A DNA stretch of 59,102 nucleotides from IMG/VR virus record IMGVR_UViG_3300032284_001102, positions 1 through 59,102 of that record; one strand, written 5' to 3'. Position 1 is the first letter of the stretch, and every line of letters begins with the position of its first letter. This DNA comes from a virus (Duplodnaviria; Caudoviricetes). The position numbers were made by a program, and so were the translations under genes. Positions 1-59,102 of this stretch are shown piece after piece. The notes beneath the pieces were generated by a model that saw only the letters and a program-made list of their open reading frames with translations, had not been told where the DNA came from and searched no databases.

Positions 1-428
1 GCTGAATCAGGATAACTATCACTTAAATGTCCTTGTACATTCCAACCCGGAAGATGGCTAACATAATTATAACTATCAAATTGAGCCCAGTCTTTATTTA
101 CATAGTTTACATAATTTTGTGGATTATCTAATGCGTCTGTGCCAGTATATGGAAATCCAATTGCATCCGATGCATCCGCCGATGCATCCGCCGATGCATC
201 TGCCGATGCATCCGAATCGTCTTCCGTCAATAATTCTTGTTCAATTTTATCAAAATATTCTTTAATAAAATTATCAAAATCAAGTTCTGTTATGTTATTT
301 AAAACCATTTCTTTAATAGATTCATCTTGTGAACCTGTTGGGGCACCATTTATATATCCTCCTGGCAAATCTAATCCAATTCCAATTCCCCCCGGAAACC
401 CATCTTCTTGTATTTTATTATCTATCAT
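1..428 (-). CDS. Hypothetical acidic protein, 5' part only (runs off the left edge); not in ORF track
   Basis: Open frame from ATG at 428: MIDNKIQEDGFPGGIGIGLDLPGGYINGAP...DSDASADASADASADASDAIGFPY... with no stop to position 1; same strand as neighbours; TATTTATA motif upstream. Confidence 0.75.
   Translation of the reverse strand, partial: MIDNKIQEDGFPGGIGIGLDLPGGYINGAPTGSQDESIKEMVLNNITELDFDNFIKEYFDKIEQELLTEDDSDASADASADASADASDAIGFPYTGTDALDNPQNYVNYVNKDWAQFDSYNYVSHLPGWNVQGHLSDSYPDS
169..215. repeat. 12-nt tandem repeat GATGCATCCGCC (about 4 copies) encoding DASA repeats
   Basis: Units at 169, 181, 193 and 205. Confidence 0.9.
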
Positions 429-453
429 TTGTAATCTTTATAAATTTAACATA

Positions 454-461
454 TATAAATA
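454..461 (-). promoter_or_regulatory. Putative late promoter TATTTATA
   Basis: Same octamer lies in intergenic DNA upstream of several structural genes. Confidence 0.55.
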
Positions 462-464
462 TCG

Positions 465-1919
465 TTAAACCAAACTCTCCGTAATTTCCAAGTTACCATC
501 TAATAAAAAATTTAAAATTTGTTTCATTTCTGTATTAAAATTTAAATTTCTCCAACTATTTTTACCGTATTGCAAAAATAAATTTTGATTATGAACACAT
601 ATATCCTTTACATTATTTAAAAATTCGTCTTTTTCTTTCTTTGTTTTGGATGCAAATTTATCAATTTCGATTTGTATCATTCTTAATCTAGCAAAGTCAT
701 CATTTTCCATATCGTAACTTTCATCAATATATGGATGAAAAGTTTTAAAACCAAATCTTTCTCTAAGATATTGTAGGGATTTTGACGGGCCTGCTAATAT
801 AAATGGTTGGCAGTGTCCTAATGGTTTAAATATTTTTTCCGATAGATATCCTGTTGCGAAATTAACATAAATATCATCTGGTCCTTTGGATTGAAAAAAT
901 ACAGATTCTGTTACTATACTTAAATATGTGTTTAAATATATATTTTTATCTTCAAATCCAAATCCTGCTATTTTAGTTAAATCTTGTATATCCAATAATG
1001 ATGATGTTTCACTAATCAATTTTGCAAATTCAGTATTATTATCATGTTTTAAAAATTCTTCTATTGGACTTGGATGATAAAATCTATTATCCCAAGAAAC
1101 TAAACTTTTATCCAATCCCAATTTATGAAGATGTGATAACAACAATAATCTATGTAATTTCCAATGTCTAGATAATAAAAGAAAATCCTTTTTGTCTTTT
1201 CCTATACTTTCTATAAATTCTTTTTGAGAAACGATTGTTGATAATCCTGATTTTATATTTCCAACTTGTGTCTCATGTGAATTTTCACCCCAATATTTAT
1301 AATCTGGGTTATCTATTACATTATTAAATTCTTGCGATTTTGCAACCATATTTAAACTATAATCTGCAACTTTATATTTTAATCCTAATTTTTCAAAATT
1401 CTTTTTTAATTTAAAATCAGCAAATAAGAAATATACTTTTTCATCATCTATTCCATTATCTCTTGTAAATTTTATTATTTTTTCAAAATTTTCTATTGTA
1501 AATCCTTCACCACCATCAACTACATAATTAAAAAATAATTTACCATTACCATTTTTAATTTCATCTATTGCAACTTTAGACATAAAATTTAATCCAAACT
1601 CATGTATTTCGTGGTTTCCAAAAAATTGATTTAAATTTGCAAATGGTTCTATCATATAAAACCATTCATAATTGATAGCATTTTTTCTATCTTCTTTAAT
1701 TTCAAATATTGATTTTTTTTGTGGAATGGTTGAATAAAAATTACTATTATAAACTGCCCAATGACAATTCCATCTTTTTGAAAAAAATTCTCCTGACATT
1801 GAGTAATCAAAATTAGATGCTGTGTATATTGTATTTAAAAATTTTGGATTTAAACAATTGGGGATTTCACCACTATATGTCATAATATCATATCCAAATA
1901 CTAATTTGTTTTTTATCAT
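465..1919 (-). CDS. Putative glycosyltransferase-like protein ('TES...EK..KP...QPF' family)
   Basis: C-terminal IVTES...SEKIFKPL...QPFIL.G...GFKTF...IDESYD block shared with 3025..4215 and 9560..10918; glycan-locus context. Confidence 0.5.
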   Translation of the reverse strand: MIKNKLVFGYDIMTYSGEIPNCLNPKFLNTIYTASNFDYSMSGEFFSKRWNCHWAVYNSNFYSTIPQKKSIFEIKEDRKNAINYEWFYMIEPFANLNQFFGNHEIHEFGLNFMSKVAIDEIKNGNGKLFFNYVVDGGEGFTIENFEKIIKFTRDNGIDDEKVYFLFADFKLKKNFEKLGLKYKVADYSLNMVAKSQEFNNVIDNPDYKYWGENSHETQVGNIKSGLSTIVSQKEFIESIGKDKKDFLLLSRHWKLHRLLLLSHLHKLGLDKSLVSWDNRFYHPSPIEEFLKHDNNTEFAKLISETSSLLDIQDLTKIAGFGFEDKNIYLNTYLSIVTESVFFQSKGPDDIYVNFATGYLSEKIFKPLGHCQPFILAGPSKSLQYLRERFGFKTFHPYIDESYDMENDDFARLRMIQIEIDKFASKTKKEKDEFLNNVKDICVHNQNLFLQYGKNSWRNLNFNTEMKQILNFLLDGNLEITESLV

Positions 1920-3040
1920 ATAATTTTTTTATGAGGTTTTCCTAAAAAATCTACCAGTACTTCTTTTACAAACTTTTTATTCATATATGGTGCGGTGTGT
2001 TGCCAGTAATTATTAGTTTTAAAATATTCCATTATATCTTCTTTTGTTCTAAATCCATTGTCCCATTTTGACCTATATTCTTGCCAAATTATATTAGGAA
2101 TGTCATCATCATCGGATATTTCATCAAAATCATAATTTTGTATAGACCACTCAACTTGTCCACCAAATTTACTAATACCATCTTTTTTATAAAACCAAAA
2201 TTTATCAAAATCAATCATATCATATAACCATTTAATATGTGGTTGATTTTCAAATTGAATTTTGTTATCAGTTTCCCAAGTATTAGGAATAAATTTATCA
2301 TAAAAAACATGCCATTCTTGTGATTTTTTACTATCAATTGGTGCAAATAATGGAAATTTATCATCTGTTCTATAATCAACTGAAAAATTGTTATGCATAT
2401 TAAAAAACATATATTCTATCCCATTTGCTTTACAAAAAGATTGAACAAGTAAAATTGATTGAAAAAATTGAATCATTCGTTCATCTGCTGAAAAAATGTG
2501 TTCTACATAATCATCAAAAAATTCTTTAGCTTTTGTTATAACGTGTTCACAATGGTATCCACCTGATAGTAGATAATATCCGTGTTCTCCTGGATATAAT
2601 TTTTCATTATCTATAAAATCATTTACATGTGCAAATGATTCGTTAATAGGATATGTATTTTTATCTCTTTCTTTTATAAATTCTTTATTCAAAAAATAAT
2701 CATTTTTATGTTGTTTATTTTTTGATATAAAAAATGAGCTTCTTGACCATCCTGACCATTGGACTATTACTTGTATATTTTTTGGATTTTTTCCTTCTTT
2801 TAATAATTTATCAATACCATATAATGTAGATTTTGCAATAACTTCATTATCATTTGTTGGACAACCATAATTTATTACTTTATATTCTGGGTATTCTTTT
2901 TGAATAAAATGTGGCCATTTCCATTGAGATATTGGGTCTGTTTGAAAATCATCCGCAGTCCCTGATATTCCAATTCGTCTATATTGGCGAGTAAACGAAC
3001 ATCCGTTTGTAATAATATATTTTGTTAAAATTTGTTCCAT
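1916..3040 (-). CDS. SGNH/GDSL-like protein (GCSFT family)
   Basis: N-terminal NGCSFT, QWSGWSR, C-terminal His (WQHT); close paralogue of 6654..7742. Confidence 0.6.
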   Translation of the reverse strand: MEQILTKYIITNGCSFTRQYRRIGISGTADDFQTDPISQWKWPHFIQKEYPEYKVINYGCPTNDNEVIAKSTLYGIDKLLKEGKNPKNIQVIVQWSGWSRSSFFISKNKQHKNDYFLNKEFIKERDKNTYPINESFAHVNDFIDNEKLYPGEHGYYLLSGGYHCEHVITKAKEFFDDYVEHIFSADERMIQFFQSILLVQSFCKANGIEYMFFNMHNNFSVDYRTDDKFPLFAPIDSKKSQEWHVFYDKFIPNTWETDNKIQFENQPHIKWLYDMIDFDKFWFYKKDGISKFGGQVEWSIQNYDFDEISDDDDIPNIIWQEYRSKWDNGFRTKEDIMEYFKTNNYWQHTAPYMNKKFVKEVLVDFLGKPHKKII

Positions 3041-4215
3041 ATGTCATTTAAAGATTTAATATATACATCGTTTAAAAGAGTACTATGATTTCTTTTAGAA
3101 AAATGAAAATAATCTCTATTAAATTCTTTTAATTCAATTTGAGACATATTCATAACATTTAATGTAAATTTTTTAATTTCATTCATTCGTTCTTCTGCAT
3201 CTTCTATTGAATCATATGAATAATTCCAAAAATCAAATCTATAATTTAATCCTTTTTCTTCTAAAAATTTTATTGTATTTGGTTTTGCAAGTAAAATAAA
3301 TGGATGAGACAACATAGTTGGTTTCATTGTTTTTTCAGAAATATTATTCCATGTTTTTTCTGTTTTTTTAGCCCCAGCTTCGCCTGCAACATCATAAAAT
3401 CTAGTTTCAGCTACAATTTCAAAACTTGTATCCAAATATGTCAATAAATTTATTTGTCCTCCACTATTTCTATAAGTTTCTTCACTAAATAAATCGAAAT
3501 CAATTCGTTTAGGTATATGTTTTAAAATTTCAAATGATTTAAATTCTGCATCGTATTCAATTGGTACAAATTCTCTAAATATTGATTTATCAAAATCAAC
3601 TCCAGTAGATGTCCATATTATATCATTTAATAAATTATTTTTATATAAAAATTCTAAAAATTTTACTTTATGAAATCTGACATGTCCAGGGTAATAAAAT
3701 GCTTTATATTTTGGCCAAAAGTTTATTTGAGAATCTTTTATCTTAATATAAGCGTCTCTATTCCTAGCAACTTCCGATTTTGGATTTATATGATGATAAA
3801 ATAAAACTTCAAAATATAAATGATTGTCTCTATTTTGTAATAAATTTTTTGAAATAAAATAACATGGTTTGTTTGTTAATTTTTCTATTTCGTCAAAATT
3901 ATATTCCGCTATTTCTTGCTCATCATATGTAGAAAAATCAAAAAATAAAGCTTTACAATTTACACTATCTATAAATAATTTTAATTTAGTTTTAAATAAT
4001 TCGGTAGTATCTGTTACATCAAATGCAATTATTAAATTTGTATTTGAATCCATATCATCAAAATTTACTAAATCTACTTTTTGATGCATATGAAATGAAC
4101 TAGGTAATTCACTATGGTCAGTTGATGGTTGTATGTTTTTTACTACAACATATTCAAATCCACCCAATAAAGTATTATTTTTTCGTAAAAACTTTACAAA
4201 GCAACATTTTTTCAT
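3025..4215 (-). CDS. Putative glycosyltransferase-like protein ('ET...EK..KP...PF' family)
   Basis: IVAET...ISEKTMKP...HPFIL...YSYD block paralogous to 465..1919. Confidence 0.5.
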   Translation of the reverse strand: MKKCCFVKFLRKNNTLLGGFEYVVVKNIQPSTDHSELPSSFHMHQKVDLVNFDDMDSNTNLIIAFDVTDTTELFKTKLKLFIDSVNCKALFFDFSTYDEQEIAEYNFDEIEKLTNKPCYFISKNLLQNRDNHLYFEVLFYHHINPKSEVARNRDAYIKIKDSQINFWPKYKAFYYPGHVRFHKVKFLEFLYKNNLLNDIIWTSTGVDFDKSIFREFVPIEYDAEFKSFEILKHIPKRIDFDLFSEETYRNSGGQINLLTYLDTSFEIVAETRFYDVAGEAGAKKTEKTWNNISEKTMKPTMLSHPFILLAKPNTIKFLEEKGLNYRFDFWNYSYDSIEDAEERMNEIKKFTLNVMNMSQIELKEFNRDYFHFSKRNHSTLLNDVYIKSLNDIWNKF

Positions 4216-4220
4216 AAAAA

Positions 4221-4352
4221 TTAAAAAGATTTATATACAAACGGGTCACGTTTTTTAAGTTCTTCTAATTTCTTTTTTAATCTTTTTTTCATTTGTCTTT
4301 GTTCATATTTTTTAACAAAGAATGAAATAATTGGCAATTCTTTAATTTTCAT
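4221..4352 (-). CDS. 43-aa basic peptide ending in PFVYKSF (DltX/SxtK-like C-terminal motif); not in ORF track
   Basis: MKIKELPIISFFVKKYEQRQMKKRLKKKLEELKKRDPFVYKSF*; fills the gap between two genes and overlaps the upstream stop. Confidence 0.8.
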   Translation of the reverse strand: MKIKELPIISFFVKKYEQRQMKKRLKKKLEELKKRDPFVYKSF

Positions 4353-5124
4353 TTTCTATTTCTTTAAGTAATTTATCAAATTTTTCTGTTCCAAATTTAT
4401 CCCAGGGTATATTAAATATAGAATATGGTTTCCAATTTACTCCTGTATTTATAAATTCAAATTCTGCAGTGCTTCTATTTTTTTTATCTATTTCTAATTC
4501 ATTTGGTTTTGTTAACAATGTTTTTGCATATTTACCACTCATCCAAAAAAAGTTACCAGCATATACTTCACAATTAAACATTGGTTCATTTAAAAATGTT
4601 CCAACTGTATTATATTCTGTTTTATTTAATATATCTATACATTCTTTATTTTTTTCTATTAAATAATATTCCATAGTTCTTTTCCAATTAATAGAATTTT
4701 TTTCATAATTTAACCTATTAATTTCGTTTCTACTTAAATTATTTGTATCAATATCTTCATATGGTGATTGATGTGAAGCTCCTTTAGTATGTATGTATAA
4801 AATACTATCATTATCTTCAAATATCTCTTTATCTTTTATTATAAGATTTAAAGTATTCCATTCTGCCGCTACATTTGTCATATCATTAAATACATAATCT
4901 CTAATTACATAATCGGGTTCATATGGTAATATTTCTTTTGATATCCATTCATATATTTTATGACTACTATCATTTTTTGATATAATATCTTGTCTGGATG
5001 GTGCTAAAATTACTATATTTACTTTTGTTTTACATTTAAAACTATTTTGAATATATAATATTTGTTCTTTTACAATATCAAAAGAATATCTGAATGCGTA
5101 TATGTGATAATATATATGAACCAT
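4342..5124 (-). CDS. Conserved viral protein, putative glycosyltransferase (YxHTKG...GNFFW family)
   Basis: Motifs LYIHTKG, W..M.Y.L, AGNFFW, R..AE; glycan-locus context. Confidence 0.45.
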   Translation of the reverse strand: MVHIYYHIYAFRYSFDIVKEQILYIQNSFKCKTKVNIVILAPSRQDIISKNDSSHKIYEWISKEILPYEPDYVIRDYVFNDMTNVAAEWNTLNLIIKDKEIFEDNDSILYIHTKGASHQSPYEDIDTNNLSRNEINRLNYEKNSINWKRTMEYYLIEKNKECIDILNKTEYNTVGTFLNEPMFNCEVYAGNFFWMSGKYAKTLLTKPNELEIDKKNRSTAEFEFINTGVNWKPYSIFNIPWDKFGTEKFDKLLKEIENEN

Positions 5125-5654
5125 TATTTATTATATAATTCTGGATATTCTGCTAATATATGAACACCACCATTTTGGATTGCATATTTGTATGATAGTT
5201 CAACATCTTGCCAAGTTTTTAAATCATGTATTTCTATATTCGGGCACATAGTTTTAAATTCATTAATATAATTTGCTTTATGTTGATGTCCTGGGTCTAA
5301 TGGTGTATCTGCACCTTTACCAACTCTAATAAGTATATTTACTTTTTTTTCCGTCATCAATTCAAATTTATCAACATGGTTTATAAGTTGATTTGCTGCA
5401 GAAATTAAAAAGTCCCAACGAGGATAAAATGAAATAACAGTTTTGCCTGTGATTGCTAAACCCAAACTCATTCCCATTTGCGTTTCTTCCATAACAGGAA
5501 CTTCAATCATTTTTTCTTTTGGTACTTCGGTTAGGGTTGTACTCATTGGATTTCCTGCGTAAATTATTTGCTGGCCAATAAAGATAGTATTGTCTAATTT
5601 AGCCAAATCCGACATTACTTTTGTAAGTGCAATTTTATATTCCGTTGGTTCCAT
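5124..5654 (-). CDS. ThDP-dependent enzyme beta subunit (transketolase/E1-beta pyrimidine-binding domain only)
   Basis: IFIGQ, EVPVMEETQMGMSLGLA, DFL...NQLIN, GHQH; lacks the C-terminal domain. Confidence 0.8.
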   Translation of the reverse strand: MEPTEYKIALTKVMSDLAKLDNTIFIGQQIIYAGNPMSTTLTEVPKEKMIEVPVMEETQMGMSLGLAITGKTVISFYPRWDFLISAANQLINHVDKFELMTEKKVNILIRVGKGADTPLDPGHQHKANYINEFKTMCPNIEIHDLKTWQDVELSYKYAIQNGGVHILAEYPELYNK

Positions 5655-6646
5655 TATGGTTTAGAATTTGGATTATATAAATGTTTATTTGCTTTATACC
5701 ACTCAATAGTCTCTTTTAAAGCTTCTTTTAGATTTCTCTTTGGTTTCCATCCTAAATCGTTAATCTTTTTTGAAGATAATAATCTAATTGGAATCATTGG
5801 TGCTTTATTATTAACATATTCAATTGGATTTGTATTGTTATCCAATTCTTTGATTGTTGCAAGTGTTTCATTTACTGTAAATCCTTCACCATAACACACA
5901 TTAAAAATATCGTATGTATCGTTATTCTCTGCTACAAAGATAAAACCATCTGCCATATCTTCAACATGTAATAAATCTCTTACTTCCGTACCATCACCCC
6001 AAACAGGGATTGGATTTAAACCATCTGCTACTTTACGGATATTTGCAGGTGTAACGTGACATTTTTCAAAATCAAATTTATCATTAGGGCCGAATGCGTT
6101 TGAAGGTCTAACAATCAAACATTGCATTGGTTCGTGAATCTGATTAGAAAAGAAATCACATAACATTTCACCATACCTCTTCATACCACCAACCGCTTTG
6201 TAAACCGGCAACATTGGAGTAGCGTGTACATTAATATCTTCGGTACAAAACTCAATTCCCATATCAGGGTAAGTTGTATTAGATGATATGAATAAAAACT
6301 TTCTAACTTTATTTTTCCAGCTTTGTTCCATTAAGTTTACATTCATCTCTACATTTGGAGTAACATGTAATAATGGGTTAAATTTAGTATCTAATGCGTT
6401 TGATGTGTTTGCTGCACAATGAAATACTACATCAACATCTTTACTAATTAATTCACAAAACTCTGCAGTTTGTAAATCTCCTTTGATGTGTTCTACTTCT
6501 GATGTTCCTTCAAAATCGTTTCTCAAATCTCTACTAAATGAGGTTGAACGGAGATTTCTATATCCTTTTTCATATAGTAATCGTAATAAATGTGAACCTA
6601 TAAATCCACTTGCTCCTGTAACTAAAACCTTGTCTGTTTTTTTCAT
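5654..6646 (-). CDS. NAD-dependent nucleotide-sugar epimerase/reductase (extended SDR, GDP-fucose-synthase-like)
   Basis: VTGASGFIG, FHCAA, RPSNAFGP, WGDG...RDLLHVED. Confidence 0.85.
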   Translation of the reverse strand: MKKTDKVLVTGASGFIGSHLLRLLYEKGYRNLRSTSFSRDLRNDFEGTSEVEHIKGDLQTAEFCELISKDVDVVFHCAANTSNALDTKFNPLLHVTPNVEMNVNLMEQSWKNKVRKFLFISSNTTYPDMGIEFCTEDINVHATPMLPVYKAVGGMKRYGEMLCDFFSNQIHEPMQCLIVRPSNAFGPNDKFDFEKCHVTPANIRKVADGLNPIPVWGDGTEVRDLLHVEDMADGFIFVAENNDTYDIFNVCYGEGFTVNETLATIKELDNNTNPIEYVNNKAPMIPIRLLSSKKINDLGWKPKRNLKEALKETIEWYKANKHLYNPNSKP

Positions 6647-6653
6647 ATATTTT

Positions 6654-7742
6654 TTATTTAAAAATGTCCCACTTTAATACTACATCATTTACAAATTTTC
6701 TTGCCAATACGGATGATGTGTGTCCATACCAACTATTATTTAAATATTTTCTTTGTTCATCTTCACTCATTCCATTCATTTCTCTCCATAATACTTTTGG
6801 TAAATCGTATTTAGAATCATCTAAGTTTTCATTAAAATTTCTAATTGACCATTCTATTATACCACCATTTTTATGTTTATTTTCTTCTTCAAAAAACCAA
6901 AAATATTTATCAAAGTTTATTCTATCAGTATACATTTTAACATATGGGTTTTCATCTGTTAGTATAGAATCTTTCCATGTATTACAAATTATTTTTTCTT
7001 TTACTATACAATCGTATGTGTCTGAATTAATTCTTTTTCTTTCTTCGTTATATGATGGTGGTGTTTTACTTTCGTCTAAATAACTTTTTGAAAAATTATT
7101 ATTCATTTGAAATGATTTTATTTTAGTAACACCTAACGATTCTAAATAAGAAAATAATCCAATCATCGAATCGAACCAATCAATATATCGTTCTTCTTTT
7201 GATAATACTTTGTTTGCATAATCCAATGCAAATTCTTGCATTCCATCTGGATTATTTGTTGGGCTATAATATCCACCTGTTAAATAAAAATACCCATGCT
7301 GATACGCATTTTCTTTTTTATCCCATTTAATAAAATCATTTGTATGTGGTGGAGAATCATTTTTTTCAATAAAATTTTTTAAACAATTATTTTTCTGGTT
7401 ATAATTTTTATTTGATATAAACCAAGATGTTCTTGTTAAAGAAGTCCATTGTGCTATAACAATAATATCTTTTGGGTCTACTTTTTGATTAAAAATTAAA
7501 TCATTTACTTTATAAAATATTGACCTACAAATTGTTTTATTATCATTTGTTATTGCTGCGTAGTTATGAAATTCTACATCGTGTTGTTTACTATAAATTT
7601 TCCAAAGCCAATGGAACCAAGTATATGTGTCCTTTTCATCATGCTTCCACCTATCCTCTGATTTATTGTATGGGTCTATGTTGGGTCTAAAATTGCTAGT
7701 AAAAGAACAACCACTTGTTACAATGTGAATTTTATTTTTCAT
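6654..7742 (-). CDS. SGNH/GDSL-like protein (GCSFT family)
   Basis: SGCSFT, QWTSLTR, C-terminal YGH; paralogue of 1916..3040. Confidence 0.6.
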   Translation of the reverse strand: MKNKIHIVTSGCSFTSNFRPNIDPYNKSEDRWKHDEKDTYTWFHWLWKIYSKQHDVEFHNYAAITNDNKTICRSIFYKVNDLIFNQKVDPKDIIVIAQWTSLTRTSWFISNKNYNQKNNCLKNFIEKNDSPPHTNDFIKWDKKENAYQHGYFYLTGGYYSPTNNPDGMQEFALDYANKVLSKEERYIDWFDSMIGLFSYLESLGVTKIKSFQMNNNFSKSYLDESKTPPSYNEERKRINSDTYDCIVKEKIICNTWKDSILTDENPYVKMYTDRINFDKYFWFFEEENKHKNGGIIEWSIRNFNENLDDSKYDLPKVLWREMNGMSEDEQRKYLNNSWYGHTSSVLARKFVNDVVLKWDIFK

Positions 7743-7748
7743 ATATTA

Positions 7749-7778
7749 AATATACTTAAAATTTTTCAAATTATCAAA
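7749..7778 (-). promoter_or_regulatory. Bacteroidota-type promoter TTTG-N19-GTATATT, 6 nt before the ATG
   Basis: Identical geometry at 34946, 56779 and 58174. Confidence 0.65.
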
Positions 7779-7813
7779 TAAATATTTTTGTTTTTTTGAT
7801 ACAACTATGTTTT

Positions 7814-8557
7814 TCATAAAAATTTATTTTCTTTTGTATAATAATTAAATTCTATAATTTTTTGATATAAATAATCTGCCCATGCTTTATGACCTTCTTT
7901 GTCAGGATGTGCATTACCGATTGTATTTGTATAAGTAGCAAATGATTCTTTTAAATATTTTTCATTTGTTAATTCATATATTAAATTTTTATCATTATAT
8001 TCTTTTTTTTTAAATTCCCAACCACGTTCAAAATCCCACCCATTAAACATTATGTATTTTACTTTTAATTTTTCTAATAAACCAAATAGTGCATATTGAA
8101 AACAAAAAAATAAATTTAATTGATATTCATGATTAAAAAAATCAATAGAATAATCTATTACTTTGTTTTGATATTTTGAAATAATTTCTTTATCTAATTC
8201 CTCTTTATTAATTTTCATCTTTGATAATGCAGGTAGTGGGTCTCCTCCATATAAAAATTCTAAGCTGCACCAATCACTAAATGGTGATGTAAATAAATAT
8301 CCTTCATTTGTTACTATTTCATCCCTCATAGGACTTGTCCATTGAACAATTAAGATGTCATCATTATTCCAATTTTTTAATAAATCAATTACTCTTCTAA
8401 AAATATATTGGTTAGAGTGGCCAGGAACACCATTATTTATTGAATTAAATTTTAATAACTTTCCCAATTCACTTGTATAGGTATTTTCTCTATCTACACC
8501 AGTACCTTCGGTAAAAGAACATCCAAACGAAACTACATTTTTTGGGTAACTATACAT
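7814..8557 (-). CDS. SGNH/GDSL-like protein
   Basis: FGCSFTEG, GVPGHSN, QWTSPMR, HPDKEGH. Confidence 0.7.
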   Translation of the reverse strand: MYSYPKNVVSFGCSFTEGTGVDRENTYTSELGKLLKFNSINNGVPGHSNQYIFRRVIDLLKNWNNDDILIVQWTSPMRDEIVTNEGYLFTSPFSDWCSLEFLYGGDPLPALSKMKINKEELDKEIISKYQNKVIDYSIDFFNHEYQLNLFFCFQYALFGLLEKLKVKYIMFNGWDFERGWEFKKKEYNDKNLIYELTNEKYLKESFATYTNTIGNAHPDKEGHKAWADYLYQKIIEFNYYTKENKFL

Positions 8558-8561
8558 GGTA

Positions 8562-9560
8562 TTAAATTCTACTTTTATATTCTAAAATAGATTTAGTCAA
8601 TCCTTCTTTTAAAGTTGTTTTTGGAAGAATACCATATTTTTTTTGTTTGTCGGCTCCTAAACATCTAATTGGGTCACCATTTGTTTTTGTAGAATCCCAT
8701 GTAATAATTTTTGTTTTGCCTGTTAATTCTTTGTAGCATTCAACAATGGTTTCAATTGTTTCTTTAATAGTTACTGCTTCTGCACAACCAAAATTAATAA
8801 TATCACTAACTTCTTTTTTAACTACATCAATTGCAGCCTGTGCTACATCGTCTCCAAATACAAAGTCTCTTTTTGAAGAACCATCGCCCCAACATACCAT
8901 TTCTTCACCTTCTACATTAAATAATTTCCAAATATTAGAACTAATAACAGTTGCATCTTGTGCAAAGTTATCATTTACGCCATAAATATTTGAAGGTCTA
9001 ATTACTGTATAATTTTTCCAACCATATTGTACTCTTAAAGAATCTAAAGTTAATTCACCCATTCTTTTTGTCCAACCTGGATGCCAATCTAAACGAGATG
9101 GTGTAGATGCCCAAGTTTCTTCTTGATTCCAAGTATCTCCCTCATTCATAATATCTGCCGGTTTATAAACACCAACCGATGAAAGATATACAAACCAATC
9201 AATTTTTGCGTCAAACGATGCTTTAATCATATTGGTATTAAACATTAACATTGGGAATAAATAATCTGCTGGCTGAGTCGATGACCTTGCTGGTGAACCT
9301 TTTACACCCGCAATGTGTAATACTATATCAATCTTTTCTCCTTTAAATAAATCTTCACAATGAGAAAGATATGTGAGGTCTGTTTTAACCAAAACCAACC
9401 ATTCTTTACCATATTGTTGTTGTAAAAACAAAATATTATCACTAAATTTTAAATCAACTGCAAATACTTTTGCACCTTCATCTAAACATTTTTTAACTGC
9501 TGGTAATCCTACCAGTCCGTTTGCTCCGGTTATAATAACCTTTTTTCCTGTAAATTCCAT
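8562..9560 (-). CDS. NAD-dependent nucleotide-sugar epimerase/reductase (extended SDR, GDP-fucose-synthase-like)
   Basis: ITGANGLVG, YLSSVGVY, RPSNIYG, WGDGSSKRDF. Confidence 0.85.
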   Translation of the reverse strand: MEFTGKKVIITGANGLVGLPAVKKCLDEGAKVFAVDLKFSDNILFLQQQYGKEWLVLVKTDLTYLSHCEDLFKGEKIDIVLHIAGVKGSPARSSTQPADYLFPMLMFNTNMIKASFDAKIDWFVYLSSVGVYKPADIMNEGDTWNQEETWASTPSRLDWHPGWTKRMGELTLDSLRVQYGWKNYTVIRPSNIYGVNDNFAQDATVISSNIWKLFNVEGEEMVCWGDGSSKRDFVFGDDVAQAAIDVVKKEVSDIINFGCAEAVTIKETIETIVECYKELTGKTKIITWDSTKTNGDPIRCLGADKQKKYGILPKTTLKEGLTKSILEYKSRI

Positions 9561-10918
9561 TATATGTGTTTTTTTAAATTTTCTATAAACATTGTTTTAT
9601 TTGCAAATTCCATTGCAAAATTTCTATTGTATTCTAATATAGGTATAATACTAATATACCAATTATGTATTTCTTCTAATGATAATTTTGATAATCTATC
9701 AATTTCATTACATAACATTTCAAATCGTTTACCACTATCATATTCATTATCGTAACTTTCATCAATAAACCCATCAAATGTTTTGAATCCCAATTCTTTT
9801 ACATATTTTAAATAACCAGGTGCACCAAATAAAATAAATGGTTGTAAAACTATTATTGGATTTATTAATTTTTCTGTTGGAAATATGTCTTTTTCAAAAT
9901 TGGTTTCTGTTATTATATGGATATATGAATCTAAATAAATTTCTTTTTTAAATGCTTTGGTTACTTCAAATGATTCTTTTTCAGATTCATTTAAATTTTC
10001 TGTGTCCATTTCTATTGGTAATTTTTCTAAAAAATTATTTGCAAATTCTTTTATTTTATTTTCAAAATCTATTGATAAATATTTTATAATTTGAATTGAT
10101 TTTGGTTTTTGTAAAAATGAACAATATATCTTTTCCCATAAATTTTTCATTTCAAAATAACAGCCTAATGAAAATCTATGAGGTTTGGTTGCATTTCTAT
10201 TTGGACAAACAAAATGTTTATTTCTTTTATTTAAAATTTGATTTGAATTAAACCATTCTGATTTATATCCTAAACCATAATATGGTTCGTTTTTTAAATC
10301 ATTAATTTTTTTACAACTTGAAATTAATAAATCATTTTCAAAATAAAAAACAAAATCTTTATTTTTAATTTCTGGGTATAAATCAAATAAATTGGAAGAA
10401 CCACCAAAAAAAATAAAATCAGATTCTTTTAAATTTAATTTTTTTATTTCTTCTGAAAATTTAAATATAAAATTTTTATCTGAAAATGGTTCATGTGATA
10501 TGTTAAATACAAATTTTAATTTATTTAATTTTGCCAATTCAATAGCTTCGTTTGAAACTAGTTTTGCAAATTTAATAGATTGTTGAATAACATCGTTTAT
10601 TTTTATAAAAGCCTCTTCAATAAAGTAATTATGATTACCAAAAATTTCTATTGGATAAAATAAAATTTCACCATTATAATTTTGATAATCCATATCTTTT
10701 AATATAACATATTTTCCACCATTTTTATCTATAACATTTCCTCTTAATTCGGAATGCCCTGATGCTAACTGAAATTTGCTTCTTAGTATATTAAAATATT
10801 CAGGGTCATTTAATGTTTCCGCATAGTTACATAATTCATCCCCCCATCCGTTTGGATATGGTGATTTCCTAATACTATCGTATCTATCGTAAGCTAATGT
10901 TATCATATTAAAATGCAA
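9560..10918 (-). CDS. Putative glycosyltransferase-like protein ('TET...TEK..NP...QPF' family)
   Basis: IITET...PTEKLINP...QPFILFG...GFKTF..FIDESYD block. Confidence 0.5.
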   Translation of the reverse strand: MHFNMITLAYDRYDSIRKSPYPNGWGDELCNYAETLNDPEYFNILRSKFQLASGHSELRGNVIDKNGGKYVILKDMDYQNYNGEILFYPIEIFGNHNYFIEEAFIKINDVIQQSIKFAKLVSNEAIELAKLNKLKFVFNISHEPFSDKNFIFKFSEEIKKLNLKESDFIFFGGSSNLFDLYPEIKNKDFVFYFENDLLISSCKKINDLKNEPYYGLGYKSEWFNSNQILNKRNKHFVCPNRNATKPHRFSLGCYFEMKNLWEKIYCSFLQKPKSIQIIKYLSIDFENKIKEFANNFLEKLPIEMDTENLNESEKESFEVTKAFKKEIYLDSYIHIITETNFEKDIFPTEKLINPIIVLQPFILFGAPGYLKYVKELGFKTFDGFIDESYDNEYDSGKRFEMLCNEIDRLSKLSLEEIHNWYISIIPILEYNRNFAMEFANKTMFIENLKKHI

Positions 10919-11537
10919 TCCACTTACCTGTTCCGTAATGTGGAAATTTTGATTTGTATGTATAATATATTACATCCGATGGTACTTCTCTTTTTGTATT
11001 CCAAGTTGCTTCCGTTGGTGTATAAGTTGATACATCGTTATCTTCTACTACAAATATAATTGGTAAGTCAAAGTTTTTTGCATACTTATGAACTTCATAA
11101 AATATACCACTTTCAAATGACATATCACCTACAAATACAAAGACTTTATTATCACCATCATTTGCCTTAATTCCCATTGCAACTCCCAATGCAATTGATA
11201 GAGTACCACCTACAATTGCCGATGAATAAAGTTTTTCATCCATATTACAAAGAGTAATTGATTTTCCTTTAAGAATTTCTTCTTCAATCCAAACAGGAGA
11301 CACATCCTTTAATAAGGCATGATAATGAGAACGCCAAGTTGAAAATACCCAATCGGATGTTTTAATTCTTTTAAATATTTCAATTAATTGTTCTTCATTT
11401 CCGTTTGATAAATGGATTGGGCCTCTGATTTTTGCATTTCCCCAATGGGTAACGATTAATTCTTCAAAATTAATTAAATCGTCTTTTGATTGTTTAATAT
11501 CTCTTACTATTGGATATTGTTTTAAATTTTTTATCAT
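10908..11537 (-). CDS. ThDP-dependent enzyme alpha subunit (E1-alpha-like, short)
   Basis: HLSNG.E, WRSHYHAL, IVGG, ThDP motif GDMS...EDN; start moved to the ATG at 11537, which overlaps the upstream TGA (ATGA). Confidence 0.85.
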   Translation of the reverse strand: MIKNLKQYPIVRDIKQSKDDLINFEELIVTHWGNAKIRGPIHLSNGNEEQLIEIFKRIKTSDWVFSTWRSHYHALLKDVSPVWIEEEILKGKSITLCNMDEKLYSSAIVGGTLSIALGVAMGIKANDGDNKVFVFVGDMSFESGIFYEVHKYAKNFDLPIIFVVEDNDVSTYTPTEATWNTKREVPSDVIYYTYKSKFPHYGTGKWIAF

Positions 11538-12079
11538 CTGTCTCTTTTTTGTAATATTGGGTTTGATGTTGGCCATTCTATTTGATATTCCGGGTCGTTC
11601 CATTTAACTACACCTTGCTCATCTGCGTCCACATAACCATCTTTATAAAATAAATTATAGTGAAACATACAATCGGTTAATGCGTAGTGGCCATTGGCAA
11701 ATCCCGGTGGAACTAATACTTGATTTCTATTTCTTTCTGATATGATAAAACTTTCCCATTCTCCTGATGTTGGTGAATTTAATCTCATATCTAAAACAAC
11801 TAAGTATATATCGCCCGCAGCTGCTTGTACCAATTTCCATGTTTTACTATCCCAATGTAATCCTCTTAACACACCTTTATATGATTTTGAAAATCTGCCA
11901 TGAATACTAATTTCACTTTTATCATAGTGTATTTGTGTCATTACTGGGTGTTCTTCCGAATGAAAGGTTGTAAATATCTCACCTCTATATTCTCTATAAA
12001 TTGATGGAGTATATGTTGGTACTTCATAACCAAATTTTTTCGATGGAGTAATTTGAAACTCATCCCATTTGTTACTCAT
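11534..12079 (-). CDS. rmlC: dTDP-4-dehydrorhamnose 3,5-epimerase family cupin
   Basis: RG.I, GVLRGLH, KLV....G.I..V..D.R, VPPGFANGH, WNDP...I.WP. Confidence 0.85.
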   Translation of the reverse strand: MSNKWDEFQITPSKKFGYEVPTYTPSIYREYRGEIFTTFHSEEHPVMTQIHYDKSEISIHGRFSKSYKGVLRGLHWDSKTWKLVQAAAGDIYLVVLDMRLNSPTSGEWESFIISERNRNQVLVPPGFANGHYALTDCMFHYNLFYKDGYVDADEQGVVKWNDPEYQIEWPTSNPILQKRDR

Positions 12080-12731
12080 TTAGTTTTAAATTTAATATAT
12101 GTTCATAAAGATTTTTAGCAATTAATTTATGGCCTATTTCACTAAAATGTCCACTATCTTTTGAACTTTGATTATTTATTCTATCGGTATTAGATGAATC
12201 ATAATAAAAATATTTTTTATATTCATCAAATGTAAAAAAATCTGGTACACTAATACGAGTTGTTTTAAAAAAAATAACTTTGATGTTGTGGCTTTTAAGC
12301 ATATGTTGAAAATTAAAATTATTTATATGAAAGTTTTCCGTTTCAAAAGAATCATTTACAAAATTTGTTTCATATGTTCTTAAAAATTCAACTTCTTCTT
12401 TAGTTTTTTGCCAAAGATAAGAATCAATTTTAAATCTAAGTACATTACCATCATCATATGAATCTTTATAATTATCATTATTTTTTGGAAATTTACTCCA
12501 AAATTCACGTCTAGTTGGTTCGGTGTATTGAATAATAACCAAATCATCTGGTGTTAAATTACCATCTATTATATGTTTCGTAATCATTCTCCAAATTCTA
12601 TAATTAGAACCACAACCGGCCGTACAATTTACTAATTCATAATTTAATAATTTAGATAATTCTTCTGGATAGCTTGTTTTAGCATTACAACGAGTAGAAA
12701 TACTACAACCTGCAGCAAATAGTTTTTTCAT
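12072..12731 (-). CDS. SGNH/GDSL-like protein
   Basis: AGCSIS, AGCGSN, QYTEPTR, GHFSEIGH. Confidence 0.6.
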   Translation of the reverse strand: MKKLFAAGCSISTRCNAKTSYPEELSKLLNYELVNCTAGCGSNYRIWRMITKHIIDGNLTPDDLVIIQYTEPTRREFWSKFPKNNDNYKDSYDDGNVLRFKIDSYLWQKTKEEVEFLRTYETNFVNDSFETENFHINNFNFQHMLKSHNIKVIFFKTTRISVPDFFTFDEYKKYFYYDSSNTDRINNQSSKDSGHFSEIGHKLIAKNLYEHILNLKLNE

Positions 12732-12732
12732 A

Positions 12733-13704
12733 TTATGTTTGATTTGCGTATCCTAAAGGAAATCCATTTCTAAATTCAAAACCCATCTTTGGTACTATCA
12801 TTTGATATGCCATTATGAGTTCTTTAATACCCCTATCTAAATCCCATACTGGGCCCCATCCTGTTGCTTCTAACTTATCATTTGATACAATATAGTTTCT
12901 CTTATCTGGGTCTTCGTAATAGTCATCATAGACCACTGCAAAGTCTTTTACATGAGATTGTATTTTTTCTAATAATTCTTGTTTTGAAAGATTTGCTTTA
13001 CTTAATCCTACATTAAAAACTTCACCTTTATATTTGTCATAATGCTGAATCATAAAACAAAAAGTAAATGCTACATCTTGAATATGGATAAAGTTTCTTT
13101 TAAATTCTTTTTCAAATACTACAATATATTTGTCCGTTATTGCTTTATAAACAAAATCATTTACCAACAAGTCCGTTCTCATTCTTGGTGAAACTCCAAA
13201 GACAGTTGCTAATCTAAATATGATTGCATTTGTTGATGTTCTTAAAAAGTTTTCAGCTTCACATTTGGTTTGTCCATAGACTGATATTGGTGTGAGTGGT
13301 GATTCTTCTGTGCATTCCATTTGACCGGTACTTAAACCATATCCACTATTTGTATTTGGATATAAAATCTTTTTACCTTTTCCGTTTGTAAATTTAACAA
13401 TATTAACTATTTGGTCAAAGTTAATTTCTCTTGCTAATTTTGGGTCTTGCGCACATGCAGGAAATCCTACAATTGCAGCTAATGGAATAATGATATCAGC
13501 TTCATTACAAAGTTTTTCTAACAATACTTCGTTACGAACATCACCATGTATAAATTTAAATTTTGATTTTGATGTATATTGTAATAGAGAAGTTTGATTG
13601 AATAATAATTTATCTAAAACAATAACCTCATAACTTTGTTCTAATAGTTTTGCAACTAATACTGAACCCAAATAACCTGCACCGCCTGTGATTAAAACTT
13701 TCAT
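12733..13704 (-). CDS. NAD-dependent nucleotide-sugar epimerase/dehydratase (extended SDR)
   Basis: ITGGAGYLG, LAAIVG, YGQTK, RLATVFGVSPRMR. Confidence 0.9.
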   Translation of the reverse strand: MKVLITGGAGYLGSVLVAKLLEQSYEVIVLDKLLFNQTSLLQYTSKSKFKFIHGDVRNEVLLEKLCNEADIIIPLAAIVGFPACAQDPKLAREINFDQIVNIVKFTNGKGKKILYPNTNSGYGLSTGQMECTEESPLTPISVYGQTKCEAENFLRTSTNAIIFRLATVFGVSPRMRTDLLVNDFVYKAITDKYIVVFEKEFKRNFIHIQDVAFTFCFMIQHYDKYKGEVFNVGLSKANLSKQELLEKIQSHVKDFAVVYDDYYEDPDKRNYIVSNDKLEATGWGPVWDLDRGIKELIMAYQMIVPKMGFEFRNGFPLGYANQT

Positions 13705-14468
13705 TAAAAGTAAATATTTTTTTCTATATAAAATTGAGGATAGTTTCCACTAAAACTTATATCCCATACTTTGTATCTATTGTAATGGTTAAAATCACAA
13801 AAGAATGCAAAATATTTTCTTAATGGAAAATCATAATTTAATTTTCTTAAATTATTAAAAACTATATGACTATATTTTTCTTCATAATTATCAACTATAT
13901 CGTATACTTCTTCTATTTTTATATTTTTATTTAAAATAAAACACATATTATATTCAAATTCACCAATTGCTCTATGTTCTTCAGGCCCAATCATACTACC
14001 ACACCCAAACCAAAAAAATGCATCTTTATATGACATTTTTTCATAATTATCAAATTTAATAGTACCAACTAATTTTTTATTGACATAGCAATCAATTTTT
14101 CTATCTTCAAAATTTTCACAAATCATGGTAAAGTCATTAAATTCATTTACTTCTTTATTTGTTAATTGATAATATATTTGTTTTGGATATTTTTCAAATG
14201 TGCCATCTTCATTTGTTTTAATAACCCAATAAGTAAAAACAATATTTGCGTTTTCATATTTATCAATAAATGCACTAATACCAGAATGCATACCATTTCT
14301 AGCCATTAAAAATTGTTCGATTTCTTTTGGCATTAATTCTGGAAATATTTTTGCTGATAAAAATAATGTAAAGTCTTTGTCCATATGTTTGTCTATTCTT
14401 TCAGAAACGGAATATCTACTTTCAGGCAATATAAAAAATATATTATCTTTATTTACTCTTAAACTCAT
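13704..14468 (-). CDS. Stand-alone LamG/concanavalin-like domain protein
   Basis: FTL, G..SG, YVN, FG.G and D(F) pattern resembling the inserts in the adjacent GT7 proteins. Confidence 0.4.
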   Translation of the reverse strand: MSLRVNKDNIFFILPESRYSVSERIDKHMDKDFTLFLSAKIFPELMPKEIEQFLMARNGMHSGISAFIDKYENANIVFTYWVIKTNEDGTFEKYPKQIYYQLTNKEVNEFNDFTMICENFEDRKIDCYVNKKLVGTIKFDNYEKMSYKDAFFWFGCGSMIGPEEHRAIGEFEYNMCFILNKNIKIEEVYDIVDNYEEKYSHIVFNNLRKLNYDFPLRKYFAFFCDFNHYNRYKVWDISFSGNYPQFYIEKNIYF

Positions 14469-14471
14469 AAT

Positions 14472-15887
14472 TTAAACTTTAATTGTTTTACAAAAATGAT
14501 AAAATTCTTCTAATTCTGGAAAAGTTTTGCAAAAATCGGTTCCCCTTCTTAAATCGTGATTAGAAAAATATTGATAAAAACTATATCTATTTTTCATTTG
14601 TTGTGTAGAATCTTGTGGTGCTAACATCCAATCATAAATTCTTTTTACCTTTTGTACTTCAACATCACTATATCCAATATGTTCGGGACTAAATGATGGT
14701 GCTGCATAATAAGTGACTAATTTTGCTTGGTCTAAAATATATTTAGAATAATCAAATGGTAATACCTGTACAGTTTGATGTAATGGATATCTTAAATATG
14801 ATGAATCTAAAAATACTGCCGAACTCCAATATCTATCATTACTTGCATATGTATCTTTTAATGTATAAATGTTGTGTATTAGGTTTTCGTAATTAAACAC
14901 ACTTAATGCGTTATAAGTTGACATAAATGTAATAATAACTTTTGGACACGCAGTAAGAATCATATTTACATGGTCCCAGAATTTATTAAATTCTAATCCC
15001 GTTCTGATGTACTCTGCTTGCTCACCCCAAGTATCTACCGATGTAAAGATTACAATTTCTTTTACTCTGTTTTCGTCTTCAATTTTTTTAATTTTTTGAA
15101 TTAATTTTTCTACCAATGCAGTTGGAACTCCTAAATTAGAATTGATTGCCAATTTTAATTCTCTATTTGGATTGTCCTGTGCTAAAATAAAATCTAATAC
15201 ACCCCATGTATCTTTTGATAATAATGGTTCACCTCCAGTAATTCTAAATGTATGCAAATCTCTATATAAATCTGGCCACCATTTCCAAAATGCTTCTACA
15301 TACGGGTTATGGTCTTTATGTGGGATTGGCATTTTATCCTCTCTAACTAACCATTCAGGTGAGTTAAATCCATCTAATGTTGGATAACCACCATATTGTT
15401 CAACTTCTTCTACCCATGTTGAACTAAATGCAGGGCCGCAATATGAACATTTAAAGTTACAAGCGTTTGAAAATGCAACTTCCACATATTTTGGATTGTA
15501 ATCGTCTCTCCAATCTAGGTTTTTAATTTCTTCCATAAAAGGATAAGACCAACTTTCTCCAGATTTAAATATTCTATCACTAAATCTATCAGAGTTATCC
15601 TCTACACCCCAACAATAATCACATTCTTCAGGTCTTGCACCTTGTAACATTTCTTTTCTACGAAGTTTTTTGTACCTTGTATTATGAAGTGCTGAGGGGT
15701 TTCTAGTTATTTCTTGTTCTGAAATTTTGTGTGTACGAGGGTGGTGACATGAGTGATTGTGGCCACTTTGTAATTGTAAAGTTACTTGTGTCCATTTAGC
15801 TAAACACATTCCAGGACCTACTGCGTCTAATTCTTCTTTAGCTCTTAGGTATATCGGATTTTCCGAGTATGATTTTTCGTCTGCCAT
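14472..15887 (-). CDS. Radical SAM protein with N-terminal Twitch/SPASM-like Cys domain
   Basis: CNFKCSYC, TGGEPL; N-terminal CLAKW...SCHHP...CDYCW. Confidence 0.9.
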   Translation of the reverse strand: MADEKSYSENPIYLRAKEELDAVGPGMCLAKWTQVTLQLQSGHNHSCHHPRTHKISEQEITRNPSALHNTRYKKLRRKEMLQGARPEECDYCWGVEDNSDRFSDRIFKSGESWSYPFMEEIKNLDWRDDYNPKYVEVAFSNACNFKCSYCGPAFSSTWVEEVEQYGGYPTLDGFNSPEWLVREDKMPIPHKDHNPYVEAFWKWWPDLYRDLHTFRITGGEPLLSKDTWGVLDFILAQDNPNRELKLAINSNLGVPTALVEKLIQKIKKIEDENRVKEIVIFTSVDTWGEQAEYIRTGLEFNKFWDHVNMILTACPKVIITFMSTYNALSVFNYENLIHNIYTLKDTYASNDRYWSSAVFLDSSYLRYPLHQTVQVLPFDYSKYILDQAKLVTYYAAPSFSPEHIGYSDVEVQKVKRIYDWMLAPQDSTQQMKNRYSFYQYFSNHDLRRGTDFCKTFPELEEFYHFCKTIKV

Positions 15888-15891
15888 AATT

Positions 15892-17358
15892 TTATTTTAA
15901 ACAATGTACATTTATCATTTTGTGTTTTCCAAAAATAATTTGTGCACTAATGTATTTATATTTCATATTATTAATTCCGTCATTTTTATAGTCAATACTT
16001 CCTTGCTGCATTTCCATTATATATCTTCTTTCGTTTTTTGCAGTTGTTTCACCTTTTGCCCATTTGTCTATTCCACCCACATTTATTAAACCTTCTGTTT
16101 GATGTGGTAAACAAATAAATTTGCCATCTCTTCTATAAGGTAAAATTGTATGTGGTATTTGAATTTCTCTATCTTCAATTACTATATTATTTAATATTCC
16201 ATCATTTAATTCTGCCTGGTCTATAACTATTTTTTCATCATGTATATCTTCAAAATTATAATGAAAAATTAAACCCTCTGTTGAGTATTTTTTATGTACT
16301 TCTTGAATTTCATCTTTTGTTAATACTCTATTCCACATTTTAATATCTGCAACTTCACCTTTAAAAAATGAATTTGCTTCTTCTATTGAAACAGTTGGAG
16401 TATATCCAATATAAAATGGTTCATTACCATATCTCTTTAAACTAAATTCATATTCTAAAGGAGAATGTGTTCCTGTACCATTTCTTGCATCGTTTTCATT
16501 TCCATTTAAATAGAAATGCATTTTCTTTTCTAAATTATCAACAACCATTGTAACCCATGTCCATTCACCTTCATATCTTTTAAACCATTGGTAAACATGC
16601 TCTCTATGTGAATTCCATAACATACCTGTATACGCTCTACTATTATTAAAAGATAATCCCCAATCGTAACCTGGTTTTCTAAATATTGGATATTCTACAA
16701 ATTTTCTATTTTCATCACCTATCAACCATATTGGAACTTTTTCTATTTGCTGGTCTGCTTTTACTAAAACCGATATTGTATGTGAATTAGATATTGCAGC
16801 CCTCATTGATTCTTTTGTTGGTATTTTTATGTATGAATCTTTACCATTAAAAATTGCTGCTTTTTTTGTTTTTTCAAAATCAATTACTTTTCTTTCTACC
16901 ATTTCTTCTTTTACACATCTCCAAAATAAGTCATCATCTTCCATACCCCAATCCCAATACTCATTTGAATAACCATTGGTTTGTTCTACTTGCTCTTTTG
17001 TAAATAATACTGCTCCACCAAAGTATTCTTGATACTTTAATTGATACTCCGATTGTGAAATACGAACCGCAATGTGTTTTGGAGTTTCTTCTGGATAAGA
17101 ATAATCACAACTATCATCTTCAGGAATCATATCAATATCATGCCAAACTATATAATCACATCCATCATCAAATGCATGTTTTGCACCTATGTTTTTCATT
17201 AAACCTCTATTAAATAAATATTCATCTCTTTGATGTACTATGTATATAGTATGGTCTATTCCTTTCTTATCTAAAAAATTAGAAAGATGTGGAACAAAAA
17301 CATTCATATGTTCTTCTCTATTTCTATATGGGACGCAAACTCCTAACTTATGTGCCAT
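15892..17358 (-). CDS. GT7 (beta-1,4-galactosyltransferase-like) with LamG insert
   Basis: VPYRNR, FNRG, HDIDMIP, YFGG, NGYSN.YW.WG.EDDD, then FNGKDSYI...FKGEVAD...WNR, then C-terminal DGIN. Confidence 0.85.
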   Translation of the reverse strand: MAHKLGVCVPYRNREEHMNVFVPHLSNFLDKKGIDHTIYIVHQRDEYLFNRGLMKNIGAKHAFDDGCDYIVWHDIDMIPEDDSCDYSYPEETPKHIAVRISQSEYQLKYQEYFGGAVLFTKEQVEQTNGYSNEYWDWGMEDDDLFWRCVKEEMVERKVIDFEKTKKAAIFNGKDSYIKIPTKESMRAAISNSHTISVLVKADQQIEKVPIWLIGDENRKFVEYPIFRKPGYDWGLSFNNSRAYTGMLWNSHREHVYQWFKRYEGEWTWVTMVVDNLEKKMHFYLNGNENDARNGTGTHSPLEYEFSLKRYGNEPFYIGYTPTVSIEEANSFFKGEVADIKMWNRVLTKDEIQEVHKKYSTEGLIFHYNFEDIHDEKIVIDQAELNDGILNNIVIEDREIQIPHTILPYRRDGKFICLPHQTEGLINVGGIDKWAKGETTAKNERRYIMEMQQGSIDYKNDGINNMKYKYISAQIIFGKHKMINVHCLK

Positions 17359-18785
17359 TATAATAAAACTGAAAGGTGGTGGTGTTTTTTAATTGAAATA
17401 TCATTTAATATTTGATATAGACAGGTATTTAAACCATCTTTGTCCGTATCATATAATTTTGTTTTTATTTGATTCAAAAATCTCAATTGATTTATTCTTG
17501 TTTCTTTATGAACCCAATTTTTCTCATTCCAACTATTTGTTTTGTGAGATAATAATTTAAACAATGATGGTCTACGGAATGGAACTTGTAATTCTTTACC
17601 CAATGATTCTTTTGTTTTAATAAAATGAGATTCAACTATTTCACCATTATTATTATTAAAACTTAAATCAACTAATTCATTATTTCTATAAAATCTAAAA
17701 TCATAATATAATTTTAAATGTTCCGAAGATTTATATGCTCTAAAATTTTCTAATAATGAATTTTCTAAAATATTTTCAGATATAATTTTTACTTCTTTTG
17801 GTTTTAATTTTGTATCGTAAATTGCAAATTCTGAAATTAGGCCAAAAAAATAATTTGGTAAATCTCTATTTGGTTCACCTACACCTAAATAAAAATATTC
17901 TTTATCTGAATAATCTTTTACATTGTGTTTTAATTTTGTCATCCCTATAAATTCACCATCTTTATAAAAATCAAATTGATTTAATTCATAATCATATGTT
18001 ATACAAATTTGCGTAAAATGATTTGATAATATTTCAGAATTTATAGAATAACATTGGTCGGTTTCATCCCAAACATCAAATTTATATCTTCTAAATGAAT
18101 TAAAACTAACCGATGTATCGTATCCAGGAATTGAGAATACGGTATATTCATCATATTCATTATTTGGGTTTGATATAATATCATCTGGTTTAAATGTAAT
18201 CAATATACTAGTATCTTTTTCAAAATCTAATAAATCTTTTTTTGGAATTTTAATATAAGAATTGGTTCCATTGAATGATAGCCCGTATAAATTTTTTACA
18301 TCTGTTTTACCAATTATTTTAGTATCTAATGCAATTTTCTTTTCAGATGTTCTAAATAATAAGTCATCATCTTCAAATCCCCATCCCCAATATTGATTAG
18401 AATAACCATTTATTTTTTCAAAAGTTTCAACAGAGAACATTGTTACTCCACCAAAATAATCATCAAAAATTAAATTTTTAGACTTATCGTATTCCAATTC
18501 AAAATTAGTTGCTAAATGTAATGGTACTGCAGAATACGAATAATCCACTTCTAATGGTAACATATCTATATCATGAAATACTACATAGTCACATAGTAAC
18601 TCTTTTGCTTTGATAAATCCTATATTTAGTAACTTTCCTCTATTAAATGGTTTATCATCTATTTGCTCTACGATTATAAGTTCATAATCTATTTTATTTT
18701 CTTTAAAATAAAGCTTTATAGCATCTGTAAACTTTTTTAAATGAGTTTCTCTACTTCTATATGGAACAATAATTCCTAATTTCAT
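17358..18785 (-). CDS. GT7 (beta-1,4-galactosyltransferase-like) with LamG insert
   Basis: VPYRSR, FNRGKLLNIG, HDIDMLP, YWGWGFEDDD, LamG-like FNGTNSYI...G.ISE..IY, DGLN. Confidence 0.85.
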   Translation of the reverse strand: MKLGIIVPYRSRETHLKKFTDAIKLYFKENKIDYELIIVEQIDDKPFNRGKLLNIGFIKAKELLCDYVVFHDIDMLPLEVDYSYSAVPLHLATNFELEYDKSKNLIFDDYFGGVTMFSVETFEKINGYSNQYWGWGFEDDDLLFRTSEKKIALDTKIIGKTDVKNLYGLSFNGTNSYIKIPKKDLLDFEKDTSILITFKPDDIISNPNNEYDEYTVFSIPGYDTSVSFNSFRRYKFDVWDETDQCYSINSEILSNHFTQICITYDYELNQFDFYKDGEFIGMTKLKHNVKDYSDKEYFYLGVGEPNRDLPNYFFGLISEFAIYDTKLKPKEVKIISENILENSLLENFRAYKSSEHLKLYYDFRFYRNNELVDLSFNNNNGEIVESHFIKTKESLGKELQVPFRRPSLFKLLSHKTNSWNEKNWVHKETRINQLRFLNQIKTKLYDTDKDGLNTCLYQILNDISIKKHHHLSVLL

Positions 18786-18795
18786 TTAATTTATA

Positions 18796-19125
18796 TTAAA
18801 CTGTTTCTATATCTTTTTTTGGTCTTGGTTTTCTAACCGGTAATTCTGCAGCATCTGCATCAACTACCGATGTTGGTACTTTTGGTTGTTCTGGATTTAC
18901 ATTAGAAGTTCCACCTTTTGCCATATTATAATGTTCATATAAATAAAATGCAATTCTTTCACCCCATTCTTTTTTAGGTATTTCTTCAAACCAAATGGTC
19001 AATGCATCTAATGAATTTGCTATCTTTTCTAAGGCTTTTATTTTTCTAGTTTCTAATACAAGACTTTCAACATTTTGTTGTTCGGATGTCTCTGTTTCCG
19101 TTGTTTGTAACTTTGATTTTGCCAT
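18796..19125 (-). CDS. Hypothetical protein
   Basis: 109-aa ORF with operon-like spacing. Confidence 0.7.
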   Translation of the reverse strand: MAKSKLQTTETETSEQQNVESLVLETRKIKALEKIANSLDALTIWFEEIPKKEWGERIAFYLYEHYNMAKGGTSNVNPEQPKVPTSVVDADAAELPVRKPRPKKDIETV

Positions 19126-19127
19126 AA

Positions 19128-20582
19128 TTAAATTTTAATTTTATGTTTATATACTCCTGCTTTTATTTCTTCATTTACCAATTCTTTATAATTTATAGTA
19201 TTATATCCAAATAAATCCGTATCCAATACTCCACTTGTTATTTCATAAAAGAACATTTTTTCGTTTTCTGCAAAATTTTCGTCTTTTGTTTCATAAGTGT
19301 AATTATCTAATATAGTGAATTTTTTTGAATTTTCCAAAATTTCAAATTTTCCAATAGATTGTTCAGGCATATTAAACTCATGAGATAAATTTAATTCCTC
19401 TGAGAATATTTGCTGATGTATACCCGATGATACAATTCTTGCATTAGAAAATGATTTAGATGAATCAACATAAAATTCACCAAACTTTTTATCAAAGTCT
19501 ACATTTATTGTAGCTGGGAAATTTGTTTGTATTTGTCCTTCTATGTTTTTATATCCATCGGTATATAATTTTTGTATTTCCGAATTAGTAAGTGCATAAT
19601 CAAATAAACATAAATTTGACAATTTACCTTCAAATGAATCTTTGAATGCCATACTACCAATCCAAATATCTTTTCCTCTAAAATCTTTTAAAGTTTTACC
19701 TATTTCAGATGAACTTACCAATTTACCATCAACATATAAATCCATAACACGTTTGTCTAAATCAACTTTAAGTGCTAGATTTATCCATTTATTTGTATGA
19801 ATTTTGTGTGGATACCAAATTTGATATAAATCATCTACTTCATCCCAAATTTGTGCAACTATTGCTTCATTTCTCATTATAAATAAACCCATATCATAAC
19901 CTTGCTTTCCAATAAGAGTACCATCGGTTGATTGGTCATCGTTTATAAAAGCATTTAAAGAAATTGTAAATGAATCTTCAAATATATAATCCGTTGTTTT
20001 ATTTGCTTTAATCATTGCACAATTATTTTCATCGGATACAAATGGATATATTGTTTTCTTTATAGATTTGTTTACCTCTTTTACTTCCGTTAAAGCGTGG
20101 AATTTAGAAATATCTCTTGTAAAATATCTTTTTGTTAAAAGTAAACCATGTTTATCTAATCTATACAAAAAGTCAGGCCAATGGAATCCACCACCCCAAT
20201 AATCATTACTAAAACCATTTGCTTTAATAAATTGTTTTTTATCAATTTTAAATGCACCACCAATCCAATGTGGGTATGGTTTTAAATTTGGACAAAGATG
20301 TGTTGGGTGATAATTATAATCATAATTACACATTTCCATTTTTGGTAAAATATCAACATCTTGAAATACTATATAATCTGCCCAGTCTTCTACAATTTTA
20401 ACACCTGCATTACATAGTTTACCATAATTAAAAAAGGTATCAGCATCATCTTGTTCTATGAAATGTATTTGGTACTCTACTTTATCTTTTAAGAAATATT
20501 CCATATGACCAATGAAAGTATACATCTGGTCTAGTCTATTCGAAAATGGAACTATTATTGCTAATTTTTTATCAGTAATCAT
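19128..20582 (-). CDS. GT7-LamG paralogue with degenerate catalytic motif
   Basis: VPFSNR, FNYGKLCNAG, QDVDILP, but YWGGGFHWPD in place of WGxEDDD; LamG LYVDG. Confidence 0.75.
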   Translation of the reverse strand: MITDKKLAIIVPFSNRLDQMYTFIGHMEYFLKDKVEYQIHFIEQDDADTFFNYGKLCNAGVKIVEDWADYIVFQDVDILPKMEMCNYDYNYHPTHLCPNLKPYPHWIGGAFKIDKKQFIKANGFSNDYWGGGFHWPDFLYRLDKHGLLLTKRYFTRDISKFHALTEVKEVNKSIKKTIYPFVSDENNCAMIKANKTTDYIFEDSFTISLNAFINDDQSTDGTLIGKQGYDMGLFIMRNEAIVAQIWDEVDDLYQIWYPHKIHTNKWINLALKVDLDKRVMDLYVDGKLVSSSEIGKTLKDFRGKDIWIGSMAFKDSFEGKLSNLCLFDYALTNSEIQKLYTDGYKNIEGQIQTNFPATINVDFDKKFGEFYVDSSKSFSNARIVSSGIHQQIFSEELNLSHEFNMPEQSIGKFEILENSKKFTILDNYTYETKDENFAENEKMFFYEITSGVLDTDLFGYNTINYKELVNEEIKAGVYKHKIKI

Positions 20583-20597
20583 TTAGTAACTTATTGT

Positions 20598-21446
20598 TTA
20601 TATAGATATAATTTTTTTAAATAATTTATTCCATTGTTTGTAATTGTTTTTACCCACATATTCAAACACATATTCTTTATTTGTAACATCCATTTCAAAA
20701 TTATTACTTCTTAAAGCTTGATACATTTTTAAATATTCATCTGAAAATGAATAATCTTTTCTAATATCTGCAACTTGTTTAATTCTTTCTACACAAGTCG
20801 AATCCCATTTGAAATGATGAACCTGAACATTATAATCATCCACAGGTGCAATTAAAGGATGATTCCAACCTTGCCATCTCCAAGTCGTTTGTCCGTCTAT
20901 TTTTGCGTAGTGTTGACCAGGTGTTATTTCAATATACCCTTTCATTATACATACTTTATTAGGACACGCTCCACTCATTGGATATCTAAAAAATCCTGCA
21001 ACTGGAAATTGTTCAAATATATTTTCTTTTTTATTTATCTTTGGAAAATCACCGGTTTGTCCTATTCTATCAATAAATCCACCTCTTACTAACTCCCATC
21101 CATTTCTTTCACAATCTGATATAATTTCATTTAATGGTTTTGAATAAATATGCAATTCATCATCATCTGAAACTATCCACCAATCATCAGGAAATAACAT
21201 TTTAGTTTCGTTATATAATTCAGTAACATATTCCCAATTAAACTTTTCTTTTGTTACTCTTTGTACAATTTTAGCTTTATCAAATTCTTTTGTTATTTTT
21301 AAAACTTCATTATAAGTACTTGAACCTTCCCACTCATAAACTACAACATACATTTCGTCTACCAAATCTTTATAATGATTTAACATATGCCATAATGTAT
21401 CTGTTCGTGAACCTGTTACTGTAACTAATCTTATTTTTTTATTCAT
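20598..21446 (-). CDS. GT-A fold glycosyltransferase (GT2-like)
   Basis: L.HY, WWIVSDDDE, G.H, VHHFKW. Confidence 0.65.
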   Translation of the reverse strand: MNKKIRLVTVTGSRTDTLWHMLNHYKDLVDEMYVVVYEWEGSSTYNEVLKITKEFDKAKIVQRVTKEKFNWEYVTELYNETKMLFPDDWWIVSDDDELHIYSKPLNEIISDCERNGWELVRGGFIDRIGQTGDFPKINKKENIFEQFPVAGFFRYPMSGACPNKVCIMKGYIEITPGQHYAKIDGQTTWRWQGWNHPLIAPVDDYNVQVHHFKWDSTCVERIKQVADIRKDYSFSDEYLKMYQALRSNNFEMDVTNKEYVFEYVGKNNYKQWNKLFKKIISI

Positions 21447-21453
21447 TCTTTTT

Positions 21454-22212
21454 TTAAGCTTTTCTAGTAAGTAGTGTTATACCTGTACTTGTAACCTTTT
21501 TATCAAACATACGATAATTTTTTAAATTTACCAAATTCCACTCACTATTTTTTTCTAAATCTTTAATATATTTTGCAGGGCCATCAAAAGCAACAAAATC
21601 TTCTTTTGCATTTTCGGTTACAATAAATGTATCATGATAATTTTGGTCTATGTCGTGAATAGTAATAATTGCATTTTCAGACATAATTGTAGAATATAAT
21701 TCAAAATCTTTTTTAACTCCTTCGTATGAATGGTCTCCGTCAATGTGTAGATAATCTATTTTAATATCTTGTCTTACAAAATAATCATAGAATGTTTTTT
21801 CAGAAGTTTCTAAAATAACTTGTGGTTCAAAATGTTGTCTTAAAAAAGAATTTTCTTCTGTCCAGTCAGTAAATCCACCCACACCATTTGCCGCATCAAT
21901 TATAATAGTAGTTCCTATATCTCCCCACTCTGCAGAATTATTACCATCAAACATTCCCTGTTCCCATAAATCTTTTCTTGCTTGCGTCATCAGTCGTGGT
22001 ATGAATCCTCCTCCTGACCCAATACAGACGCATACCTTTGCTCTAATAAACTGAATAAAGGAATATATCAAAAGTCCATCTCCTAAGTGTAAATCGGTTG
22101 CACCATGTGTCCAACGATATTTAACAGGTTCTAAAACTTCTTCACCTTCTTCGTTTATTTTGTGATTATTTGCAAGGTATTTTTTTATAAGTACATCGTT
22201 AAGTAACTGCAT
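21454..22212 (-). CDS. Class I SAM-dependent methyltransferase (Methyltransf_24-like)
   Basis: IGSGGG, LHIDGDHSYEGVKKDF, IHD. Confidence 0.85.
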   Translation of the reverse strand: MQLLNDVLIKKYLANNHKINEEGEEVLEPVKYRWTHGATDLHLGDGLLIYSFIQFIRAKVCVCIGSGGGFIPRLMTQARKDLWEQGMFDGNNSAEWGDIGTTIIIDAANGVGGFTDWTEENSFLRQHFEPQVILETSEKTFYDYFVRQDIKIDYLHIDGDHSYEGVKKDFELYSTIMSENAIITIHDIDQNYHDTFIVTENAKEDFVAFDGPAKYIKDLEKNSEWNLVNLKNYRMFDKKVTSTGITLLTRKA

Positions 22213-23171
22213 ATTTCTTTAATCCATTTTTGTTTGTTAGTATATTTTTCTAGTCCGGCCTTCAACCTATCAAATTGTTTTTTATTTTTTTCAAAACCAT
22301 CTTCTAATATTTTTATGTATTGATAATGAAATTGTTTTTTATTGATTGCTCTATATCTGTATTTAATATCTTTCATCCAATTACCATCTAATATTGGAAG
22401 TTTACCATTATCGATTGCGTCAAATATTGCATATCCAAATGGTTCTTTAGTATATGCACCATGAAATATTTGGAAATTCTTTTCGAAAAACTTATTGTGA
22501 AAACGATAATCAAATTCTATAAATTGATGAACGGATGCATTTATTTTACTGCCTTCTAACATTCTTTTATAATCATATTTGTTTGAAAATACAAACGCAG
22601 GAATACCATCCAAATAATGTGCATTTTTTCTAGTTTCACATCTTGCAGCATATCCAATTTTATTATCAATTATTCCTACAAATGGTTTTTTATTTTTCCA
22701 TTCATAGTAATTTGGAATTGTAATTGTTTTTGGATAGTAAGTATGTATGGTATCCTTTTCATAACCAATCCAAATAATATTTTCAGAATTCTCTAATATA
22801 TCTTTTTGCCAATGCCAATCCAATCTTGTCATTACATTTTCATATTCATCATTTAATCCAACCATATCTGGAATAAAAGCATGGACAAATGTAAGATATG
22901 TTTTATGTAAATATTTTTGAATGATAGGATTTGGTTTATATGAATGATGTAAAAAAATAATCTTATCACACTCATTTAATATTTTATCAACTTCTTTTTC
23001 GTTTCCAAAAGTATAAATTGCATCAATTTCTCTAAATAAAGGTCTACCATCAATAACAATTTTATAATCTTCTTTTATCAATGGTAAAACATTTTCAATA
23101 AAATTGTTGCACCAAATATCAGCACCTCCGATGATATTTTTTCCGTAACCTGTTGTAATAAACACTATCAT
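22185..23171 (-). CDS. GT-B fold glycosyltransferase (GT4-like)
   Basis: GGA, IPN, R...RKN, EPFGYAIFDA...G..P. Confidence 0.75.
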   Translation of the reverse strand: MIVFITTGYGKNIIGGADIWCNNFIENVLPLIKEDYKIVIDGRPLFREIDAIYTFGNEKEVDKILNECDKIIFLHHSYKPNPIIQKYLHKTYLTFVHAFIPDMVGLNDEYENVMTRLDWHWQKDILENSENIIWIGYEKDTIHTYYPKTITIPNYYEWKNKKPFVGIIDNKIGYAARCETRKNAHYLDGIPAFVFSNKYDYKRMLEGSKINASVHQFIEFDYRFHNKFFEKNFQIFHGAYTKEPFGYAIFDAIDNGKLPILDGNWMKDIKYRYRAINKKQFHYQYIKILEDGFEKNKKQFDRLKAGLEKYTNKQKWIKEICSYLTMYL

Positions 23172-23216
23172 ATAAATAATTATTATTTTTATTCAAAAAT
23201 AGCAGAAGCACATCCT

Positions 23217-24065
23217 CTACATATTGTATTGTATTAATACTGATTTTTTTGCAGTTTTTTGAATTAATAGTGGAGTAAGATACTTAAAGTAATATTCTTC
23301 CTTAATCTCATTTTGCTTCGATTTAAGGAACTCATAGTATGGTTTGTATACTTTACCTAGCTCTTCATCAGATATGGGAGCCAGTGGTTCGTTTGCCCTA
23401 TTTTTACTACCTTCTTTATGGTTTTCAAAGTTATTAGGATTATCTATATCACCACTTTGTTTATGACCGGAAATGTGGGATGGGTCTGACCAATTAAAAC
23501 AATAAGATGGAATATAATTTTGATTCCATTCATCTAATTCACCTTTATCTCTTAAAACTGTATACCAACTTAATCCTTCATATCCCGTCTTATCTGAACG
23601 AAAACCTATCTCTTTTATCCTATCCATTTTAACTATGATACTTGCTTCCATTGTGTTTTGTGCAAATTCAATTCCATTTCCACTTGCAAATAAACTTCTT
23701 TGTGGTTTCCATGCATCTTTTCCAATTTCTTCTATACCTTCTACTGCCTGTTGAATATGATATGGTAAATAAATGTCATCATCGTCCGCCAACATAAAAT
23801 ATTCACCACTACAATAAGTTACTGCATCTCTACAAATATCTCCTCTGTTTGTATATGGTTGTTTAGTAATATAATCTATTGAATTATTTATAATCCTTAC
23901 ATCATCCCAAATTCCTAATCCACCTAATTCGATTGGATTTTCTGTATCTGTATTGAATATTATTAACTCTTTATTTTTATATGTTTGTGCTGCGTATTGT
24001 GCTAATATTCTTCTTACACAATAAAATCTTCTGTATGTAGTGCAAACAAAACTTACTTTTTTCAT
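23217..24065 (-). CDS. Glycosyltransferase family 2
   Basis: VSFVCTTYRR, QTY.N.ELII, ADDDDIYLP. Confidence 0.85.
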   Translation of the reverse strand: MKKVSFVCTTYRRFYCVRRILAQYAAQTYKNKELIIFNTDTENPIELGGLGIWDDVRIINNSIDYITKQPYTNRGDICRDAVTYCSGEYFMLADDDDIYLPYHIQQAVEGIEEIGKDAWKPQRSLFASGNGIEFAQNTMEASIIVKMDRIKEIGFRSDKTGYEGLSWYTVLRDKGELDEWNQNYIPSYCFNWSDPSHISGHKQSGDIDNPNNFENHKEGSKNRANEPLAPISDEELGKVYKPYYEFLKSKQNEIKEEYYFKYLTPLLIQKTAKKSVLIQYNM

Positions 24066-25006
24066 ATTAATACTGATTTTTTAGCTGTTTCACATATTTC
24101 TTGCCAATAATGCCAATTGGCTGTTTCGGTTTTGATAGTTAATTCTTTATCATATGGAAGTTCATTCATATATAATGCTTTATAAAATAGGCCATCATTA
24201 GGAGAAGTTACACCAGCATTATGATAAATGTTCATATCAAACCAATCCTTTTCTGCAGATGTTGCCCATGCAAATTCTAAATCTTTATGACAGATAGTTT
24301 GATTTCCTAATTTCCATCCGTTCCAAAGTACTGCCCACATATCTGCACACCATATTTGTAACTCGTGATAATCTGGTTTTAATTCTTTTTTTATATTATT
24401 TAATGCTGTAATTTGTGTAAAAAGATTTTCTGAATCCCTTTCTACTCTATCCCAAAAATCGTAATCTAAACCTTTCATTATATATTGAGCCCCAATAGAA
24501 TTTAATTCATTATCTTTTATTATTTGTTTGTCTATATCAATTATTTCACACATTTTATCCAATATATCTTCACCTTTTGATTTTATATAATCATAACCAA
24601 TATACCATCTACAATCTGACCCATACCAATTTTCATCTTCAATCATATCATTTGTTATCCATTTATTAATAGGTTTTGTAAATGCTATATCACAATCATG
24701 ATAAAATATTGTTTCATTTTTTAATTCTTGATTTTTAAAAAAATGTTGTTTTAAAATATTGGGCCTAATTGAAGATGTATATTTTTTTGTTAATCTATTG
24801 TCATCATAAAAAAAGAATCGTACAAAATTATAATTTTCGGCTAATTTTATCCAATCATCAGGTATTATATCAGTTTGTTTAGCACATAAAATATCTATAT
24901 TATTTGGATTAACTCCCATTTTTATAAAATTATTTATCATAACTTCAACTTGCCATGTATAATAAGTTATACATGGTTGTGCACAAATAAATCTTAAATT
25001 TTTCAT
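24062..25006 (-). CDS. Putative protein O-glycosyltransferase (GT95 HPAT/GT96 SGT1-like)
   Basis: YYTWQ, Y.SSIRP, DCD, AQY and WCADMWA in the order of the plant motifs YxxWQ, YxxxN(R/K)P, DxD and WxxEMY. Confidence 0.55.
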   Translation of the reverse strand: MKNLRFICAQPCITYYTWQVEVMINNFIKMGVNPNNIDILCAKQTDIIPDDWIKLAENYNFVRFFFYDDNRLTKKYTSSIRPNILKQHFFKNQELKNETIFYHDCDIAFTKPINKWITNDMIEDENWYGSDCRWYIGYDYIKSKGEDILDKMCEIIDIDKQIIKDNELNSIGAQYIMKGLDYDFWDRVERDSENLFTQITALNNIKKELKPDYHELQIWCADMWAVLWNGWKLGNQTICHKDLEFAWATSAEKDWFDMNIYHNAGVTSPNDGLFYKALYMNELPYDKELTIKTETANWHYWQEICETAKKSVLI

Positions 25007-25021
25007 AACAATTATTTAATT

Positions 25022-26866
25022 TTAACAAGGTAATCCTACCGCACCTGCTCCAGCAACATATACCGTTGTATTACCATAAATTGTTACAATACCAGGACCA
25101 CAAGATGTTGGTGTTACGGAAATTGTTGATGTTTGTGCGGTTGTATAATATCCTCCACTTGATGGCCCAGCTGCAGGAGCTGTCCAAAAATATAATGTAT
25201 CACCAGACCTTACACCTGTTATTGTTGGAGAAATGGCCGTAAATGTTGCAGATGTTAATGCTGGGGACATTTGATTTGCATTTAAAGGATTCGAATCATT
25301 AATAGTGTACCACACATACATTTGTCCTCTTTGTGAACCCAATCTTGCACCATTTATTGAAACGGAATATGTAGAAGGTGCACTTGTAGTTGTAGTGGTT
25401 GTAGTGGTTGTAGTATAAGACGCACATGTACCATATGATGTAATTTCTCCACTTGACACATAAAATACATTTGAAGCATTTGAATACCATCCATCGGCCA
25501 ATAATGTAGTAAGATAGTTATTACTATAAACGGATATAGTATTTCCCAAAGAACTCACATCAGGTGCAGTCCATATAATAACTCCAGTTGAACTTCCACA
25601 TGCATCTAATGCACTGGTTCCACTATACCATCCAGTCCATTTTTTACCAGTTGGAGGTGCAACCGTTGTTGTAGTGGTAGTTGTTGTTGTGGTTGCAACA
25701 CAATTAACTACATTGCCTGTTATAGCTTTACCATAGCCGGTAGTTGCTTGATAAATATATACAATGTATGTACCATTAGTTATACCCGTAAATGTATAAT
25801 CAGTACCATTACTAGGTATGGTTGTTGTTGCGTATGTAACAGGTGCACCTGAATTTGTACTATACCCTACTTTATATGGTGCACCTCCACCACCCGCAAT
25901 ATTATAAATACGAATTGTTCCTGTTCCTGGTGTTCCATCTCCTGCACAACCAACTTCTACCGTTGCCGTTATTGCTGGTAATGTGGTGGTAGTTGTAGTC
26001 GTAGTAGTCGTTGCGGTACAAGATACAATTGCTGAACTATATCCTTCGTTGCCAACACTATCTATTATTACAACATAATATGTCGCATTGTCTAATGGAA
26101 ATTGTGTCCACGAAGTTAAACCTGTTATATCAACCTGATGTGCTCTAGCATTTGTTTGTGCTGTTCCTAAAGTTGTACCATATCCTAACCACTTAAATGT
26201 ACCATTACCACCGGCAAATGTATTCGCAGTTATTCTACCTGTTCCTGGTACTCCTGTTCCCTCACAAGTAGCAATAACACTTAATGTAACAGGTGGCAAT
26301 GTTGTCGTAGTTGTGGTTGTAGTAGTGGTAGTTGTGGTTGTAGTTGTACAACTTACTGTTACTGCTACATTTTGAACAGAAGTGCCACCATCCGATGTTT
26401 TAACTGCAACATACCAAGTTCCATTTGCAATTCCAGTCCAATCATAAAAAGTTGCACCTGCACCCAATGTAATTCTACCACCCGCACCTCCATTTACTGC
26501 AGTAATAGCATTTGCTTGTGAATTTGCGTATGCAACATAAGAATAAACTCCATTACCACCTGAGAATGATGACCTCCAAGCTCCTGTTACACCCGAACAC
26601 GTAACTGCTCCATTTGTTACTACCAATGGTGCTAATGTAGTTGTAGTGGTCGTAGTTGTAGTTGTTGTTGTAGTAGTTGTAGTAGTAGTTGTTGTAGTTG
26701 TGCCAGAATATGAATAAAATTCACTTAATTTATCTGGTGCATCGAATTTTGTATCTCCCGTAGCTAATTTTGCTGCCGCAGAATATGCTCTCAACGAATT
26801 CGATGTAGAATTCAATTCAGTTTTTATTTGTGACATTTTAATTGCTCCAGATGCTTGTAGTGGCAT
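25022..26866 (-). CDS. Mucin-like putative virion fibre/decoration protein with five poly-Thr linkers
   Basis: Thr tracts of 10-22 residues separating Cys-flanked beta-rich domains; N-terminal MPLQASGAI..S.I..E seen in phage fibre-associated proteins; coupled to the tail fibre gene. Confidence 0.7.
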   Translation of the reverse strand: MPLQASGAIKMSQIKTELNSTSNSLRAYSAAAKLATGDTKFDAPDKLSEFYSYSGTTTTTTTTTTTTTTTTTTTTTTLAPLVVTNGAVTCSGVTGAWRSSFSGGNGVYSYVAYANSQANAITAVNGGAGGRITLGAGATFYDWTGIANGTWYVAVKTSDGGTSVQNVAVTVSCTTTTTTTTTTTTTTTTLPPVTLSVIATCEGTGVPGTGRITANTFAGGNGTFKWLGYGTTLGTAQTNARAHQVDITGLTSWTQFPLDNATYYVVIIDSVGNEGYSSAIVSCTATTTTTTTTTTLPAITATVEVGCAGDGTPGTGTIRIYNIAGGGGAPYKVGYSTNSGAPVTYATTTIPSNGTDYTFTGITNGTYIVYIYQATTGYGKAITGNVVNCVATTTTTTTTTTVAPPTGKKWTGWYSGTSALDACGSSTGVIIWTAPDVSSLGNTISVYSNNYLTTLLADGWYSNASNVFYVSSGEITSYGTCASYTTTTTTTTTTSAPSTYSVSINGARLGSQRGQMYVWYTINDSNPLNANQMSPALTSATFTAISPTITGVRSGDTLYFWTAPAAGPSSGGYYTTAQTSTISVTPTSCGPGIVTIYGNTTVYVAGAGAVGLPC

Positions 26867-29800
26867 TATTTATTTTTTAATTCGTCTACTTGTTTTTTCA
26901 ATTCTTTAATTGCTTCAACTAATAATGGAACTATTTTTTCGTATTGGATTGTTAGATAATTTTCACCACTTTTTGATTCACCCGTTTTAGTATCCATATC
27001 AAATGGTGCTGGTTTTATAATTTGTGGTAATACTGATTGAACTTCTTGTGCCAAAAATCCAACCTCTTCGTTATCATTTTTATTAGCTAATTCCTTTGCA
27101 GTTTCATTCCAATTAAAATATACACCATTTATTTTTGATAATTTTTCTAATGGATTATCTATTATTCTAATATTATTTTTTAATCGTTTATCAGAAGTGT
27201 TTGCAGTTACATCACCTGTAAATGTACCGTCTCCTCCAACTTGTAACATAGCGGTAACACCGGCTCTATCCATAATTACATAGTTTGCCGAATCTCTACC
27301 AACTTGAATACCACCTGCAATAATTTCTACAAATGAATTAGCTTTAGCTATGGTCACACTTAACGCAGGTTGTCTATATGAATTACCAGTTAAACCACTA
27401 CCATTATATTGTAATTTAAATCTTTGTTTTATTGTCCAAGTATTACCATTTCCGGTCATAGTTAATGATTTAGCTACACCATTTATAGCTGCCCAATTCG
27501 CAGTACTACCAAAAGTAACACCATCTTTATATTCACCAATGATGGTTTCGGTAATACCATTATCAACTACAATTTGTGACCAAACATCGATTGTAAACGC
27601 CGTTCCACTCATTACAACTGCCGAAACACCATTTGTTTCAGTCCAAGTTCCCGTAACATTATATGTTCCACCGGAAACAGTGGTTACTGTACCTAATGTT
27701 CTATCATATGTTCCTGCTGTATATCCACCTGCAGTATTATTTGAAGATAAACCACTAACAGTTGTAGGAGAACCAGCACTCAATGAGCTAAATGATGTAT
27801 TTTGGTTAATTAATACTCTAGGTACTGCACTTGTATCCGAAATTGTTATGGATTTAGCGGTAGAGTTCAATGAAATTGCGTTTGGAACATATATTGAAGA
27901 AGAATCAATATACCAACCACCAATTCTACCACTAGCCGCTGTTACATCACCTGCAAATGAACCACCTGCTGCAACTAATGTTCCTGTAAAGTCACCACCT
28001 GCTGCAGATAAATTTCCACTAAAAGTACCACCTGCTGCAGATAAATTTCCACTAAAAGTACCACCACCATTTATGTTTAAAGTACTTCCATTCCAAGTTA
28101 ATCCAGTACCTAATGAAAATATATTAGTAGAACCTGATGCAAAATAGAAAGGAGTATTTGTACTATTATATGTTCCTGTTCCTACATAAATTGCTTTATT
28201 TACACCATCCAATGTTATACCATTTTGTCCAACTTTTAATATGTTAGAAATATATCCGTTTTGGCCACCTATATTTGGAGAATAAATTGTTGTATTTCCA
28301 ATAAATGAACCACTATATGCTCCATTAGCTAATGTTTGTAATAAAGCAGTTGATTGGTTGTATGTATTATTAGACGCACTTATTGCTTGATTTGTTGCAA
28401 ATATCTGAGCTGCAGATGCTGATATTGATGCCGAAGCTGCAGCATTGGCCGAATATAATGAACTTGATACTACTGCATTTCCTGCAGCATTTGAACCCGA
28501 TACTACTGCATTTCCTGCAGCATTTGAACCCGATACTACCGCTCTTTGTGAATATAGTAAAGCATTTACATCAGTTGCAGCATTACCACCCGTAACAGTT
28601 ATTGAACCATTGACCGATAGATTGCCTGCACCATCAAATGTCAATTTATCTGCTAATGAAAATTTACCACTACTATCTAAATAAACATTTGTATTTGTAT
28701 TATTATATGCTCCTGAATATTCAGTATCACCGGATGGTATTGCACCACCTATAAATATTTTTCTTGGTGTTTGTCTTGCATCTAAATAAATTGAATTTGG
28801 AGATTGTCCTACTTTAAATAATGTACTAAAATATCCCAACTGACCACCAATAACCGGAGCATAAATTATATTACCACTTATAAATGAACCACTATAATTA
28901 CCATTAGCTAAACTTTGTACATATGTGAAAGATTGTGTTAATGAGTTATAAACACTTGTACTTATAGATGCACTTAATGCAGATTGTGATGATGAAACCG
29001 AACCACTTAGTGTATAAACAGAACTACTCGCATATCCAAATGAAGATGATAGAGACGAACTAATAGAACCTGTTAATAATTGAACTGATGTACTAACCGA
29101 ACCACTTAAATTAAATACTGAACCACTAACTATTCCAACAGAACTACTAGCCGATGAACTATATACAGTCATTGTTCCACTAATAGAAGATGATACTCTA
29201 TTTAAATCTGCTAATGATTGAGAAGTTGAAGAACTGATTAATAAGATAGTTTCACCTATGTTAGTATTTCCTCCATTAAATATAGCACTTTGTGTAACTG
29301 CTACTGGAACATAATTATTATTTACATCGTAAAATTCAAATTTAAAATTATAAGTTTCATTACCAATTACCGTTGGCATTGTAGTAACAAATGAAATTTC
29401 ATCTGGAGAAAATGCAGTATCTTGTGATAATTTTAAACTAATATTTCCCAAATGCCACTCTCCTTGCGATTGTGAAAAATACAAACTTGCAGATGGATAG
29501 TCCGTATCTATTTTAAATGGAATAACTATATTTGATAAATTTTTAGTAGGTGCGGTACCATTTAATGTTGCAATACTACTACCTGTTAAGCCCGAAACTA
29601 AATAAATTCCTAAATTACTTGATATAGATGATGAATAAAATGCATCTAAATTTAATTCATAAGTATTTGTACTTTTTATATCTAAAGAAGATGTATATGT
29701 AAATAAACCACTACCATTTAGTGCAATACCACTTTCAATTCTACTTGATGTAAGATATACATTTAACGAACCAGTATTCCAAAAATTAGTTAATGTTTCT

Positions 29801-30582
29801 GATGTAAATATACCAGTATTTCCTATTACACTTCCACTTAAATTATATGAAGTTAATAATTCTTTTGCTTCAACTAAAATATCTTGTATCAACGAATAAT
29901 CCGAAATATCACCTTCGGAAGTTCTAAATACTTTTACTCTTTTTACATCCCCAGCAAATGTTTCTAATTTTGAAAGTTTAATATTTGCAAATGATTGATT
30001 TATTCCTGAGTCTACTTTTGACCCACTTACTATTCTATAAATTGGTGCTAATATTTCAGTAATATTGGCAGTTGGTCTTTCATAAAATCTTATTTTAGTT
30101 GTATTAGCTAAAGAAGGATTTACATTTATAGTTTTTTGCCATTTAACATTATATTTTCCTTCCCAATCTAACGGAATTGGTGTAAGCATTCCATTTCCAT
30201 CTTCGTATTGGTTTACTTCACCTAATATTGTAATAGTACATTCACCAAAACTAGTATCAGGATAAACATATACGGAAACCACTTTAGAAACACCTTCATA
30301 ATATTCTGTTACAAATGGAACACCATTGAAAGATGATGAAATATAACCTTCACCTGGTTCATTATAAATTATTTTTCCATCTGATGATTTTATTTCAATT
30401 AAAATTTTTGTATCTGCAACCAATAAATCTGAACCTGCAATTAGAAATGCGTTTTTACCACCTGTAAAAGTATCAGGCAATTCTGTTATTTTAAAATATT
30501 TACTATTAGGGTCTGTATCATTTACTAATACAGAATATTTATCTAAGTTTTTAGCAAATAAAGTTTTTTGTATAACTGCCAT
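26866..30582 (-). CDS. Tail fibre protein with C-terminal intramolecular chaperone (peptidase S74)
   Basis: SDKRLKNNI...FNW...GFLAQEVQ...P...Y...LVEAIKEL; Ser/Gly-rich repeats. Confidence 0.85.
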   Translation of the reverse strand: MAVIQKTLFAKNLDKYSVLVNDTDPNSKYFKITELPDTFTGGKNAFLIAGSDLLVADTKILIEIKSSDGKIIYNEPGEGYISSSFNGVPFVTEYYEGVSKVVSVYVYPDTSFGECTITILGEVNQYEDGNGMLTPIPLDWEGKYNVKWQKTINVNPSLANTTKIRFYERPTANITEILAPIYRIVSGSKVDSGINQSFANIKLSKLETFAGDVKRVKVFRTSEGDISDYSLIQDILVEAKELLTSYNLSGSVIGNTGIFTSETLTNFWNTGSLNVYLTSSRIESGIALNGSGLFTYTSSLDIKSTNTYELNLDAFYSSSISSNLGIYLVSGLTGSSIATLNGTAPTKNLSNIVIPFKIDTDYPSASLYFSQSQGEWHLGNISLKLSQDTAFSPDEISFVTTMPTVIGNETYNFKFEFYDVNNNYVPVAVTQSAIFNGGNTNIGETILLISSSTSQSLADLNRVSSSISGTMTVYSSSASSSVGIVSGSVFNLSGSVSTSVQLLTGSISSSLSSSFGYASSSVYTLSGSVSSSQSALSASISTSVYNSLTQSFTYVQSLANGNYSGSFISGNIIYAPVIGGQLGYFSTLFKVGQSPNSIYLDARQTPRKIFIGGAIPSGDTEYSGAYNNTNTNVYLDSSGKFSLADKLTFDGAGNLSVNGSITVTGGNAATDVNALLYSQRAVVSGSNAAGNAVVSGSNAAGNAVVSSSLYSANAAASASISASAAQIFATNQAISASNNTYNQSTALLQTLANGAYSGSFIGNTTIYSPNIGGQNGYISNILKVGQNGITLDGVNKAIYVGTGTYNSTNTPFYFASGSTNIFSLGTGLTWNGSTLNINGGGTFSGNLSAAGGTFSGNLSAAGGDFTGTLVAAGGSFAGDVTAASGRIGGWYIDSSSIYVPNAISLNSTAKSITISDTSAVPRVLINQNTSFSSLSAGSPTTVSGLSSNNTAGGYTAGTYDRTLGTVTTVSGGTYNVTGTWTETNGVSAVVMSGTAFTIDVWSQIVVDNGITETIIGEYKDGVTFGSTANWAAINGVAKSLTMTGNGNTWTIKQRFKLQYNGSGLTGNSYRQPALSVTIAKANSFVEIIAGGIQVGRDSANYVIMDRAGVTAMLQVGGDGTFTGDVTANTSDKRLKNNIRIIDNPLEKLSKINGVYFNWNETAKELANKNDNEEVGFLAQEVQSVLPQIIKPAPFDMDTKTGESKSGENYLTIQYEKIVPLLVEAIKELKKQVDELKNK
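27994..28066. repeat. 33-nt tandem repeat in tail fibre (GTFSGNLSAAG)
   Basis: Two exact units starting at 27994 and 28027. Confidence 0.85.
28466..28539. repeat. 33-nt tandem repeat in tail fibre (AVVSGSNAAGN)
   Basis: Exact units at 28466 and 28499 plus a partial at 28532. Confidence 0.9.
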
Positions 30583-30593
30583 TTAATCTTTTA

Positions 30594-30601
30594 TATAAAT
30601 A
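30594..30601 (-). promoter_or_regulatory. Putative late promoter TATTTATA
   Basis: 11 nt upstream of the tail fibre ATG. Confidence 0.6.
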
Positions 30602-30631
30602 TTGTCAAAAAAAGAATAATCACATATTTAT

Positions 30632-30675
30632 CTAAAGAAAACTAATATATATTTTAACAAACTAAAGAAAACTAA
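30632..30675 (+). promoter_or_regulatory. Direct repeat CTAAAGAAAACTAA x2, putative operator
   Basis: Exact 14-mers at 30632 and 30662, between a + strand TATTTAT (30625-30631) and the RHH-like gene. Confidence 0.55.
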
Positions 30676-30682
30676 ATAAGTT

Positions 30683-30868
30683 ATGAAATACGCAATGTTA
30701 CAAATCAAAAAAGAAACCCATGAACTTCTCAAAGGGTATTGTGAAGAACATGGGTTTAAAATGGGCAGTCTAGTTGAAAATCTAATTAAGAAACACATTG
30801 GTGTCTCAAAACCACAATCTAGTGTGTTGAAGGCTGATAAGATAGTTGTTAGAAATCAATCTTACTAA
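30683..30868 (+). CDS. Small ribbon-helix-helix-like DNA-binding protein
   Basis: YAMLQI strand then KKETHELLKGYCEEHG and KMGSLVENLIKKH helices; lies mainly in a gap between minus-strand genes. Confidence 0.65.
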   Translation: MKYAMLQIKKETHELLKGYCEEHGFKMGSLVENLIKKHIGVSKPQSSVLKADKIVVRNQSY

Positions 30869-33800
30869 ACCCATTTACTTTTTTTATTTCTATCAATCCA
30901 TCTACGATATCTCTCATTTGTTCTAAGTGGGATATTACCCATATAAAATCAAATTGGGTTTTTAAATATTGCATCATCATAAATAGGGATGATAAATTAT
31001 CTGCGTCTAATGTTCCAAATCCTTCATCTACTACTAAGAAATTCGGTCGAGGTAAATTACATACATTAATAAGTGCAACTCTAATAGCAAGTCCACTAAC
31101 GAACTTCTCCATACCACTACACATTTCTAATGGCCACTCTTGGTCTTCGTAAACAATTTTTGCATTTATTGATTTACCATCCATTTCCATTGTAACACCA
31201 AAGTCTACAACTTGTGCAAGAATGTTGTTTACTTCATTCTCAATAACAGGTAATGCTTTTGAAATCAATTCATATGGAATACCATCTCTTTTTACAGCAT
31301 CTAAATAATAGGTGTATAATCGGTTTTTTTCCTCTAAGTCCTTAACCTCATTCATCTTTTGTTTGATGTTGTTTATATAAGTCTGTAATGATGATATAGA
31401 ACCATTTGTAGTTGCTATTTGTTTAGTAATATCTCTAATGTCCGACTCAATTTTCTTTTTTTCTACTTCTAATTCTTTGATTTGATTTTCTAACTCTTTA
31501 TTACTTTGAATTGTTTCTTCATTTTCAAAATATTTTTCAATATCTTCTTCTACTTTGTCTAATTGAGTTTGTAATAATTCTTCCTTTGTTTCCAAACCCT
31601 TCAATTCTGCTTCTGCAATTTTTAAGATACCTTTGGATTGTCCAAGTTTTATTTTTAAGTCAGTCAATTCATTATATTGTTCCTCAACCCCTTCCATTGT
31701 ATCTAATGTTTGTTGAATACCGGTACAATCAACCAATGCATCTTTAAGTATTTCTTTCAGTTGAGGTAATAATTCTTTTACTCTCATTGCATCTTTTACA
31801 AAAGTATTATCACAACAAAACTTACAATTGGGGTCGTATTTATGATTATCTAAATTTTTAATTGTTTCTTCTGCAGAACTTACATGTAATTTTGCAATAC
31901 CATAAACTCTTGTTGCTTCAGTTAATTCCTTTTGTTCTCTTTGATAATTTGAATAAGCCGTTTCAATATCAATAGTTCCACCAAATGATTTTTTATCTTC
32001 TATTGATTGTGAAATTTCTTCAATTTTTCCTTCTAATATTTTAATGAATGTTTCTTTTGTCCCAATTAAAGTTGTATTGGTTTGGATATCTTCGGCCAAA
32101 CCCTCTCTTTTTTCTTCTAAAGTAGGTAAGTCTAAATTACCATCAATAGGAGTAAGGTTTCTACTTAAATCCAATATAACACTATCCAAACCATCCTTAT
32201 CAGCATTTAATCTAGCTAATTCTTTATCCAATTCTTTTAACTCACCTTTCTTTTCTTTTAAGTCATTTGCTTTATCTGCAAGTTCAGTAGTAAAGTCATT
32301 TTTCTTAAAGTTTTTAATCAATACTGAAACTTCTTTGATATCTTCAATTCCTGTTTCATATAATTTGTCAAAAACATTCAATCCCATAAATTGAGCAAGT
32401 AAATCTTTTCTCTCACTTTGTGATTTATCAATGAATATAGAGTTATTACCTTGTAACGATAATGCAGTCAATACGAAATCTTCATACTTACCAACATATT
32501 GTTCAATTACGGCATTTGTATCTCTCCTTTCAGTTCCGTTCAAAGAAGTTTTGTCATCACCATCTTGTCTATAAAACTGAACATCAACTTTAACATTCTT
32601 TCCTTTGTTTATAGTTTTTGCAGTTCTTTCAATATGATAATCTATACCTTCAATTTGAAAATGTAAATGACAACTAAAATCTTGCTTTCTATTGTTTAAT
32701 ATATTTTGTGCTTTGAATGCTCTACTACTCTTATCATAAAGACAGAATGAAATAGCGTCAAAGATAGATGACTTACCTTGTGCATTTGGTGCAAACAATC
32801 CCATCAATCCGTTTAACTTGCTAAAATCAATCTTATTGTCCTCACCATAACTAAACATATTAGAAAACTCAAATCTAATCGGTTTCCAATAAATGTTTCT
32901 TAAAGTTTCCTCATGTGTAATTCTACTATTGACATCTCTATTTATCTTTTCTAATTCACCTAAGTCTTTTGCATCCACAAAGGGCATCATTCTTTCCACA
33001 TACTCATTTATTAAAGAGTTTTGGTAGTTTATATCTGCAATATTTTCAAAGTCTAATTTATTACCTCTATCTCCTGTTTTCTTTTTTGATAATGAATCCG
33101 TTCTAATAATTGTAAAGTCATCAACACCATATTTCATTTTGATTTCTGCAATTACCTTTTTGGTGTCCGCAGTATCGGTATTTGATAATCTTACTCTTAA
33201 ACGAGGATGTTTTGGCATATCGTTTACAAATGGAACTTTACCATTGTCAATATCCATAGTATAATAACCATAATCATTTTGAATATCAATTTCCTCATAG
33301 GTCATTGTGTCTAAATCCCATGCTAAAAAACCATGTCTATCTAATGTCTCACCAAAGTTTTGTTGTAATAAAGAACCAGCATAAACCACCTTACATCCCT
33401 TTGGACTTATCATTTCTTGACGCTTATGAATATCACCTAATAAGGCTAAATCAAAACCATCAAATATATCCGTTGTAAAATGTCTACTACTTACTACATA
33501 ACCAATATCGGTTTGAGAATTATCAACAGGTCCGTGGAATAAAGCAATCTTTTTATTACCAAATAGTTTATCAGCAGTAATCCAATTGTCTTTGTTATCT
33601 AAAATTGAAAATACTGAGAAATCAATACCACCAATAGAAAATACTTGTGTATCTCTTAAATAATAAAAGTTTTCTAATTCTAAAGCATCAACCAATGGAG
33701 TAAGAACATCCATTCTATCCATATTGTTCATATTACAATCGTGATTTCCAGTAATAAGAATTGTAGGACAAGTTTTAGCACACTCTTTGAATAACCAACT

Positions 33801-34001
33801 TATTTCGTTGACTAATTCTGGTGACATTTCTAATTTAGCGTGGGCAATATCACCTGCTAAATAAATAATTGCATCATCAGTTCCTCTTTTACGAATTTCT
33901 TCAAACATCTTCGTAAAAACTTCTCTGTACTCTTTGTGTCTTTTTACATTACGGATGTGTACATCGGCAATGTGGTAAATTGTTTTTAATTTACTACTCA
34001 T
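30849..34001 (-). CDS. Fused Mre11/SbcD nuclease-Rad50/SbcC ATPase
   Basis: ADVH, GD, GNHD, GDIH phosphoesterase motifs; Walker A PNAQGKS, coiled coil with CKFC hook, signature CSGME, Walker B VVDEGFG. Confidence 0.92.
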   Translation of the reverse strand: MSSKLKTIYHIADVHIRNVKRHKEYREVFTKMFEEIRKRGTDDAIIYLAGDIAHAKLEMSPELVNEISWLFKECAKTCPTILITGNHDCNMNNMDRMDVLTPLVDALELENFYYLRDTQVFSIGGIDFSVFSILDNKDNWITADKLFGNKKIALFHGPVDNSQTDIGYVVSSRHFTTDIFDGFDLALLGDIHKRQEMISPKGCKVVYAGSLLQQNFGETLDRHGFLAWDLDTMTYEEIDIQNDYGYYTMDIDNGKVPFVNDMPKHPRLRVRLSNTDTADTKKVIAEIKMKYGVDDFTIIRTDSLSKKKTGDRGNKLDFENIADINYQNSLINEYVERMMPFVDAKDLGELEKINRDVNSRITHEETLRNIYWKPIRFEFSNMFSYGEDNKIDFSKLNGLMGLFAPNAQGKSSIFDAISFCLYDKSSRAFKAQNILNNRKQDFSCHLHFQIEGIDYHIERTAKTINKGKNVKVDVQFYRQDGDDKTSLNGTERRDTNAVIEQYVGKYEDFVLTALSLQGNNSIFIDKSQSERKDLLAQFMGLNVFDKLYETGIEDIKEVSVLIKNFKKNDFTTELADKANDLKEKKGELKELDKELARLNADKDGLDSVILDLSRNLTPIDGNLDLPTLEEKREGLAEDIQTNTTLIGTKETFIKILEGKIEEISQSIEDKKSFGGTIDIETAYSNYQREQKELTEATRVYGIAKLHVSSAEETIKNLDNHKYDPNCKFCCDNTFVKDAMRVKELLPQLKEILKDALVDCTGIQQTLDTMEGVEEQYNELTDLKIKLGQSKGILKIAEAELKGLETKEELLQTQLDKVEEDIEKYFENEETIQSNKELENQIKELEVEKKKIESDIRDITKQIATTNGSISSLQTYINNIKQKMNEVKDLEEKNRLYTYYLDAVKRDGIPYELISKALPVIENEVNNILAQVVDFGVTMEMDGKSINAKIVYEDQEWPLEMCSGMEKFVSGLAIRVALINVCNLPRPNFLVVDEGFGTLDADNLSSLFMMMQYLKTQFDFIWVISHLEQMRDIVDGLIEIKKVNGFSKIDF

Positions 34002-34939
34002 AGTGAGTTTATTTTGTTTAATAATAATTCTTCGGGAGAAAACTCTTTAGTTTTCTTTAGTTCTTCGTAGAATTTTTCATACCCCATATCTGCGGCATCT
34101 TTGTCTTTAAGATACATCATTTTTACATGAATACCTTGTTTTCTAAAATATTCGGCAGCTTTAAGTGCCTCATTAATTGCATCGTTGTCTAATGAAATAA
34201 TAATATCGGTAATTCCACTCATAAAGATTTTTTCAACCAATATTCTGGATGGAAACTTACCTAATAACGGAATTGCATTTCTTTTAATTGTGATTGCGTC
34301 AAATACACCCTCACAAAGTATAATCGGTTCGTTCCAATTTACTTGGGAGTCAAAACATATTACATTTTTACTGATTGGAGGATTTTTGTATTTCATTTTG
34401 TTCTCCGGATAATACGAACGAGAAACAAAGTAATTTAATGTACCATCGGAATTGTATGATGGTATAATTACTCGTTGTCCATATAATCCTTCTTTACAAT
34501 ATCCTATGTTATATTTGATTATATCTTTAATACCTATTCCTCTTTGAGTAAGGTAATGTATTGCGTGTTTATATTCTGGATTAAACCCGTTAGGAACCTC
34601 ACTAAGACTGATAAATTCTTTTGGTAGGGAAATGAACACCTTTGTATCGGCATCCTCTAAAAGTGGGTTATAATTGCTATCTCCGTATATCTCTCTAATA
34701 ACTGAAATAACCTTTCTATCAACATCTAACTTTTTTAATAATGAGGTCAATTTCTTACCACCACTATTGCAAGTCCAACAATGCCATTTTTGGGTTTCCG
34801 TATTAACTTGTAATTTTTGTTTATGATGATTGCAGAAAGGACAGTAAAAAGCTAACTCATTTCCTTTCAGATTGAGATAACTACCTAAAATACCAGTAAG
34901 GGTAGATACGACTATATTCTTATCATTTTGCTTCAACAC
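33998..34939 (-). CDS. DNA primase (Zn-binding + TOPRIM)
   Basis: CPFC...HCWTC, YL..RG, CEGVFDA, LDND; GTG start. Confidence 0.9.
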   Translation of the reverse strand: MLKQNDKNIVVSTLTGILGSYLNLKGNELAFYCPFCNHHKQKLQVNTETQKWHCWTCNSGGKKLTSLLKKLDVDRKVISVIREIYGDSNYNPLLEDADTKVFISLPKEFISLSEVPNGFNPEYKHAIHYLTQRGIGIKDIIKYNIGYCKEGLYGQRVIIPSYNSDGTLNYFVSRSYYPENKMKYKNPPISKNVICFDSQVNWNEPIILCEGVFDAITIKRNAIPLLGKFPSRILVEKIFMSGITDIIISLDNDAINEALKAAEYFRKQGIHVKMMYLKDKDAADMGYEKFYEELKKTKEFSPEELLLNKINSL

Positions 34940-34945
34940 GACTTA

Positions 34946-34975
34946 AATATACGACAAATATTTGATATTTCCAAA
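34946..34975 (-). promoter_or_regulatory. Bacteroidota-type promoter TTTG-N19-GTATATT, 6 nt before the primase GTG
   Basis: Conserved spacing shared with three other sites. Confidence 0.7.
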
Positions 34976-34979
34976 TATT

Positions 34980-35405
34980 TTAAGGTCTATTTTCCTCTAA
35001 AAACCAGTCAATTGGGATGATTTTGTCTGCATACTTATATCCATTCTTTTCACACCAATCCCCATAGGTCGTTTTAGACTTTTTGCTGATTTTGTTCTTT
35101 GAATTAGAAAATACAAAACGAATGTCTAAATGTGGGTTGTGTTCTTTAACCAATAGATGTTTTTTCCTATCAGCTGCCACAAACCTACCTTTTGTCTCTA
35201 TTCTAATACCATTAGGTAGTTTAAAATCAGGATGATAGTGGTGAGTGGATGCAGGAATTATGTATGGAACTTTTTCAGTTTCATATTCTACTTTAATTCC
35301 ATAAGATTCTATTTGTTGAGAAATGGTTTCTTCTAAACCAGACTTAAATCCATATTTTTGTGCAACCCATTTTGGATTGTTCTTTTTTGTAACTTTTTTA
35401 GCCAT
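34980..35405 (-). CDS. T7 endonuclease I-like Holliday junction resolvase
   Basis: SGLE, Y.PDF.L.NG..IETKGRF...DRKKHL, DIRFVF, TTYGDWC. Confidence 0.9.
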   Translation of the reverse strand: MAKKVTKKNNPKWVAQKYGFKSGLEETISQQIESYGIKVEYETEKVPYIIPASTHHYHPDFKLPNGIRIETKGRFVAADRKKHLLVKEHNPHLDIRFVFSNSKNKISKKSKTTYGDWCEKNGYKYADKIIPIDWFLEENRP

Positions 35406-35418
35406 TAAATTGTTTTAA

Positions 35419-35667
35419 TTATTTATTCACATCAGTTATCTGTGAATAGTTGTCTTTGTCAGAACCAGCTGCTTTTGGTAAATTTCCTACGGCGTATCTT
35501 GTAACGCCTAATTTACTTTCTAATGTAGCTACTGCTTTTTCGTCAAAAGCTTTTGTTCCTGTTTCATCTATACCAATAGAATATGGTGTTTCATCATTTC
35601 CTGGACCAATTTTATCTGTCCCTAAAATTTTTGATTGTCCGTTATATAATTCTAAAATACTTGCCAT
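35419..35667 (-). CDS. Hypothetical late protein
   Basis: 82-aa ORF with TATTTATA upstream. Confidence 0.7.
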   Translation of the reverse strand: MASILELYNGQSKILGTDKIGPGNDETPYSIGIDETGTKAFDEKAVATLESKLGVTRYAVGNLPKAAGSDKDNYSQITDVNK

Positions 35668-35684
35668 TGTTTTTTGTTTTTGTA

Positions 35685-35692
35685 TATAAATA
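35685..35692 (-). promoter_or_regulatory. Putative late promoter TATTTATA
   Basis: Intergenic, upstream of 35667. Confidence 0.6.
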
Positions 35693-35697
35693 TAAGA

Positions 35698-36861
35698 TTA
35701 TGTATCAAATCGTACAATAAAGTTTACAGTTAGGTCATGTTCCGATTTTATTGGTTGTGGTAATTTTGCTACTGCTACTAATTGACAATCATCATCATAT
35801 AAACCAATTGTTGTAATCATAGGTGTTAAAAAAGAACCCGTTGAATCCACCGAACTACTCATTTCCCAATGTTCAAAACCCGCTAATGTATTACCAACTG
35901 AACCACTATATCTATAATCTAATATATTACCATTATTTAATGTTGTAAGTTTACGAATATAACTTACACCTGGATTTGTTACTACATTTGTGGTTATATT
36001 ATTTGTGTCCGTATGTGTTTCTGTTACTCTACCAACATTTATAATTGCAGAAGGATTAGTTGAAACATTAAATTCATCTTGTTCTGCTATAAGTAAATAT
36101 TCGTGTTCGTATATAGTTTTTGTTGATTTAAAAGACAAATTCCAATCTGCGGAAAGAATTAAATTTAAATTTCTTGTAAAAACTAATAAACCTTGATTAT
36201 AAAATACATTACCAATTGTAAGACTTGGTAAAAAAGATGAATTTTTTACATAAATTGTGCCACTTTCAACATCCATAGAAGTAATATCTGCTGTTTGTAT
36301 TTGTCCATCTATTTTTACTTCGATTTTACCATTTTGAATATCTACAAACCAAGCTTCTGATAGTGTATCTATGGAAGAAGTATATATGTGGCCCGTTGAT
36401 GTAAAATAAAATAAACTGCCTGATAAATCTAATGTTGTAAAATCTATTTCACTTAAGCCTGTTTGACTGACTAAATTACCATACTTATCATCAATGTATG
36501 GGTCAATATTATTATCCAAAAAATAAACAGACCCTTTTTTGATTCCTTCACCAACATATATTTGTGGAATAGAAATTACTTTAGCGGTATCACTTAAATA
36601 TCTTTCTTTTCCTGCAGATGTATTATCATATACATTTGTTTTTTCACCCAATCTTGTAAATGGATTATCCTCTTGCCCATTATAAAATTGAGAACGCAAT
36701 TGTCCATATATAGAGTTTTTTGGAAATTGGCCGGATAAGTCTGTTGAAATTTTATCTGCTTCTAATAAATCAATTTGTGTAGAACCACTAGAGAAACTCC
36801 ATTCTTTGTAGGCTTTGAATGGCCTAATACTAATATCTGACTTTGGTATTCTTTTTAACAT
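35698..36861 (-). CDS. Virion structural protein (tail-collar-like C-terminal domain)
   Basis: C-terminal FN.S.NPS...ITTIGLYDD...LVAVAK..P..K...VRFD. Confidence 0.6.
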   Translation of the reverse strand: MLKRIPKSDISIRPFKAYKEWSFSSGSTQIDLLEADKISTDLSGQFPKNSIYGQLRSQFYNGQEDNPFTRLGEKTNVYDNTSAGKERYLSDTAKVISIPQIYVGEGIKKGSVYFLDNNIDPYIDDKYGNLVSQTGLSEIDFTTLDLSGSLFYFTSTGHIYTSSIDTLSEAWFVDIQNGKIEVKIDGQIQTADITSMDVESGTIYVKNSSFLPSLTIGNVFYNQGLLVFTRNLNLILSADWNLSFKSTKTIYEHEYLLIAEQDEFNVSTNPSAIINVGRVTETHTDTNNITTNVVTNPGVSYIRKLTTLNNGNILDYRYSGSVGNTLAGFEHWEMSSSVDSTGSFLTPMITTIGLYDDDCQLVAVAKLPQPIKSEHDLTVNFIVRFDT

Positions 36862-36867
36862 ATCGTA

Positions 36868-36875
36868 TATAAATA
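36868..36875 (-). promoter_or_regulatory. Putative late promoter TATTTATA
   Basis: Between a terminator and the ATG at 36861. Confidence 0.6.
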
Positions 36876-36881
36876 TCTCAA

Positions 36882-36916
36882 AACTAAAAACCCACCAAAT
36901 TAAGGTGGGTTATAGT
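36882..36916 (-). terminator. Rho-independent terminator
   Basis: Minus strand AACCCACC-TTAATTT-GGTGGGTT followed by TTTAGTTTT, just after the stop at 36935. Confidence 0.8.
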
Positions 36917-36934
36917 TGTTATTTTATTCTCCGA

Positions 36935-38179
36935 TTAAAAATCTAATTTAACTCTTATTGCAATTTCCTTATCAAATGATTTTTCAACTGGTGTAGAAGT
37001 TTTTGCAACCGCTATCAACTCATTTGAATCATCATATAAACCAATCGTTGTAATATAAACATGTGGGTCATTTTCAAATAATGTTTGAGTAAATTGACCT
37101 ACTGAACCTGTTACAAATGAAGGGTTATTTGAGAAGTTAAATTCTCTATTGTTTGCTCTTACAAAATAATGAGATGTAGAAACATTTTCAGTTCTTCTTG
37201 CTACAAAACCATCATTTGTCAAAGGGGTAACACCACCTCTATTCATTGTATCGATTAAAGCTTTAGAACCTGTTAAGTTTTGATACACACCAGGTACCGA
37301 AGAACTTGCTGCAGCTAATTCGTAACCAACTGAAGCGGAAAGTGCTGATGGGTTTAATAATAAAACACCCATATCAGGATAAAATAATCCAAACCCCTGT
37401 CCGTTAGATGCTAATGCCGAATTTATTGATGCACTATTTGATGTTCCAATATTCAATGAACCACTAACTAAATTATAAACTCTTCCTGCAGTAGTTACAG
37501 TTTCACCCGTTCCACCACTATCATCGATTAAAGTTACTAAACCACGAGAACCAGAAAGTGTTAATGAAATATTTCCTGGGTCTAATCTTTCTTTGTAATT
37601 TGCTCTATTGATATTAATTGCGTAAAAATTATCCATATCTCCATATACCGATGTTGAACCAGAGTATATTTGAAATACATTTACTCCTGGGTCTAATAAT
37701 ACATTTGCCATTTGGTAGTAAACTGCAGTAGTTGAAAGTAATGAACTTTGGTCTTGTCCTAATGTGGGTGCACCAAATCCATTATAATCACCATATGCTA
37801 CTGAAAATTGAACATTTGCAGATGTTGATGAAGTAGGTAAGTTATATACATTGATATAATATTTTCCCGAATTATCATTAACTTGCGCAGATGAAGTATA
37901 GAATGCGTATAAAGAACCAGTATCACCACTCCATATTCCAGAAGTTACAATTTGTGTTCTATTTACAACCGTATCTAATGCTCCAAATTTTTTATAAATA
38001 CCATTAGAAATAGTAGTTATATCTGCACTAATTTGTTCACCTTGTCCTAAGAATTGGTTTACTATGCTTACTAATTGATTAGTATCGATTGGAGTTCCTG
38101 CGGTGTTTGCTGCACCTGCTAAGTATTGTGATAAATTACTTGCTAAAAGGGCCCCTCTATTGTCTCTTATTAATGCCAT
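36935..38179 (-). CDS. Virion structural protein (tail-collar-like C-terminal domain)
   Basis: FNFSNNPSF...ITTIGLYDD.NELIAVAK..P..K...VKLDF; paralogous to 35698..36861. Confidence 0.6.
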   Translation of the reverse strand: MALIRDNRGALLASNLSQYLAGAANTAGTPIDTNQLVSIVNQFLGQGEQISADITTISNGIYKKFGALDTVVNRTQIVTSGIWSGDTGSLYAFYTSSAQVNDNSGKYYINVYNLPTSSTSANVQFSVAYGDYNGFGAPTLGQDQSSLLSTTAVYYQMANVLLDPGVNVFQIYSGSTSVYGDMDNFYAININRANYKERLDPGNISLTLSGSRGLVTLIDDSGGTGETVTTAGRVYNLVSGSLNIGTSNSASINSALASNGQGFGLFYPDMGVLLLNPSALSASVGYELAAASSSVPGVYQNLTGSKALIDTMNRGGVTPLTNDGFVARRTENVSTSHYFVRANNREFNFSNNPSFVTGSVGQFTQTLFENDPHVYITTIGLYDDSNELIAVAKTSTPVEKSFDKEIAIRVKLDF

Positions 38180-38188
38180 GTTATTTTA

Positions 38189-38818
38189 TTATTGAGCTTG
38201 AATGTAAGTTACTGTTACTGGAATTGTTTGTGACCCACCCGTTTCATTACCATAAACTGTAATTGTAGTTTTGATAGTTGATGTTAAAGATGGGTTAGGA
38301 ATAAATTTAAAAGTTAATCCTTTAGCAATTATTGCTGTTGCAGATGCGTTGTCACCAATAAATACTGGAATTGTACCTGTATTTGATGTTACTCCTTCAC
38401 CAACAATATCACCTGCCAATTTGTTTGATAATACTACTGTATAACCCAATGTTCTATTACCTGCTGGAGATGTAGTTGGAGATAAAGCAACTTCACCACT
38501 TTTTTGATTAACTGAAATAGTAGGAACTCCAAACTCAACAATAGGAATTCTAACTGTATTTTTTGGAAGAGTTACTAATTTAAATTTCATTACTTGAGTT
38601 TCATCAGGATTAGCTTCTAAAATTGGCATGCTTTTAATTGCCGAATCATAATAAGCAGAACCCAATGGGTGTGCTGGTTGATATAATTGGTAATCGATTT
38701 CATCATCTGCTAACGCAAATTGAGTAATGTTTAGTCCTTGTCCTGCAGCTAACTTCTCTCTACCCTTTTTAGTAAGAATAGCATCTACTGTTAATTGTGT
38801 GTTACTTAAATATCCCAT
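38189..38818 (-). CDS. Conserved large-phage structural protein
   Basis: MGYL...VDAILTKKGRE.LA...ITQFALADDEIDY; structural context. Confidence 0.6.
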   Translation of the reverse strand: MGYLSNTQLTVDAILTKKGREKLAAGQGLNITQFALADDEIDYQLYQPAHPLGSAYYDSAIKSMPILEANPDETQVMKFKLVTLPKNTVRIPIVEFGVPTISVNQKSGEVALSPTTSPAGNRTLGYTVVLSNKLAGDIVGEGVTSNTGTIPVFIGDNASATAIIAKGLTFKFIPNPSLTSTIKTTITVYGNETGGSQTIPVTVTYIQAQ

Positions 38819-38838
38819 AGTGTTGTATTATCGTTTGA

Positions 38839-38846
38839 TATAAATA
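38839..38846 (-). promoter_or_regulatory. Putative late promoter TATTTATA
   Basis: Intergenic, upstream of 38818. Confidence 0.6.
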
Positions 38847-38865
38847 TAATTATTTTTTAATTTTG

Positions 38866-41800
38866 TTATTCTACTAATAAAATTGGTTCATTTGTACTTC
38901 TACCTGTTTTATTTACAGTTAATGTATTTGGATTAGATACAAATGTTTCAACTGGAGACGCACCATCAATTGTATTCCAAACTTTATTACCATTTTTGTC
39001 TAAAAAATATTCATATTTTGCACCTAAATAATATGAATTTTTTAATCCAGTTGTTAAATCGGATACATTTCTATAATGCGTTGGTAAATATCCATCAACA
39101 GGCTGCACTAAAACTATATTACCACTTGCAGTAGGTGCCGTTGAACCACTAAATGGTTGAATATTTAAACTAGTTTCATAGTAAGTTTGAATTGCAGTTA
39201 TATATTCACCCCTCATATCTGCTAAACCATTTGGTAGTATAGATATTGGTTTTAAATATGTTCTAGTTTTTGCAGTAGTTATTAAATTTGCTTTAATTCT
39301 TTCTTTTACAGTTCTTCCATCTTTATTTATATATGTTCGAATTGCAGAACCACTTTCTGCATATAATCCAAATCCAATATCTTCGTATGGTGATTGTCCT
39401 ATTAACTGATTACTATTTATTATATCAATTTCCGTTTGTATTGTTGGATTTTGTAAATTTGCATCAATTAAAACATCTTTTTGATAATCTTCAGCTATTA
39501 AAATTGTTGTATCGTTTTGTATTATTCTTGTGTCAAATTGTTCATTTTCTGCAATAATTTTTGAATTAAGATTTGCATCTATTAAACTTTCAAATTGTTC
39601 GTTTTCTCCAATAATATTTGAATTAAGATTTGCATCTATTAAACTTTCAAATTGTTCGTTTTCAAATTGTAATATGGTAGTATCACTATAATGAATATCG
39701 GTTTCTAATTGTTCATTTTCACCGATTGGTTTTTTATGTGGAACTTTACTTCTTTCTAAAAAATGCGGTTCAATCAATAATCCAACAGTTGCTTTAACTC
39801 TTGCTGGTAACATCTTTTTAATATCTTCAAACATAGATTTCTCATATAGTTTGATTAAATTAATGTATGCATAAATGTCTCTATTATCAAATCTTTGGAA
39901 ATAATAATTTCTTAAACTATCTAATTCCGAATAGTTTGGTTTATAATCATCTGATGGGTCTCCAATATAATTATCAATGTTTAAACCACCAAATGATTTA
40001 GCAATATCAATATTTAATTCTTTTGTAGGTGAGAAAAATAATCCCACTCTATTTGAATCGGTTGGTGATTGGTCAAATGCTTTATTAGTTGCTCTTTGTT
40101 TTGATGATAAATCGGATGTCAATGTTTGTGTTTCAAATCTAACTTTATTAGTTGAATATCTACTTGCACCACCATCTGGATAATCCATTACAATTGTTCT
40201 ATCTATTACCTCAAATTGATATGGATATGATAAAGATGATATAAATCCACTTGCAGATGCATATAATAGCGGCGTTGTGTTTACAGAATATAATGAAGCG
40301 GTTGTTCCATTTTCATAATGATTTCTTGTCAATCCATTTTCAAAATATATGTTAGTATCAACATTTATAAAAGAAGCCGATGGATATAAATTTTTAGGAT
40401 ATTCAAAATCCAAACGGAAATATAAATCAGCAGTAGATGCCGAAATACTATTACCATTTATCATTTCAGGAAAAGAAACATGGTTAAAAAATATCTGTGT
40501 ATCCAATGGTTCACTCCATAATCTAAATTCATCTACACTACCAATATAGTTTCCACCTAATTTTATTTTAGAACCATTATTCCAACTATTTGGTACAGAT
40601 GCGGATATAGATTGTTGAAATGTTGTTCTTTCTTTATCCGATTGTCTAATATCTAATTTTAAACCGGTAGAACCACTACTTACCGATAAACCAAAGAACT
40701 TATCATTGAATATTGGCAATAAAGATGATTCTATTGAACTACTTACTGAACTACTATAATTGAATATTACTTTACCATATTGACTATTTGAAGAACCACT
40801 TAACATTACATTCCATCCGTTTCCAGATATTATAGTTGACCCCGAAATATTAGTTGGTTTTAAAAACATTTCAATTGTGTTTGGAACTCTACCTTTATCC
40901 GTATTTTTCCAATCCATTTCTAAATAAGAACCACTATTCATCACCAAAGCAGTAGTTAGATTATCCATTACCAATTTACTCTTTGGTGCATCATTATCTA
41001 TTTCTGGTCCACCAAACTCTAAAATTGAAAGATTAGATGAAGGAATACCATAACAACTCATTATTGCGTATATACCCCTTCTAGTTCCTTTGTGTTTTAA
41101 TAAGTAAGGTAGGTTATTTATAATTCTTCTCCAAACTTCATAGGTTCTTTGTTTTGCAGGATTGGTTTTTATTAAATTGCCATTTGCATCATATGACTTA
41201 TATTGTTGGTTACCATCTGAATTTAAACCAAATGCATATTCCCAAAGTTTAGAATCGGTAGCCAAATTTTTTGCATCCCAATTCATAGATTTTAATGCAT
41301 TGAATAATAATTTATCGGATATGCCATTTGTTTGTTGATATCCCATTCCTCTTGTCTTTTCAATTGCTTTGGTATGATAGTATATGTTATCAAAATGTTG
41401 CCCTACCATTGTAAAGAAAAGTAATAAATTATCATTATTAGTATCGTTTACAATATATTGTGGAATATTGTTTAATATATAATTTGGGTTTTCTAAATCA
41501 TATAGGTCTGCCTCCGATGCTAAATTATTTAAAACAATTGAACTTGTTATATCGTTGTCTCTTAAATATTTTTCAAATCCATCAAATGATTGAATAATTT
41601 GATTTTTCTTTATTGTTTGTCTTTCTACATCTTGCTGAGATGATAAAGAATTTACCCAAGATGCTGTTTGTGCATTTTGAATAGCCGTATCGTATAATTC
41701 AATTAATTTATTTTTATAATCAAAATTTAGTACTCTTTCTTTTGCAGAACTAAAATGAACAAAATTATTCCAAACATATGTTGAGCCACTCTTATATTGT

Positions 41801-43356
41801 ATGTTTAAATCATTTGTATTAACTACCGATGAACTTATATATGTTGATATTAAATTTAATGAACTTGTAGTTTCTGTTGAAAAAATTAAATCATCTAATG
41901 ATTCAAAGTTAGTAGATTGTCCTTTTACATAATCAACATCAATATTAAAATTAGGCCCTTTGATTGGAGGACACTTTAAATCAGATTGGTCATTTAATAC
42001 AATTGTTTCAATTAATGGATTAGTCATTAATTTTGTAATCCATAAAGTTGAATTATTTGTTACATTTGCTGGTAATGGTGAATATAATTTTAATATTGTA
42101 GAACTTACGACATCATCTGGTTTTACTAATTCATTTCCTAATTCATCTTTTGATTTTTTTGATAATGTCCAATCATCAACTTCCCATGAAGAAATTAGTA
42201 TTTGTTCATCATTTCCAAAATTAGCAAGATGTGTTAAATATTTACTTTCTTTTTCTGGTTCAATAATTGCTAATTTATTTATAAAAGCATCAAATATTGA
42301 TTTTTTAATTAAATCTTCGTTTAAAAATACTTTTGGTAATAATAATTCCGTTTTAATTTCATAATCATTTCCTTCCAACGATTGTTCACCACTATTATTT
42401 GTAGGTTTTAATTTTAATATAACACCAATTGAGGGTGCCCAATTTTGGATTGTATCTTTTAATGTTTTTAAATTAATAGAAAATGAACCATTGGGTGTTA
42501 TAGAAGATAATATTTTTTGAAAAGTATTATCACTTAATTTTAAATAAACATCTATACTACTTGCTGCAGCTGATGTATATTTAACATCATATTTAATATT
42601 GTAATCAGAAAACGATGGTATTGATAATGTAGTTGGATAAATAATTTCTGTTATTGATGGAAAATCATTTACCGAAGAGAATGTTATTATATTTTCTACT
42701 CTATTACCTGTTCCATATGCATTACTAACTGGAACTAAATATATTTTATTACTACCATATATTCCACCAAAATCTTTTTGAAAAAATAAATTAACATATC
42801 CCTGTGCTGCAGAAACTCTAATAGTTTTTGTATTTGATACATATACATCTACAAAATCCGAATCCGTTGTAGTAAATGTAATATTTATTGTTTTTTCTAT
42901 ATCAGAATCTTTAACACTAACATTATATTGTGTTGTAAGTTGTGTAATTTTTGGTGTATTTACTTTTATAACTTTTTCTAAAATTGCAGCAACTGCTATG
43001 CCACCACTTGATAATTCTTTTGTAGATATACCAAATGCTTTATTAACAACATTCCATTTTGAATAGTCTGTTGGGTATAAATCCGATATTGTTTTACTTG
43101 CATAATAAATTGCAGTATACCCAAACCCATCAGGCAAATTACCAACTATATTAAAATTTACAGAACCATTATCAACAATTGTTTTAGTAATTGTTTTGTT
43201 GTCAGTATTACCATCTAATAATAAAACACTACCAGATTGCATTAAATCATTTGTGGCATTTACTATCTGATATTCTAAATTTAGAACATTTGCCAATTCG
43301 TTTTTAAAATTGGAAGTAAATGCAATCTCATAATTTATTAAAGTAGTATCTGCCAT
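38866..43356 (-). CDS. Large baseplate-associated structural protein with LamG-like domain
   Basis: IP.YI...GQHFD, LLKHKGT..G wedge-like motif, G.VDEFRLW LamG-like motif; position in baseplate module. Confidence 0.6.
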   Translation of the reverse strand: MADTTLINYEIAFTSNFKNELANVLNLEYQIVNATNDLMQSGSVLLLDGNTDNKTITKTIVDNGSVNFNIVGNLPDGFGYTAIYYASKTISDLYPTDYSKWNVVNKAFGISTKELSSGGIAVAAILEKVIKVNTPKITQLTTQYNVSVKDSDIEKTINITFTTTDSDFVDVYVSNTKTIRVSAAQGYVNLFFQKDFGGIYGSNKIYLVPVSNAYGTGNRVENIITFSSVNDFPSITEIIYPTTLSIPSFSDYNIKYDVKYTSAAASSIDVYLKLSDNTFQKILSSITPNGSFSINLKTLKDTIQNWAPSIGVILKLKPTNNSGEQSLEGNDYEIKTELLLPKVFLNEDLIKKSIFDAFINKLAIIEPEKESKYLTHLANFGNDEQILISSWEVDDWTLSKKSKDELGNELVKPDDVVSSTILKLYSPLPANVTNNSTLWITKLMTNPLIETIVLNDQSDLKCPPIKGPNFNIDVDYVKGQSTNFESLDDLIFSTETTSSLNLISTYISSSVVNTNDLNIQYKSGSTYVWNNFVHFSSAKERVLNFDYKNKLIELYDTAIQNAQTASWVNSLSSQQDVERQTIKKNQIIQSFDGFEKYLRDNDITSSIVLNNLASEADLYDLENPNYILNNIPQYIVNDTNNDNLLLFFTMVGQHFDNIYYHTKAIEKTRGMGYQQTNGISDKLLFNALKSMNWDAKNLATDSKLWEYAFGLNSDGNQQYKSYDANGNLIKTNPAKQRTYEVWRRIINNLPYLLKHKGTRRGIYAIMSCYGIPSSNLSILEFGGPEIDNDAPKSKLVMDNLTTALVMNSGSYLEMDWKNTDKGRVPNTIEMFLKPTNISGSTIISGNGWNVMLSGSSNSQYGKVIFNYSSSVSSSIESSLLPIFNDKFFGLSVSSGSTGLKLDIRQSDKERTTFQQSISASVPNSWNNGSKIKLGGNYIGSVDEFRLWSEPLDTQIFFNHVSFPEMINGNSISASTADLYFRLDFEYPKNLYPSASFINVDTNIYFENGLTRNHYENGTTASLYSVNTTPLLYASASGFISSLSYPYQFEVIDRTIVMDYPDGGASRYSTNKVRFETQTLTSDLSSKQRATNKAFDQSPTDSNRVGLFFSPTKELNIDIAKSFGGLNIDNYIGDPSDDYKPNYSELDSLRNYYFQRFDNRDIYAYINLIKLYEKSMFEDIKKMLPARVKATVGLLIEPHFLERSKVPHKKPIGENEQLETDIHYSDTTILQFENEQFESLIDANLNSNIIGENEQFESLIDANLNSKIIAENEQFDTRIIQNDTTILIAEDYQKDVLIDANLQNPTIQTEIDIINSNQLIGQSPYEDIGFGLYAESGSAIRTYINKDGRTVKERIKANLITTAKTRTYLKPISILPNGLADMRGEYITAIQTYYETSLNIQPFSGSTAPTASGNIVLVQPVDGYLPTHYRNVSDLTTGLKNSYYLGAKYEYFLDKNGNKVWNTIDGASPVETFVSNPNTLTVNKTGRSTNEPILLVE
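39560..39663. repeat. 57-nt-period repeat (ENEQFESLIDANLNS)
   Basis: Two copies of a 47-nt core at about 39560 and 39617, with degenerate flanking copies. Confidence 0.85.
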
Positions 43357-43366
43357 AATTTTTTAT

Positions 43367-44680
43367 TTATCTATATTCTTTATCTTGTAATCCATTATCA
43401 ACTTGTACATTATTAAAATCACCAGGCATAGTTGGATTGTATGTATGTCCACCACCACCACCACTTCCACCTGCGCCACCACCATTTGGTGGTGGTGGTG
43501 TAATGTACCCACAAGTTAAAGAATTTGTTTCAATTAATTCATTATATGTACCACCATTTCCATCTGCATAAGTACCATATTGGTCATATCCATTACAATA
43601 AGTAGAAATTAATGTGCCTTTTTTTGAGTAAGACGGTTCTACAAATGAACTTGTTACATCATTAAATATTGCAATTGTTCCATCTGGAGAATAAACATTT
43701 TTTTTAATTTCAATATTTGTATCAAATGAATTTAAATTATTTTGTATTTGCTTTTGCAATTCTATTATTGAAAATTCCTTTGGTAATTCATCTATATTTA
43801 TATCTCTTCTTTTTAGTGATTGTAAATTTATATTAATTGCACTATTTAAAATATTTTGTATTTCGGTGGTTATTGTATTAAAATCATATACCTCATAATC
43901 ATCGAATCTATTAAATGACGCTGCTCCAAAATTGGATTCTTCTAAATTGTAATATTTGTTTGTTAAATAATATGTAACCGATTGTTTAAAATCATTAAAT
44001 ATTTTATTTTTTATAACATCAAAATTATTTAAACCAAAATCTGTTTTAAGCGTTATAAAAAAATCATTACCAAATTTATTTACCAATTCATCGTCAATTT
44101 TTGATAAAAAATTATTTTCAAAAGAATTTAAAGAATCTAATATTGTATTTTTATAGATAAAAAAATCTTTATTTAAATTTTGTAGATTTTGAAATTGATT
44201 ATTGTTTATTATATTTACACTATTATCTTTTGTTTTTAATGGAAGAATTCTGATTTCTTGTCTAGATGGTGAAATTTCTTGTATCCAAACTCTTGTTGAT
44301 TCGTTTTCTGTTCCAACTTTATTTCTTACAAAATTTATATTAACTTTAAGAATCCCATTAGTAAATCCCAAATCACTTAGAAGTTTTTCAATATCAATAG
44401 CAAATTCTTTAATACCACTTACATTTGTGATATTATACAAATAAGTTTGTATATCGTTTGTTTTGATGTAAGCAACATTATTTCCAGATTGTTGTGGTAA
44501 TAGGTTATTATTTATGTCATAAACCGATACTTCCATAACATCATGTTTTGACATGCCAAATTCTGTTTCTTCGATTTCATTTTTTGAAATAATAAATAAA
44601 TCATTAGATTCAATAAAATGACCAACATTTTCAGTATTTGAATTTATGTTTGTAAAATTTGTATATTTTTTAATACTCAT
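43367..44680 (-). CDS. Putative structural protein
   Basis: I.EISPSR.EIR motif; Pro/Gly-rich tail; structural module context. Confidence 0.55.
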   Translation of the reverse strand: MSIKKYTNFTNINSNTENVGHFIESNDLFIISKNEIEETEFGMSKHDVMEVSVYDINNNLLPQQSGNNVAYIKTNDIQTYLYNITNVSGIKEFAIDIEKLLSDLGFTNGILKVNINFVRNKVGTENESTRVWIQEISPSRQEIRILPLKTKDNSVNIINNNQFQNLQNLNKDFFIYKNTILDSLNSFENNFLSKIDDELVNKFGNDFFITLKTDFGLNNFDVIKNKIFNDFKQSVTYYLTNKYYNLEESNFGAASFNRFDDYEVYDFNTITTEIQNILNSAININLQSLKRRDINIDELPKEFSIIELQKQIQNNLNSFDTNIEIKKNVYSPDGTIAIFNDVTSSFVEPSYSKKGTLISTYCNGYDQYGTYADGNGGTYNELIETNSLTCGYITPPPPNGGGAGGSGGGGGHTYNPTMPGDFNNVQVDNGLQDKEYR

Positions 44681-44690
44681 AATTTATATT

Positions 44691-45827
44691 TTACCAACTA
44701 GGATATGAATCTGGGTGTTGAACATTACAAGTTGCTATATATGTTTTTTCATCACTAGTTCCATCTGCTCTTATTATTTTAATTGTTAAAAATCCATCTT
44801 TACTTGTACTATGCGCACGGGCACCATATGCAATAAATCCTTTTTTTAATTGTAATTTTTCGGTTTGTGATGGACTTATTGTAATTTTTGGTTTTCCAAC
44901 AATTAAAAATTCATCTTTTGTATCGGTTGTTCCACCTGCAACTATTTCAACACTTATGGGGTCTCTATCACTATTTGTTATTGATATATATTCTCCGTAT
45001 TTAAATTGGTACTCATTACCATGTGCGGATGTTGCATTACTCATTGCAAAATATATTGGATTTTTTCCACCTTCTGCTTTTTGATTAAACGAAACCAATC
45101 CAACTTTATTAATTACTTCTGCACCCAAAGCTGCTGCCGAATCTTTAATTGATTGTACTATTGTAGATTGGTTTTGTACTGCACCCAATTGTGATTGTAA
45201 ACCATCTATAATTGCATTTAATGAGTCAATTTGTTTTATTAATGCTTCAATTTGTGCAAAGTATCCTGCATTTTGTGATTGTAGTGATGCTCTTAAAATA
45301 CTTTCGTCTACTGATTTTTGTAATGATACCGATATTTGTGCTGCAAAATCATTTATTGTACTGGTTAAAGTGTCTATTTGATTCGCCAATACATCGTTAG
45401 TTTGTTCAATTGTCAATCTATTATTTATCTCAGTTTGAACTTGTGATTGTAATGATACAATTGTTGTATTTAATGTTTCAACTTTTGATGTTAAATCAGT
45501 TACTTGTTTTCTTAAATCTAATGATGTAGATAATTCTGTATTATATAGTGGTCTTGGAACTAAATCTAAATTTGAAGATGGTATGTTTGGTAGTAATTCT
45601 TTTACATTAACATCAATTGCTTTTAATAATTCTTCATTATCTAATTTTGTTTTATTCAATGATTTAAATAATAAAGAAGATGCAATATTTGAATCGTCTA
45701 CAACTGTTATGTTATATTCATTTTTTGTAATAGCAGCTGACCCTGATGTACTTAAAATGGTATTTAAGTCAGTTTGTCTTTGCTGTTGTAATTTTTCAGC
45801 AATTGATTCTAAAGCGGTTAGTGCCAT
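44691..45827 (-). CDS. Coiled-coil putative structural protein
   Basis: Long heptad-rich central region and beta-rich C-terminus. Confidence 0.55.
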   Translation of the reverse strand: MALTALESIAEKLQQQRQTDLNTILSTSGSAAITKNEYNITVVDDSNIASSLLFKSLNKTKLDNEELLKAIDVNVKELLPNIPSSNLDLVPRPLYNTELSTSLDLRKQVTDLTSKVETLNTTIVSLQSQVQTEINNRLTIEQTNDVLANQIDTLTSTINDFAAQISVSLQKSVDESILRASLQSQNAGYFAQIEALIKQIDSLNAIIDGLQSQLGAVQNQSTIVQSIKDSAAALGAEVINKVGLVSFNQKAEGGKNPIYFAMSNATSAHGNEYQFKYGEYISITNSDRDPISVEIVAGGTTDTKDEFLIVGKPKITISPSQTEKLQLKKGFIAYGARAHSTSKDGFLTIKIIRADGTSDEKTYIATCNVQHPDSYPSW

Positions 45828-45829
45828 TA

Positions 45830-46918
45830 TTAATCTATTATTTGAAATGTTAATTTATCGTCTATTAAAGTCGATATACCATTTTCAATTATTTTAATTT
45901 TAATTTTATAAGTTCTATTTACAGGCAATGAATTCAAATCCATTACAAAATAATTTGATGTATTATCACAACTTATTTTTGTATAATCACCAAATGGAAA
46001 TATAATATCACCGGTTATATAGTCTTCTAATTGGTAATATGATTCAATCGGAATGTATTTATTTTGGTCATATGCAAACGAAGTGGTAGTAAATGATTTT
46101 GTTGGGTACATATCTCTACCCTTTAATCTAATTTGTATTTTAGAATCTTTTTGATATTCATTTTTTAAATTAGTCAATACTACTTTGTATCCATCTTCAG
46201 CTGAACCCGTTACCATTGATAAACTGGATGAAAATATATAATCATTCCAAACCAATTCTAATTTAGGTTGATATATTGTTCCTGTTTCTTTTGAAAAGAA
46301 TTTAAGTACACCATAATCGTTTGAATCAGCTGAGGCTGATGTGTGGTGGTGTAATATAAATCCATTATTAGATAAACTACTACTAACCCATAAATTTAAA
46401 ATATTTGTAACATCCATTCTAACATCATCCGTTTCATTACTAAACGATTGTGACGACATAGATGCGGTATACCATGTACCTCCACCACCATTTGATATAG
46501 AACCCGTATCAGAACCACTTACATATGAATCTGGTATTACTGTATAATTCATCCATTTATCTGTTCCGTTTTTATAATACCAACTTACGCCATCGGAAGA
46601 TATATTATCAAATTTAGTTCCGGTTCCCATTGTCCAACTTTGAGAAACCGCATTTGCGTAAATAGTATACTCCAAAGGAATTTCGGAAGAGTTTGCTGCT
46701 TTAAGATTAATAAAGGCTTCCCAACTTCCATTAATGTCTCCATTAGAAATTGAAGATGAAATAGATGTTATGTCAAATTTAATTAAAGTTCTAGCTATAT
46801 CCATAGTAGAACCATAATAAAGTTTACCTATTTCTAATATTTCGTCTCTGCCTGCATTTTGTTCAGGTTGTTGTAAGTAAATACTTGCATCGTATGATGA
46901 TGTGTAAAATTTATGCAT
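45830..46918 (-). CDS. Virion protein with DNRLRE-like domain
   Basis: DA.IY...N.G..E.LE, R.LIKFD, W..G.G, DVT, NNGF, FFS.ET...P.L. Confidence 0.55.
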   Translation of the reverse strand: MHKFYTSSYDASIYLQQPEQNAGRDEILEIGKLYYGSTMDIARTLIKFDITSISSSISNGDINGSWEAFINLKAANSSEIPLEYTIYANAVSQSWTMGTGTKFDNISSDGVSWYYKNGTDKWMNYTVIPDSYVSGSDTGSISNGGGGTWYTASMSSQSFSNETDDVRMDVTNILNLWVSSSLSNNGFILHHHTSASADSNDYGVLKFFSKETGTIYQPKLELVWNDYIFSSSLSMVTGSAEDGYKVVLTNLKNEYQKDSKIQIRLKGRDMYPTKSFTTTSFAYDQNKYIPIESYYQLEDYITGDIIFPFGDYTKISCDNTSNYFVMDLNSLPVNRTYKIKIKIIENGISTLIDDKLTFQIID

Positions 46919-48942
46919 TATAGTGCCCTCCCTTTTATGTCTTTGTTAGGATATTTAACTTCGAATACGCAAGGGTCTAAAGAAGGATAAACTATCTTTC
47001 CTTGTGTTGCTTGTTCAATGTTATACCTATTTGTTGAATAATTACCATCTCCACCACATAAATTTGAAATCTTTACCGATGGTACACTCATAACTCCTTC
47101 TACATTTGCTAAAATCAATTCAATTTCGGAAATATTAATTGGTTTATTAAATGTCCAATTATCAATATTAAAATAATCTTGTAAAATAGTTAAGCAATTT
47201 GTAACCACTTCTCTTTTATTAAAATTAGAATAAACTATAATTTCAAAATCAACTCCAATATTTACAATAAATCCATCCATTAAATTTATACCATCCGTAA
47301 TCATTCTATATTCACTTATATATGTCTTTAGGTTTTGTTTAACTGCGTCGTTTATATTTGTTAAATTTTTGTTGACATCATATCCTAAAATGTACATATT
47401 AATTGCAAATGGATTATTTACTTCTGATATATTAGTTTTCTTTTGAATAAGATATTTAATCAATTCTTTTTGAACTGCAGCCTGATTCATACCCTGCAAA
47501 CTCATAACTAAATTTGTAAATTCGGTAATATTTTTTGGATTTGCAAGAATAGATGCGGGTGAATTATTATCAATTTCTCCATCCTGTGAAACATATACTT
47601 TTGCAACACTACCATATTTTTCTGGCATAGATAATGCTCTTACAATATAATCTTGTTTTGTTACTGCTCTATTTTGAGAACCAAATACACCCAATGCGTT
47701 TTGTCTAATTTCTTCTATTGATTCACTACCTCTACCACCTGTTGCAGCTTCTAAATTTTCCACTGCAATAGTGTTTTTATATTGTTGGTAGTTGTTTAAT
47801 TGTGTTGAATCTATTGACAACAAATCTTCATTAAATTCTATTTTAGATATTGTTGTTAAATCTTTTACATTTACATTTGATTCAATTCCACCACCGACTA
47901 AATATTTAATTGTCAATGATTCATTTGCTGTTGGTGATATTCCAAATGTGTTTGTTTTTAAAAAATTTGATGGGTCAATTCCTTGATTTAATCTTTGAAT
48001 TGAATTTGCCATACCCATTCCGACATTTTTTGTATTTGGTATTAAAGTCTCATTACCACTATTTGCACTACCTGGCCCAAATTGAATATCAATAGTATTA
48101 TCTGAATTTACTTTAGAAGAAAATCGTCTAGGTACCGTTTGTACTTCCAAAATATATGGTACCGAACTTTGAGATACATATAAATCGCTATTAACTTGTG
48201 TATTTGGTGTTTCTACAAATATAGTTTCTTGTGCCAAATATGGAACTTCATAGTATTTGTTATTATTAGTATCATTTAAAGATGTTATCTCTATTATATT
48301 CGAATCATTCAATGTTATAGTAGGATAATCGGTTGATGTACCAATTGATTTTGTAGTTGTTATTTCTTTAGCTGATATTGCTTTTACTTTTTTAGTAATT
48401 AGGTATTGATTTGGCTCTCCTGTATTTTCGTATCTATTGAATACATCAATTTCTCTGTCTGTTGAATTTGAAAAATCCACTACATCAATAGTTCTAAATA
48501 CTACATTTGAATTTGATGTAGATGTTACCTCCATACCATCTTTTATTCTAAAATAGTATGATGCATCTGGTACATTATTAGAACCACTACCAATAGAAGG
48601 TACTAACTGATAAACAGTAAGAGTTGTAACTGCTGGTGTTGTTACTTTTGGTTTATATCCCATTGATTGTGCTAATGCTACTACATTTTTTCTTTCCGTA
48701 GCATTTGCCAACATTGATTCTTTTAATTGAGTGTCTTGATAAAATGCAAGCATGTCTCCAATGGCAGCTGCTTGCTCAATGAATACCATTCCTGGTGATG
48801 CTTCATTAAAATCGGCATATGTATTTGGAAAATATGTTTTAGTATAATCAATTAGATTTTGTTTTAAACTATCAAAATCTTTTCCTACATAATTTATATT
48901 TTTAGTATCACCCCAACTTTTATTTGTAGATTTAATCGCCAT
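46918..48942 (-). CDS. Baseplate wedge subunit (T4 gp6/baseplate J-like)
   Basis: DF..LK..LI...YFP..Y.DF, GYKP, I.FG.G, ATGG...ES.EEIR, QNRAVT..DY. Confidence 0.9.
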   Translation of the reverse strand: MAIKSTNKSWGDTKNINYVGKDFDSLKQNLIDYTKTYFPNTYADFNEASPGMVFIEQAAAIGDMLAFYQDTQLKESMLANATERKNVVALAQSMGYKPKVTTPAVTTLTVYQLVPSIGSGSNNVPDASYYFRIKDGMEVTSTSNSNVVFRTIDVVDFSNSTDREIDVFNRYENTGEPNQYLITKKVKAISAKEITTTKSIGTSTDYPTITLNDSNIIEITSLNDTNNNKYYEVPYLAQETIFVETPNTQVNSDLYVSQSSVPYILEVQTVPRRFSSKVNSDNTIDIQFGPGSANSGNETLIPNTKNVGMGMANSIQRLNQGIDPSNFLKTNTFGISPTANESLTIKYLVGGGIESNVNVKDLTTISKIEFNEDLLSIDSTQLNNYQQYKNTIAVENLEAATGGRGSESIEEIRQNALGVFGSQNRAVTKQDYIVRALSMPEKYGSVAKVYVSQDGEIDNNSPASILANPKNITEFTNLVMSLQGMNQAAVQKELIKYLIQKKTNISEVNNPFAINMYILGYDVNKNLTNINDAVKQNLKTYISEYRMITDGINLMDGFIVNIGVDFEIIVYSNFNKREVVTNCLTILQDYFNIDNWTFNKPINISEIELILANVEGVMSVPSVKISNLCGGDGNYSTNRYNIEQATQGKIVYPSLDPCVFEVKYPNKDIKGRAL

Positions 48943-48948
48943 TTGGTT

Positions 48949-49386
48949 TTAGTTATTTATAGTTACACTTAATAATTCAGTTAATGTTGTATTTGATTTT
49001 AAAGAAAACTTAACATCAACACTAATTTTATTAGTATCTATATCAGCTTCATTATAATCAAATATAATTTGTTCAATATTCAAATATGGTAACCAAGTTC
49101 CAACTGCATCTAATATAGACGATTCTATTTTAGTACCAATTGTTTCTTCATTTATTTGTTCAAATAATAATCCCCAAATGTCACATCCAAAATTTGGATT
49201 CATCAATCTTTCACCTTTTTTAGTTAAAATTAAATTTTTTAAATTATCTTTTGCTTGAGTTAGTGTTGTATAATTAACTGCAAAAATTCCATTAGAATCG
49301 GAAGTTCTATTTATTCCAATACCAAGTACTTTGTAATCATTTTCCGTTAAATCGGTTACATTAAATTTGCCTAACTCTATTGCCAT
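48949..49386 (-). CDS. Baseplate wedge subunit (gp25/GPW-like)
   Basis: NL.NLILTKKGERLMNPNFG...LFE...WLPY. Confidence 0.9.
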   Translation of the reverse strand: MAIELGKFNVTDLTENDYKVLGIGINRTSDSNGIFAVNYTTLTQAKDNLKNLILTKKGERLMNPNFGCDIWGLLFEQINEETIGTKIESSILDAVGTWLPYLNIEQIIFDYNEADIDTNKISVDVKFSLKSNTTLTELLSVTINN

Positions 49387-49886
49387 TATTTAAATCTCTT
49401 TACTAATTCTGAATAATCTCTTGTTAATGCCTTTACAGTTGCATCAGCTAATGGGTCACCACTTGCTTCCAATTGTTGTGGAATATTTTGTGGGATTCCT
49501 GATTCTCTAAAATCCATCGTATTCCAATCTTCATCCATTTGCATTGTTGGTTGTATCATATCCAATACACTTCCACCGGCACCTGGCATACCACCCTCTG
49601 CTCTTTGTTGTGCAGTAAATGGTTGAGTTTGGTTTAGTACCTCATTCAACATTGGGTTATTTGTAAATACTTTTTGTGGTTGTTTTGGTACCTGTGTTAT
49701 TTTTTTAATTGGTATTGCATACTCAGGAACTTCAGTCATTTCTTTTAATGACATTGTTGTTTTCTTTTGTGAGTTTAATGTAACTACACCAGATTTGATA
49801 AGTCTAGTTAATTCTTCTTTAACTTGTTGTTTAACTTCGTTTTTAACAACTTCTTTGATTAAAGTTAGTAAAATTTCTGATTTCAT
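49386..49886 (-). CDS. Hypothetical protein
   Basis: IKEVVK.EV N-terminus, LNEVLNQT, RDYSELVK; TATTTATT upstream at 49913-49920. Confidence 0.7.
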   Translation of the reverse strand: MKSEILLTLIKEVVKNEVKQQVKEELTRLIKSGVVTLNSQKKTTMSLKEMTEVPEYAIPIKKITQVPKQPQKVFTNNPMLNEVLNQTQPFTAQQRAEGGMPGAGGSVLDMIQPTMQMDEDWNTMDFRESGIPQNIPQQLEASGDPLADATVKALTRDYSELVKRFK

Positions 49887-49934
49887 AAATAATTGTTCTG
49901 TTATGTTTTAGTAATAAATATTGAAATATAAAAT

Positions 49935-50483
49935 TTAGTCCGATACATAATATCCAGACCATGGTACAATACCAGGTGCGATGGGTGCAGGTGGAGGATA
50001 TTGTGCCATTACTTGATATATTCCCGATATTGTTGATAAATGTAATTTTGCTGAATTTATAAATGCATCTAAAAATGCGTCTGGACTATTTGATGGTGCA
50101 ACTGGGAATTTTGTCCAACTCCCAATTGATAAAACAGGTGCAACTATTGTTGATACATTTTGGATTGAACCTGCTGCAGGTACTTTGGGAGGTAATTGTA
50201 ATAAACTTGTACCACCCCAATATGATAATATTGCAGGGCCAACAACATCTAAAAATGTTAATTTTGTATCTATCTGAGTTGCTTCTAAAAATATTAATAA
50301 TAAAGCTTGCATTGTTTTTGTATTTCCATTTAAAAGTGGAATATCATTTAATGGTTCTTTTCCACTTTTAATTGCAACATCATATGCTAAAGTAAATGCA
50401 GTTGCAAACCCTTTCATATCTTTACCATATGACATTGAAGTCATTAATGGTTTTAATGTATTTTTAAAATTACCCCAAGACAT
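49935..50483 (-). CDS. Hypothetical baseplate-region protein
   Basis: 182-aa ORF directly after the gp5-like gene; H..T..G and PW.GY C-terminus. Confidence 0.65.
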   Translation of the reverse strand: MSWGNFKNTLKPLMTSMSYGKDMKGFATAFTLAYDVAIKSGKEPLNDIPLLNGNTKTMQALLLIFLEATQIDTKLTFLDVVGPAILSYWGGTSLLQLPPKVPAAGSIQNVSTIVAPVLSIGSWTKFPVAPSNSPDAFLDAFINSAKLHLSTISGIYQVMAQYPPPAPIAPGIVPWSGYYVSD

Positions 50484-50484
50484 A

Positions 50485-51726
50485 TTATTTACTTAAAAAA
50501 TTTCTTGTAGATTGTATAATTTTCAACTTTTGTTTTATACTATTAAATTGTGCAATATTGGTTGGGCCGGTACTAGATGGGCCTGCTGGGGTTAAATACA
50601 TTTGTTGTATTATGGCATCAATTAAATCCGATAATATTTGAATAAGTTCACCACCTAATACCATCTTTTGTACATCGGCACCTGCACCACCAGCTGCACT
50701 ATTCTTTCCTAAATAAATATTACCACCACTATCTGAGTTTAAAAATATTTGATTGTTTCCTTTGGAATGTAATATTAAATTTGAGTTGGTGTGTAAATAA
50801 ACATCTTTTTCAGCATCCACACTAAATTTACCATCGGTTATTATACCAGTATTTCCTTTTCCAAATATAATAAATTCACTAGCTTTTGCCGATAATATGA
50901 TTCTATCTGAGTTTACAAAAAATTGATTACCTTTCAATTCTTTTGAATTTGGATATTCTGTGAATCCAACTTTTTGTTTTTTAATTACTTCTGTAAATGG
51001 TATTTTTACTTTACCTGATGTTATATAAACGGATGTTCCATCTAAATTAATACTCTCTTCAACTAATGTTCCAATTTTTTCGTTATCTAATGATGGATTT
51101 TGTTTATTACGAATGAATATTGATGGTGATGATGTTCCTCCCTTTGGATTACCATTTTCATCGGTTGTCTCATCTTCTGTTAGGAAAAATTCTGAAAATC
51201 TTATAGTATTTCCGGCTCTACCTGTTATTATAGTATCACCTTCTCTTGGTTTTAAGAATTTAATATTTTCATTTTTTTTATATTCGGATTTATTAGATTG
51301 TGATTGTATTTTCTTTTGCCCAGTTGTGTGTGTATTTTTTACTTCAGAATAATTTTTATTTTTATCCGAAGAGTCTGCACTTAAAATATTTTTTTCTTTA
51401 GTAATTTCCGATAGTTTAACATCTTCTCTATAATTTGGTATTTGTGAAACTGAGTATGGTAACCAATAGTTTGAATTTGCAATCTCAATAATAATAATAG
51501 TTTCACCTACTATTGGATATGTAATATTATTTTTATCAAATGGAAATGCAAAATTTTGTTTATTAATAAAACTTTCTTTATTAAATTCAATTGCCCCTAA
51601 AAATCTATTATCATTTTTACCTACATAGTTTTCATTATCTGTACTAGAAACAAAATCATTTTCATTTATAGGTTTATCAAAATTAGTATAAACTTTTTTT
51701 ACAGTAGCTAAAAATCCATTTATCAT
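50485..51726 (-). CDS. Baseplate hub/central spike protein (gp5/gpV-like)
   Basis: P..GE OB-like motif, EGD.II.GR.GNTIRF, NSDRIIL, beta-helix-like repeats, V.G..L...L..L...TPAGPS. Confidence 0.65.
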   Translation of the reverse strand: MINGFLATVKKVYTNFDKPINENDFVSSTDNENYVGKNDNRFLGAIEFNKESFINKQNFAFPFDKNNITYPIVGETIIIIEIANSNYWLPYSVSQIPNYREDVKLSEITKEKNILSADSSDKNKNYSEVKNTHTTGQKKIQSQSNKSEYKKNENIKFLKPREGDTIITGRAGNTIRFSEFFLTEDETTDENGNPKGGTSSPSIFIRNKQNPSLDNEKIGTLVEESINLDGTSVYITSGKVKIPFTEVIKKQKVGFTEYPNSKELKGNQFFVNSDRIILSAKASEFIIFGKGNTGIITDGKFSVDAEKDVYLHTNSNLILHSKGNNQIFLNSDSGGNIYLGKNSAAGGAGADVQKMVLGGELIQILSDLIDAIIQQMYLTPAGPSSTGPTNIAQFNSIKQKLKIIQSTRNFLSK

Positions 51727-52130
51727 TATAATTTAGTTTTAATTTCTTCTATTTCAATTTCTAAATCACTCATTCTTTCTTTAGACTTTTCTTCAACTGC
51801 ATTAATGGTATCTTCCATATCTGCAAGTAACTGAGCTTTTTCGTTTTCACTTAACCAACCATCTTCACCAATACCCTTTGCTTCTGCAGCTGCTAATCTT
51901 TGTGCAATAGTTGCAAGTTTAATTAAGTGGTCATCGTTTTTAACCGATACCTCAATTAAATCTTTTATAATAGGTGCAATCACAGTTGCTTCTCCTACAT
52001 TTTTAATTAACTTACGAAGTGATTCAATCAATTCAGAAATGTTTTTCTTTTTGTTTAATTGATTTTCGTATATATCTTTAAATAATGATGATAAATTTTT
52101 ACCATCAAATAATTGAAATTCTGTTGCCAT
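51726..52130 (-). CDS. Conserved helical hypothetical protein
   Basis: F.GK..S.L..DIY.N, P.IK...VKNDDHL.KLA.I.QR. Confidence 0.7.
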   Translation of the reverse strand: MATEFQLFDGKNLSSLFKDIYENQLNKKKNISELIESLRKLIKNVGEATVIAPIIKDLIEVSVKNDDHLIKLATIAQRLAAAEAKGIGEDGWLSENEKAQLLADMEDTINAVEEKSKERMSDLEIEIEEIKTKL

Positions 52131-52131
52131 A

Positions 52132-52893
52132 TTAAATTATGTTGTTTCCTACTATATAATTATAAAGTTCTTCACTTATTAGATTATAACCATCTTTGTT
52201 CGGATGTTGAGTAGCTCTGGTTTTAAAATTAGTATCCGTATGTTCCCATATATCTAATCGGTTTGTATCATTTAAAAAATCTCTAAATGTTTTATTTCCA
52301 AAATTCCAATATTTGCTTGTATCTATTAAATTTTTGTAATTATCATTTCTAATCATTGGTTCAAATGCGTCACACATAACATATTTTATTCCATAGTGAG
52401 TTAATAATTTTTGAATAAAAATAATATAATTTTGATTTACAATATTATAGTATTCTTCATTGTATAAATTTACAATAAAAAAATCTTTATAATTTATTAA
52501 AAATTCTGTATATTTTGTATTTGAACTTTTATATGATTCTATAAATTTTTCTGGCGTTTGTAGTAAGTGATTTACAGACCAACTTACCCATTCTCCTTTT
52601 GGTAAAAACGGAACATAATCTCTTAAAGATGAACTCCACATTATAATAATGAAATCATTTTTTTTGATTCTCTCATCTTGTACATCTGTAACAATTTGAT
52701 TAAATATTTTGTTATTAGCATTTCCACTAATTCCATTATTTTTTGATTGTAATTTTAATTTATTTGCAAGAATATTTACCCAAGAATGTTTATTTCTGAA
52801 AAGTATTAAATCCTGATTTTTTAATGTTGCTTCTACACTTACATCACTTCCTTCGCCGGCCGCCCAGCTACAACCATATCCATATAATATCAT
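52132..52893 (-). CDS. SGNH/GDSL-like protein
   Basis: YGCSWAAGEG, GISGNAN, WSSSLR, HPNKDGY; coupled to the carbamoyltransferase. Confidence 0.7.
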   Translation of the reverse strand: MILYGYGCSWAAGEGSDVSVEATLKNQDLILFRNKHSWVNILANKLKLQSKNNGISGNANNKIFNQIVTDVQDERIKKNDFIIIMWSSSLRDYVPFLPKGEWVSWSVNHLLQTPEKFIESYKSSNTKYTEFLINYKDFFIVNLYNEEYYNIVNQNYIIFIQKLLTHYGIKYVMCDAFEPMIRNDNYKNLIDTSKYWNFGNKTFRDFLNDTNRLDIWEHTDTNFKTRATQHPNKDGYNLISEELYNYIVGNNII

Positions 52894-54590
52894 TACTTAC
52901 TAATTAAGAATTTACCCAATACTAAATAGTCCATATCACAATTATGAAATGTCCAAATTGCTTTTTGTGGGTCATTTGTCATTGTGTGGTCTTTTAAGTT
53001 AAATGATGTGTTCAATAGAATAGGGGTTCCTGTTAGTTTTTCAAACTCCTTTAATAAGTCATAGTAAAGTGGGTTATCCTCTTTTTTAAGTGTCTGTATC
53101 CTTGCAGAATTGTCAATATGTGTTACTGATGGAATATTCACATCCTTTTTAACTTTGACAACCTGATTCATATAAGGAACATCTTCTTCTGATAGGAAAT
53201 ATTTTTGATAATCTTCTATTGTAACCGATGGAGCAAATGGTCTAAACATTTCTCTTTTTTTCACAACCTTATTAATTCTATCTCTAATATCTGATAAATG
53301 TGGATTGCCTAATATAGAACGATTACCCAATGCTCTTGCACCAAATTCAGTTCTACCTTGAAACCAACCTATAATATTACCTTCTTCAATTAGTTTTGCA
53401 ACTTTTTTACATAATTCATTATTAGTATCAAACATTACAACTTGTTTTCTATGATTTTGTAATATAATTTTAAGTAATTCAGGATTACTCCATTCTTCAC
53501 CTAAATATGGAGATTGATTATCACCACCTTTTACTTTTGGATTACCAAATGTTTGATGATAATGATATAAACATGCACCAATTGCAGAACCACTATCCGA
53601 TGGGGCAAATGGTATAAATACATTCTTAATTGATGTAGATATTTTTATTTTACCATTAGCAGTTCCATTATAAGCACATCCACCACCTAAAACTAAATTA
53701 TCACATTCCCATATATTAGTAATTCTATTGATAACAAAGTATAATGCACTTTCATACCATCTTTGTAATGAGGCAGCTAGGTCTTTATGATGTTGTTCGA
53801 TTGGTTCATCTTTGAAACGAGGTGGAAATCCAATTAAATCAATAAGTTGTTGATTAAACATATCATTGTCCGATGTTTCCCATGTAAAGTAAGACATATC
53901 CATTTTAATAATATCAAATTCACCACCCATAGTAGCAATTTTATCAAACACACTATTATATTGTTGTTTATCACCATATGGTGCTAATCCCATTACTTTA
54001 TACTCACCTTCGTTTGGTTTGAACCCTAAATAAGCAGTAAGTGCCGAATAAACCAATCCTAATGAATGTGGAAAGTGTAATGTTTGAATTGTATGAAAGC
54101 CTGTCTCATCACACATTGCCGCATATATAGTATGTGATTCACCAACTCCATCAATTGACAATCCTATTGCTTTATCAAATGGTGATGTGTAATAAGATAG
54201 TGCTAAATGTGAATGATGGTGTAATGAATATAAAATTTCTCCATCATATCCAATTGATTTTAGGATTCTTTTTAAGTTACCTTCTGTCTCATTCCATCTT
54301 TTAATAAACTTTCTCCATTTCATTGGATATCGTAAACCACCCCATTTGCCAATTGTTTTTTTAACTCTTTCAAATTTATCTTTTGGGTTTTCATACCAAC
54401 AAACCATATCAACTTCATCAATTGTTATTTTTGCATATTCTAAACACCATTGAATTGCTTTAAATGGAAAAGAACTATCATGTTTTTCACCCGATAGTTT
54501 TTCTTCTTCAATTGCACATATAACTTTACCATCTATAACCAATGCCGCCGCTGAATCATGGTAAAATGCTGATAATCCTAATTGTATCAT
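52893..54590 (-). CDS. O-carbamoyltransferase (NodU/CmcH/TobZ family)
   Basis: YHDSAA, EEE, HHHSH, DGVGE, EYKVMGLAPYG, GGCAYN, EFGARALGNRSI, REMFRPFAP, NTSFN. Confidence 0.95.
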   Translation of the reverse strand: MIQLGLSAFYHDSAAALVIDGKVICAIEEEKLSGEKHDSSFPFKAIQWCLEYAKITIDEVDMVCWYENPKDKFERVKKTIGKWGGLRYPMKWRKFIKRWNETEGNLKRILKSIGYDGEILYSLHHHSHLALSYYTSPFDKAIGLSIDGVGESHTIYAAMCDETGFHTIQTLHFPHSLGLVYSALTAYLGFKPNEGEYKVMGLAPYGDKQQYNSVFDKIATMGGEFDIIKMDMSYFTWETSDNDMFNQQLIDLIGFPPRFKDEPIEQHHKDLAASLQRWYESALYFVINRITNIWECDNLVLGGGCAYNGTANGKIKISTSIKNVFIPFAPSDSGSAIGACLYHYHQTFGNPKVKGGDNQSPYLGEEWSNPELLKIILQNHRKQVVMFDTNNELCKKVAKLIEEGNIIGWFQGRTEFGARALGNRSILGNPHLSDIRDRINKVVKKREMFRPFAPSVTIEDYQKYFLSEEDVPYMNQVVKVKKDVNIPSVTHIDNSARIQTLKKEDNPLYYDLLKEFEKLTGTPILLNTSFNLKDHTMTNDPQKAIWTFHNCDMDYLVLGKFLISK

Positions 54591-54592
54591 AT

Positions 54593-55291
54593 TTAAATTT
54601 TTATATCACCATATTTGTCAAATTCATTATATAACTCCATTTGTCTATCTTTCATTTTATTGACAACTTTTGTAATATAATGAGTAGGATGACCGGTCAT
54701 TTCTCTAATAAGTAAATAAAGAGATTTTTTATTAAAGTTTTCTATATGTTCCGCTCTTCTAAATAATTCTAATACCGAATCTGCTATTTGTAAGTCTCTT
54801 CTCTTTGGAAAATAGTTTTCTAAATGCATATCCCAATATTCTAACATTCTAACATTAAATGTTCTATGTTCGTCATTTCTTTCCTCTTCTCTAAAATTAT
54901 TTTCAGTATCAAATGATTCAGGTAATCCTGACATTATATCAGTATCTTTATATCTTTTGTAGTTTGCGTTATTATTTAAAATAAGATAGTTTCTTGCAAC
55001 AATTGTAAAATAACTAAATGCTTTACCTTTACCACTTTTATACATATGTATTTTTTCAATCATAAATGCAACAACCTCTGCCATTACATCTTTTGGGTCA
55101 TCATCAAAGTAAGTAAACTTCCATTTATTATAAACTATCTCTGCAAGCTTTTCAAATGCAGATGCTATTCTTTCTCTATATAGTTTATCTTTAATATATT
55201 GGTCATTAGTTAAATTATACTCAATTATTGCATCTTCGGTATCTTTTGGAAAATATTGTCTATTAGGGCCTCTTTTTTTTCTGATTGCCAT
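54593..55291 (-). CDS. Phage late-transcription sigma factor (T4 gp55-like region 2)
   Basis: KLAE......F.Y...D.......KI..Y...KGKAFSYFT..A.N. Confidence 0.7.
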   Translation of the reverse strand: MAIRKKRGPNRQYFPKDTEDAIIEYNLTNDQYIKDKLYRERIASAFEKLAEIVYNKWKFTYFDDDPKDVMAEVVAFMIEKIHMYKSGKGKAFSYFTIVARNYLILNNNANYKRYKDTDIMSGLPESFDTENNFREEERNDEHRTFNVRMLEYWDMHLENYFPKRRDLQIADSVLELFRRAEHIENFNKKSLYLLIREMTGHPTHYITKVVNKMKDRQMELYNEFDKYGDIKI

Positions 55292-55293
55292 TT

Positions 55294-55533
55294 TTAATTA
55301 AAATTTTTATATTTTTCGATTGTATCTTTAATTTGATAAAATACAGAACCTACTTCATCATCTTTTTCAAACATTTCACGATTGTCTATTTCTCTCAATG
55401 CATTCAATAAAGCTTCGTTTTTTAACAACTCACTACCAATAAAGTCTTCATATTTTTCTAATTTTTTTAATAAATTAATAGTTACGAATCCTAATGTTAA
55501 AACTATTAAACTTAATATTATTATTGTTATCAT
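55294..55533 (-). CDS. Small protein with N-terminal transmembrane helix
   Basis: Hydrophobic residues 2-21; ID...FE.DDEVG..F. Confidence 0.7.
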   Translation of the reverse strand: MITIIILSLIVLTLGFVTINLLKKLEKYEDFIGSELLKNEALLNALREIDNREMFEKDDEVGSVFYQIKDTIEKYKNFN

Positions 55534-55534
55534 A

Positions 55535-56182
55535 TTATACTATTTCATATCCTTTTAAAAATAATTTGTTTGCATGCTTAAATTTAACTTCTTGCATTTC
55601 ACCGGCAGGAGATTTCATTACAATTTTTTCATTTCTACCAAAATTTACTTTTTTTACAATTTGTGTATTGTAAACTCTATCTTTAATTGTAATACCATCT
55701 AAGTGGTCTATTTCATGCTGAACAACAACGGTCATCATTGTTTCTTTAGAAATTGACTTATTTGCTTCATCACCCTCTGGGTTAGTTTCAAATGTCAATT
55801 CTCCTAAATTATCCGTATCAACTATCACTTTACATGCTCTAATTGTTTTAATTGGAGTTCTAAGTGTAGATGGTATAGAAAGACATCCTTCAAAAAAAAG
55901 AAATCCATCTTTAGACTTTTCTTTAATAATTGGATTTAATAAAAATACTTCAGTTGCATTGTCACCTTCTCCAAATTTAATTAAACAAGCTCTTTTTTTA
56001 ATTCCTAATTGATTTGCAGAAATACCAACACCTGGATATTTTTTTAATCCTTCTTCCAATTGTTTTCTTAATTCATCGGTTTCTTGTTGTGTTATTTCTG
56101 ATTTTAGTACAGGAGTTTTAAGATACTCCGTAAACTCTTTTGTTGTTAGTCCGTTTGAACCTTTATCAACTATCAATTTCAT
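55535..56182 (-). CDS. def: Peptide deformylase
   Basis: GVGISANQLG, EGCLS, QHEIDHLDG. Confidence 0.95.
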   Translation of the reverse strand: MKLIVDKGSNGLTTKEFTEYLKTPVLKSEITQQETDELRKQLEEGLKKYPGVGISANQLGIKKRACLIKFGEGDNATEVFLLNPIIKEKSKDGFLFFEGCLSIPSTLRTPIKTIRACKVIVDTDNLGELTFETNPEGDEANKSISKETMMTVVVQHEIDHLDGITIKDRVYNTQIVKKVNFGRNEKIVMKSPAGEMQEVKFKHANKLFLKGYEIV

Positions 56183-56185
56183 ATT

Positions 56186-56395
56186 TTATTTTTTTAATCC
56201 GTATTTAATCCATTTATACCAAACTCTTTCGTGAATATAATATTGAATGGGTTTGTAAATCAATTCTGCTACTCCAAATGCTGCTCCAATTTTAATTGAA
56301 CCACTTATCAACCACATTAATAAAAAACCAACTAAGGTACTTATAATACGATATGATATGGTTTTTGCAATATGTCTCTTTCTTTCTACTAACAT
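56186..56395 (-). CDS. DUF2061-like small membrane protein
   Basis: R..AKTISYR...K...YYIHERVW. Confidence 0.8.
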   Translation of the reverse strand: MLVERKRHIAKTISYRIISTLVGFLLMWLISGSIKIGAAFGVAELIYKPIQYYIHERVWYKWIKYGLKK

Positions 56396-56772
56396 TATTT
56401 ATCCATTGTATAAATTACTTCATCACCATTTGAGTCAATATATTTCTTTCTGATTGCAGTTCCACTAATTTTTTCAATTTCTTTTGGTGGTTCGTGGTAA
56501 ATTACATCATAACCCACACCTCTACCATAATTTACACTTTCAATATCTGGAATAATTGATAACATAATCTTATCCCAATTATTTGTAAAAAATGGTTCTT
56601 TTTGTAATTCTTTTAAAACTTCTTGTGCTGTTTTTGGATTGTTCTCATCTTGTTGAACATCTCTAATTGCTACCCAACAATTTTTTCCTTTCTCTAATTG
56701 TTGATTGATTAACCACTCATGACCTTTATGCCACGTTTGCCATCTTCCTATAAATAATGCGTATTTTTTCAT
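56395..56772 (-). CDS. HxGH nucleotidyltransferase (cytidyltransferase-like)
   Basis: FIGRWQTWHKGH, YGRGVGY, ISGTAIR. Confidence 0.8.
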   Translation of the reverse strand: MKKYALFIGRWQTWHKGHEWLINQQLEKGKNCWVAIRDVQQDENNPKTAQEVLKELQKEPFFTNNWDKIMLSIIPDIESVNYGRGVGYDVIYHEPPKEIEKISGTAIRKKYIDSNGDEVIYTMDK

Positions 56773-56778
56773 ATTTGT

Positions 56779-56808
56779 AATATACGAAAATTATTCTAAA
56801 CTACCAAA
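56779..56808 (-). promoter_or_regulatory. Bacteroidota-type promoter TTTG-N19-GTATATT, 6 nt before the ATG
   Basis: Conserved spacing shared with three other sites. Confidence 0.7.
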
Positions 56809-56811
56809 TAT

Positions 56812-57939
56812 TTAATAAGTTTTTGTATTTTCTTCTTCATTTCGCATTTTGGCCAATTCTCTAATAGTTCCACCTTTTGATTTTAACCAATAATTAACTG
56901 CTTTGGAGTTGTTTATCCATAAATTTCTTTTTTGCCATGGAAAATCAGGATGCATAAAATCTTCCCATTTTAATGATATTTTATCATTTAATTCAGTATT
57001 AGATGTAATATTTCCCACATCATTAACAGAGTCAGTAAGTTTTTCTTCATTTTTTGCGTCAGTCTCATTTTCTTTGTTTTCGTTAACAATATCATCCCCA
57101 TAAACCTTATAATTTTTGTAATTTTCTTCCATTAAATCATCCAAATTATCATATAAACCCAATTTTTGGTCATTTTCAATCATTTCACCTAAAAGTCTTC
57201 TTTGTTTTTGTTTTTTAGTTTCAATTAATCCATTAAATGCAATAATAAGTGCTACTGCCAATGGGTCAAACACCAGTACAATCAAAAATATGAAGAATTT
57301 TACTACATTTTTCAATTCCACACCAAATGCTTCAGCTACAAACCTAAATCCACCCACTTCTTTCTCTAAATTTAAATTAGAAACCTTAATTTTATTGATT
57401 TCATTGTTATTTTTAGCATTTTCTTCTTGTAAAGATGCTATTTTTTTATTAATTTGAGCACTTTGTTTATCTTTGTTATCAATTGAGCGTAAAAGACGAG
57501 AATTTACCTTACCTTTGTCTAAAATTGTGTTTTGTGTTGAAGATAATTGCCCCAATTGAGTGTTTAATTGAGTAATTTGAGCATCGTTGGTGGCAATTTT
57601 AGTAGAATATACTGCAATTTCTCTATCTACTTGCTGTAATTTTAAATTTTGTTGTTGAAATGCGTTGGAAAGATATCCAAATATACCCGCAGATGTGATA
57701 ATCATCAATAATGCTACCGCTGATACCAAATACCACTTATTAAATCCCTTAATTTCTTCCCACTTTTGTTTTAAATAAGTAGCTGCTACTAATTTAGCAA
57801 ACTCTAATGACCCGGCCATTACCATAACCGATGTTGCCGCACCACTAAATAGGACACCTAATCCGGTGACGGAGAAAAATGCTGCACAACCGGCTATAAT
57901 TAGTGCAGAAAATCCGACTAAATATTTAAGCCAATTCAT
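56812..57939 (-). CDS. Membrane protein with coiled coil
   Basis: Three N-terminal TM segments (AAFFSV.GL, M...LE..K, ITS.GIFGYLS), coiled coil, further TM with VFDPLA. Confidence 0.75.
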   Translation of the reverse strand: MNWLKYLVGFSALIIAGCAAFFSVTGLGVLFSGAATSVMVMAGSLEFAKLVAATYLKQKWEEIKGFNKWYLVSAVALLMIITSAGIFGYLSNAFQQQNLKLQQVDREIAVYSTKIATNDAQITQLNTQLGQLSSTQNTILDKGKVNSRLLRSIDNKDKQSAQINKKIASLQEENAKNNNEINKIKVSNLNLEKEVGGFRFVAEAFGVELKNVVKFFIFLIVLVFDPLAVALIIAFNGLIETKKQKQRRLLGEMIENDQKLGLYDNLDDLMEENYKNYKVYGDDIVNENKENETDAKNEEKLTDSVNDVGNITSNTELNDKISLKWEDFMHPDFPWQKRNLWINNSKAVNYWLKSKGGTIRELAKMRNEEENTKTY

Positions 57940-58116
57940 TTATCTATTTATTCTTGTTAATTCTGAAATTCTTTCTGCTATCTTTCTTGCATCTTCTAAT
58001 GTAGTGTGAGCTTCAGATGGTGACATATGTTGTGCACCAGTAATTCCATTTTGTAAAATCCTCAATTTACCATCTAAGGATTCCAATAACATTTGTATTT
58101 TTTCGTTGTATATCAT
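57940..58116 (-). CDS. 58-aa helical hypothetical protein; not in ORF track
   Basis: MIYNEKIQMLLESLDGKLRILQNGITGAQHMSPSEAHTTLEDARKIAERISELTRINR*; stop abuts the next ATG; TATTTATA at 58120-58127. Confidence 0.75.
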   Translation of the reverse strand: MIYNEKIQMLLESLDGKLRILQNGITGAQHMSPSEAHTTLEDARKIAERISELTRINR

Positions 58117-58137
58117 GTCTATAAATATTTAATAAAT

Positions 58138-58171
58138 AAAAAAAGGTAGAAGTGTTTAAACTCCTACCTTT
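58138..58171 (-). terminator. Rho-independent terminator after hsp20
   Basis: AAAGGTAGGAGT-TTAAAC-ACTTCTACCTTT then further Ts (7-T run). Confidence 0.75.
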
Positions 58172-58173
58172 GT

Positions 58174-58203
58174 AATATACGAAAAATAACTGAATTAACC
58201 AAC
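58174..58203 (-). promoter_or_regulatory. Bacteroidota-type promoter GTTG-N19-GTATATT
   Basis: Same spacing as the three gene-proximal copies. Confidence 0.55.
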
Positions 58204-58581
58204 TTTAGGGGTTAATTTTTTTGGTTTGGACTCTTCTTTTCTTTCAATGGTAATTAAAAGAATACCATTCTTAATTTCAGCTTTTGCTTTTCTACCATCA
58301 AAGTTTTTACCTACTTGAACTCTTTCTTCAATATTTGAAACCAATTGATTAAAAGGATTTTCTTTATCCTCTTGTGTTTTTTTAGCTTTGATTTCAATTT
58401 TGTCCTCAAAGCAATTAATTTCAATATCTTTTGGGTCATGCCCTAATACTGATAATGCAAGGGTTGCAGATTCATCTTTAATGTCTACTGCGAATTTGTT
58501 TTGAACATAAGTCGTTCTTGTCTTTGGTTGTTCGATTGGAAAATACTCATCGAATAATCTGTTAAAGTCATACGAAATCAT
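58195..58581 (-). CDS. Small heat-shock protein (Hsp20/alpha-crystallin)
   Basis: V.G..PKDIEI, A.IKNGILLITI, K.E.KPK. Confidence 0.9.
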   Translation of the reverse strand: MISYDFNRLFDEYFPIEQPKTRTTYVQNKFAVDIKDESATLALSVLGHDPKDIEINCFEDKIEIKAKKTQEDKENPFNQLVSNIEERVQVGKNFDGRKAKAEIKNGILLITIERKEESKPKKLTPKVG

Positions 58582-58701
58582 AATATAAATGTTTTTTTGT
58601 TAATAATATTCTATATAGTCCAAATACTATACCATCCCTTATTTTGTTACAAAGTTATGACAAAACTACCCTAACTTTATTACAAATCGGAAATTGTGTC
58701 A

Positions 58702-59102
58702 TTAAATTGTGTTATCTTGTCTTTCAATGATTGTCGACATATGGTCTGCCCAATGCATAATAAATTGTAACTTATAAACCAATTGTTTCTTTAAGTCGTG
58801 ACCTGCTAAATACTTTTGATTATCTTCGTCATACATACCATCGGTAAGTTTGATTGCAAAATACTCTTTCTCATTATACTGAATACCATAGTGGTTTAAT
58901 GTAAAGAAAGTTCTATCAGTTAAAGTCATATATGGGATATTCTCATTACGAACAAATAAAGTTCCGTATTTCTTTTGAGACCATTCTTCCTGATTTGGTA
59001 AATAATGTAGTTCACCTTTAATACCTAATTTTCCTAAGTCGTGATGTAGACAACTAAATATCAATTCTTCTTCGGTAAAATCTATCTCTCCACCTTGCAT
59101 TA
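58702..59102 (-). CDS. HD-domain phosphohydrolase, 3' part only
   Basis: LHHDLGKLG, DG.Y, HWAD; likely starts beyond the right edge. Confidence 0.8.
   Translation of the reverse strand, partial: MQGGEIDFTEEELIFSCLHHDLGKLGIKGELHYLPNQEEWSQKKYGTLFVRNENIPYMTLTDRTFFTLNHYGIQYNEKEYFAIKLTDGMYDEDNQKYLAGHDLKKQLVYKLQFIMHWADHMSTIIERQDNTI

Follow-up and report, generated by a model that had tools for sequence, protein, structure and literature searches.

HypF combines a YrdC-like with a Kae1-like domain. It produces carbamoyl-AMP and carbamoylates a residue in the flexible tail with which its partner protein ends. The carbamoyl-derived group is carried by the C-terminal cysteine of the PRIC motif of this partner, HypE, according to one published description (PMC12130793). 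A second protein-borne group is the acyl-tyrosine of DltX and PatA, whose FXYXXF shuttle is described as handing its group to the serine of an SGNH protein (PMC12148441). Carbamoyltransferases (CTs) of the NodU type also act on peptides. In an account of the crocagin pathway the precursor has 21 amino acids, with a Lys/Arg-rich leader of 18 residues and a C-terminal core of three, and the enzymes include a dioxygenase, CgnC, an esterase-type hydrolase that removes the leader, CgnD, and a carbamoyltransferase, CgnI (PMC10070186). Another NodU-like CT is reported to carbamoylate a lysine of a peptide, a RiPP precursor (PMC13174530). Finally, the gene table of the sxt cluster lists sxtI, sxtJ, sxtK and sxtL consecutively; sxtK appears there as a 165-bp gene of unknown function and sxtL is assigned to decarbamoylation (PMC2679770).

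Our literature searches found no paper that joins a carbamoyltransferase with a microprotein, none on DUF5989 or on the phage peptide family that is the subject of this work, nothing relevant on carbamoyl, tyrosine, NodU and phage, and, for SxtJ and SxtK, gene-cluster descriptions only. Here we analyse a 43-residue phage peptide for which a first-pass annotation had suggested a carbamoyl relay that operates without an MBOAT protein.

Results

The peptide gene and its surroundings

The window, by which we mean the whole stretch of 59,102 nucleotides analysed, is a piece of a large tailed phage with genes for baseplate gp25, endonuclease I, a primase, an SbcCD-like nuclease and a tail fibre with an S74 chaperone domain. 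Its 50-odd genes are all on the minus strand, with 24-36% G+C, and contigs related to it reach 245 kb and have terminal repeats. Megablast of positions 1..12000 gave no match. A sugar-modification island at about 465..25006 encodes SDR epimerases, RmlC, split TPP enzymes, radical SAM and GT2 proteins, and three GT7-laminin G proteins. Within it the open reading frame that had been picked out by its PFVYKSF-stop ending was found as claimed (Table 1). The start of this frame overlaps the 3' end of the upstream gene by 11 nt, 5 nt lie between its stop and the start of the downstream gene, and the 126-nt gap that it fills is the sole gap of at least 60 nt in its operon stretch. The same protein is present in public collections as a "hypothetical protein". 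A 23-aa Lys-rich micro-ORF at 7746..7817 was also considered and was dropped, as it is absent from the closest relative of the window (L001).

The 43-aa peptide opens with a short hydrophobic stretch, LPIISFFV, continues with a Lys/Arg-rich part that resembles a helix, and ends in the tail ELKKRDPFVY plus KSF; it has no cysteine. It is basic and devoid of a long transmembrane helix, in line with the first-pass annotation: its pI is 10.25, with 15 Lys and Arg against 5 Asp and Glu, and no stretch resembles a transmembrane segment, the best 19-residue hydropathy being -0.26 versus 2.6 in one bacterial DUF5989 protein. The C-terminus, F38-V-Y40-K-S-F43, forms an FxYxxF hexapeptide.

The gene directly downstream follows the peptide in the window and in L001, L002, L052, L057, L058, L060 and L071. 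Its AF2 model (pLDDT 69) has weak GT-B matches (TarM, glycogen synthase and T4 BGT, at E 3e-3 and weaker), and it is possibly a GT-B glycosyltransferase. Relatives of the upstream gene at 33-39% identity had no peptide gene within 4 kb in 47 viral loci.

Table 1. Position, strand and main characteristics of the peptide gene and of the window genes discussed with it.
Feature	Position	Strand	Characteristics
Microprotein gene	4221..4352	-	43 aa, MKIKELPIISFFVKKYEQRQMKKRLKKKLEELKKRDPFVYKSF-stop; ATG start
Gene directly downstream of the peptide	3025..4215	-	unnamed family; window paralogues 465..1919 and 9560..10918
Gene directly upstream of the peptide	4342..5124	-	260 aa; without Pfam match
Longer SGNH-like paralogue	1916..3040	-	374 aa; NGCSFT block; weak DUF6071 match, E 0.0062
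Longer SGNH-like paralogue	6654..7742	-	362 aa; SGCSFT block; E 1e-48 to 1916..3040
SGNH-like paralogue	7814..8557	-	BLASTP E 3e-11 to 52132..52893; block I GCSFTEG, C-terminal HPDKEGH
SGNH-like paralogue	12072..12731	-	DUF6071 (PF19547) E 1.8e-7, 31.5 bits, above Pfam's cut-off
SGNH/GDSL-fold protein	52132..52893	-	weak DUF6071 match; overlaps the CT by 1 nt (own start, CT stop)
NodU/CmcH-type CT	52893..54590	-	Pfam Carbam_trans_N 7e-59, Carbam_trans_C 5.6e-64; Kae1-like N and YrdC-like C domain
DUF2061 small membrane protein	56186..56395	-	69 aa; PF09834 E 7.7e-17; 1.6 kb upstream of the CT

Conservation of the peptide and of its tail

An FxYxxF end is found in 1 of the 1425 stop-to-stop frames (at least 20 aa) of the window. 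As about 0.6 such frames per window are predicted from composition, this ending alone is within chance, and to that extent it would suit the view that 4221..4352 is AT-rich intergenic sequence that happens to be open. The relatives of the peptide make that view exceedingly improbable. A search of 5.8 billion proteins found 129 related clusters of 37-66 aa at E <= 1; HMMER against 1.84 billion representatives gave 10 proteins at E <= 0.001, none of them in a named family, and the ESM Atlas matches were unnamed small clusters only. Querying 50,697 phage records with the peptide by tblastn gave no match, a result for which the low-complexity filter is probably responsible, the family being large elsewhere. 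Across 43 sequences K27, K28, E31, L32, K34, R35, D36, P37, F38 and Y40 are unchanged, and a wider set of 44 diverse sequences leaves E31, L32, K34, D36, P37, F38 and Y40 unchanged, so that Tyr40, the residue on which the first-pass annotation centred, is invariant in both sets.

Compared with the closest viral contigs, the peptide shows 95% and 86% identity and its 260-aa neighbour 89% and 67%; the second of each pair, 86% against 67%, refers to L002/L003. On DNA, the core ELKKRDPF[IV]Y was found in 99 instances with 70 distinct 30-nt versions, and these versions use six codons for Arg, six for Leu and four for Pro. The DNA search pattern preset the residues that could be found, and the codon spread alone is informative; this synonymous spread places the constraint on the protein and not on an RNA or DNA element. 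Conservation that exceeds that of the neighbours, together with synonymous variation, refutes a chance frame, and we conclude that 4221..4352 is a real phage gene under selection at the amino-acid level.

The hexapeptide itself was not supported as the functional unit. The ending ..PF[VI]YK[SN][FY], with F or Y kept at the last place, is limited to the window's own subfamily, and 27 of the 41 viral relatives end in ..PFIYK, ..YR, ..YD or ..YKH. At most one residue follows the Tyr in all 58 listed tails of the GatZ type described below, and likewise in 6 further tails. As judged from these alignments the conserved unit is ELKKRDPF[IV]Y, with the Tyr penultimate in most relatives. Many apparently "longer" relatives proved to be read-through or upstream-extension artefacts of gene calling; the GatZ-type fusions were confirmed on DNA and kept.

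Association with carbamoyltransferase genes

The assignment of 52893..54590 as a carbamoyltransferase was borne out by its matches to both Pfam domains (Table 1). To place this enzyme relative to the peptide family, 41 viral loci were retrieved with the family alignment, their neighbours were clustered and the clusters were named by Pfam. In 26 of these loci, comprising all 21 T4-like loci and 5 of 7 others, the peptide has a CT-like gene at a distance of at most 8 kb, and in the five others the CT adjoins the peptide; in L067, L068 and L085 a full-length CT directly precedes it. The order in the T4-like loci is primase, peptide, often an 81-aa DUF2061 membrane protein, CT-like gene and DnaB helicase, with a DUF2061 relative between peptide and CT-like gene in 12 of the 21. 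Their CT-like gene is short (316-339 aa) and comprises part of Carbam_trans_N only, without the YrdC-like domain, and 2OG-Fe(II) oxygenase genes are found a few genes away from the peptide. Look-ups of the T4-like context among cultured phages yielded Ralstonia phage RsoM2USA and one marine single-cell virus only.

The 13 window-type loci have no CT within 8 kb of the peptide, and none of the 80 close CT loci of the window's type has a peptide within 5 kb. The pairing in the window's own clade of phages of about 245 kb is at the level of the genome, with one peptide gene and one CT gene per genome, about 50 kb apart. A CT is present in 4 of 5 peptide-bearing contigs of this clade and a peptide in 2 of 3 CT-bearing contigs, and the two contigs without the partner gene are fragments whose completeness is 24% and 32%.

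A third arrangement involves a 325-aa phage enzyme with weak matches to GatZ/KbaZ and to class II aldolases, which has the C-terminus ..RLEELRKRDPFIYR. Among 74 loci of this GatZ/KbaZ-like enzyme, a gene that is absent from the window, 42 have the tail fused to the enzyme and 22 have it as an ORF of its own immediately behind. The CT starts about 10 nt past the tail in most of these loci and lies within 6 kb in 63 of the 74; a minority also have SGNH relatives at up to 6 kb. Fused or free, the tail thus behaves as a portable module with the CT as its constant neighbour. The co-occurrence that the first-pass annotation had anticipated is therefore found, the distribution of the peptide tracking NodU/CmcH CT genes in several unrelated gene orders.

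Two of the alternatives to a carrier bear directly on these gene orders. The peptide or tail could be a non-covalent subunit of the CT, or a docking tag, whose helix and DPF[IV]Y would lie in the Kae1-like groove to activate, inhibit or recruit the enzyme, the fused form tethering the neighbouring enzyme to it for channelling; the conservation of the Tyr could then serve binding only. Ten consecutive invariant residues are more readily explained by a binding interface than by one acceptor residue, a tether would fit the fusion to different enzymes adjacent to the CT, and the Kae1-like domain is the constant partner even where the YrdC-like domain is missing. However, where the 43-aa tag is free it tethers nothing and would need another function, and in the window's clade the gene lies 50 kb from the CT, amid glycan enzymes. 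We regard this explanation as rather unlikely. The complex predicted for the peptide (alignment A1) and the window CT (A5) had an ipSAE of 0.00 in both runs and is uninformative either way.

Alternatively, the conserved end could be a cis-acting nascent peptide that stalls the ribosome at or near the stop and so controls translation of the following gene, usually the CT. Conservation confined to the last 10-17 residues beside the stop would fit such a role, as would the short distance to the next gene, which usually starts within about 0-30 nt (about 10 nt in the GatZ-type loci), and stalling would work equally well at the end of a long ORF. But the downstream gene varies by lineage (GT-B-like, giant protein, DUF2061, CT, radical SAM), the gaps in L062, L072, L086 and L087 measure 229-506 nt, and the CT precedes the peptide in three loci (L067, L068 and L085). 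We know of no arrest motif that resembles the peptide end, and control by stalling is, in our judgement, very unlikely.

Relation to DUF5989 and SxtK

Peptides with a comparable end are found in cellular genomes. In 80 bacterial and archaeal CT loci a frame ending in PFxYxxF occurs in 58, free-standing in 42 and as part of a longer frame in 16, and 4 of these 16 (661-751 aa) begin at or before the CT match and extend beyond its end. All three free-standing peptides tested, and one fused tail, belong to DUF5989 (PF19451), the three peptides with hmmscan values of 6.7e-22 or better, and SxtJ (PF19588) stood beside DUF5989 in each of the three cases tested. Bacterial DUF5989/SxtK peptides end in APFIYTLF, and the earlier statement that SxtK-like peptides accompany carbamoyltransferases agrees with what we see: DUF5989 proteins with an APFIYxxF end stand beside such enzymes.

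The phage peptides share several features with this family. In both, a protein of about 50 aa is encoded next to the CT or as a fusion with it, has a basic stretch close to its N-terminus and a conserved Pro, and keeps PF[IV]Y invariant towards its C-terminus; GDSL genes recur nearby. They differ in that DUF5989 has a transmembrane helix and always ends in xxF, whereas the phage peptide has a charged helix. Adjacency to the CT as in DUF5989 is seen across the phage family (26/41 and 63/74 loci), but in the window 48.5 kb separate the two genes. Nor was a match to SxtJ found among the window ORFs scanned, which include the DUF2061 protein 56186..56395 instead. Neither the window peptide nor 7 other phage forms matched PF19451 by hmmscan at E <= 10, and hhalign against DUF5989 covered 5-6 columns, pairing DPFVYK with APFIYT at a probability of 5.5% and DPFIY with APFIY at 28%. 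As only the PFIY block aligns, homology of the phage peptide to DUF5989 is not demonstrable from the sequences, and the same applies to DltX.

SGNH-fold proteins

The CT of the window had been described as coupled to an SGNH-like gene, with four more such genes around the peptide, and both statements stand. The coupled gene, 52132..52893, overlaps that of the CT, and its product and relatives keep the Ser (GDS/GCS block), the Asn and the His (HPNxxGH block) of the fold. Structural modelling confirmed the SGNH fold of this protein: the AF2 model (pLDDT 91.5) had only GDSL/TesA proteins as top matches in Foldseek (E 3e-5), and VIA aligned it with TesA at Z 13.8 (rmsd 2.7, 162 residues aligned). 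The four further genes are the paralogues 1916..3040, 6654..7742, 7814..8557 and 12072..12731 (Table 1), of which 6654..7742 has weak links only to the shorter SGNH-like paralogues. A Tyr tail at the end was seen in 0 of 120 listed relatives of 52132..52893 (253-269 aa). The 52 window ORFs scanned contained no match to the MBOAT/AT3 families (Pfam, E <= 0.01), which upholds the earlier observation that the window has no MBOAT.

The expectation that the peptide would co-occur with SGNH genes held in part. It is supported by the window, by 19 of the 80 bacterial CT loci, in which GDSL relatives lie within 3 kb (18 of the 19 in two Pfam-named families), and by the consecutive sxtI, sxtJ, sxtK and sxtL; it fails in the T4-like loci, where 0 of 21 have an SGNH relative within 8 kb of the peptide. 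The SGNH protein is therefore a frequent member of the module and not an obligatory neighbour.

The presence of an SGNH-fold hydrolase beside a NodU-type CT also recalls crocagin, and raises the alternative that the peptide is a RiPP-type precursor or scaffold: the basic helix would be the leader, the C-terminal F-[IV]-Y would be tailored by hydroxylation and carbamoylation, the SGNH-fold hydrolase would cleave, and the small product would act on the host. The crocagin pathway combines a Lys/Arg-rich leader with CgnD and CgnI in its published account (PMC10070186), and a second NodU-like CT is reported to use a RiPP precursor (PMC13174530). CgnD (8a2n_A) is among the fold matches of the window SGNH model, at rank 30 (Z 12.2, rmsd 4.9, 189 aligned) and in near ties with TesA rows, and 2OG-Fe(II) oxygenase genes stand near the T4-like peptides. 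However, TesA-type esterases outscore CgnD (Z 13.8), and neither a 2OG oxygenase nor an RRE-type family was found among the 52 window ORFs scanned. Moreover, the supposed core is invariant and the residues past the Tyr are variable or missing, the opposite of most RiPP families, the gene is single-copy in each genome, and 42 of 74 loci have the tail as the end of the 325-aa enzyme, with a similar bacterial tail fused to the CT itself, arrangements that would be odd for a precursor. The likeness to CgnA, a small Lys-rich peptide with a C-terminal aromatic triplet that includes Tyr, is one of form only; the phage "core" is invariant and fused to enzymes, unlike that of crocagin, and no relatives of CgnC, CgnB or CgnE were seen in the window by Pfam scan. 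We therefore consider a precursor role unlikely, although it deserves more weight than docking or stalling.

Discussion

Altogether these results lead us to propose that the 43-residue peptide probably receives or carries a carbamoyl group, since its Tyr is invariant and it travels with enzymes that add carbamoyl. The more specific proposal, in which the CT loads the carbamoyl group on Tyr40 and the peptide hands it over to further enzymes, with the SGNH proteins of the island as the most plausible recipients, is one that we favour tentatively, because of the selected Tyr tail, the one-copy pairing, the adjacency to the CT, the fusions, and the precedents of HypF/HypE and DltX/PatA.

We envision a scenario in which the peptide is a soluble, basic and dedicated partner of the phage NodU/CmcH CT. 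Its flexible tail would enter the Kae1-like transfer site, where the hydroxyl of Tyr40 would be carbamoylated from carbamoyl-AMP. The resulting Tyr aryl carbamate would be a mobile donor, and aryl carbamates do carbamoylate serine hydrolases. From the peptide the carbamoyl group would pass, most plausibly, to the catalytic Ser of the SGNH-fold proteins of the glycan island and from there to the sugar. The peptide would thus act as a free "swinging arm" in the cytoplasm, without an MBOAT. Promiscuous fusion, such as that of the tail, is typical of carrier arms.

Of the systems described, HypF-HypE is, by analogy, the closest mechanistic precedent for the phage peptide. The likeness is mechanistic only and consists of a two-domain enzyme, a tail residue that is carbamoylated and a group that is passed on. 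In HypE the residue is a terminal Cys on a 35-kDa PurM-like ATPase, whereas here it would be a Tyr on a 5-kDa peptide or on an aldolase-like enzyme, and HypE has no sequence similarity to the phage peptide. The DltX-DltB-DltD and PatA-PatB systems likewise have a conserved Tyr close to the end of a microprotein or of an enzyme, a partner protein with the SGNH fold, and tails that are either free or fused. The phage system differs from them in having no MBOAT, membrane, or acyl-CoA or carrier-protein donor, and the group would be carbamoyl; its conserved block is longer and charged, and the terminal xxF is missing in most phage relatives.

Several observations count against a carrier. The relay idea did not foresee that the tail would also occur fused to an aldolase-like enzyme; the window peptide is far from its CT; SGNH genes are missing near the T4-like peptides; and the CT-like gene of those loci has no YrdC-like domain. 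The acceptor, moreover, need not be a Tyr, because the peptide has many Lys residues and carbamoylation of a peptide Lys by a NodU-like CT has been reported (PMC13174530).

The carrier reading can be taken one step further. Phages, and bacteria by way of DUF5989/SxtK, might use a ribosomally made carbamoyl carrier peptide, whose aryl carbamate would feed an SGNH protein or the tail-bearing aldolase-like enzyme, so that in this jumbo phage a virus-made glycan would be carbamoylated in the host cytoplasm. We hold this wider generalization to be doubtful at present, on a par with the precursor role. If it were true, it would add a third protein-borne group shuttle beside the acyl-Tyr of DltX and PatA and the carbamoyl-Cys of HypE, and would provide a long-missing function for SxtJ and SxtK.

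The small companions of carbamoyltransferases (SxtJ/SxtK and DUF5989) have been without a function since the sxt cluster was described, and a soluble, easily synthesised version of 43 residues makes the question of these companion peptides testable in vitro. Should the peptide instead be a precursor, it would point to virus-encoded, RiPP-like chemistry. If the Tyr is loaded, the range of protein-borne tyrosine shuttles would widen from acylation at the membrane to carbamoylation in the cytoplasm, and this would help to account for the products of the large glycan islands in aquatic jumbo phages.

Tyrosine tails joined to carbamoyltransferases and to other enzymes

In bacterial genome contigs from Phenylobacterium, Polyangiaceae and one deltaproteobacterial MAG (L093, L101, L111 and L136), the carbamoyltransferase (CT) frame extends beyond the CT match into a transmembrane segment resembling DUF5989, the SxtK-like peptide family found beside bacterial CTs, and ends in APFIYAIF. 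Judged from their sequence, these extended frames are a natural CT-SxtK fusion. A Tyr tail, the C-terminus characteristic of the 43-aa phage peptide, is also carried by a phage enzyme resembling GatZ, KbaZ and class II aldolases (L254-L327, for example L254:6001-7068): it forms the enzyme's own C-terminus in 42 of these 74 loci and a separate ORF following the enzyme in 22, with a CT of ~470 aa directly downstream in most loci. The enzymes of L301-L303 and L321 have a different ending, ..QYRFGYN, whose sequence possibly represents another Tyr tail.

Genes around the peptide and the carbamoyltransferase

The sugar-modification island that holds the peptide, the window edge and the surroundings of the CT contain several further genes.

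Further features of the window
Feature	Coordinates	Strand	Remark
Partial ORF	3..428	-	at window's edge; run of DASA repeats
Unnamed family, three paralogues	465..1919, 3025..4215, 9560..10918	-	396-484 aa
Micro-ORF	7746..7817	-	23 aa, Lys-rich, ending FKYI
GT7 (beta-1,4-galactosyltransferase-like) + laminin G/concanavalin-like domain, three tandem paralogues	15892..20582	-
Peptide deformylase and Hsp20-type small heat-shock protein	55535..56182 and 58195..58581	-	near CT
DUF2061 small membrane protein	56186..56395	-	69 aa; clear family match, E 7.7e-17

The unnamed family adjoins the peptide in several gene orders (that of the window, that of L067/L068 and that of L091), and its AF2 model (pLDDT 69) gave weak matches only, to GT-B glycosyltransferases. 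The partial ORF belongs to a family of 750-1933-aa proteins that in related phages comes after the island. The GT7-laminin G tandem represents an animal-type glycosyltransferase family, here encoded by a phage. The micro-ORF, which takes up the space from one SGNH-like gene to the next, was not found in L001, the closest relative of the peptide region, and is therefore probably no gene. In IMG/VR, L001 itself is classed among the contigs of giant-virus MAGs (GVMAG); its gene content in the peptide region is of the tailed-phage type, and the classification is probably a binning label.

A possible membrane partner

Uncultured T4-like phages (L059-L089) encode, between primase and helicase, a CT-like protein of 316-339 aa (for example L063:8324-9328) whose match to the Kae1-like N domain of the CT is partial and which lacks a YrdC-like domain; 2OG-Fe(II) oxygenase genes lie downstream of the helicase. 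In loci of marine T4-like phages, a member of the DUF2061 family separates the peptide gene from the CT-like gene, a placement which suggests that the DUF2061 protein of the window may be an additional member of the peptide/CT module, perhaps as a counterpart of SxtJ, the membrane partner of the SxtK-like peptides.

What the first reader, a model, noticed from the sequence alone, without database searches (positions are those of the whole stretch)
24062..26866. Mucin-like poly-Thr virion protein next to a GT95/GT96-like protein O-glycosyltransferase: candidate phage O-glycosylation system
Seen: the gene coupled to the tail fibre encodes five Thr homopolymers (up to 22 residues, 26636-26701) separating Cys-flanked domains. 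The next gene, 15 nt downstream, has YYTWQ / YTSSIRP / DCD / WCADMWA. Established: plant Hyp O-arabinosyltransferases (GT95) and Ser O-galactosyltransferase SGT1 (GT96) carry YxxWQ, YxxxN(R/K)P, DxD and WxxEMY, and they initiate glycans on hydroxy-amino-acid-rich proteins. Inference: this is an acceptor/initiator pair at the head of the glycan island that builds bottle-brush glycosylated fibres on the virion.
Basis: partly seen in the sequence, partly recalled or inferred. Interest (0 to 1): 0.85.

Follow-up and report, generated by a model that had tools for sequence, protein, structure and literature searches.

The report
Phage sugar-transferase paired with poly-threonine protein
A large uncultured water phage encodes, right behind its tail-fibre gene, a beads-on-a-string protein with five pure threonine linkers followed by an unnamed sugar-transferring enzyme that in many unrelated phages comes and goes together with such threonine runs, so the phage very probably sugar-coats this protein, although no sugar has been measured.

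Summary
That gene (24062-25006) folds confidently as a GT-A glycosyltransferase with a conserved DxD. It belongs to the unnamed family phrog_4417 and has no Pfam hit.

The link to plant HPAT/GT95 rests on similarity to predicted models (TM 0.76-0.78) and a few sub-threshold Pfam hits. It fails the Pfam cut-off.

The enzyme/poly-Thr pairing is strongly supported:
- 54 of 73 related viral loci have a Thr-rich gene directly upstream.
- Of 80 sister-phage loci, 4 of 4 with the enzyme have such a gene, against 1 of 76 without it.
- In lactococcal prophages the split is 13 versus 59 with no discordant case, including one natural deletion.

The claim that the pair heads the glycan island is not supported. 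The closest relatives keep the island without the pair, and the pair occurs elsewhere without the island; only the adjacent GT2 travels with it.

No paper describing this was found. This scan has noted the same pairing on other genomes at least 16 times. There is no biochemical evidence.

The parts
26866..30582 (-). Tail fibre gene (1238 aa). Its stop overlaps the start of the poly-Thr gene (TAATG).
   Evidence: It matches PHROG tail-fibre families (phrog_5668, E 9.4e-23) and has a Peptidase_S74 chaperone domain at residues 1130-1187 (E 2.6e-14). The junction was read.
26702..26866 (-). N-terminal 55-aa Cys-free segment of the poly-Thr protein. It is the presumed docking piece.
   Evidence: jackhmmer finds it in proteins at or near the same position in L007, L033, L149, L098 and L100. 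It is 54% identical to the protein that follows the tail fibre in L098. The model predicts helices at low confidence. The docking role is inferred.
25022..26866 (-). Poly-Thr beads-on-a-string protein (614 aa): five Thr linkers separate 2-Cys beta-sandwich modules.
   Evidence: In the AF2 model, modules 78-173 and 190-285 have pLDDT 83-94 and the linkers are below 50. Foldseek matches strings of FN3 domains. Pfam and PHROG give no hit.
26636..26701 (-). Thr run 1 (22 T)
26300..26347 (-). Thr run 2 (16 T)
25982..26011 (-). Thr run 3 (10 T)
25664..25693 (-). Thr run 4 (10 T)
25385..25414 (-). Thr run 5 (10 T)
24062..25006 (-). GT-A glycosyltransferase of the unnamed family phrog_4417, with DxD at residues 104-106. 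It is the proposed peptidyl-Thr O-glycosyltransferase.
   Evidence: phrog_4417 E 3.5e-63. AF2 pLDDT 97.3. VIA-align gives Z 13.3-14.9 to GT8/GT24-type enzymes. Foldseek also finds GT-A enzymes. The Atlas gives TM 0.76-0.78 to HPAT-labelled clusters.
23217..24065 (-). GT2-family glycosyltransferase whose start overlaps the enzyme's stop (ATGA). It is the likely second-step transferase.
   Evidence: Pfam Glycos_transf_2 E 1.8e-07. Homologues (58-73% identity) lie 0.9-3.3 kb downstream of the enzyme in 15 of 80 loci. It is absent from the 12 sister loci compared. Junction.
465..23171 (-). Sugar-biosynthesis and glycosyltransferase island. It is context, and the comparisons show it is not part of the mobile pair.
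   Evidence: Pfam finds three epimerase/dehydratases, an RmlC-like protein, TPP-enzyme pieces, a radical SAM protein, three GT7-LamG fusions and a methyltransferase. It is present in sister phages without the pair.

Best explanation
Genes 25022-26866, 24062-25006 and probably 23217-24065 form a small mobile cassette inserted between the tail-fibre gene and a lineage-conserved sugar island of a large (about 200-250 kb) uncultured aquatic myovirus-like phage.

The first gene encodes an accessory fibre-like protein. It has a 55-aa N-terminal docking piece, then FN3-like beta-sandwich modules strung on pure threonine linkers.

The second gene encodes a soluble GT-A glycosyltransferase with a DxD motif. 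I propose that it transfers a sugar from a nucleotide sugar onto the hydroxyl groups of the threonine runs inside the infected cell. The overlapping GT2 would add the next sugar. The linkers would then become stiff, protease-resistant, mucin-like stalks on the particle.

Shown here: the sequence features, the GT-A fold, and the tight coupling of this enzyme family with poly-Thr runs across unrelated phages and unrelated acceptor proteins.

Inferred: that Thr is the acceptor, that this enzyme initiates the glycan, which sugar is used, that the protein sits on the virion, and what the coat is for.
For: Fold:
- The AF2 model has pLDDT 97.3, with a beta-strand at 99-103 followed by D104-x-D106.
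- VIA-align gives Z 14.9 to LgtC, 14.5 to the Skp1 alpha-galactosyltransferase, 14.2 to glycogenin, 13.9 to the UGGT catalytic domain and 13.4 to GlyE. Foldseek agrees.

The domain is fused or adjacent to other sugar enzymes:
- 9 of 18 long representatives carry GT2, GT6, GT7C, GT25, Gly_transf_sug, radical SAM/SPASM or a methyltransferase.
- A Pfam glycosyltransferase lies within 3.5 kb downstream in 27 of 73 loci.

Coupling with poly-Thr:
1. Of 73 enzyme-anchored IMG/VR loci with at least 1200 nt upstream, 50 have T{6,} in the gene directly upstream on the same strand. Another 4 have 10-of-10 S/T windows.
2. In 5 contigs without such a neighbour, 4 (all at least 90% complete) have in-frame poly-Thr ORFs elsewhere.
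3. Of 80 sister-phage loci anchored on the SbcCD-like gene, the enzyme is in 4, and all 4 have a poly-Thr ORF directly upstream. Of the 76 without it (1.10 Mb), one has a T{6,} ORF, at a contig edge (Fisher 3e-6).
4. In lactococcal P335-like prophages anchored on the bIL285 major tail protein, 13 loci have both the enzyme and a poly-Thr tail, 59 have neither, and none is discordant.
5. L192 is 92-93.5% identical to L189 and L180 but lacks exactly the enzyme gene. Its tail protein ends NSTTTAQP instead of T10.
6. All 6 isolates examined have poly-Thr on a major tail protein or an adjacent gene: bIL285, phiCTP1, MA9V-3, Planchet, LpeD, PMBT8.
7. In prokaryote genomes, 20 of 24 stand-alone copies have a T{6,} ORF within 4.5 kb upstream.

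The acceptors are unrelated proteins. The 56 upstream poly-Thr proteins fall into 19 N-terminal groups. These include a major tail protein (phrog_1407), a virion structural protein (phrog_14478) and the tail fibre itself in L159 and L160.

Independent hints of a peptide acceptor:
- Fused cellular copies lie in bacteriocin-like clusters, with GG-leader peptides bearing Thr-rich cores in L274, L292 and L306.
- L069 has a 56%-identical enzyme between an SPPPP-rich protein and a 2OG-Fe(II) oxygenase.
Against: - No experiment of any kind supports this, and no donor sugar is known.
- The enzyme matches no curated protein-glycosyltransferase family. Pfam HPAT is not reached.
- 19 of 73 loci have no Thr-rich gene directly upstream. 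Only 5 of those contigs were checked further.
- Fused copies in Bacteroidota chromosomes have an adjacent T{6,} ORF in only 1 of 44 loci, so the family is not universally tied to neighbouring poly-Thr genes.
- 4 of 24 stand-alone genomic copies also lack one.
- Many loci in each set are close relatives, so the Fisher values overstate independence.
- A sister phage (L098) has the same docking piece on a (TP)n/Pro-rich linker without this enzyme in the 14.4 kb held.
- Virion location rests on gene position and fold only.
- Whether the enzyme initiates or extends the glycan cannot be told.
Confidence: 0.7

Rival explanations
1. The enzyme glycosylates something other than the poly-Thr protein, such as host envelope polysaccharide or teichoic acid, phage DNA bases, or a glycan intermediate. 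On this view the threonine runs are plain flexible spacers.
For: - Phage glycosyltransferases are usually assigned to DNA or host-surface modification, as in passages of PMC12619734, PMC12801897 and PMC7968844.
- The gene lies next to a 23-kb sugar island.
- Fused Bacteroidota copies mostly lack neighbouring poly-Thr genes: only 1 of 44 has one.
Against: - The enzyme and the runs appear and vanish together in three independent lineages, down to a single-gene natural deletion.
- The enzyme sits inside head and tail gene modules of small siphophages that have no other sugar genes nearby.
- The acceptor-side proteins are unrelated apart from the runs.
Confidence: 0.1
2. The Thr runs are glycosylated, but this enzyme extends a glycan that another enzyme (host or phage) starts. 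Alternatively it transfers onto Ser, hydroxyproline or Cys rather than Thr.
For: - The best solved matches include chain-extending enzymes of protein-linked glycans: GlyE, the Skp1 alpha-galactosyltransferase and LARGE1.
- L069 pairs a 56%-identical enzyme with an SPPPP-rich protein and a 2OG-Fe(II) oxygenase instead of poly-Thr.
Against: - In small prophages such as bIL285 and phiCTP1, this is the only glycosyltransferase-like gene in the 12.8-kb structural regions shown.
- It is the constant member of the cassettes, while the neighbouring transferases vary.
Confidence: 0.12
3. The pair does initiate a glycan that the whole 23-kb island then builds into long complex side chains.
For: - The genes are contiguous on one strand, with overlapping or tightly spaced junctions.
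- The island holds several further transferases and sugar-nucleotide enzymes.
Against: - L097, L099 and L108 keep the island directly behind the tail fibre, without the poly-Thr gene, the enzyme or the GT2.
- None of the 24 island proteins has a tblastn match (E <= 1e-8) in 80 enzyme-anchored loci.
- The island therefore has its own acceptor or purpose.
Confidence: 0.25
4. The poly-Thr protein is not part of the particle. It is made in the infected cell for another purpose, for example as a decoy or a cell-surface coat.
For: - It has no PHROG or Pfam structural family.
- There are no proteomic data.
Against: - It is translationally coupled to the tail fibre.
- In other phages the runs sit on major tail proteins, a virion structural protein and the tail fibre itself.
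- Its modules have an FN3-like fold.
Confidence: 0.1

Closest known systems
Virion glycosylation of mycobacteriophages (Freeman et al. 2023, Cell Host Microbe). The paper is not held. I know it only from the citing passage in PMC12619734 and from recall.
   Same: Phage-encoded transferases modify the phage's own structural proteins. According to the citing passage, the glycans sit at the C-termini of capsid and tail-tube subunits. That matches the poly-Thr C-terminal tails on major tail proteins seen here.
   Different: - The enzyme family appears to be different. tblastn of the window enzyme against 50,697 phage records found 77 records, none from a Mycobacterium phage.
- The acceptor here is a pure Thr homopolymer.
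- In this window the Thr runs are internal linkers rather than a tail.
- Hosts range from lactic acid bacteria and staphylococci to aquatic bacteria.
Plant and algal hydroxyproline O-arabinosyltransferases (Pfam PF23452 HPAT; CAZy GT95) and the peptidyl-serine galactosyltransferase SGT1 (GT96). The CAZy numbers and activities are recalled.
   Same: - Both are GT-A enzymes that put the first sugar on hydroxy-amino-acid-rich, low-complexity protein stretches.
- The Atlas gives TM 0.78 and 0.76 to HPAT-labelled clusters.
- The sub-threshold Pfam hits are colinear: residues 63-112 match profile positions 64-114, and residues 217-267 match 189-242.
- L069 and L071 place the phage enzyme next to a 2OG-Fe(II) oxygenase of the prolyl-hydroxylase type.
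   Different: - The Pfam cut-off is not reached.
- The phage enzyme starts its catalytic domain at residue 4, so it has no membrane anchor.
- The usual partner here is poly-Thr, not Hyp- or Ser-rich motifs.
Retaining GT-A enzymes of the GT8/GT24 type with solved structures: LgtC, glycogenin, the UGGT catalytic domain, GlyE of the pneumococcal serine-rich-repeat protein pathway, and the Skp1 alpha-galactosyltransferase.
   Same: They share the fold and the DxD position: Z 13.3-14.9, 212-247 residues aligned, rmsd 3.5-4.3. Several of them act on proteins or on protein-linked glycans.
   Different: Sequence identity is 9-12%, with no Pfam or PDB sequence match. The TM-scores of 0.4-0.5 in Foldseek are much lower than those to the HPAT-labelled predicted models.
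Ig-like/FN3-like decoration domains on phage particles, such as T4 Hoc (recalled).
   Same: The protein is a string of small beta-sandwich modules, presumably exposed on the particle.
   Different: Here the modules are separated by long Thr homopolymers, and a dedicated transferase is encoded next door.

Membership tests
GT-A fold nucleotide-sugar glycosyltransferases | Rossmann-like alpha/beta/alpha domain resembling solved GT-A enzymes | tested here: met
   AF2 pLDDT 97.3. VIA-align gives Z 13.3-14.9 over 212-247 residues to LgtC, glycogenin, UGGT and GlyE. Foldseek gives 178 matches at E <= 0.001, led by glycosyltransferases.
GT-A fold nucleotide-sugar glycosyltransferases | Conserved DxD metal/nucleotide-sugar motif after a central beta-strand | tested here: met
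   D104-C-D106 follows strand 99-103. D106 is invariant and D104 at least 90% conserved in 48 sequences.
PHROG phrog_4417 (function unknown) | Full-length match to the family profile | tested here: met
   E 3.5e-63, residues 5-306 against profile positions 2-290 of 293.
Pfam PF23452 HPAT (hydroxyproline O-arabinosyltransferase family; CAZy GT95) | Match to the family HMM above the curated cut-off (23.9 bits) | tested here: not met
   - The window protein has no hit at E <= 0.1.
- 1 of 48 alignment members hits at E 0.23.
- 2 of 48 further relatives hit at E 0.019 and 0.046, with 13.5-14.8 bits.
- A direct search found nothing at the enzyme gene in 5 phage records.
Pfam PF23452 HPAT (hydroxyproline O-arabinosyltransferase family; CAZy GT95) | Closer structural likeness to HPAT-family models than to other GT-A families | tested here: inconclusive
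   The Atlas gives TM 0.78 to a mixed bacterial/phage cluster (HPAT on 44% of members) and TM 0.76 to a Chlorophyta cluster (HPAT on 100%). The best solved structures reach TM 0.4-0.5. Both sides of the Atlas comparison are predicted models. No alignment or E-value is given, and no HPAT sequence was available for a profile-profile test.
The phage-side motifs are present and conserved.
CAZy GT96 (peptidyl-serine alpha-galactosyltransferase SGT1) | Sequence or profile similarity to SGT1 | not testable with these tools
   No separate model or sequence of GT96 was available in any library used.
Mycobacteriophage virion glycosylation enzymes (Che8-type) | Homology of the transferase | tested here: not met
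   tblastn of the window enzyme against all 50,697 phage records at E <= 1e-3 found 77 records, none from a Mycobacterium phage. More distant homology was not tested.
Mycobacteriophage virion glycosylation enzymes (Che8-type) | Transferase genes placed among or beside structural genes whose products carry the acceptor at a terminus | tested here: met
   - bIL285: the enzyme follows the major head protein, and the major tail protein ends in T9.
- phiCTP1 and PMBT8: the enzyme lies directly after a tail tube/major tail protein ending in Thr runs.
This concerns how the system works, not homology.

The most novel reading that the evidence does not exclude
Poly-threonine may be a portable 'glycosylate me' tag, written by one dedicated HPAT-like peptidyl O-glycosyltransferase family.
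- Phages of very different hosts would graft the tag onto any particle protein (capsid-side, tail tube, fibre or accessory stalk) and shuffle the modules between tags.
- Bacteroidota would use the same catalytic domain, fused to a second transferase, to glycosylate exported GG-leader peptides.
- Some phages would swap or combine it with a Pro-rich linker plus a prolyl-hydroxylase-like oxygenase.
Phages would then have assembled the logic of plant extensin/arabinogalactan-protein chemistry in miniature.
Probability: 0.4. Interest if true: 0.85.

Novelty: new variant of a known kind. Interest (0 to 1): 0.72.

Why it matters
Sugar coats on phage particles are documented in print only for a few mycobacteriophages, where they are said to shield the particle from antibodies (citing passage).

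If this family does glycosylate poly-Thr runs, virion O-glycosylation would be widespread:
- The 50%-identity representative library holds 851 clusters with E <= 0.001.
- At least 2,689 clusters at 90% identity match.
- Carriers include phages of lactococci, lactobacilli, enterococci, staphylococci and clostridia, and abundant aquatic phages.

That would bear on phage stability, adsorption, adherence to mucus, immune recognition in phage therapy, and dairy phage biology. It would also give glyco-engineers a short genetically encodable tag with a soluble cognate enzyme.

The idea is directly testable in cultured, harmless systems such as Lactococcus lactis IL1403 with prophage bIL285.

Tried and rejected
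- **Sequence searches of solved structures.** The single-protein search found nothing. The profile search gave only spurious TAL-effector repeat hits.
- **Bridging to HPAT by sequence.** A homologue search seeded with the relative that has the best sub-threshold HPAT hit (P0254) returned no HPAT-labelled protein. PF23452 searches gave no usable HPAT sequences in 5 phage records, 5 prokaryote genomes or 401 genomes of the phylum of one Cyanobium MAG. The control genomes did not ring either, so these blanks show nothing. No profile-profile comparison could be made.
- **Complex prediction.** The enzyme (48-row alignment) with residues 44-100 of the poly-Thr protein and Mn scored 0.01 against a mark of 0.32. 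The tool's verdict was 'no answer', so this is neither for nor against.
- **DNA-modifying transferase reading.** I considered a TAGT/JGT-like enzyme, prompted by passages of PMC7968844. I rejected it as the main reading because of the gene's position in structural modules and the poly-Thr coupling.
- **The commonest downstream neighbour.** This is a 291-aa protein found in 37 of 73 loci. It has no Pfam hit, and the Atlas gives only leads (0.85 to clusters with GT2 on 13% of members). I did not count it as a transferase.
- **Whole-genome search.** None is held for this window.
- **Near-identical phage DNA.** None in 50,697 records.
- **Literature.** Eight full-text searches found no paper on this pairing. 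PMC7698478 proved irrelevant. Freeman et al. 2023 is not held. Supplementary files were not consulted.

Full report
**Setting.** The window is low in G+C (0.24-0.36) and nearly all long ORFs lie on the minus strand. It carries baseplate, tail-fibre, primase and fused SbcD-SbcC-like genes. No whole genome is held for it, and no phage record matches it at the DNA level. The nearest isolate by the SbcCD-like protein is Microcystis phage Mel-JY01, at 41.7% identity. Related IMG/VR contigs reach 245 kb. It is therefore a fragment of a large uncultured aquatic phage.

- The codons in the runs are mixed.
- There are exactly two Cys in each of the five segments between and after the runs, and none in the first 55 residues.
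- Its ATG overlaps the tail-fibre stop (TAATG). The next gene starts 15 nt after its stop, and that gene's stop overlaps the following GT2 gene (ATGA).
- The four quoted motifs are present, and their core residues are invariant or nearly so in 48 relatives.
- Nothing else in the window has comparable runs.

**What the 314-aa protein is.**
- Pfam finds nothing. PHROGs places it full-length in phrog_4417, function unknown (E 3.5e-63).
- It is common. At least 2,689 clusters at 90% identity match, all unnamed or 'hypothetical'. The 50%-identity library holds 851 representative clusters with E <= 0.001.
- With a 48-row alignment, AlphaFold2 gives pLDDT 97.3.
- Exhaustive structural alignment puts it with GT-A enzymes of the GT8/GT24 type. 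Z is 14.9 to LgtC, 14.5 to the Skp1 alpha-galactosyltransferase, 14.2 to glycogenin, 13.9 to UGGT and 13.4 to GlyE, with 212-247 residues aligned. Foldseek agrees.
- D104-x-D106 follows the central strand.
- In BFVD the only close viral models are an uncultured phage protein and Lactobacillus phage LP65 Orf49 (TM 0.72).

**Is it GT95/GT96-like?**
- For: the ESM Atlas reports TM 0.78 and 0.76 between its own model of this protein and two clusters labelled with Pfam PF23452 (HPAT). One of them is a purely chlorophyte cluster. In the feature search, the second-ranked set carries HPAT on 10% of members.
- For, weakly: three relatives give sub-threshold HPAT hits at colinear positions.
- Against: the window protein itself gives none, and searching PF23452 directly on five phage records finds nothing at the gene.
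- I could obtain no HPAT sequence for a profile-profile test.
- Conclusion: HPAT is the nearest named family by predicted structure, but membership is not shown.

**The pairing with poly-Thr.** I saw it first in three isolates, before consulting earlier notes.
- In bIL285 the enzyme follows the major head protein, and the major tail protein ends KTTTTTTTTTRHD.
- In phiCTP1 it follows a tail tube protein ending in two Thr runs.
- In Chryseobacterium phage MA9V-3 it follows two proteins with long T/S tracts.
- Three more isolates behave the same way: Planchet, LpeD and PMBT8.

The systematic tests were as follows.
1. Enzyme-anchored viral loci: 50 of 73 with enough upstream DNA have T{6,} in the gene directly upstream, and 4 more have S/T-saturated windows. 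19 do not.
2. Of five contigs from those 19, four have in-frame poly-Thr ORFs elsewhere. The fifth is 44% complete.
3. Control in this phage's own lineage: 80 loci were anchored on the SbcCD-like gene. The enzyme occurs in 4, each with a poly-Thr ORF directly upstream. The other 76 (1.10 Mb) contain one such ORF, cut by a contig end.
4. Control in an unrelated lineage (lactococcal P335-like prophages): 13 loci have both enzyme and tail, 59 have neither, and none is discordant.
5. L192 differs from L189 and L180 by precise absence of the enzyme gene in a 92-93.5% identical backbone, and its tail protein has only TTT.
6. Stand-alone copies in prokaryote genomes: 20 of 24 have a poly-Thr ORF within 4.5 kb upstream. 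In Bacillota prophage-like loci there are often three such ORFs.

Loci within each set are related, so the counts are not independent events. The same pattern nevertheless recurs in separate lineages.

**The acceptors are unrelated proteins.** With the runs masked, the 56 upstream poly-Thr proteins fall into 19 groups by N-terminal similarity, but only 9 components by any similarity. The reason is that the modules between runs are shared. The window's module 78-173 is 71-74% identical to modules in proteins with a different N-terminus, and the commonest such N-terminus is a major tail protein (phrog_1407). In L159 and L160 the tail fibre itself carries the run. What travels with the enzyme is the run, not a particular protein.

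**The poly-Thr protein here.** The AF2 model is confident only for modules 78-173 and 190-285, which are beta-sandwiches (pLDDT 83-94). The linkers are disordered. Foldseek matches strings of FN3 domains. The N-terminal 55 residues recur in proteins at or near the same position in relatives. I read this as a docking piece; that is inference.

**Relation to the island.**
- The three closest relatives place the homologue of 22185-23171, and the rest of the island, directly behind the tail fibre. They have no poly-Thr gene, no enzyme and no GT2.
- Conversely, none of the 24 island proteins has a match in the 80 enzyme-anchored loci. Only the GT2 does, in 15 of them.
- Elsewhere the enzyme is followed by varying transferases and sugar-modifying enzymes: Pfam transferases in 27 of 73 loci, and those or other sugar enzymes in 35.
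- The unit is therefore a small mobile cassette that landed next to an independent island. Whether island enzymes extend its glycan remains open.

**Side observations that bear on mechanism.**
- In L098 the slot behind the tail fibre holds a protein with the same docking piece but a (TP)n/Pro-rich linker. It is followed by a 2OG-Fe(II) oxygenase (E 4.4e-18) and not by this enzyme.
- In L069 a 56%-identical enzyme lies between an SPPPP-rich Cys-module protein and a 61%-identical oxygenase. L071 combines poly-Thr, the enzyme and the oxygenase.
- In Bacteroidota chromosomes the domain is fused to a GT7C-like domain and almost never has a poly-Thr neighbour (1 of 44).
- However, 3 of 4 such loci examined are bacteriocin/RiPP-like, with a C39-ABC exporter, HlyD, radical SAM, LanC-like and thioredoxin-like proteins.
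- Three loci show small GG-leader peptides with Thr-rich cores just upstream.
- These observations fit a peptide-directed transferase, but they rest on few cases.

**Literature.** Eight full-text searches found nothing on this family or on poly-Thr tags in phages. The known analogue is mycobacteriophage virion glycosylation. I could see it only through a citing passage, because the paper is not held. Supplements were not consulted.

**Earlier notes of this scan.** At least 16 notes describe the same pairing on other genomes. There are none for this genome. I reached the reading before seeing them and tested it independently.

**Verdict.**
- The enzyme is a GT-A glycosyltransferase of an uncharacterised, widespread phage family.
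- Its functional tie to poly-Thr runs is about as strong as comparative genomics can make it.
- Protein O-glycosylation of the runs is the most likely mechanism (about 0.7), but it is unproven.
- The HPAT link is a structural lead.
- The link to the island is not supported.

Noticed in passing
L098:8299-9922 (sister phage; same slot behind the tail fibre as window 25022-26866): A 179-aa protein has the same N-terminal docking piece (54% identity) but a (TP)n/Pro-rich linker and a small Cys-rich end. It is followed by a 357-aa 2OG-Fe(II) oxygenase (PF13640, E 4.4e-18). No phrog_4417 enzyme lies in the 14.4 kb held. This looks like an alternative 'linker plus modifying enzyme' cassette.
   Followed up: partly
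L069:152-2636 and L071:7616-11495: In L069 an SPPPP-rich ('extensin-like') Cys-module protein, a 56%-identical phrog_4417 enzyme and a 2OG-Fe(II) oxygenase (61% identical to L098's) lie in a row. L071 combines a poly-Thr protein, the enzyme and the same oxygenase. This recalls plant hydroxyproline glycosylation.
   Followed up: partly
L265, L271, L280 (also L274, L292, L306): Bacteroidota chromosomes: The enzyme domain is fused to a GT7C-like domain (about 500-600 aa). It sits in bacteriocin/RiPP-like clusters with a C39-peptidase ABC exporter, HlyD, radical SAM, LanC-like and thioredoxin-like proteins. Three loci have small GG-leader peptides with Thr-rich, Cys-containing cores just upstream. 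This may be a new type of glycosylated exported peptide.
   Followed up: partly
window 26348-26635 (residues 78-173) versus L053, L062, L063, L064: This module is 71-74% identical to modules inside poly-Thr proteins whose N-terminus is a major tail protein (phrog_1407). Modules between Thr runs seem to be shuffled among unrelated proteins, perhaps by recombination in the Thr-coding DNA.
   Followed up: partly
window 15892-17358, 17358-18785, 19128-20582: There are three paralogous proteins. Each joins a GT7 (beta-1,4-galactosyltransferase-like) N+C domain to a LamG/concanavalin-like lectin domain. Homologues are conserved in sister phages that lack the poly-Thr pair.
   Followed up: partly
window 5124-5654, 10908-11603, 11534-12079, 14472-15887, 52893-54590: These genes encode separate transketolase-pyrimidine and E1/TPP-binding pieces, an RmlC-like epimerase, a radical SAM protein and a NodU/Nol-like carbamoyltransferase. 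Together they hint at an unusual (branched or carbamoylated) sugar made by the phage.
   Followed up: no
window 30849-34001: SbcD-like (residues 6-337, phrog_100) and SbcC-like (322-1049, phrog_77) parts are fused in one 1050-aa protein. The fusion is conserved at 68-96% identity in 80 viral contigs.
   Followed up: no
L005:10933-11808 and relatives: The commonest gene just downstream of the enzyme (37 of 73 loci) is a 291-aa protein with no Pfam family. The Atlas gives only weak leads, to clusters with GT2, GT6 or WavE labels (score 0.85). It is absent from this window.
   Followed up: partly
L309, L313, L322, L323, L327, L335 (Bacillota genomes): These prophage-like loci carry three separate Thr-run proteins (about 400, 105 and 210 aa, the sizes of a capsid, a small head or neck protein, and a tail tube) within 3.5 kb upstream of a stand-alone enzyme.
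   Followed up: partly
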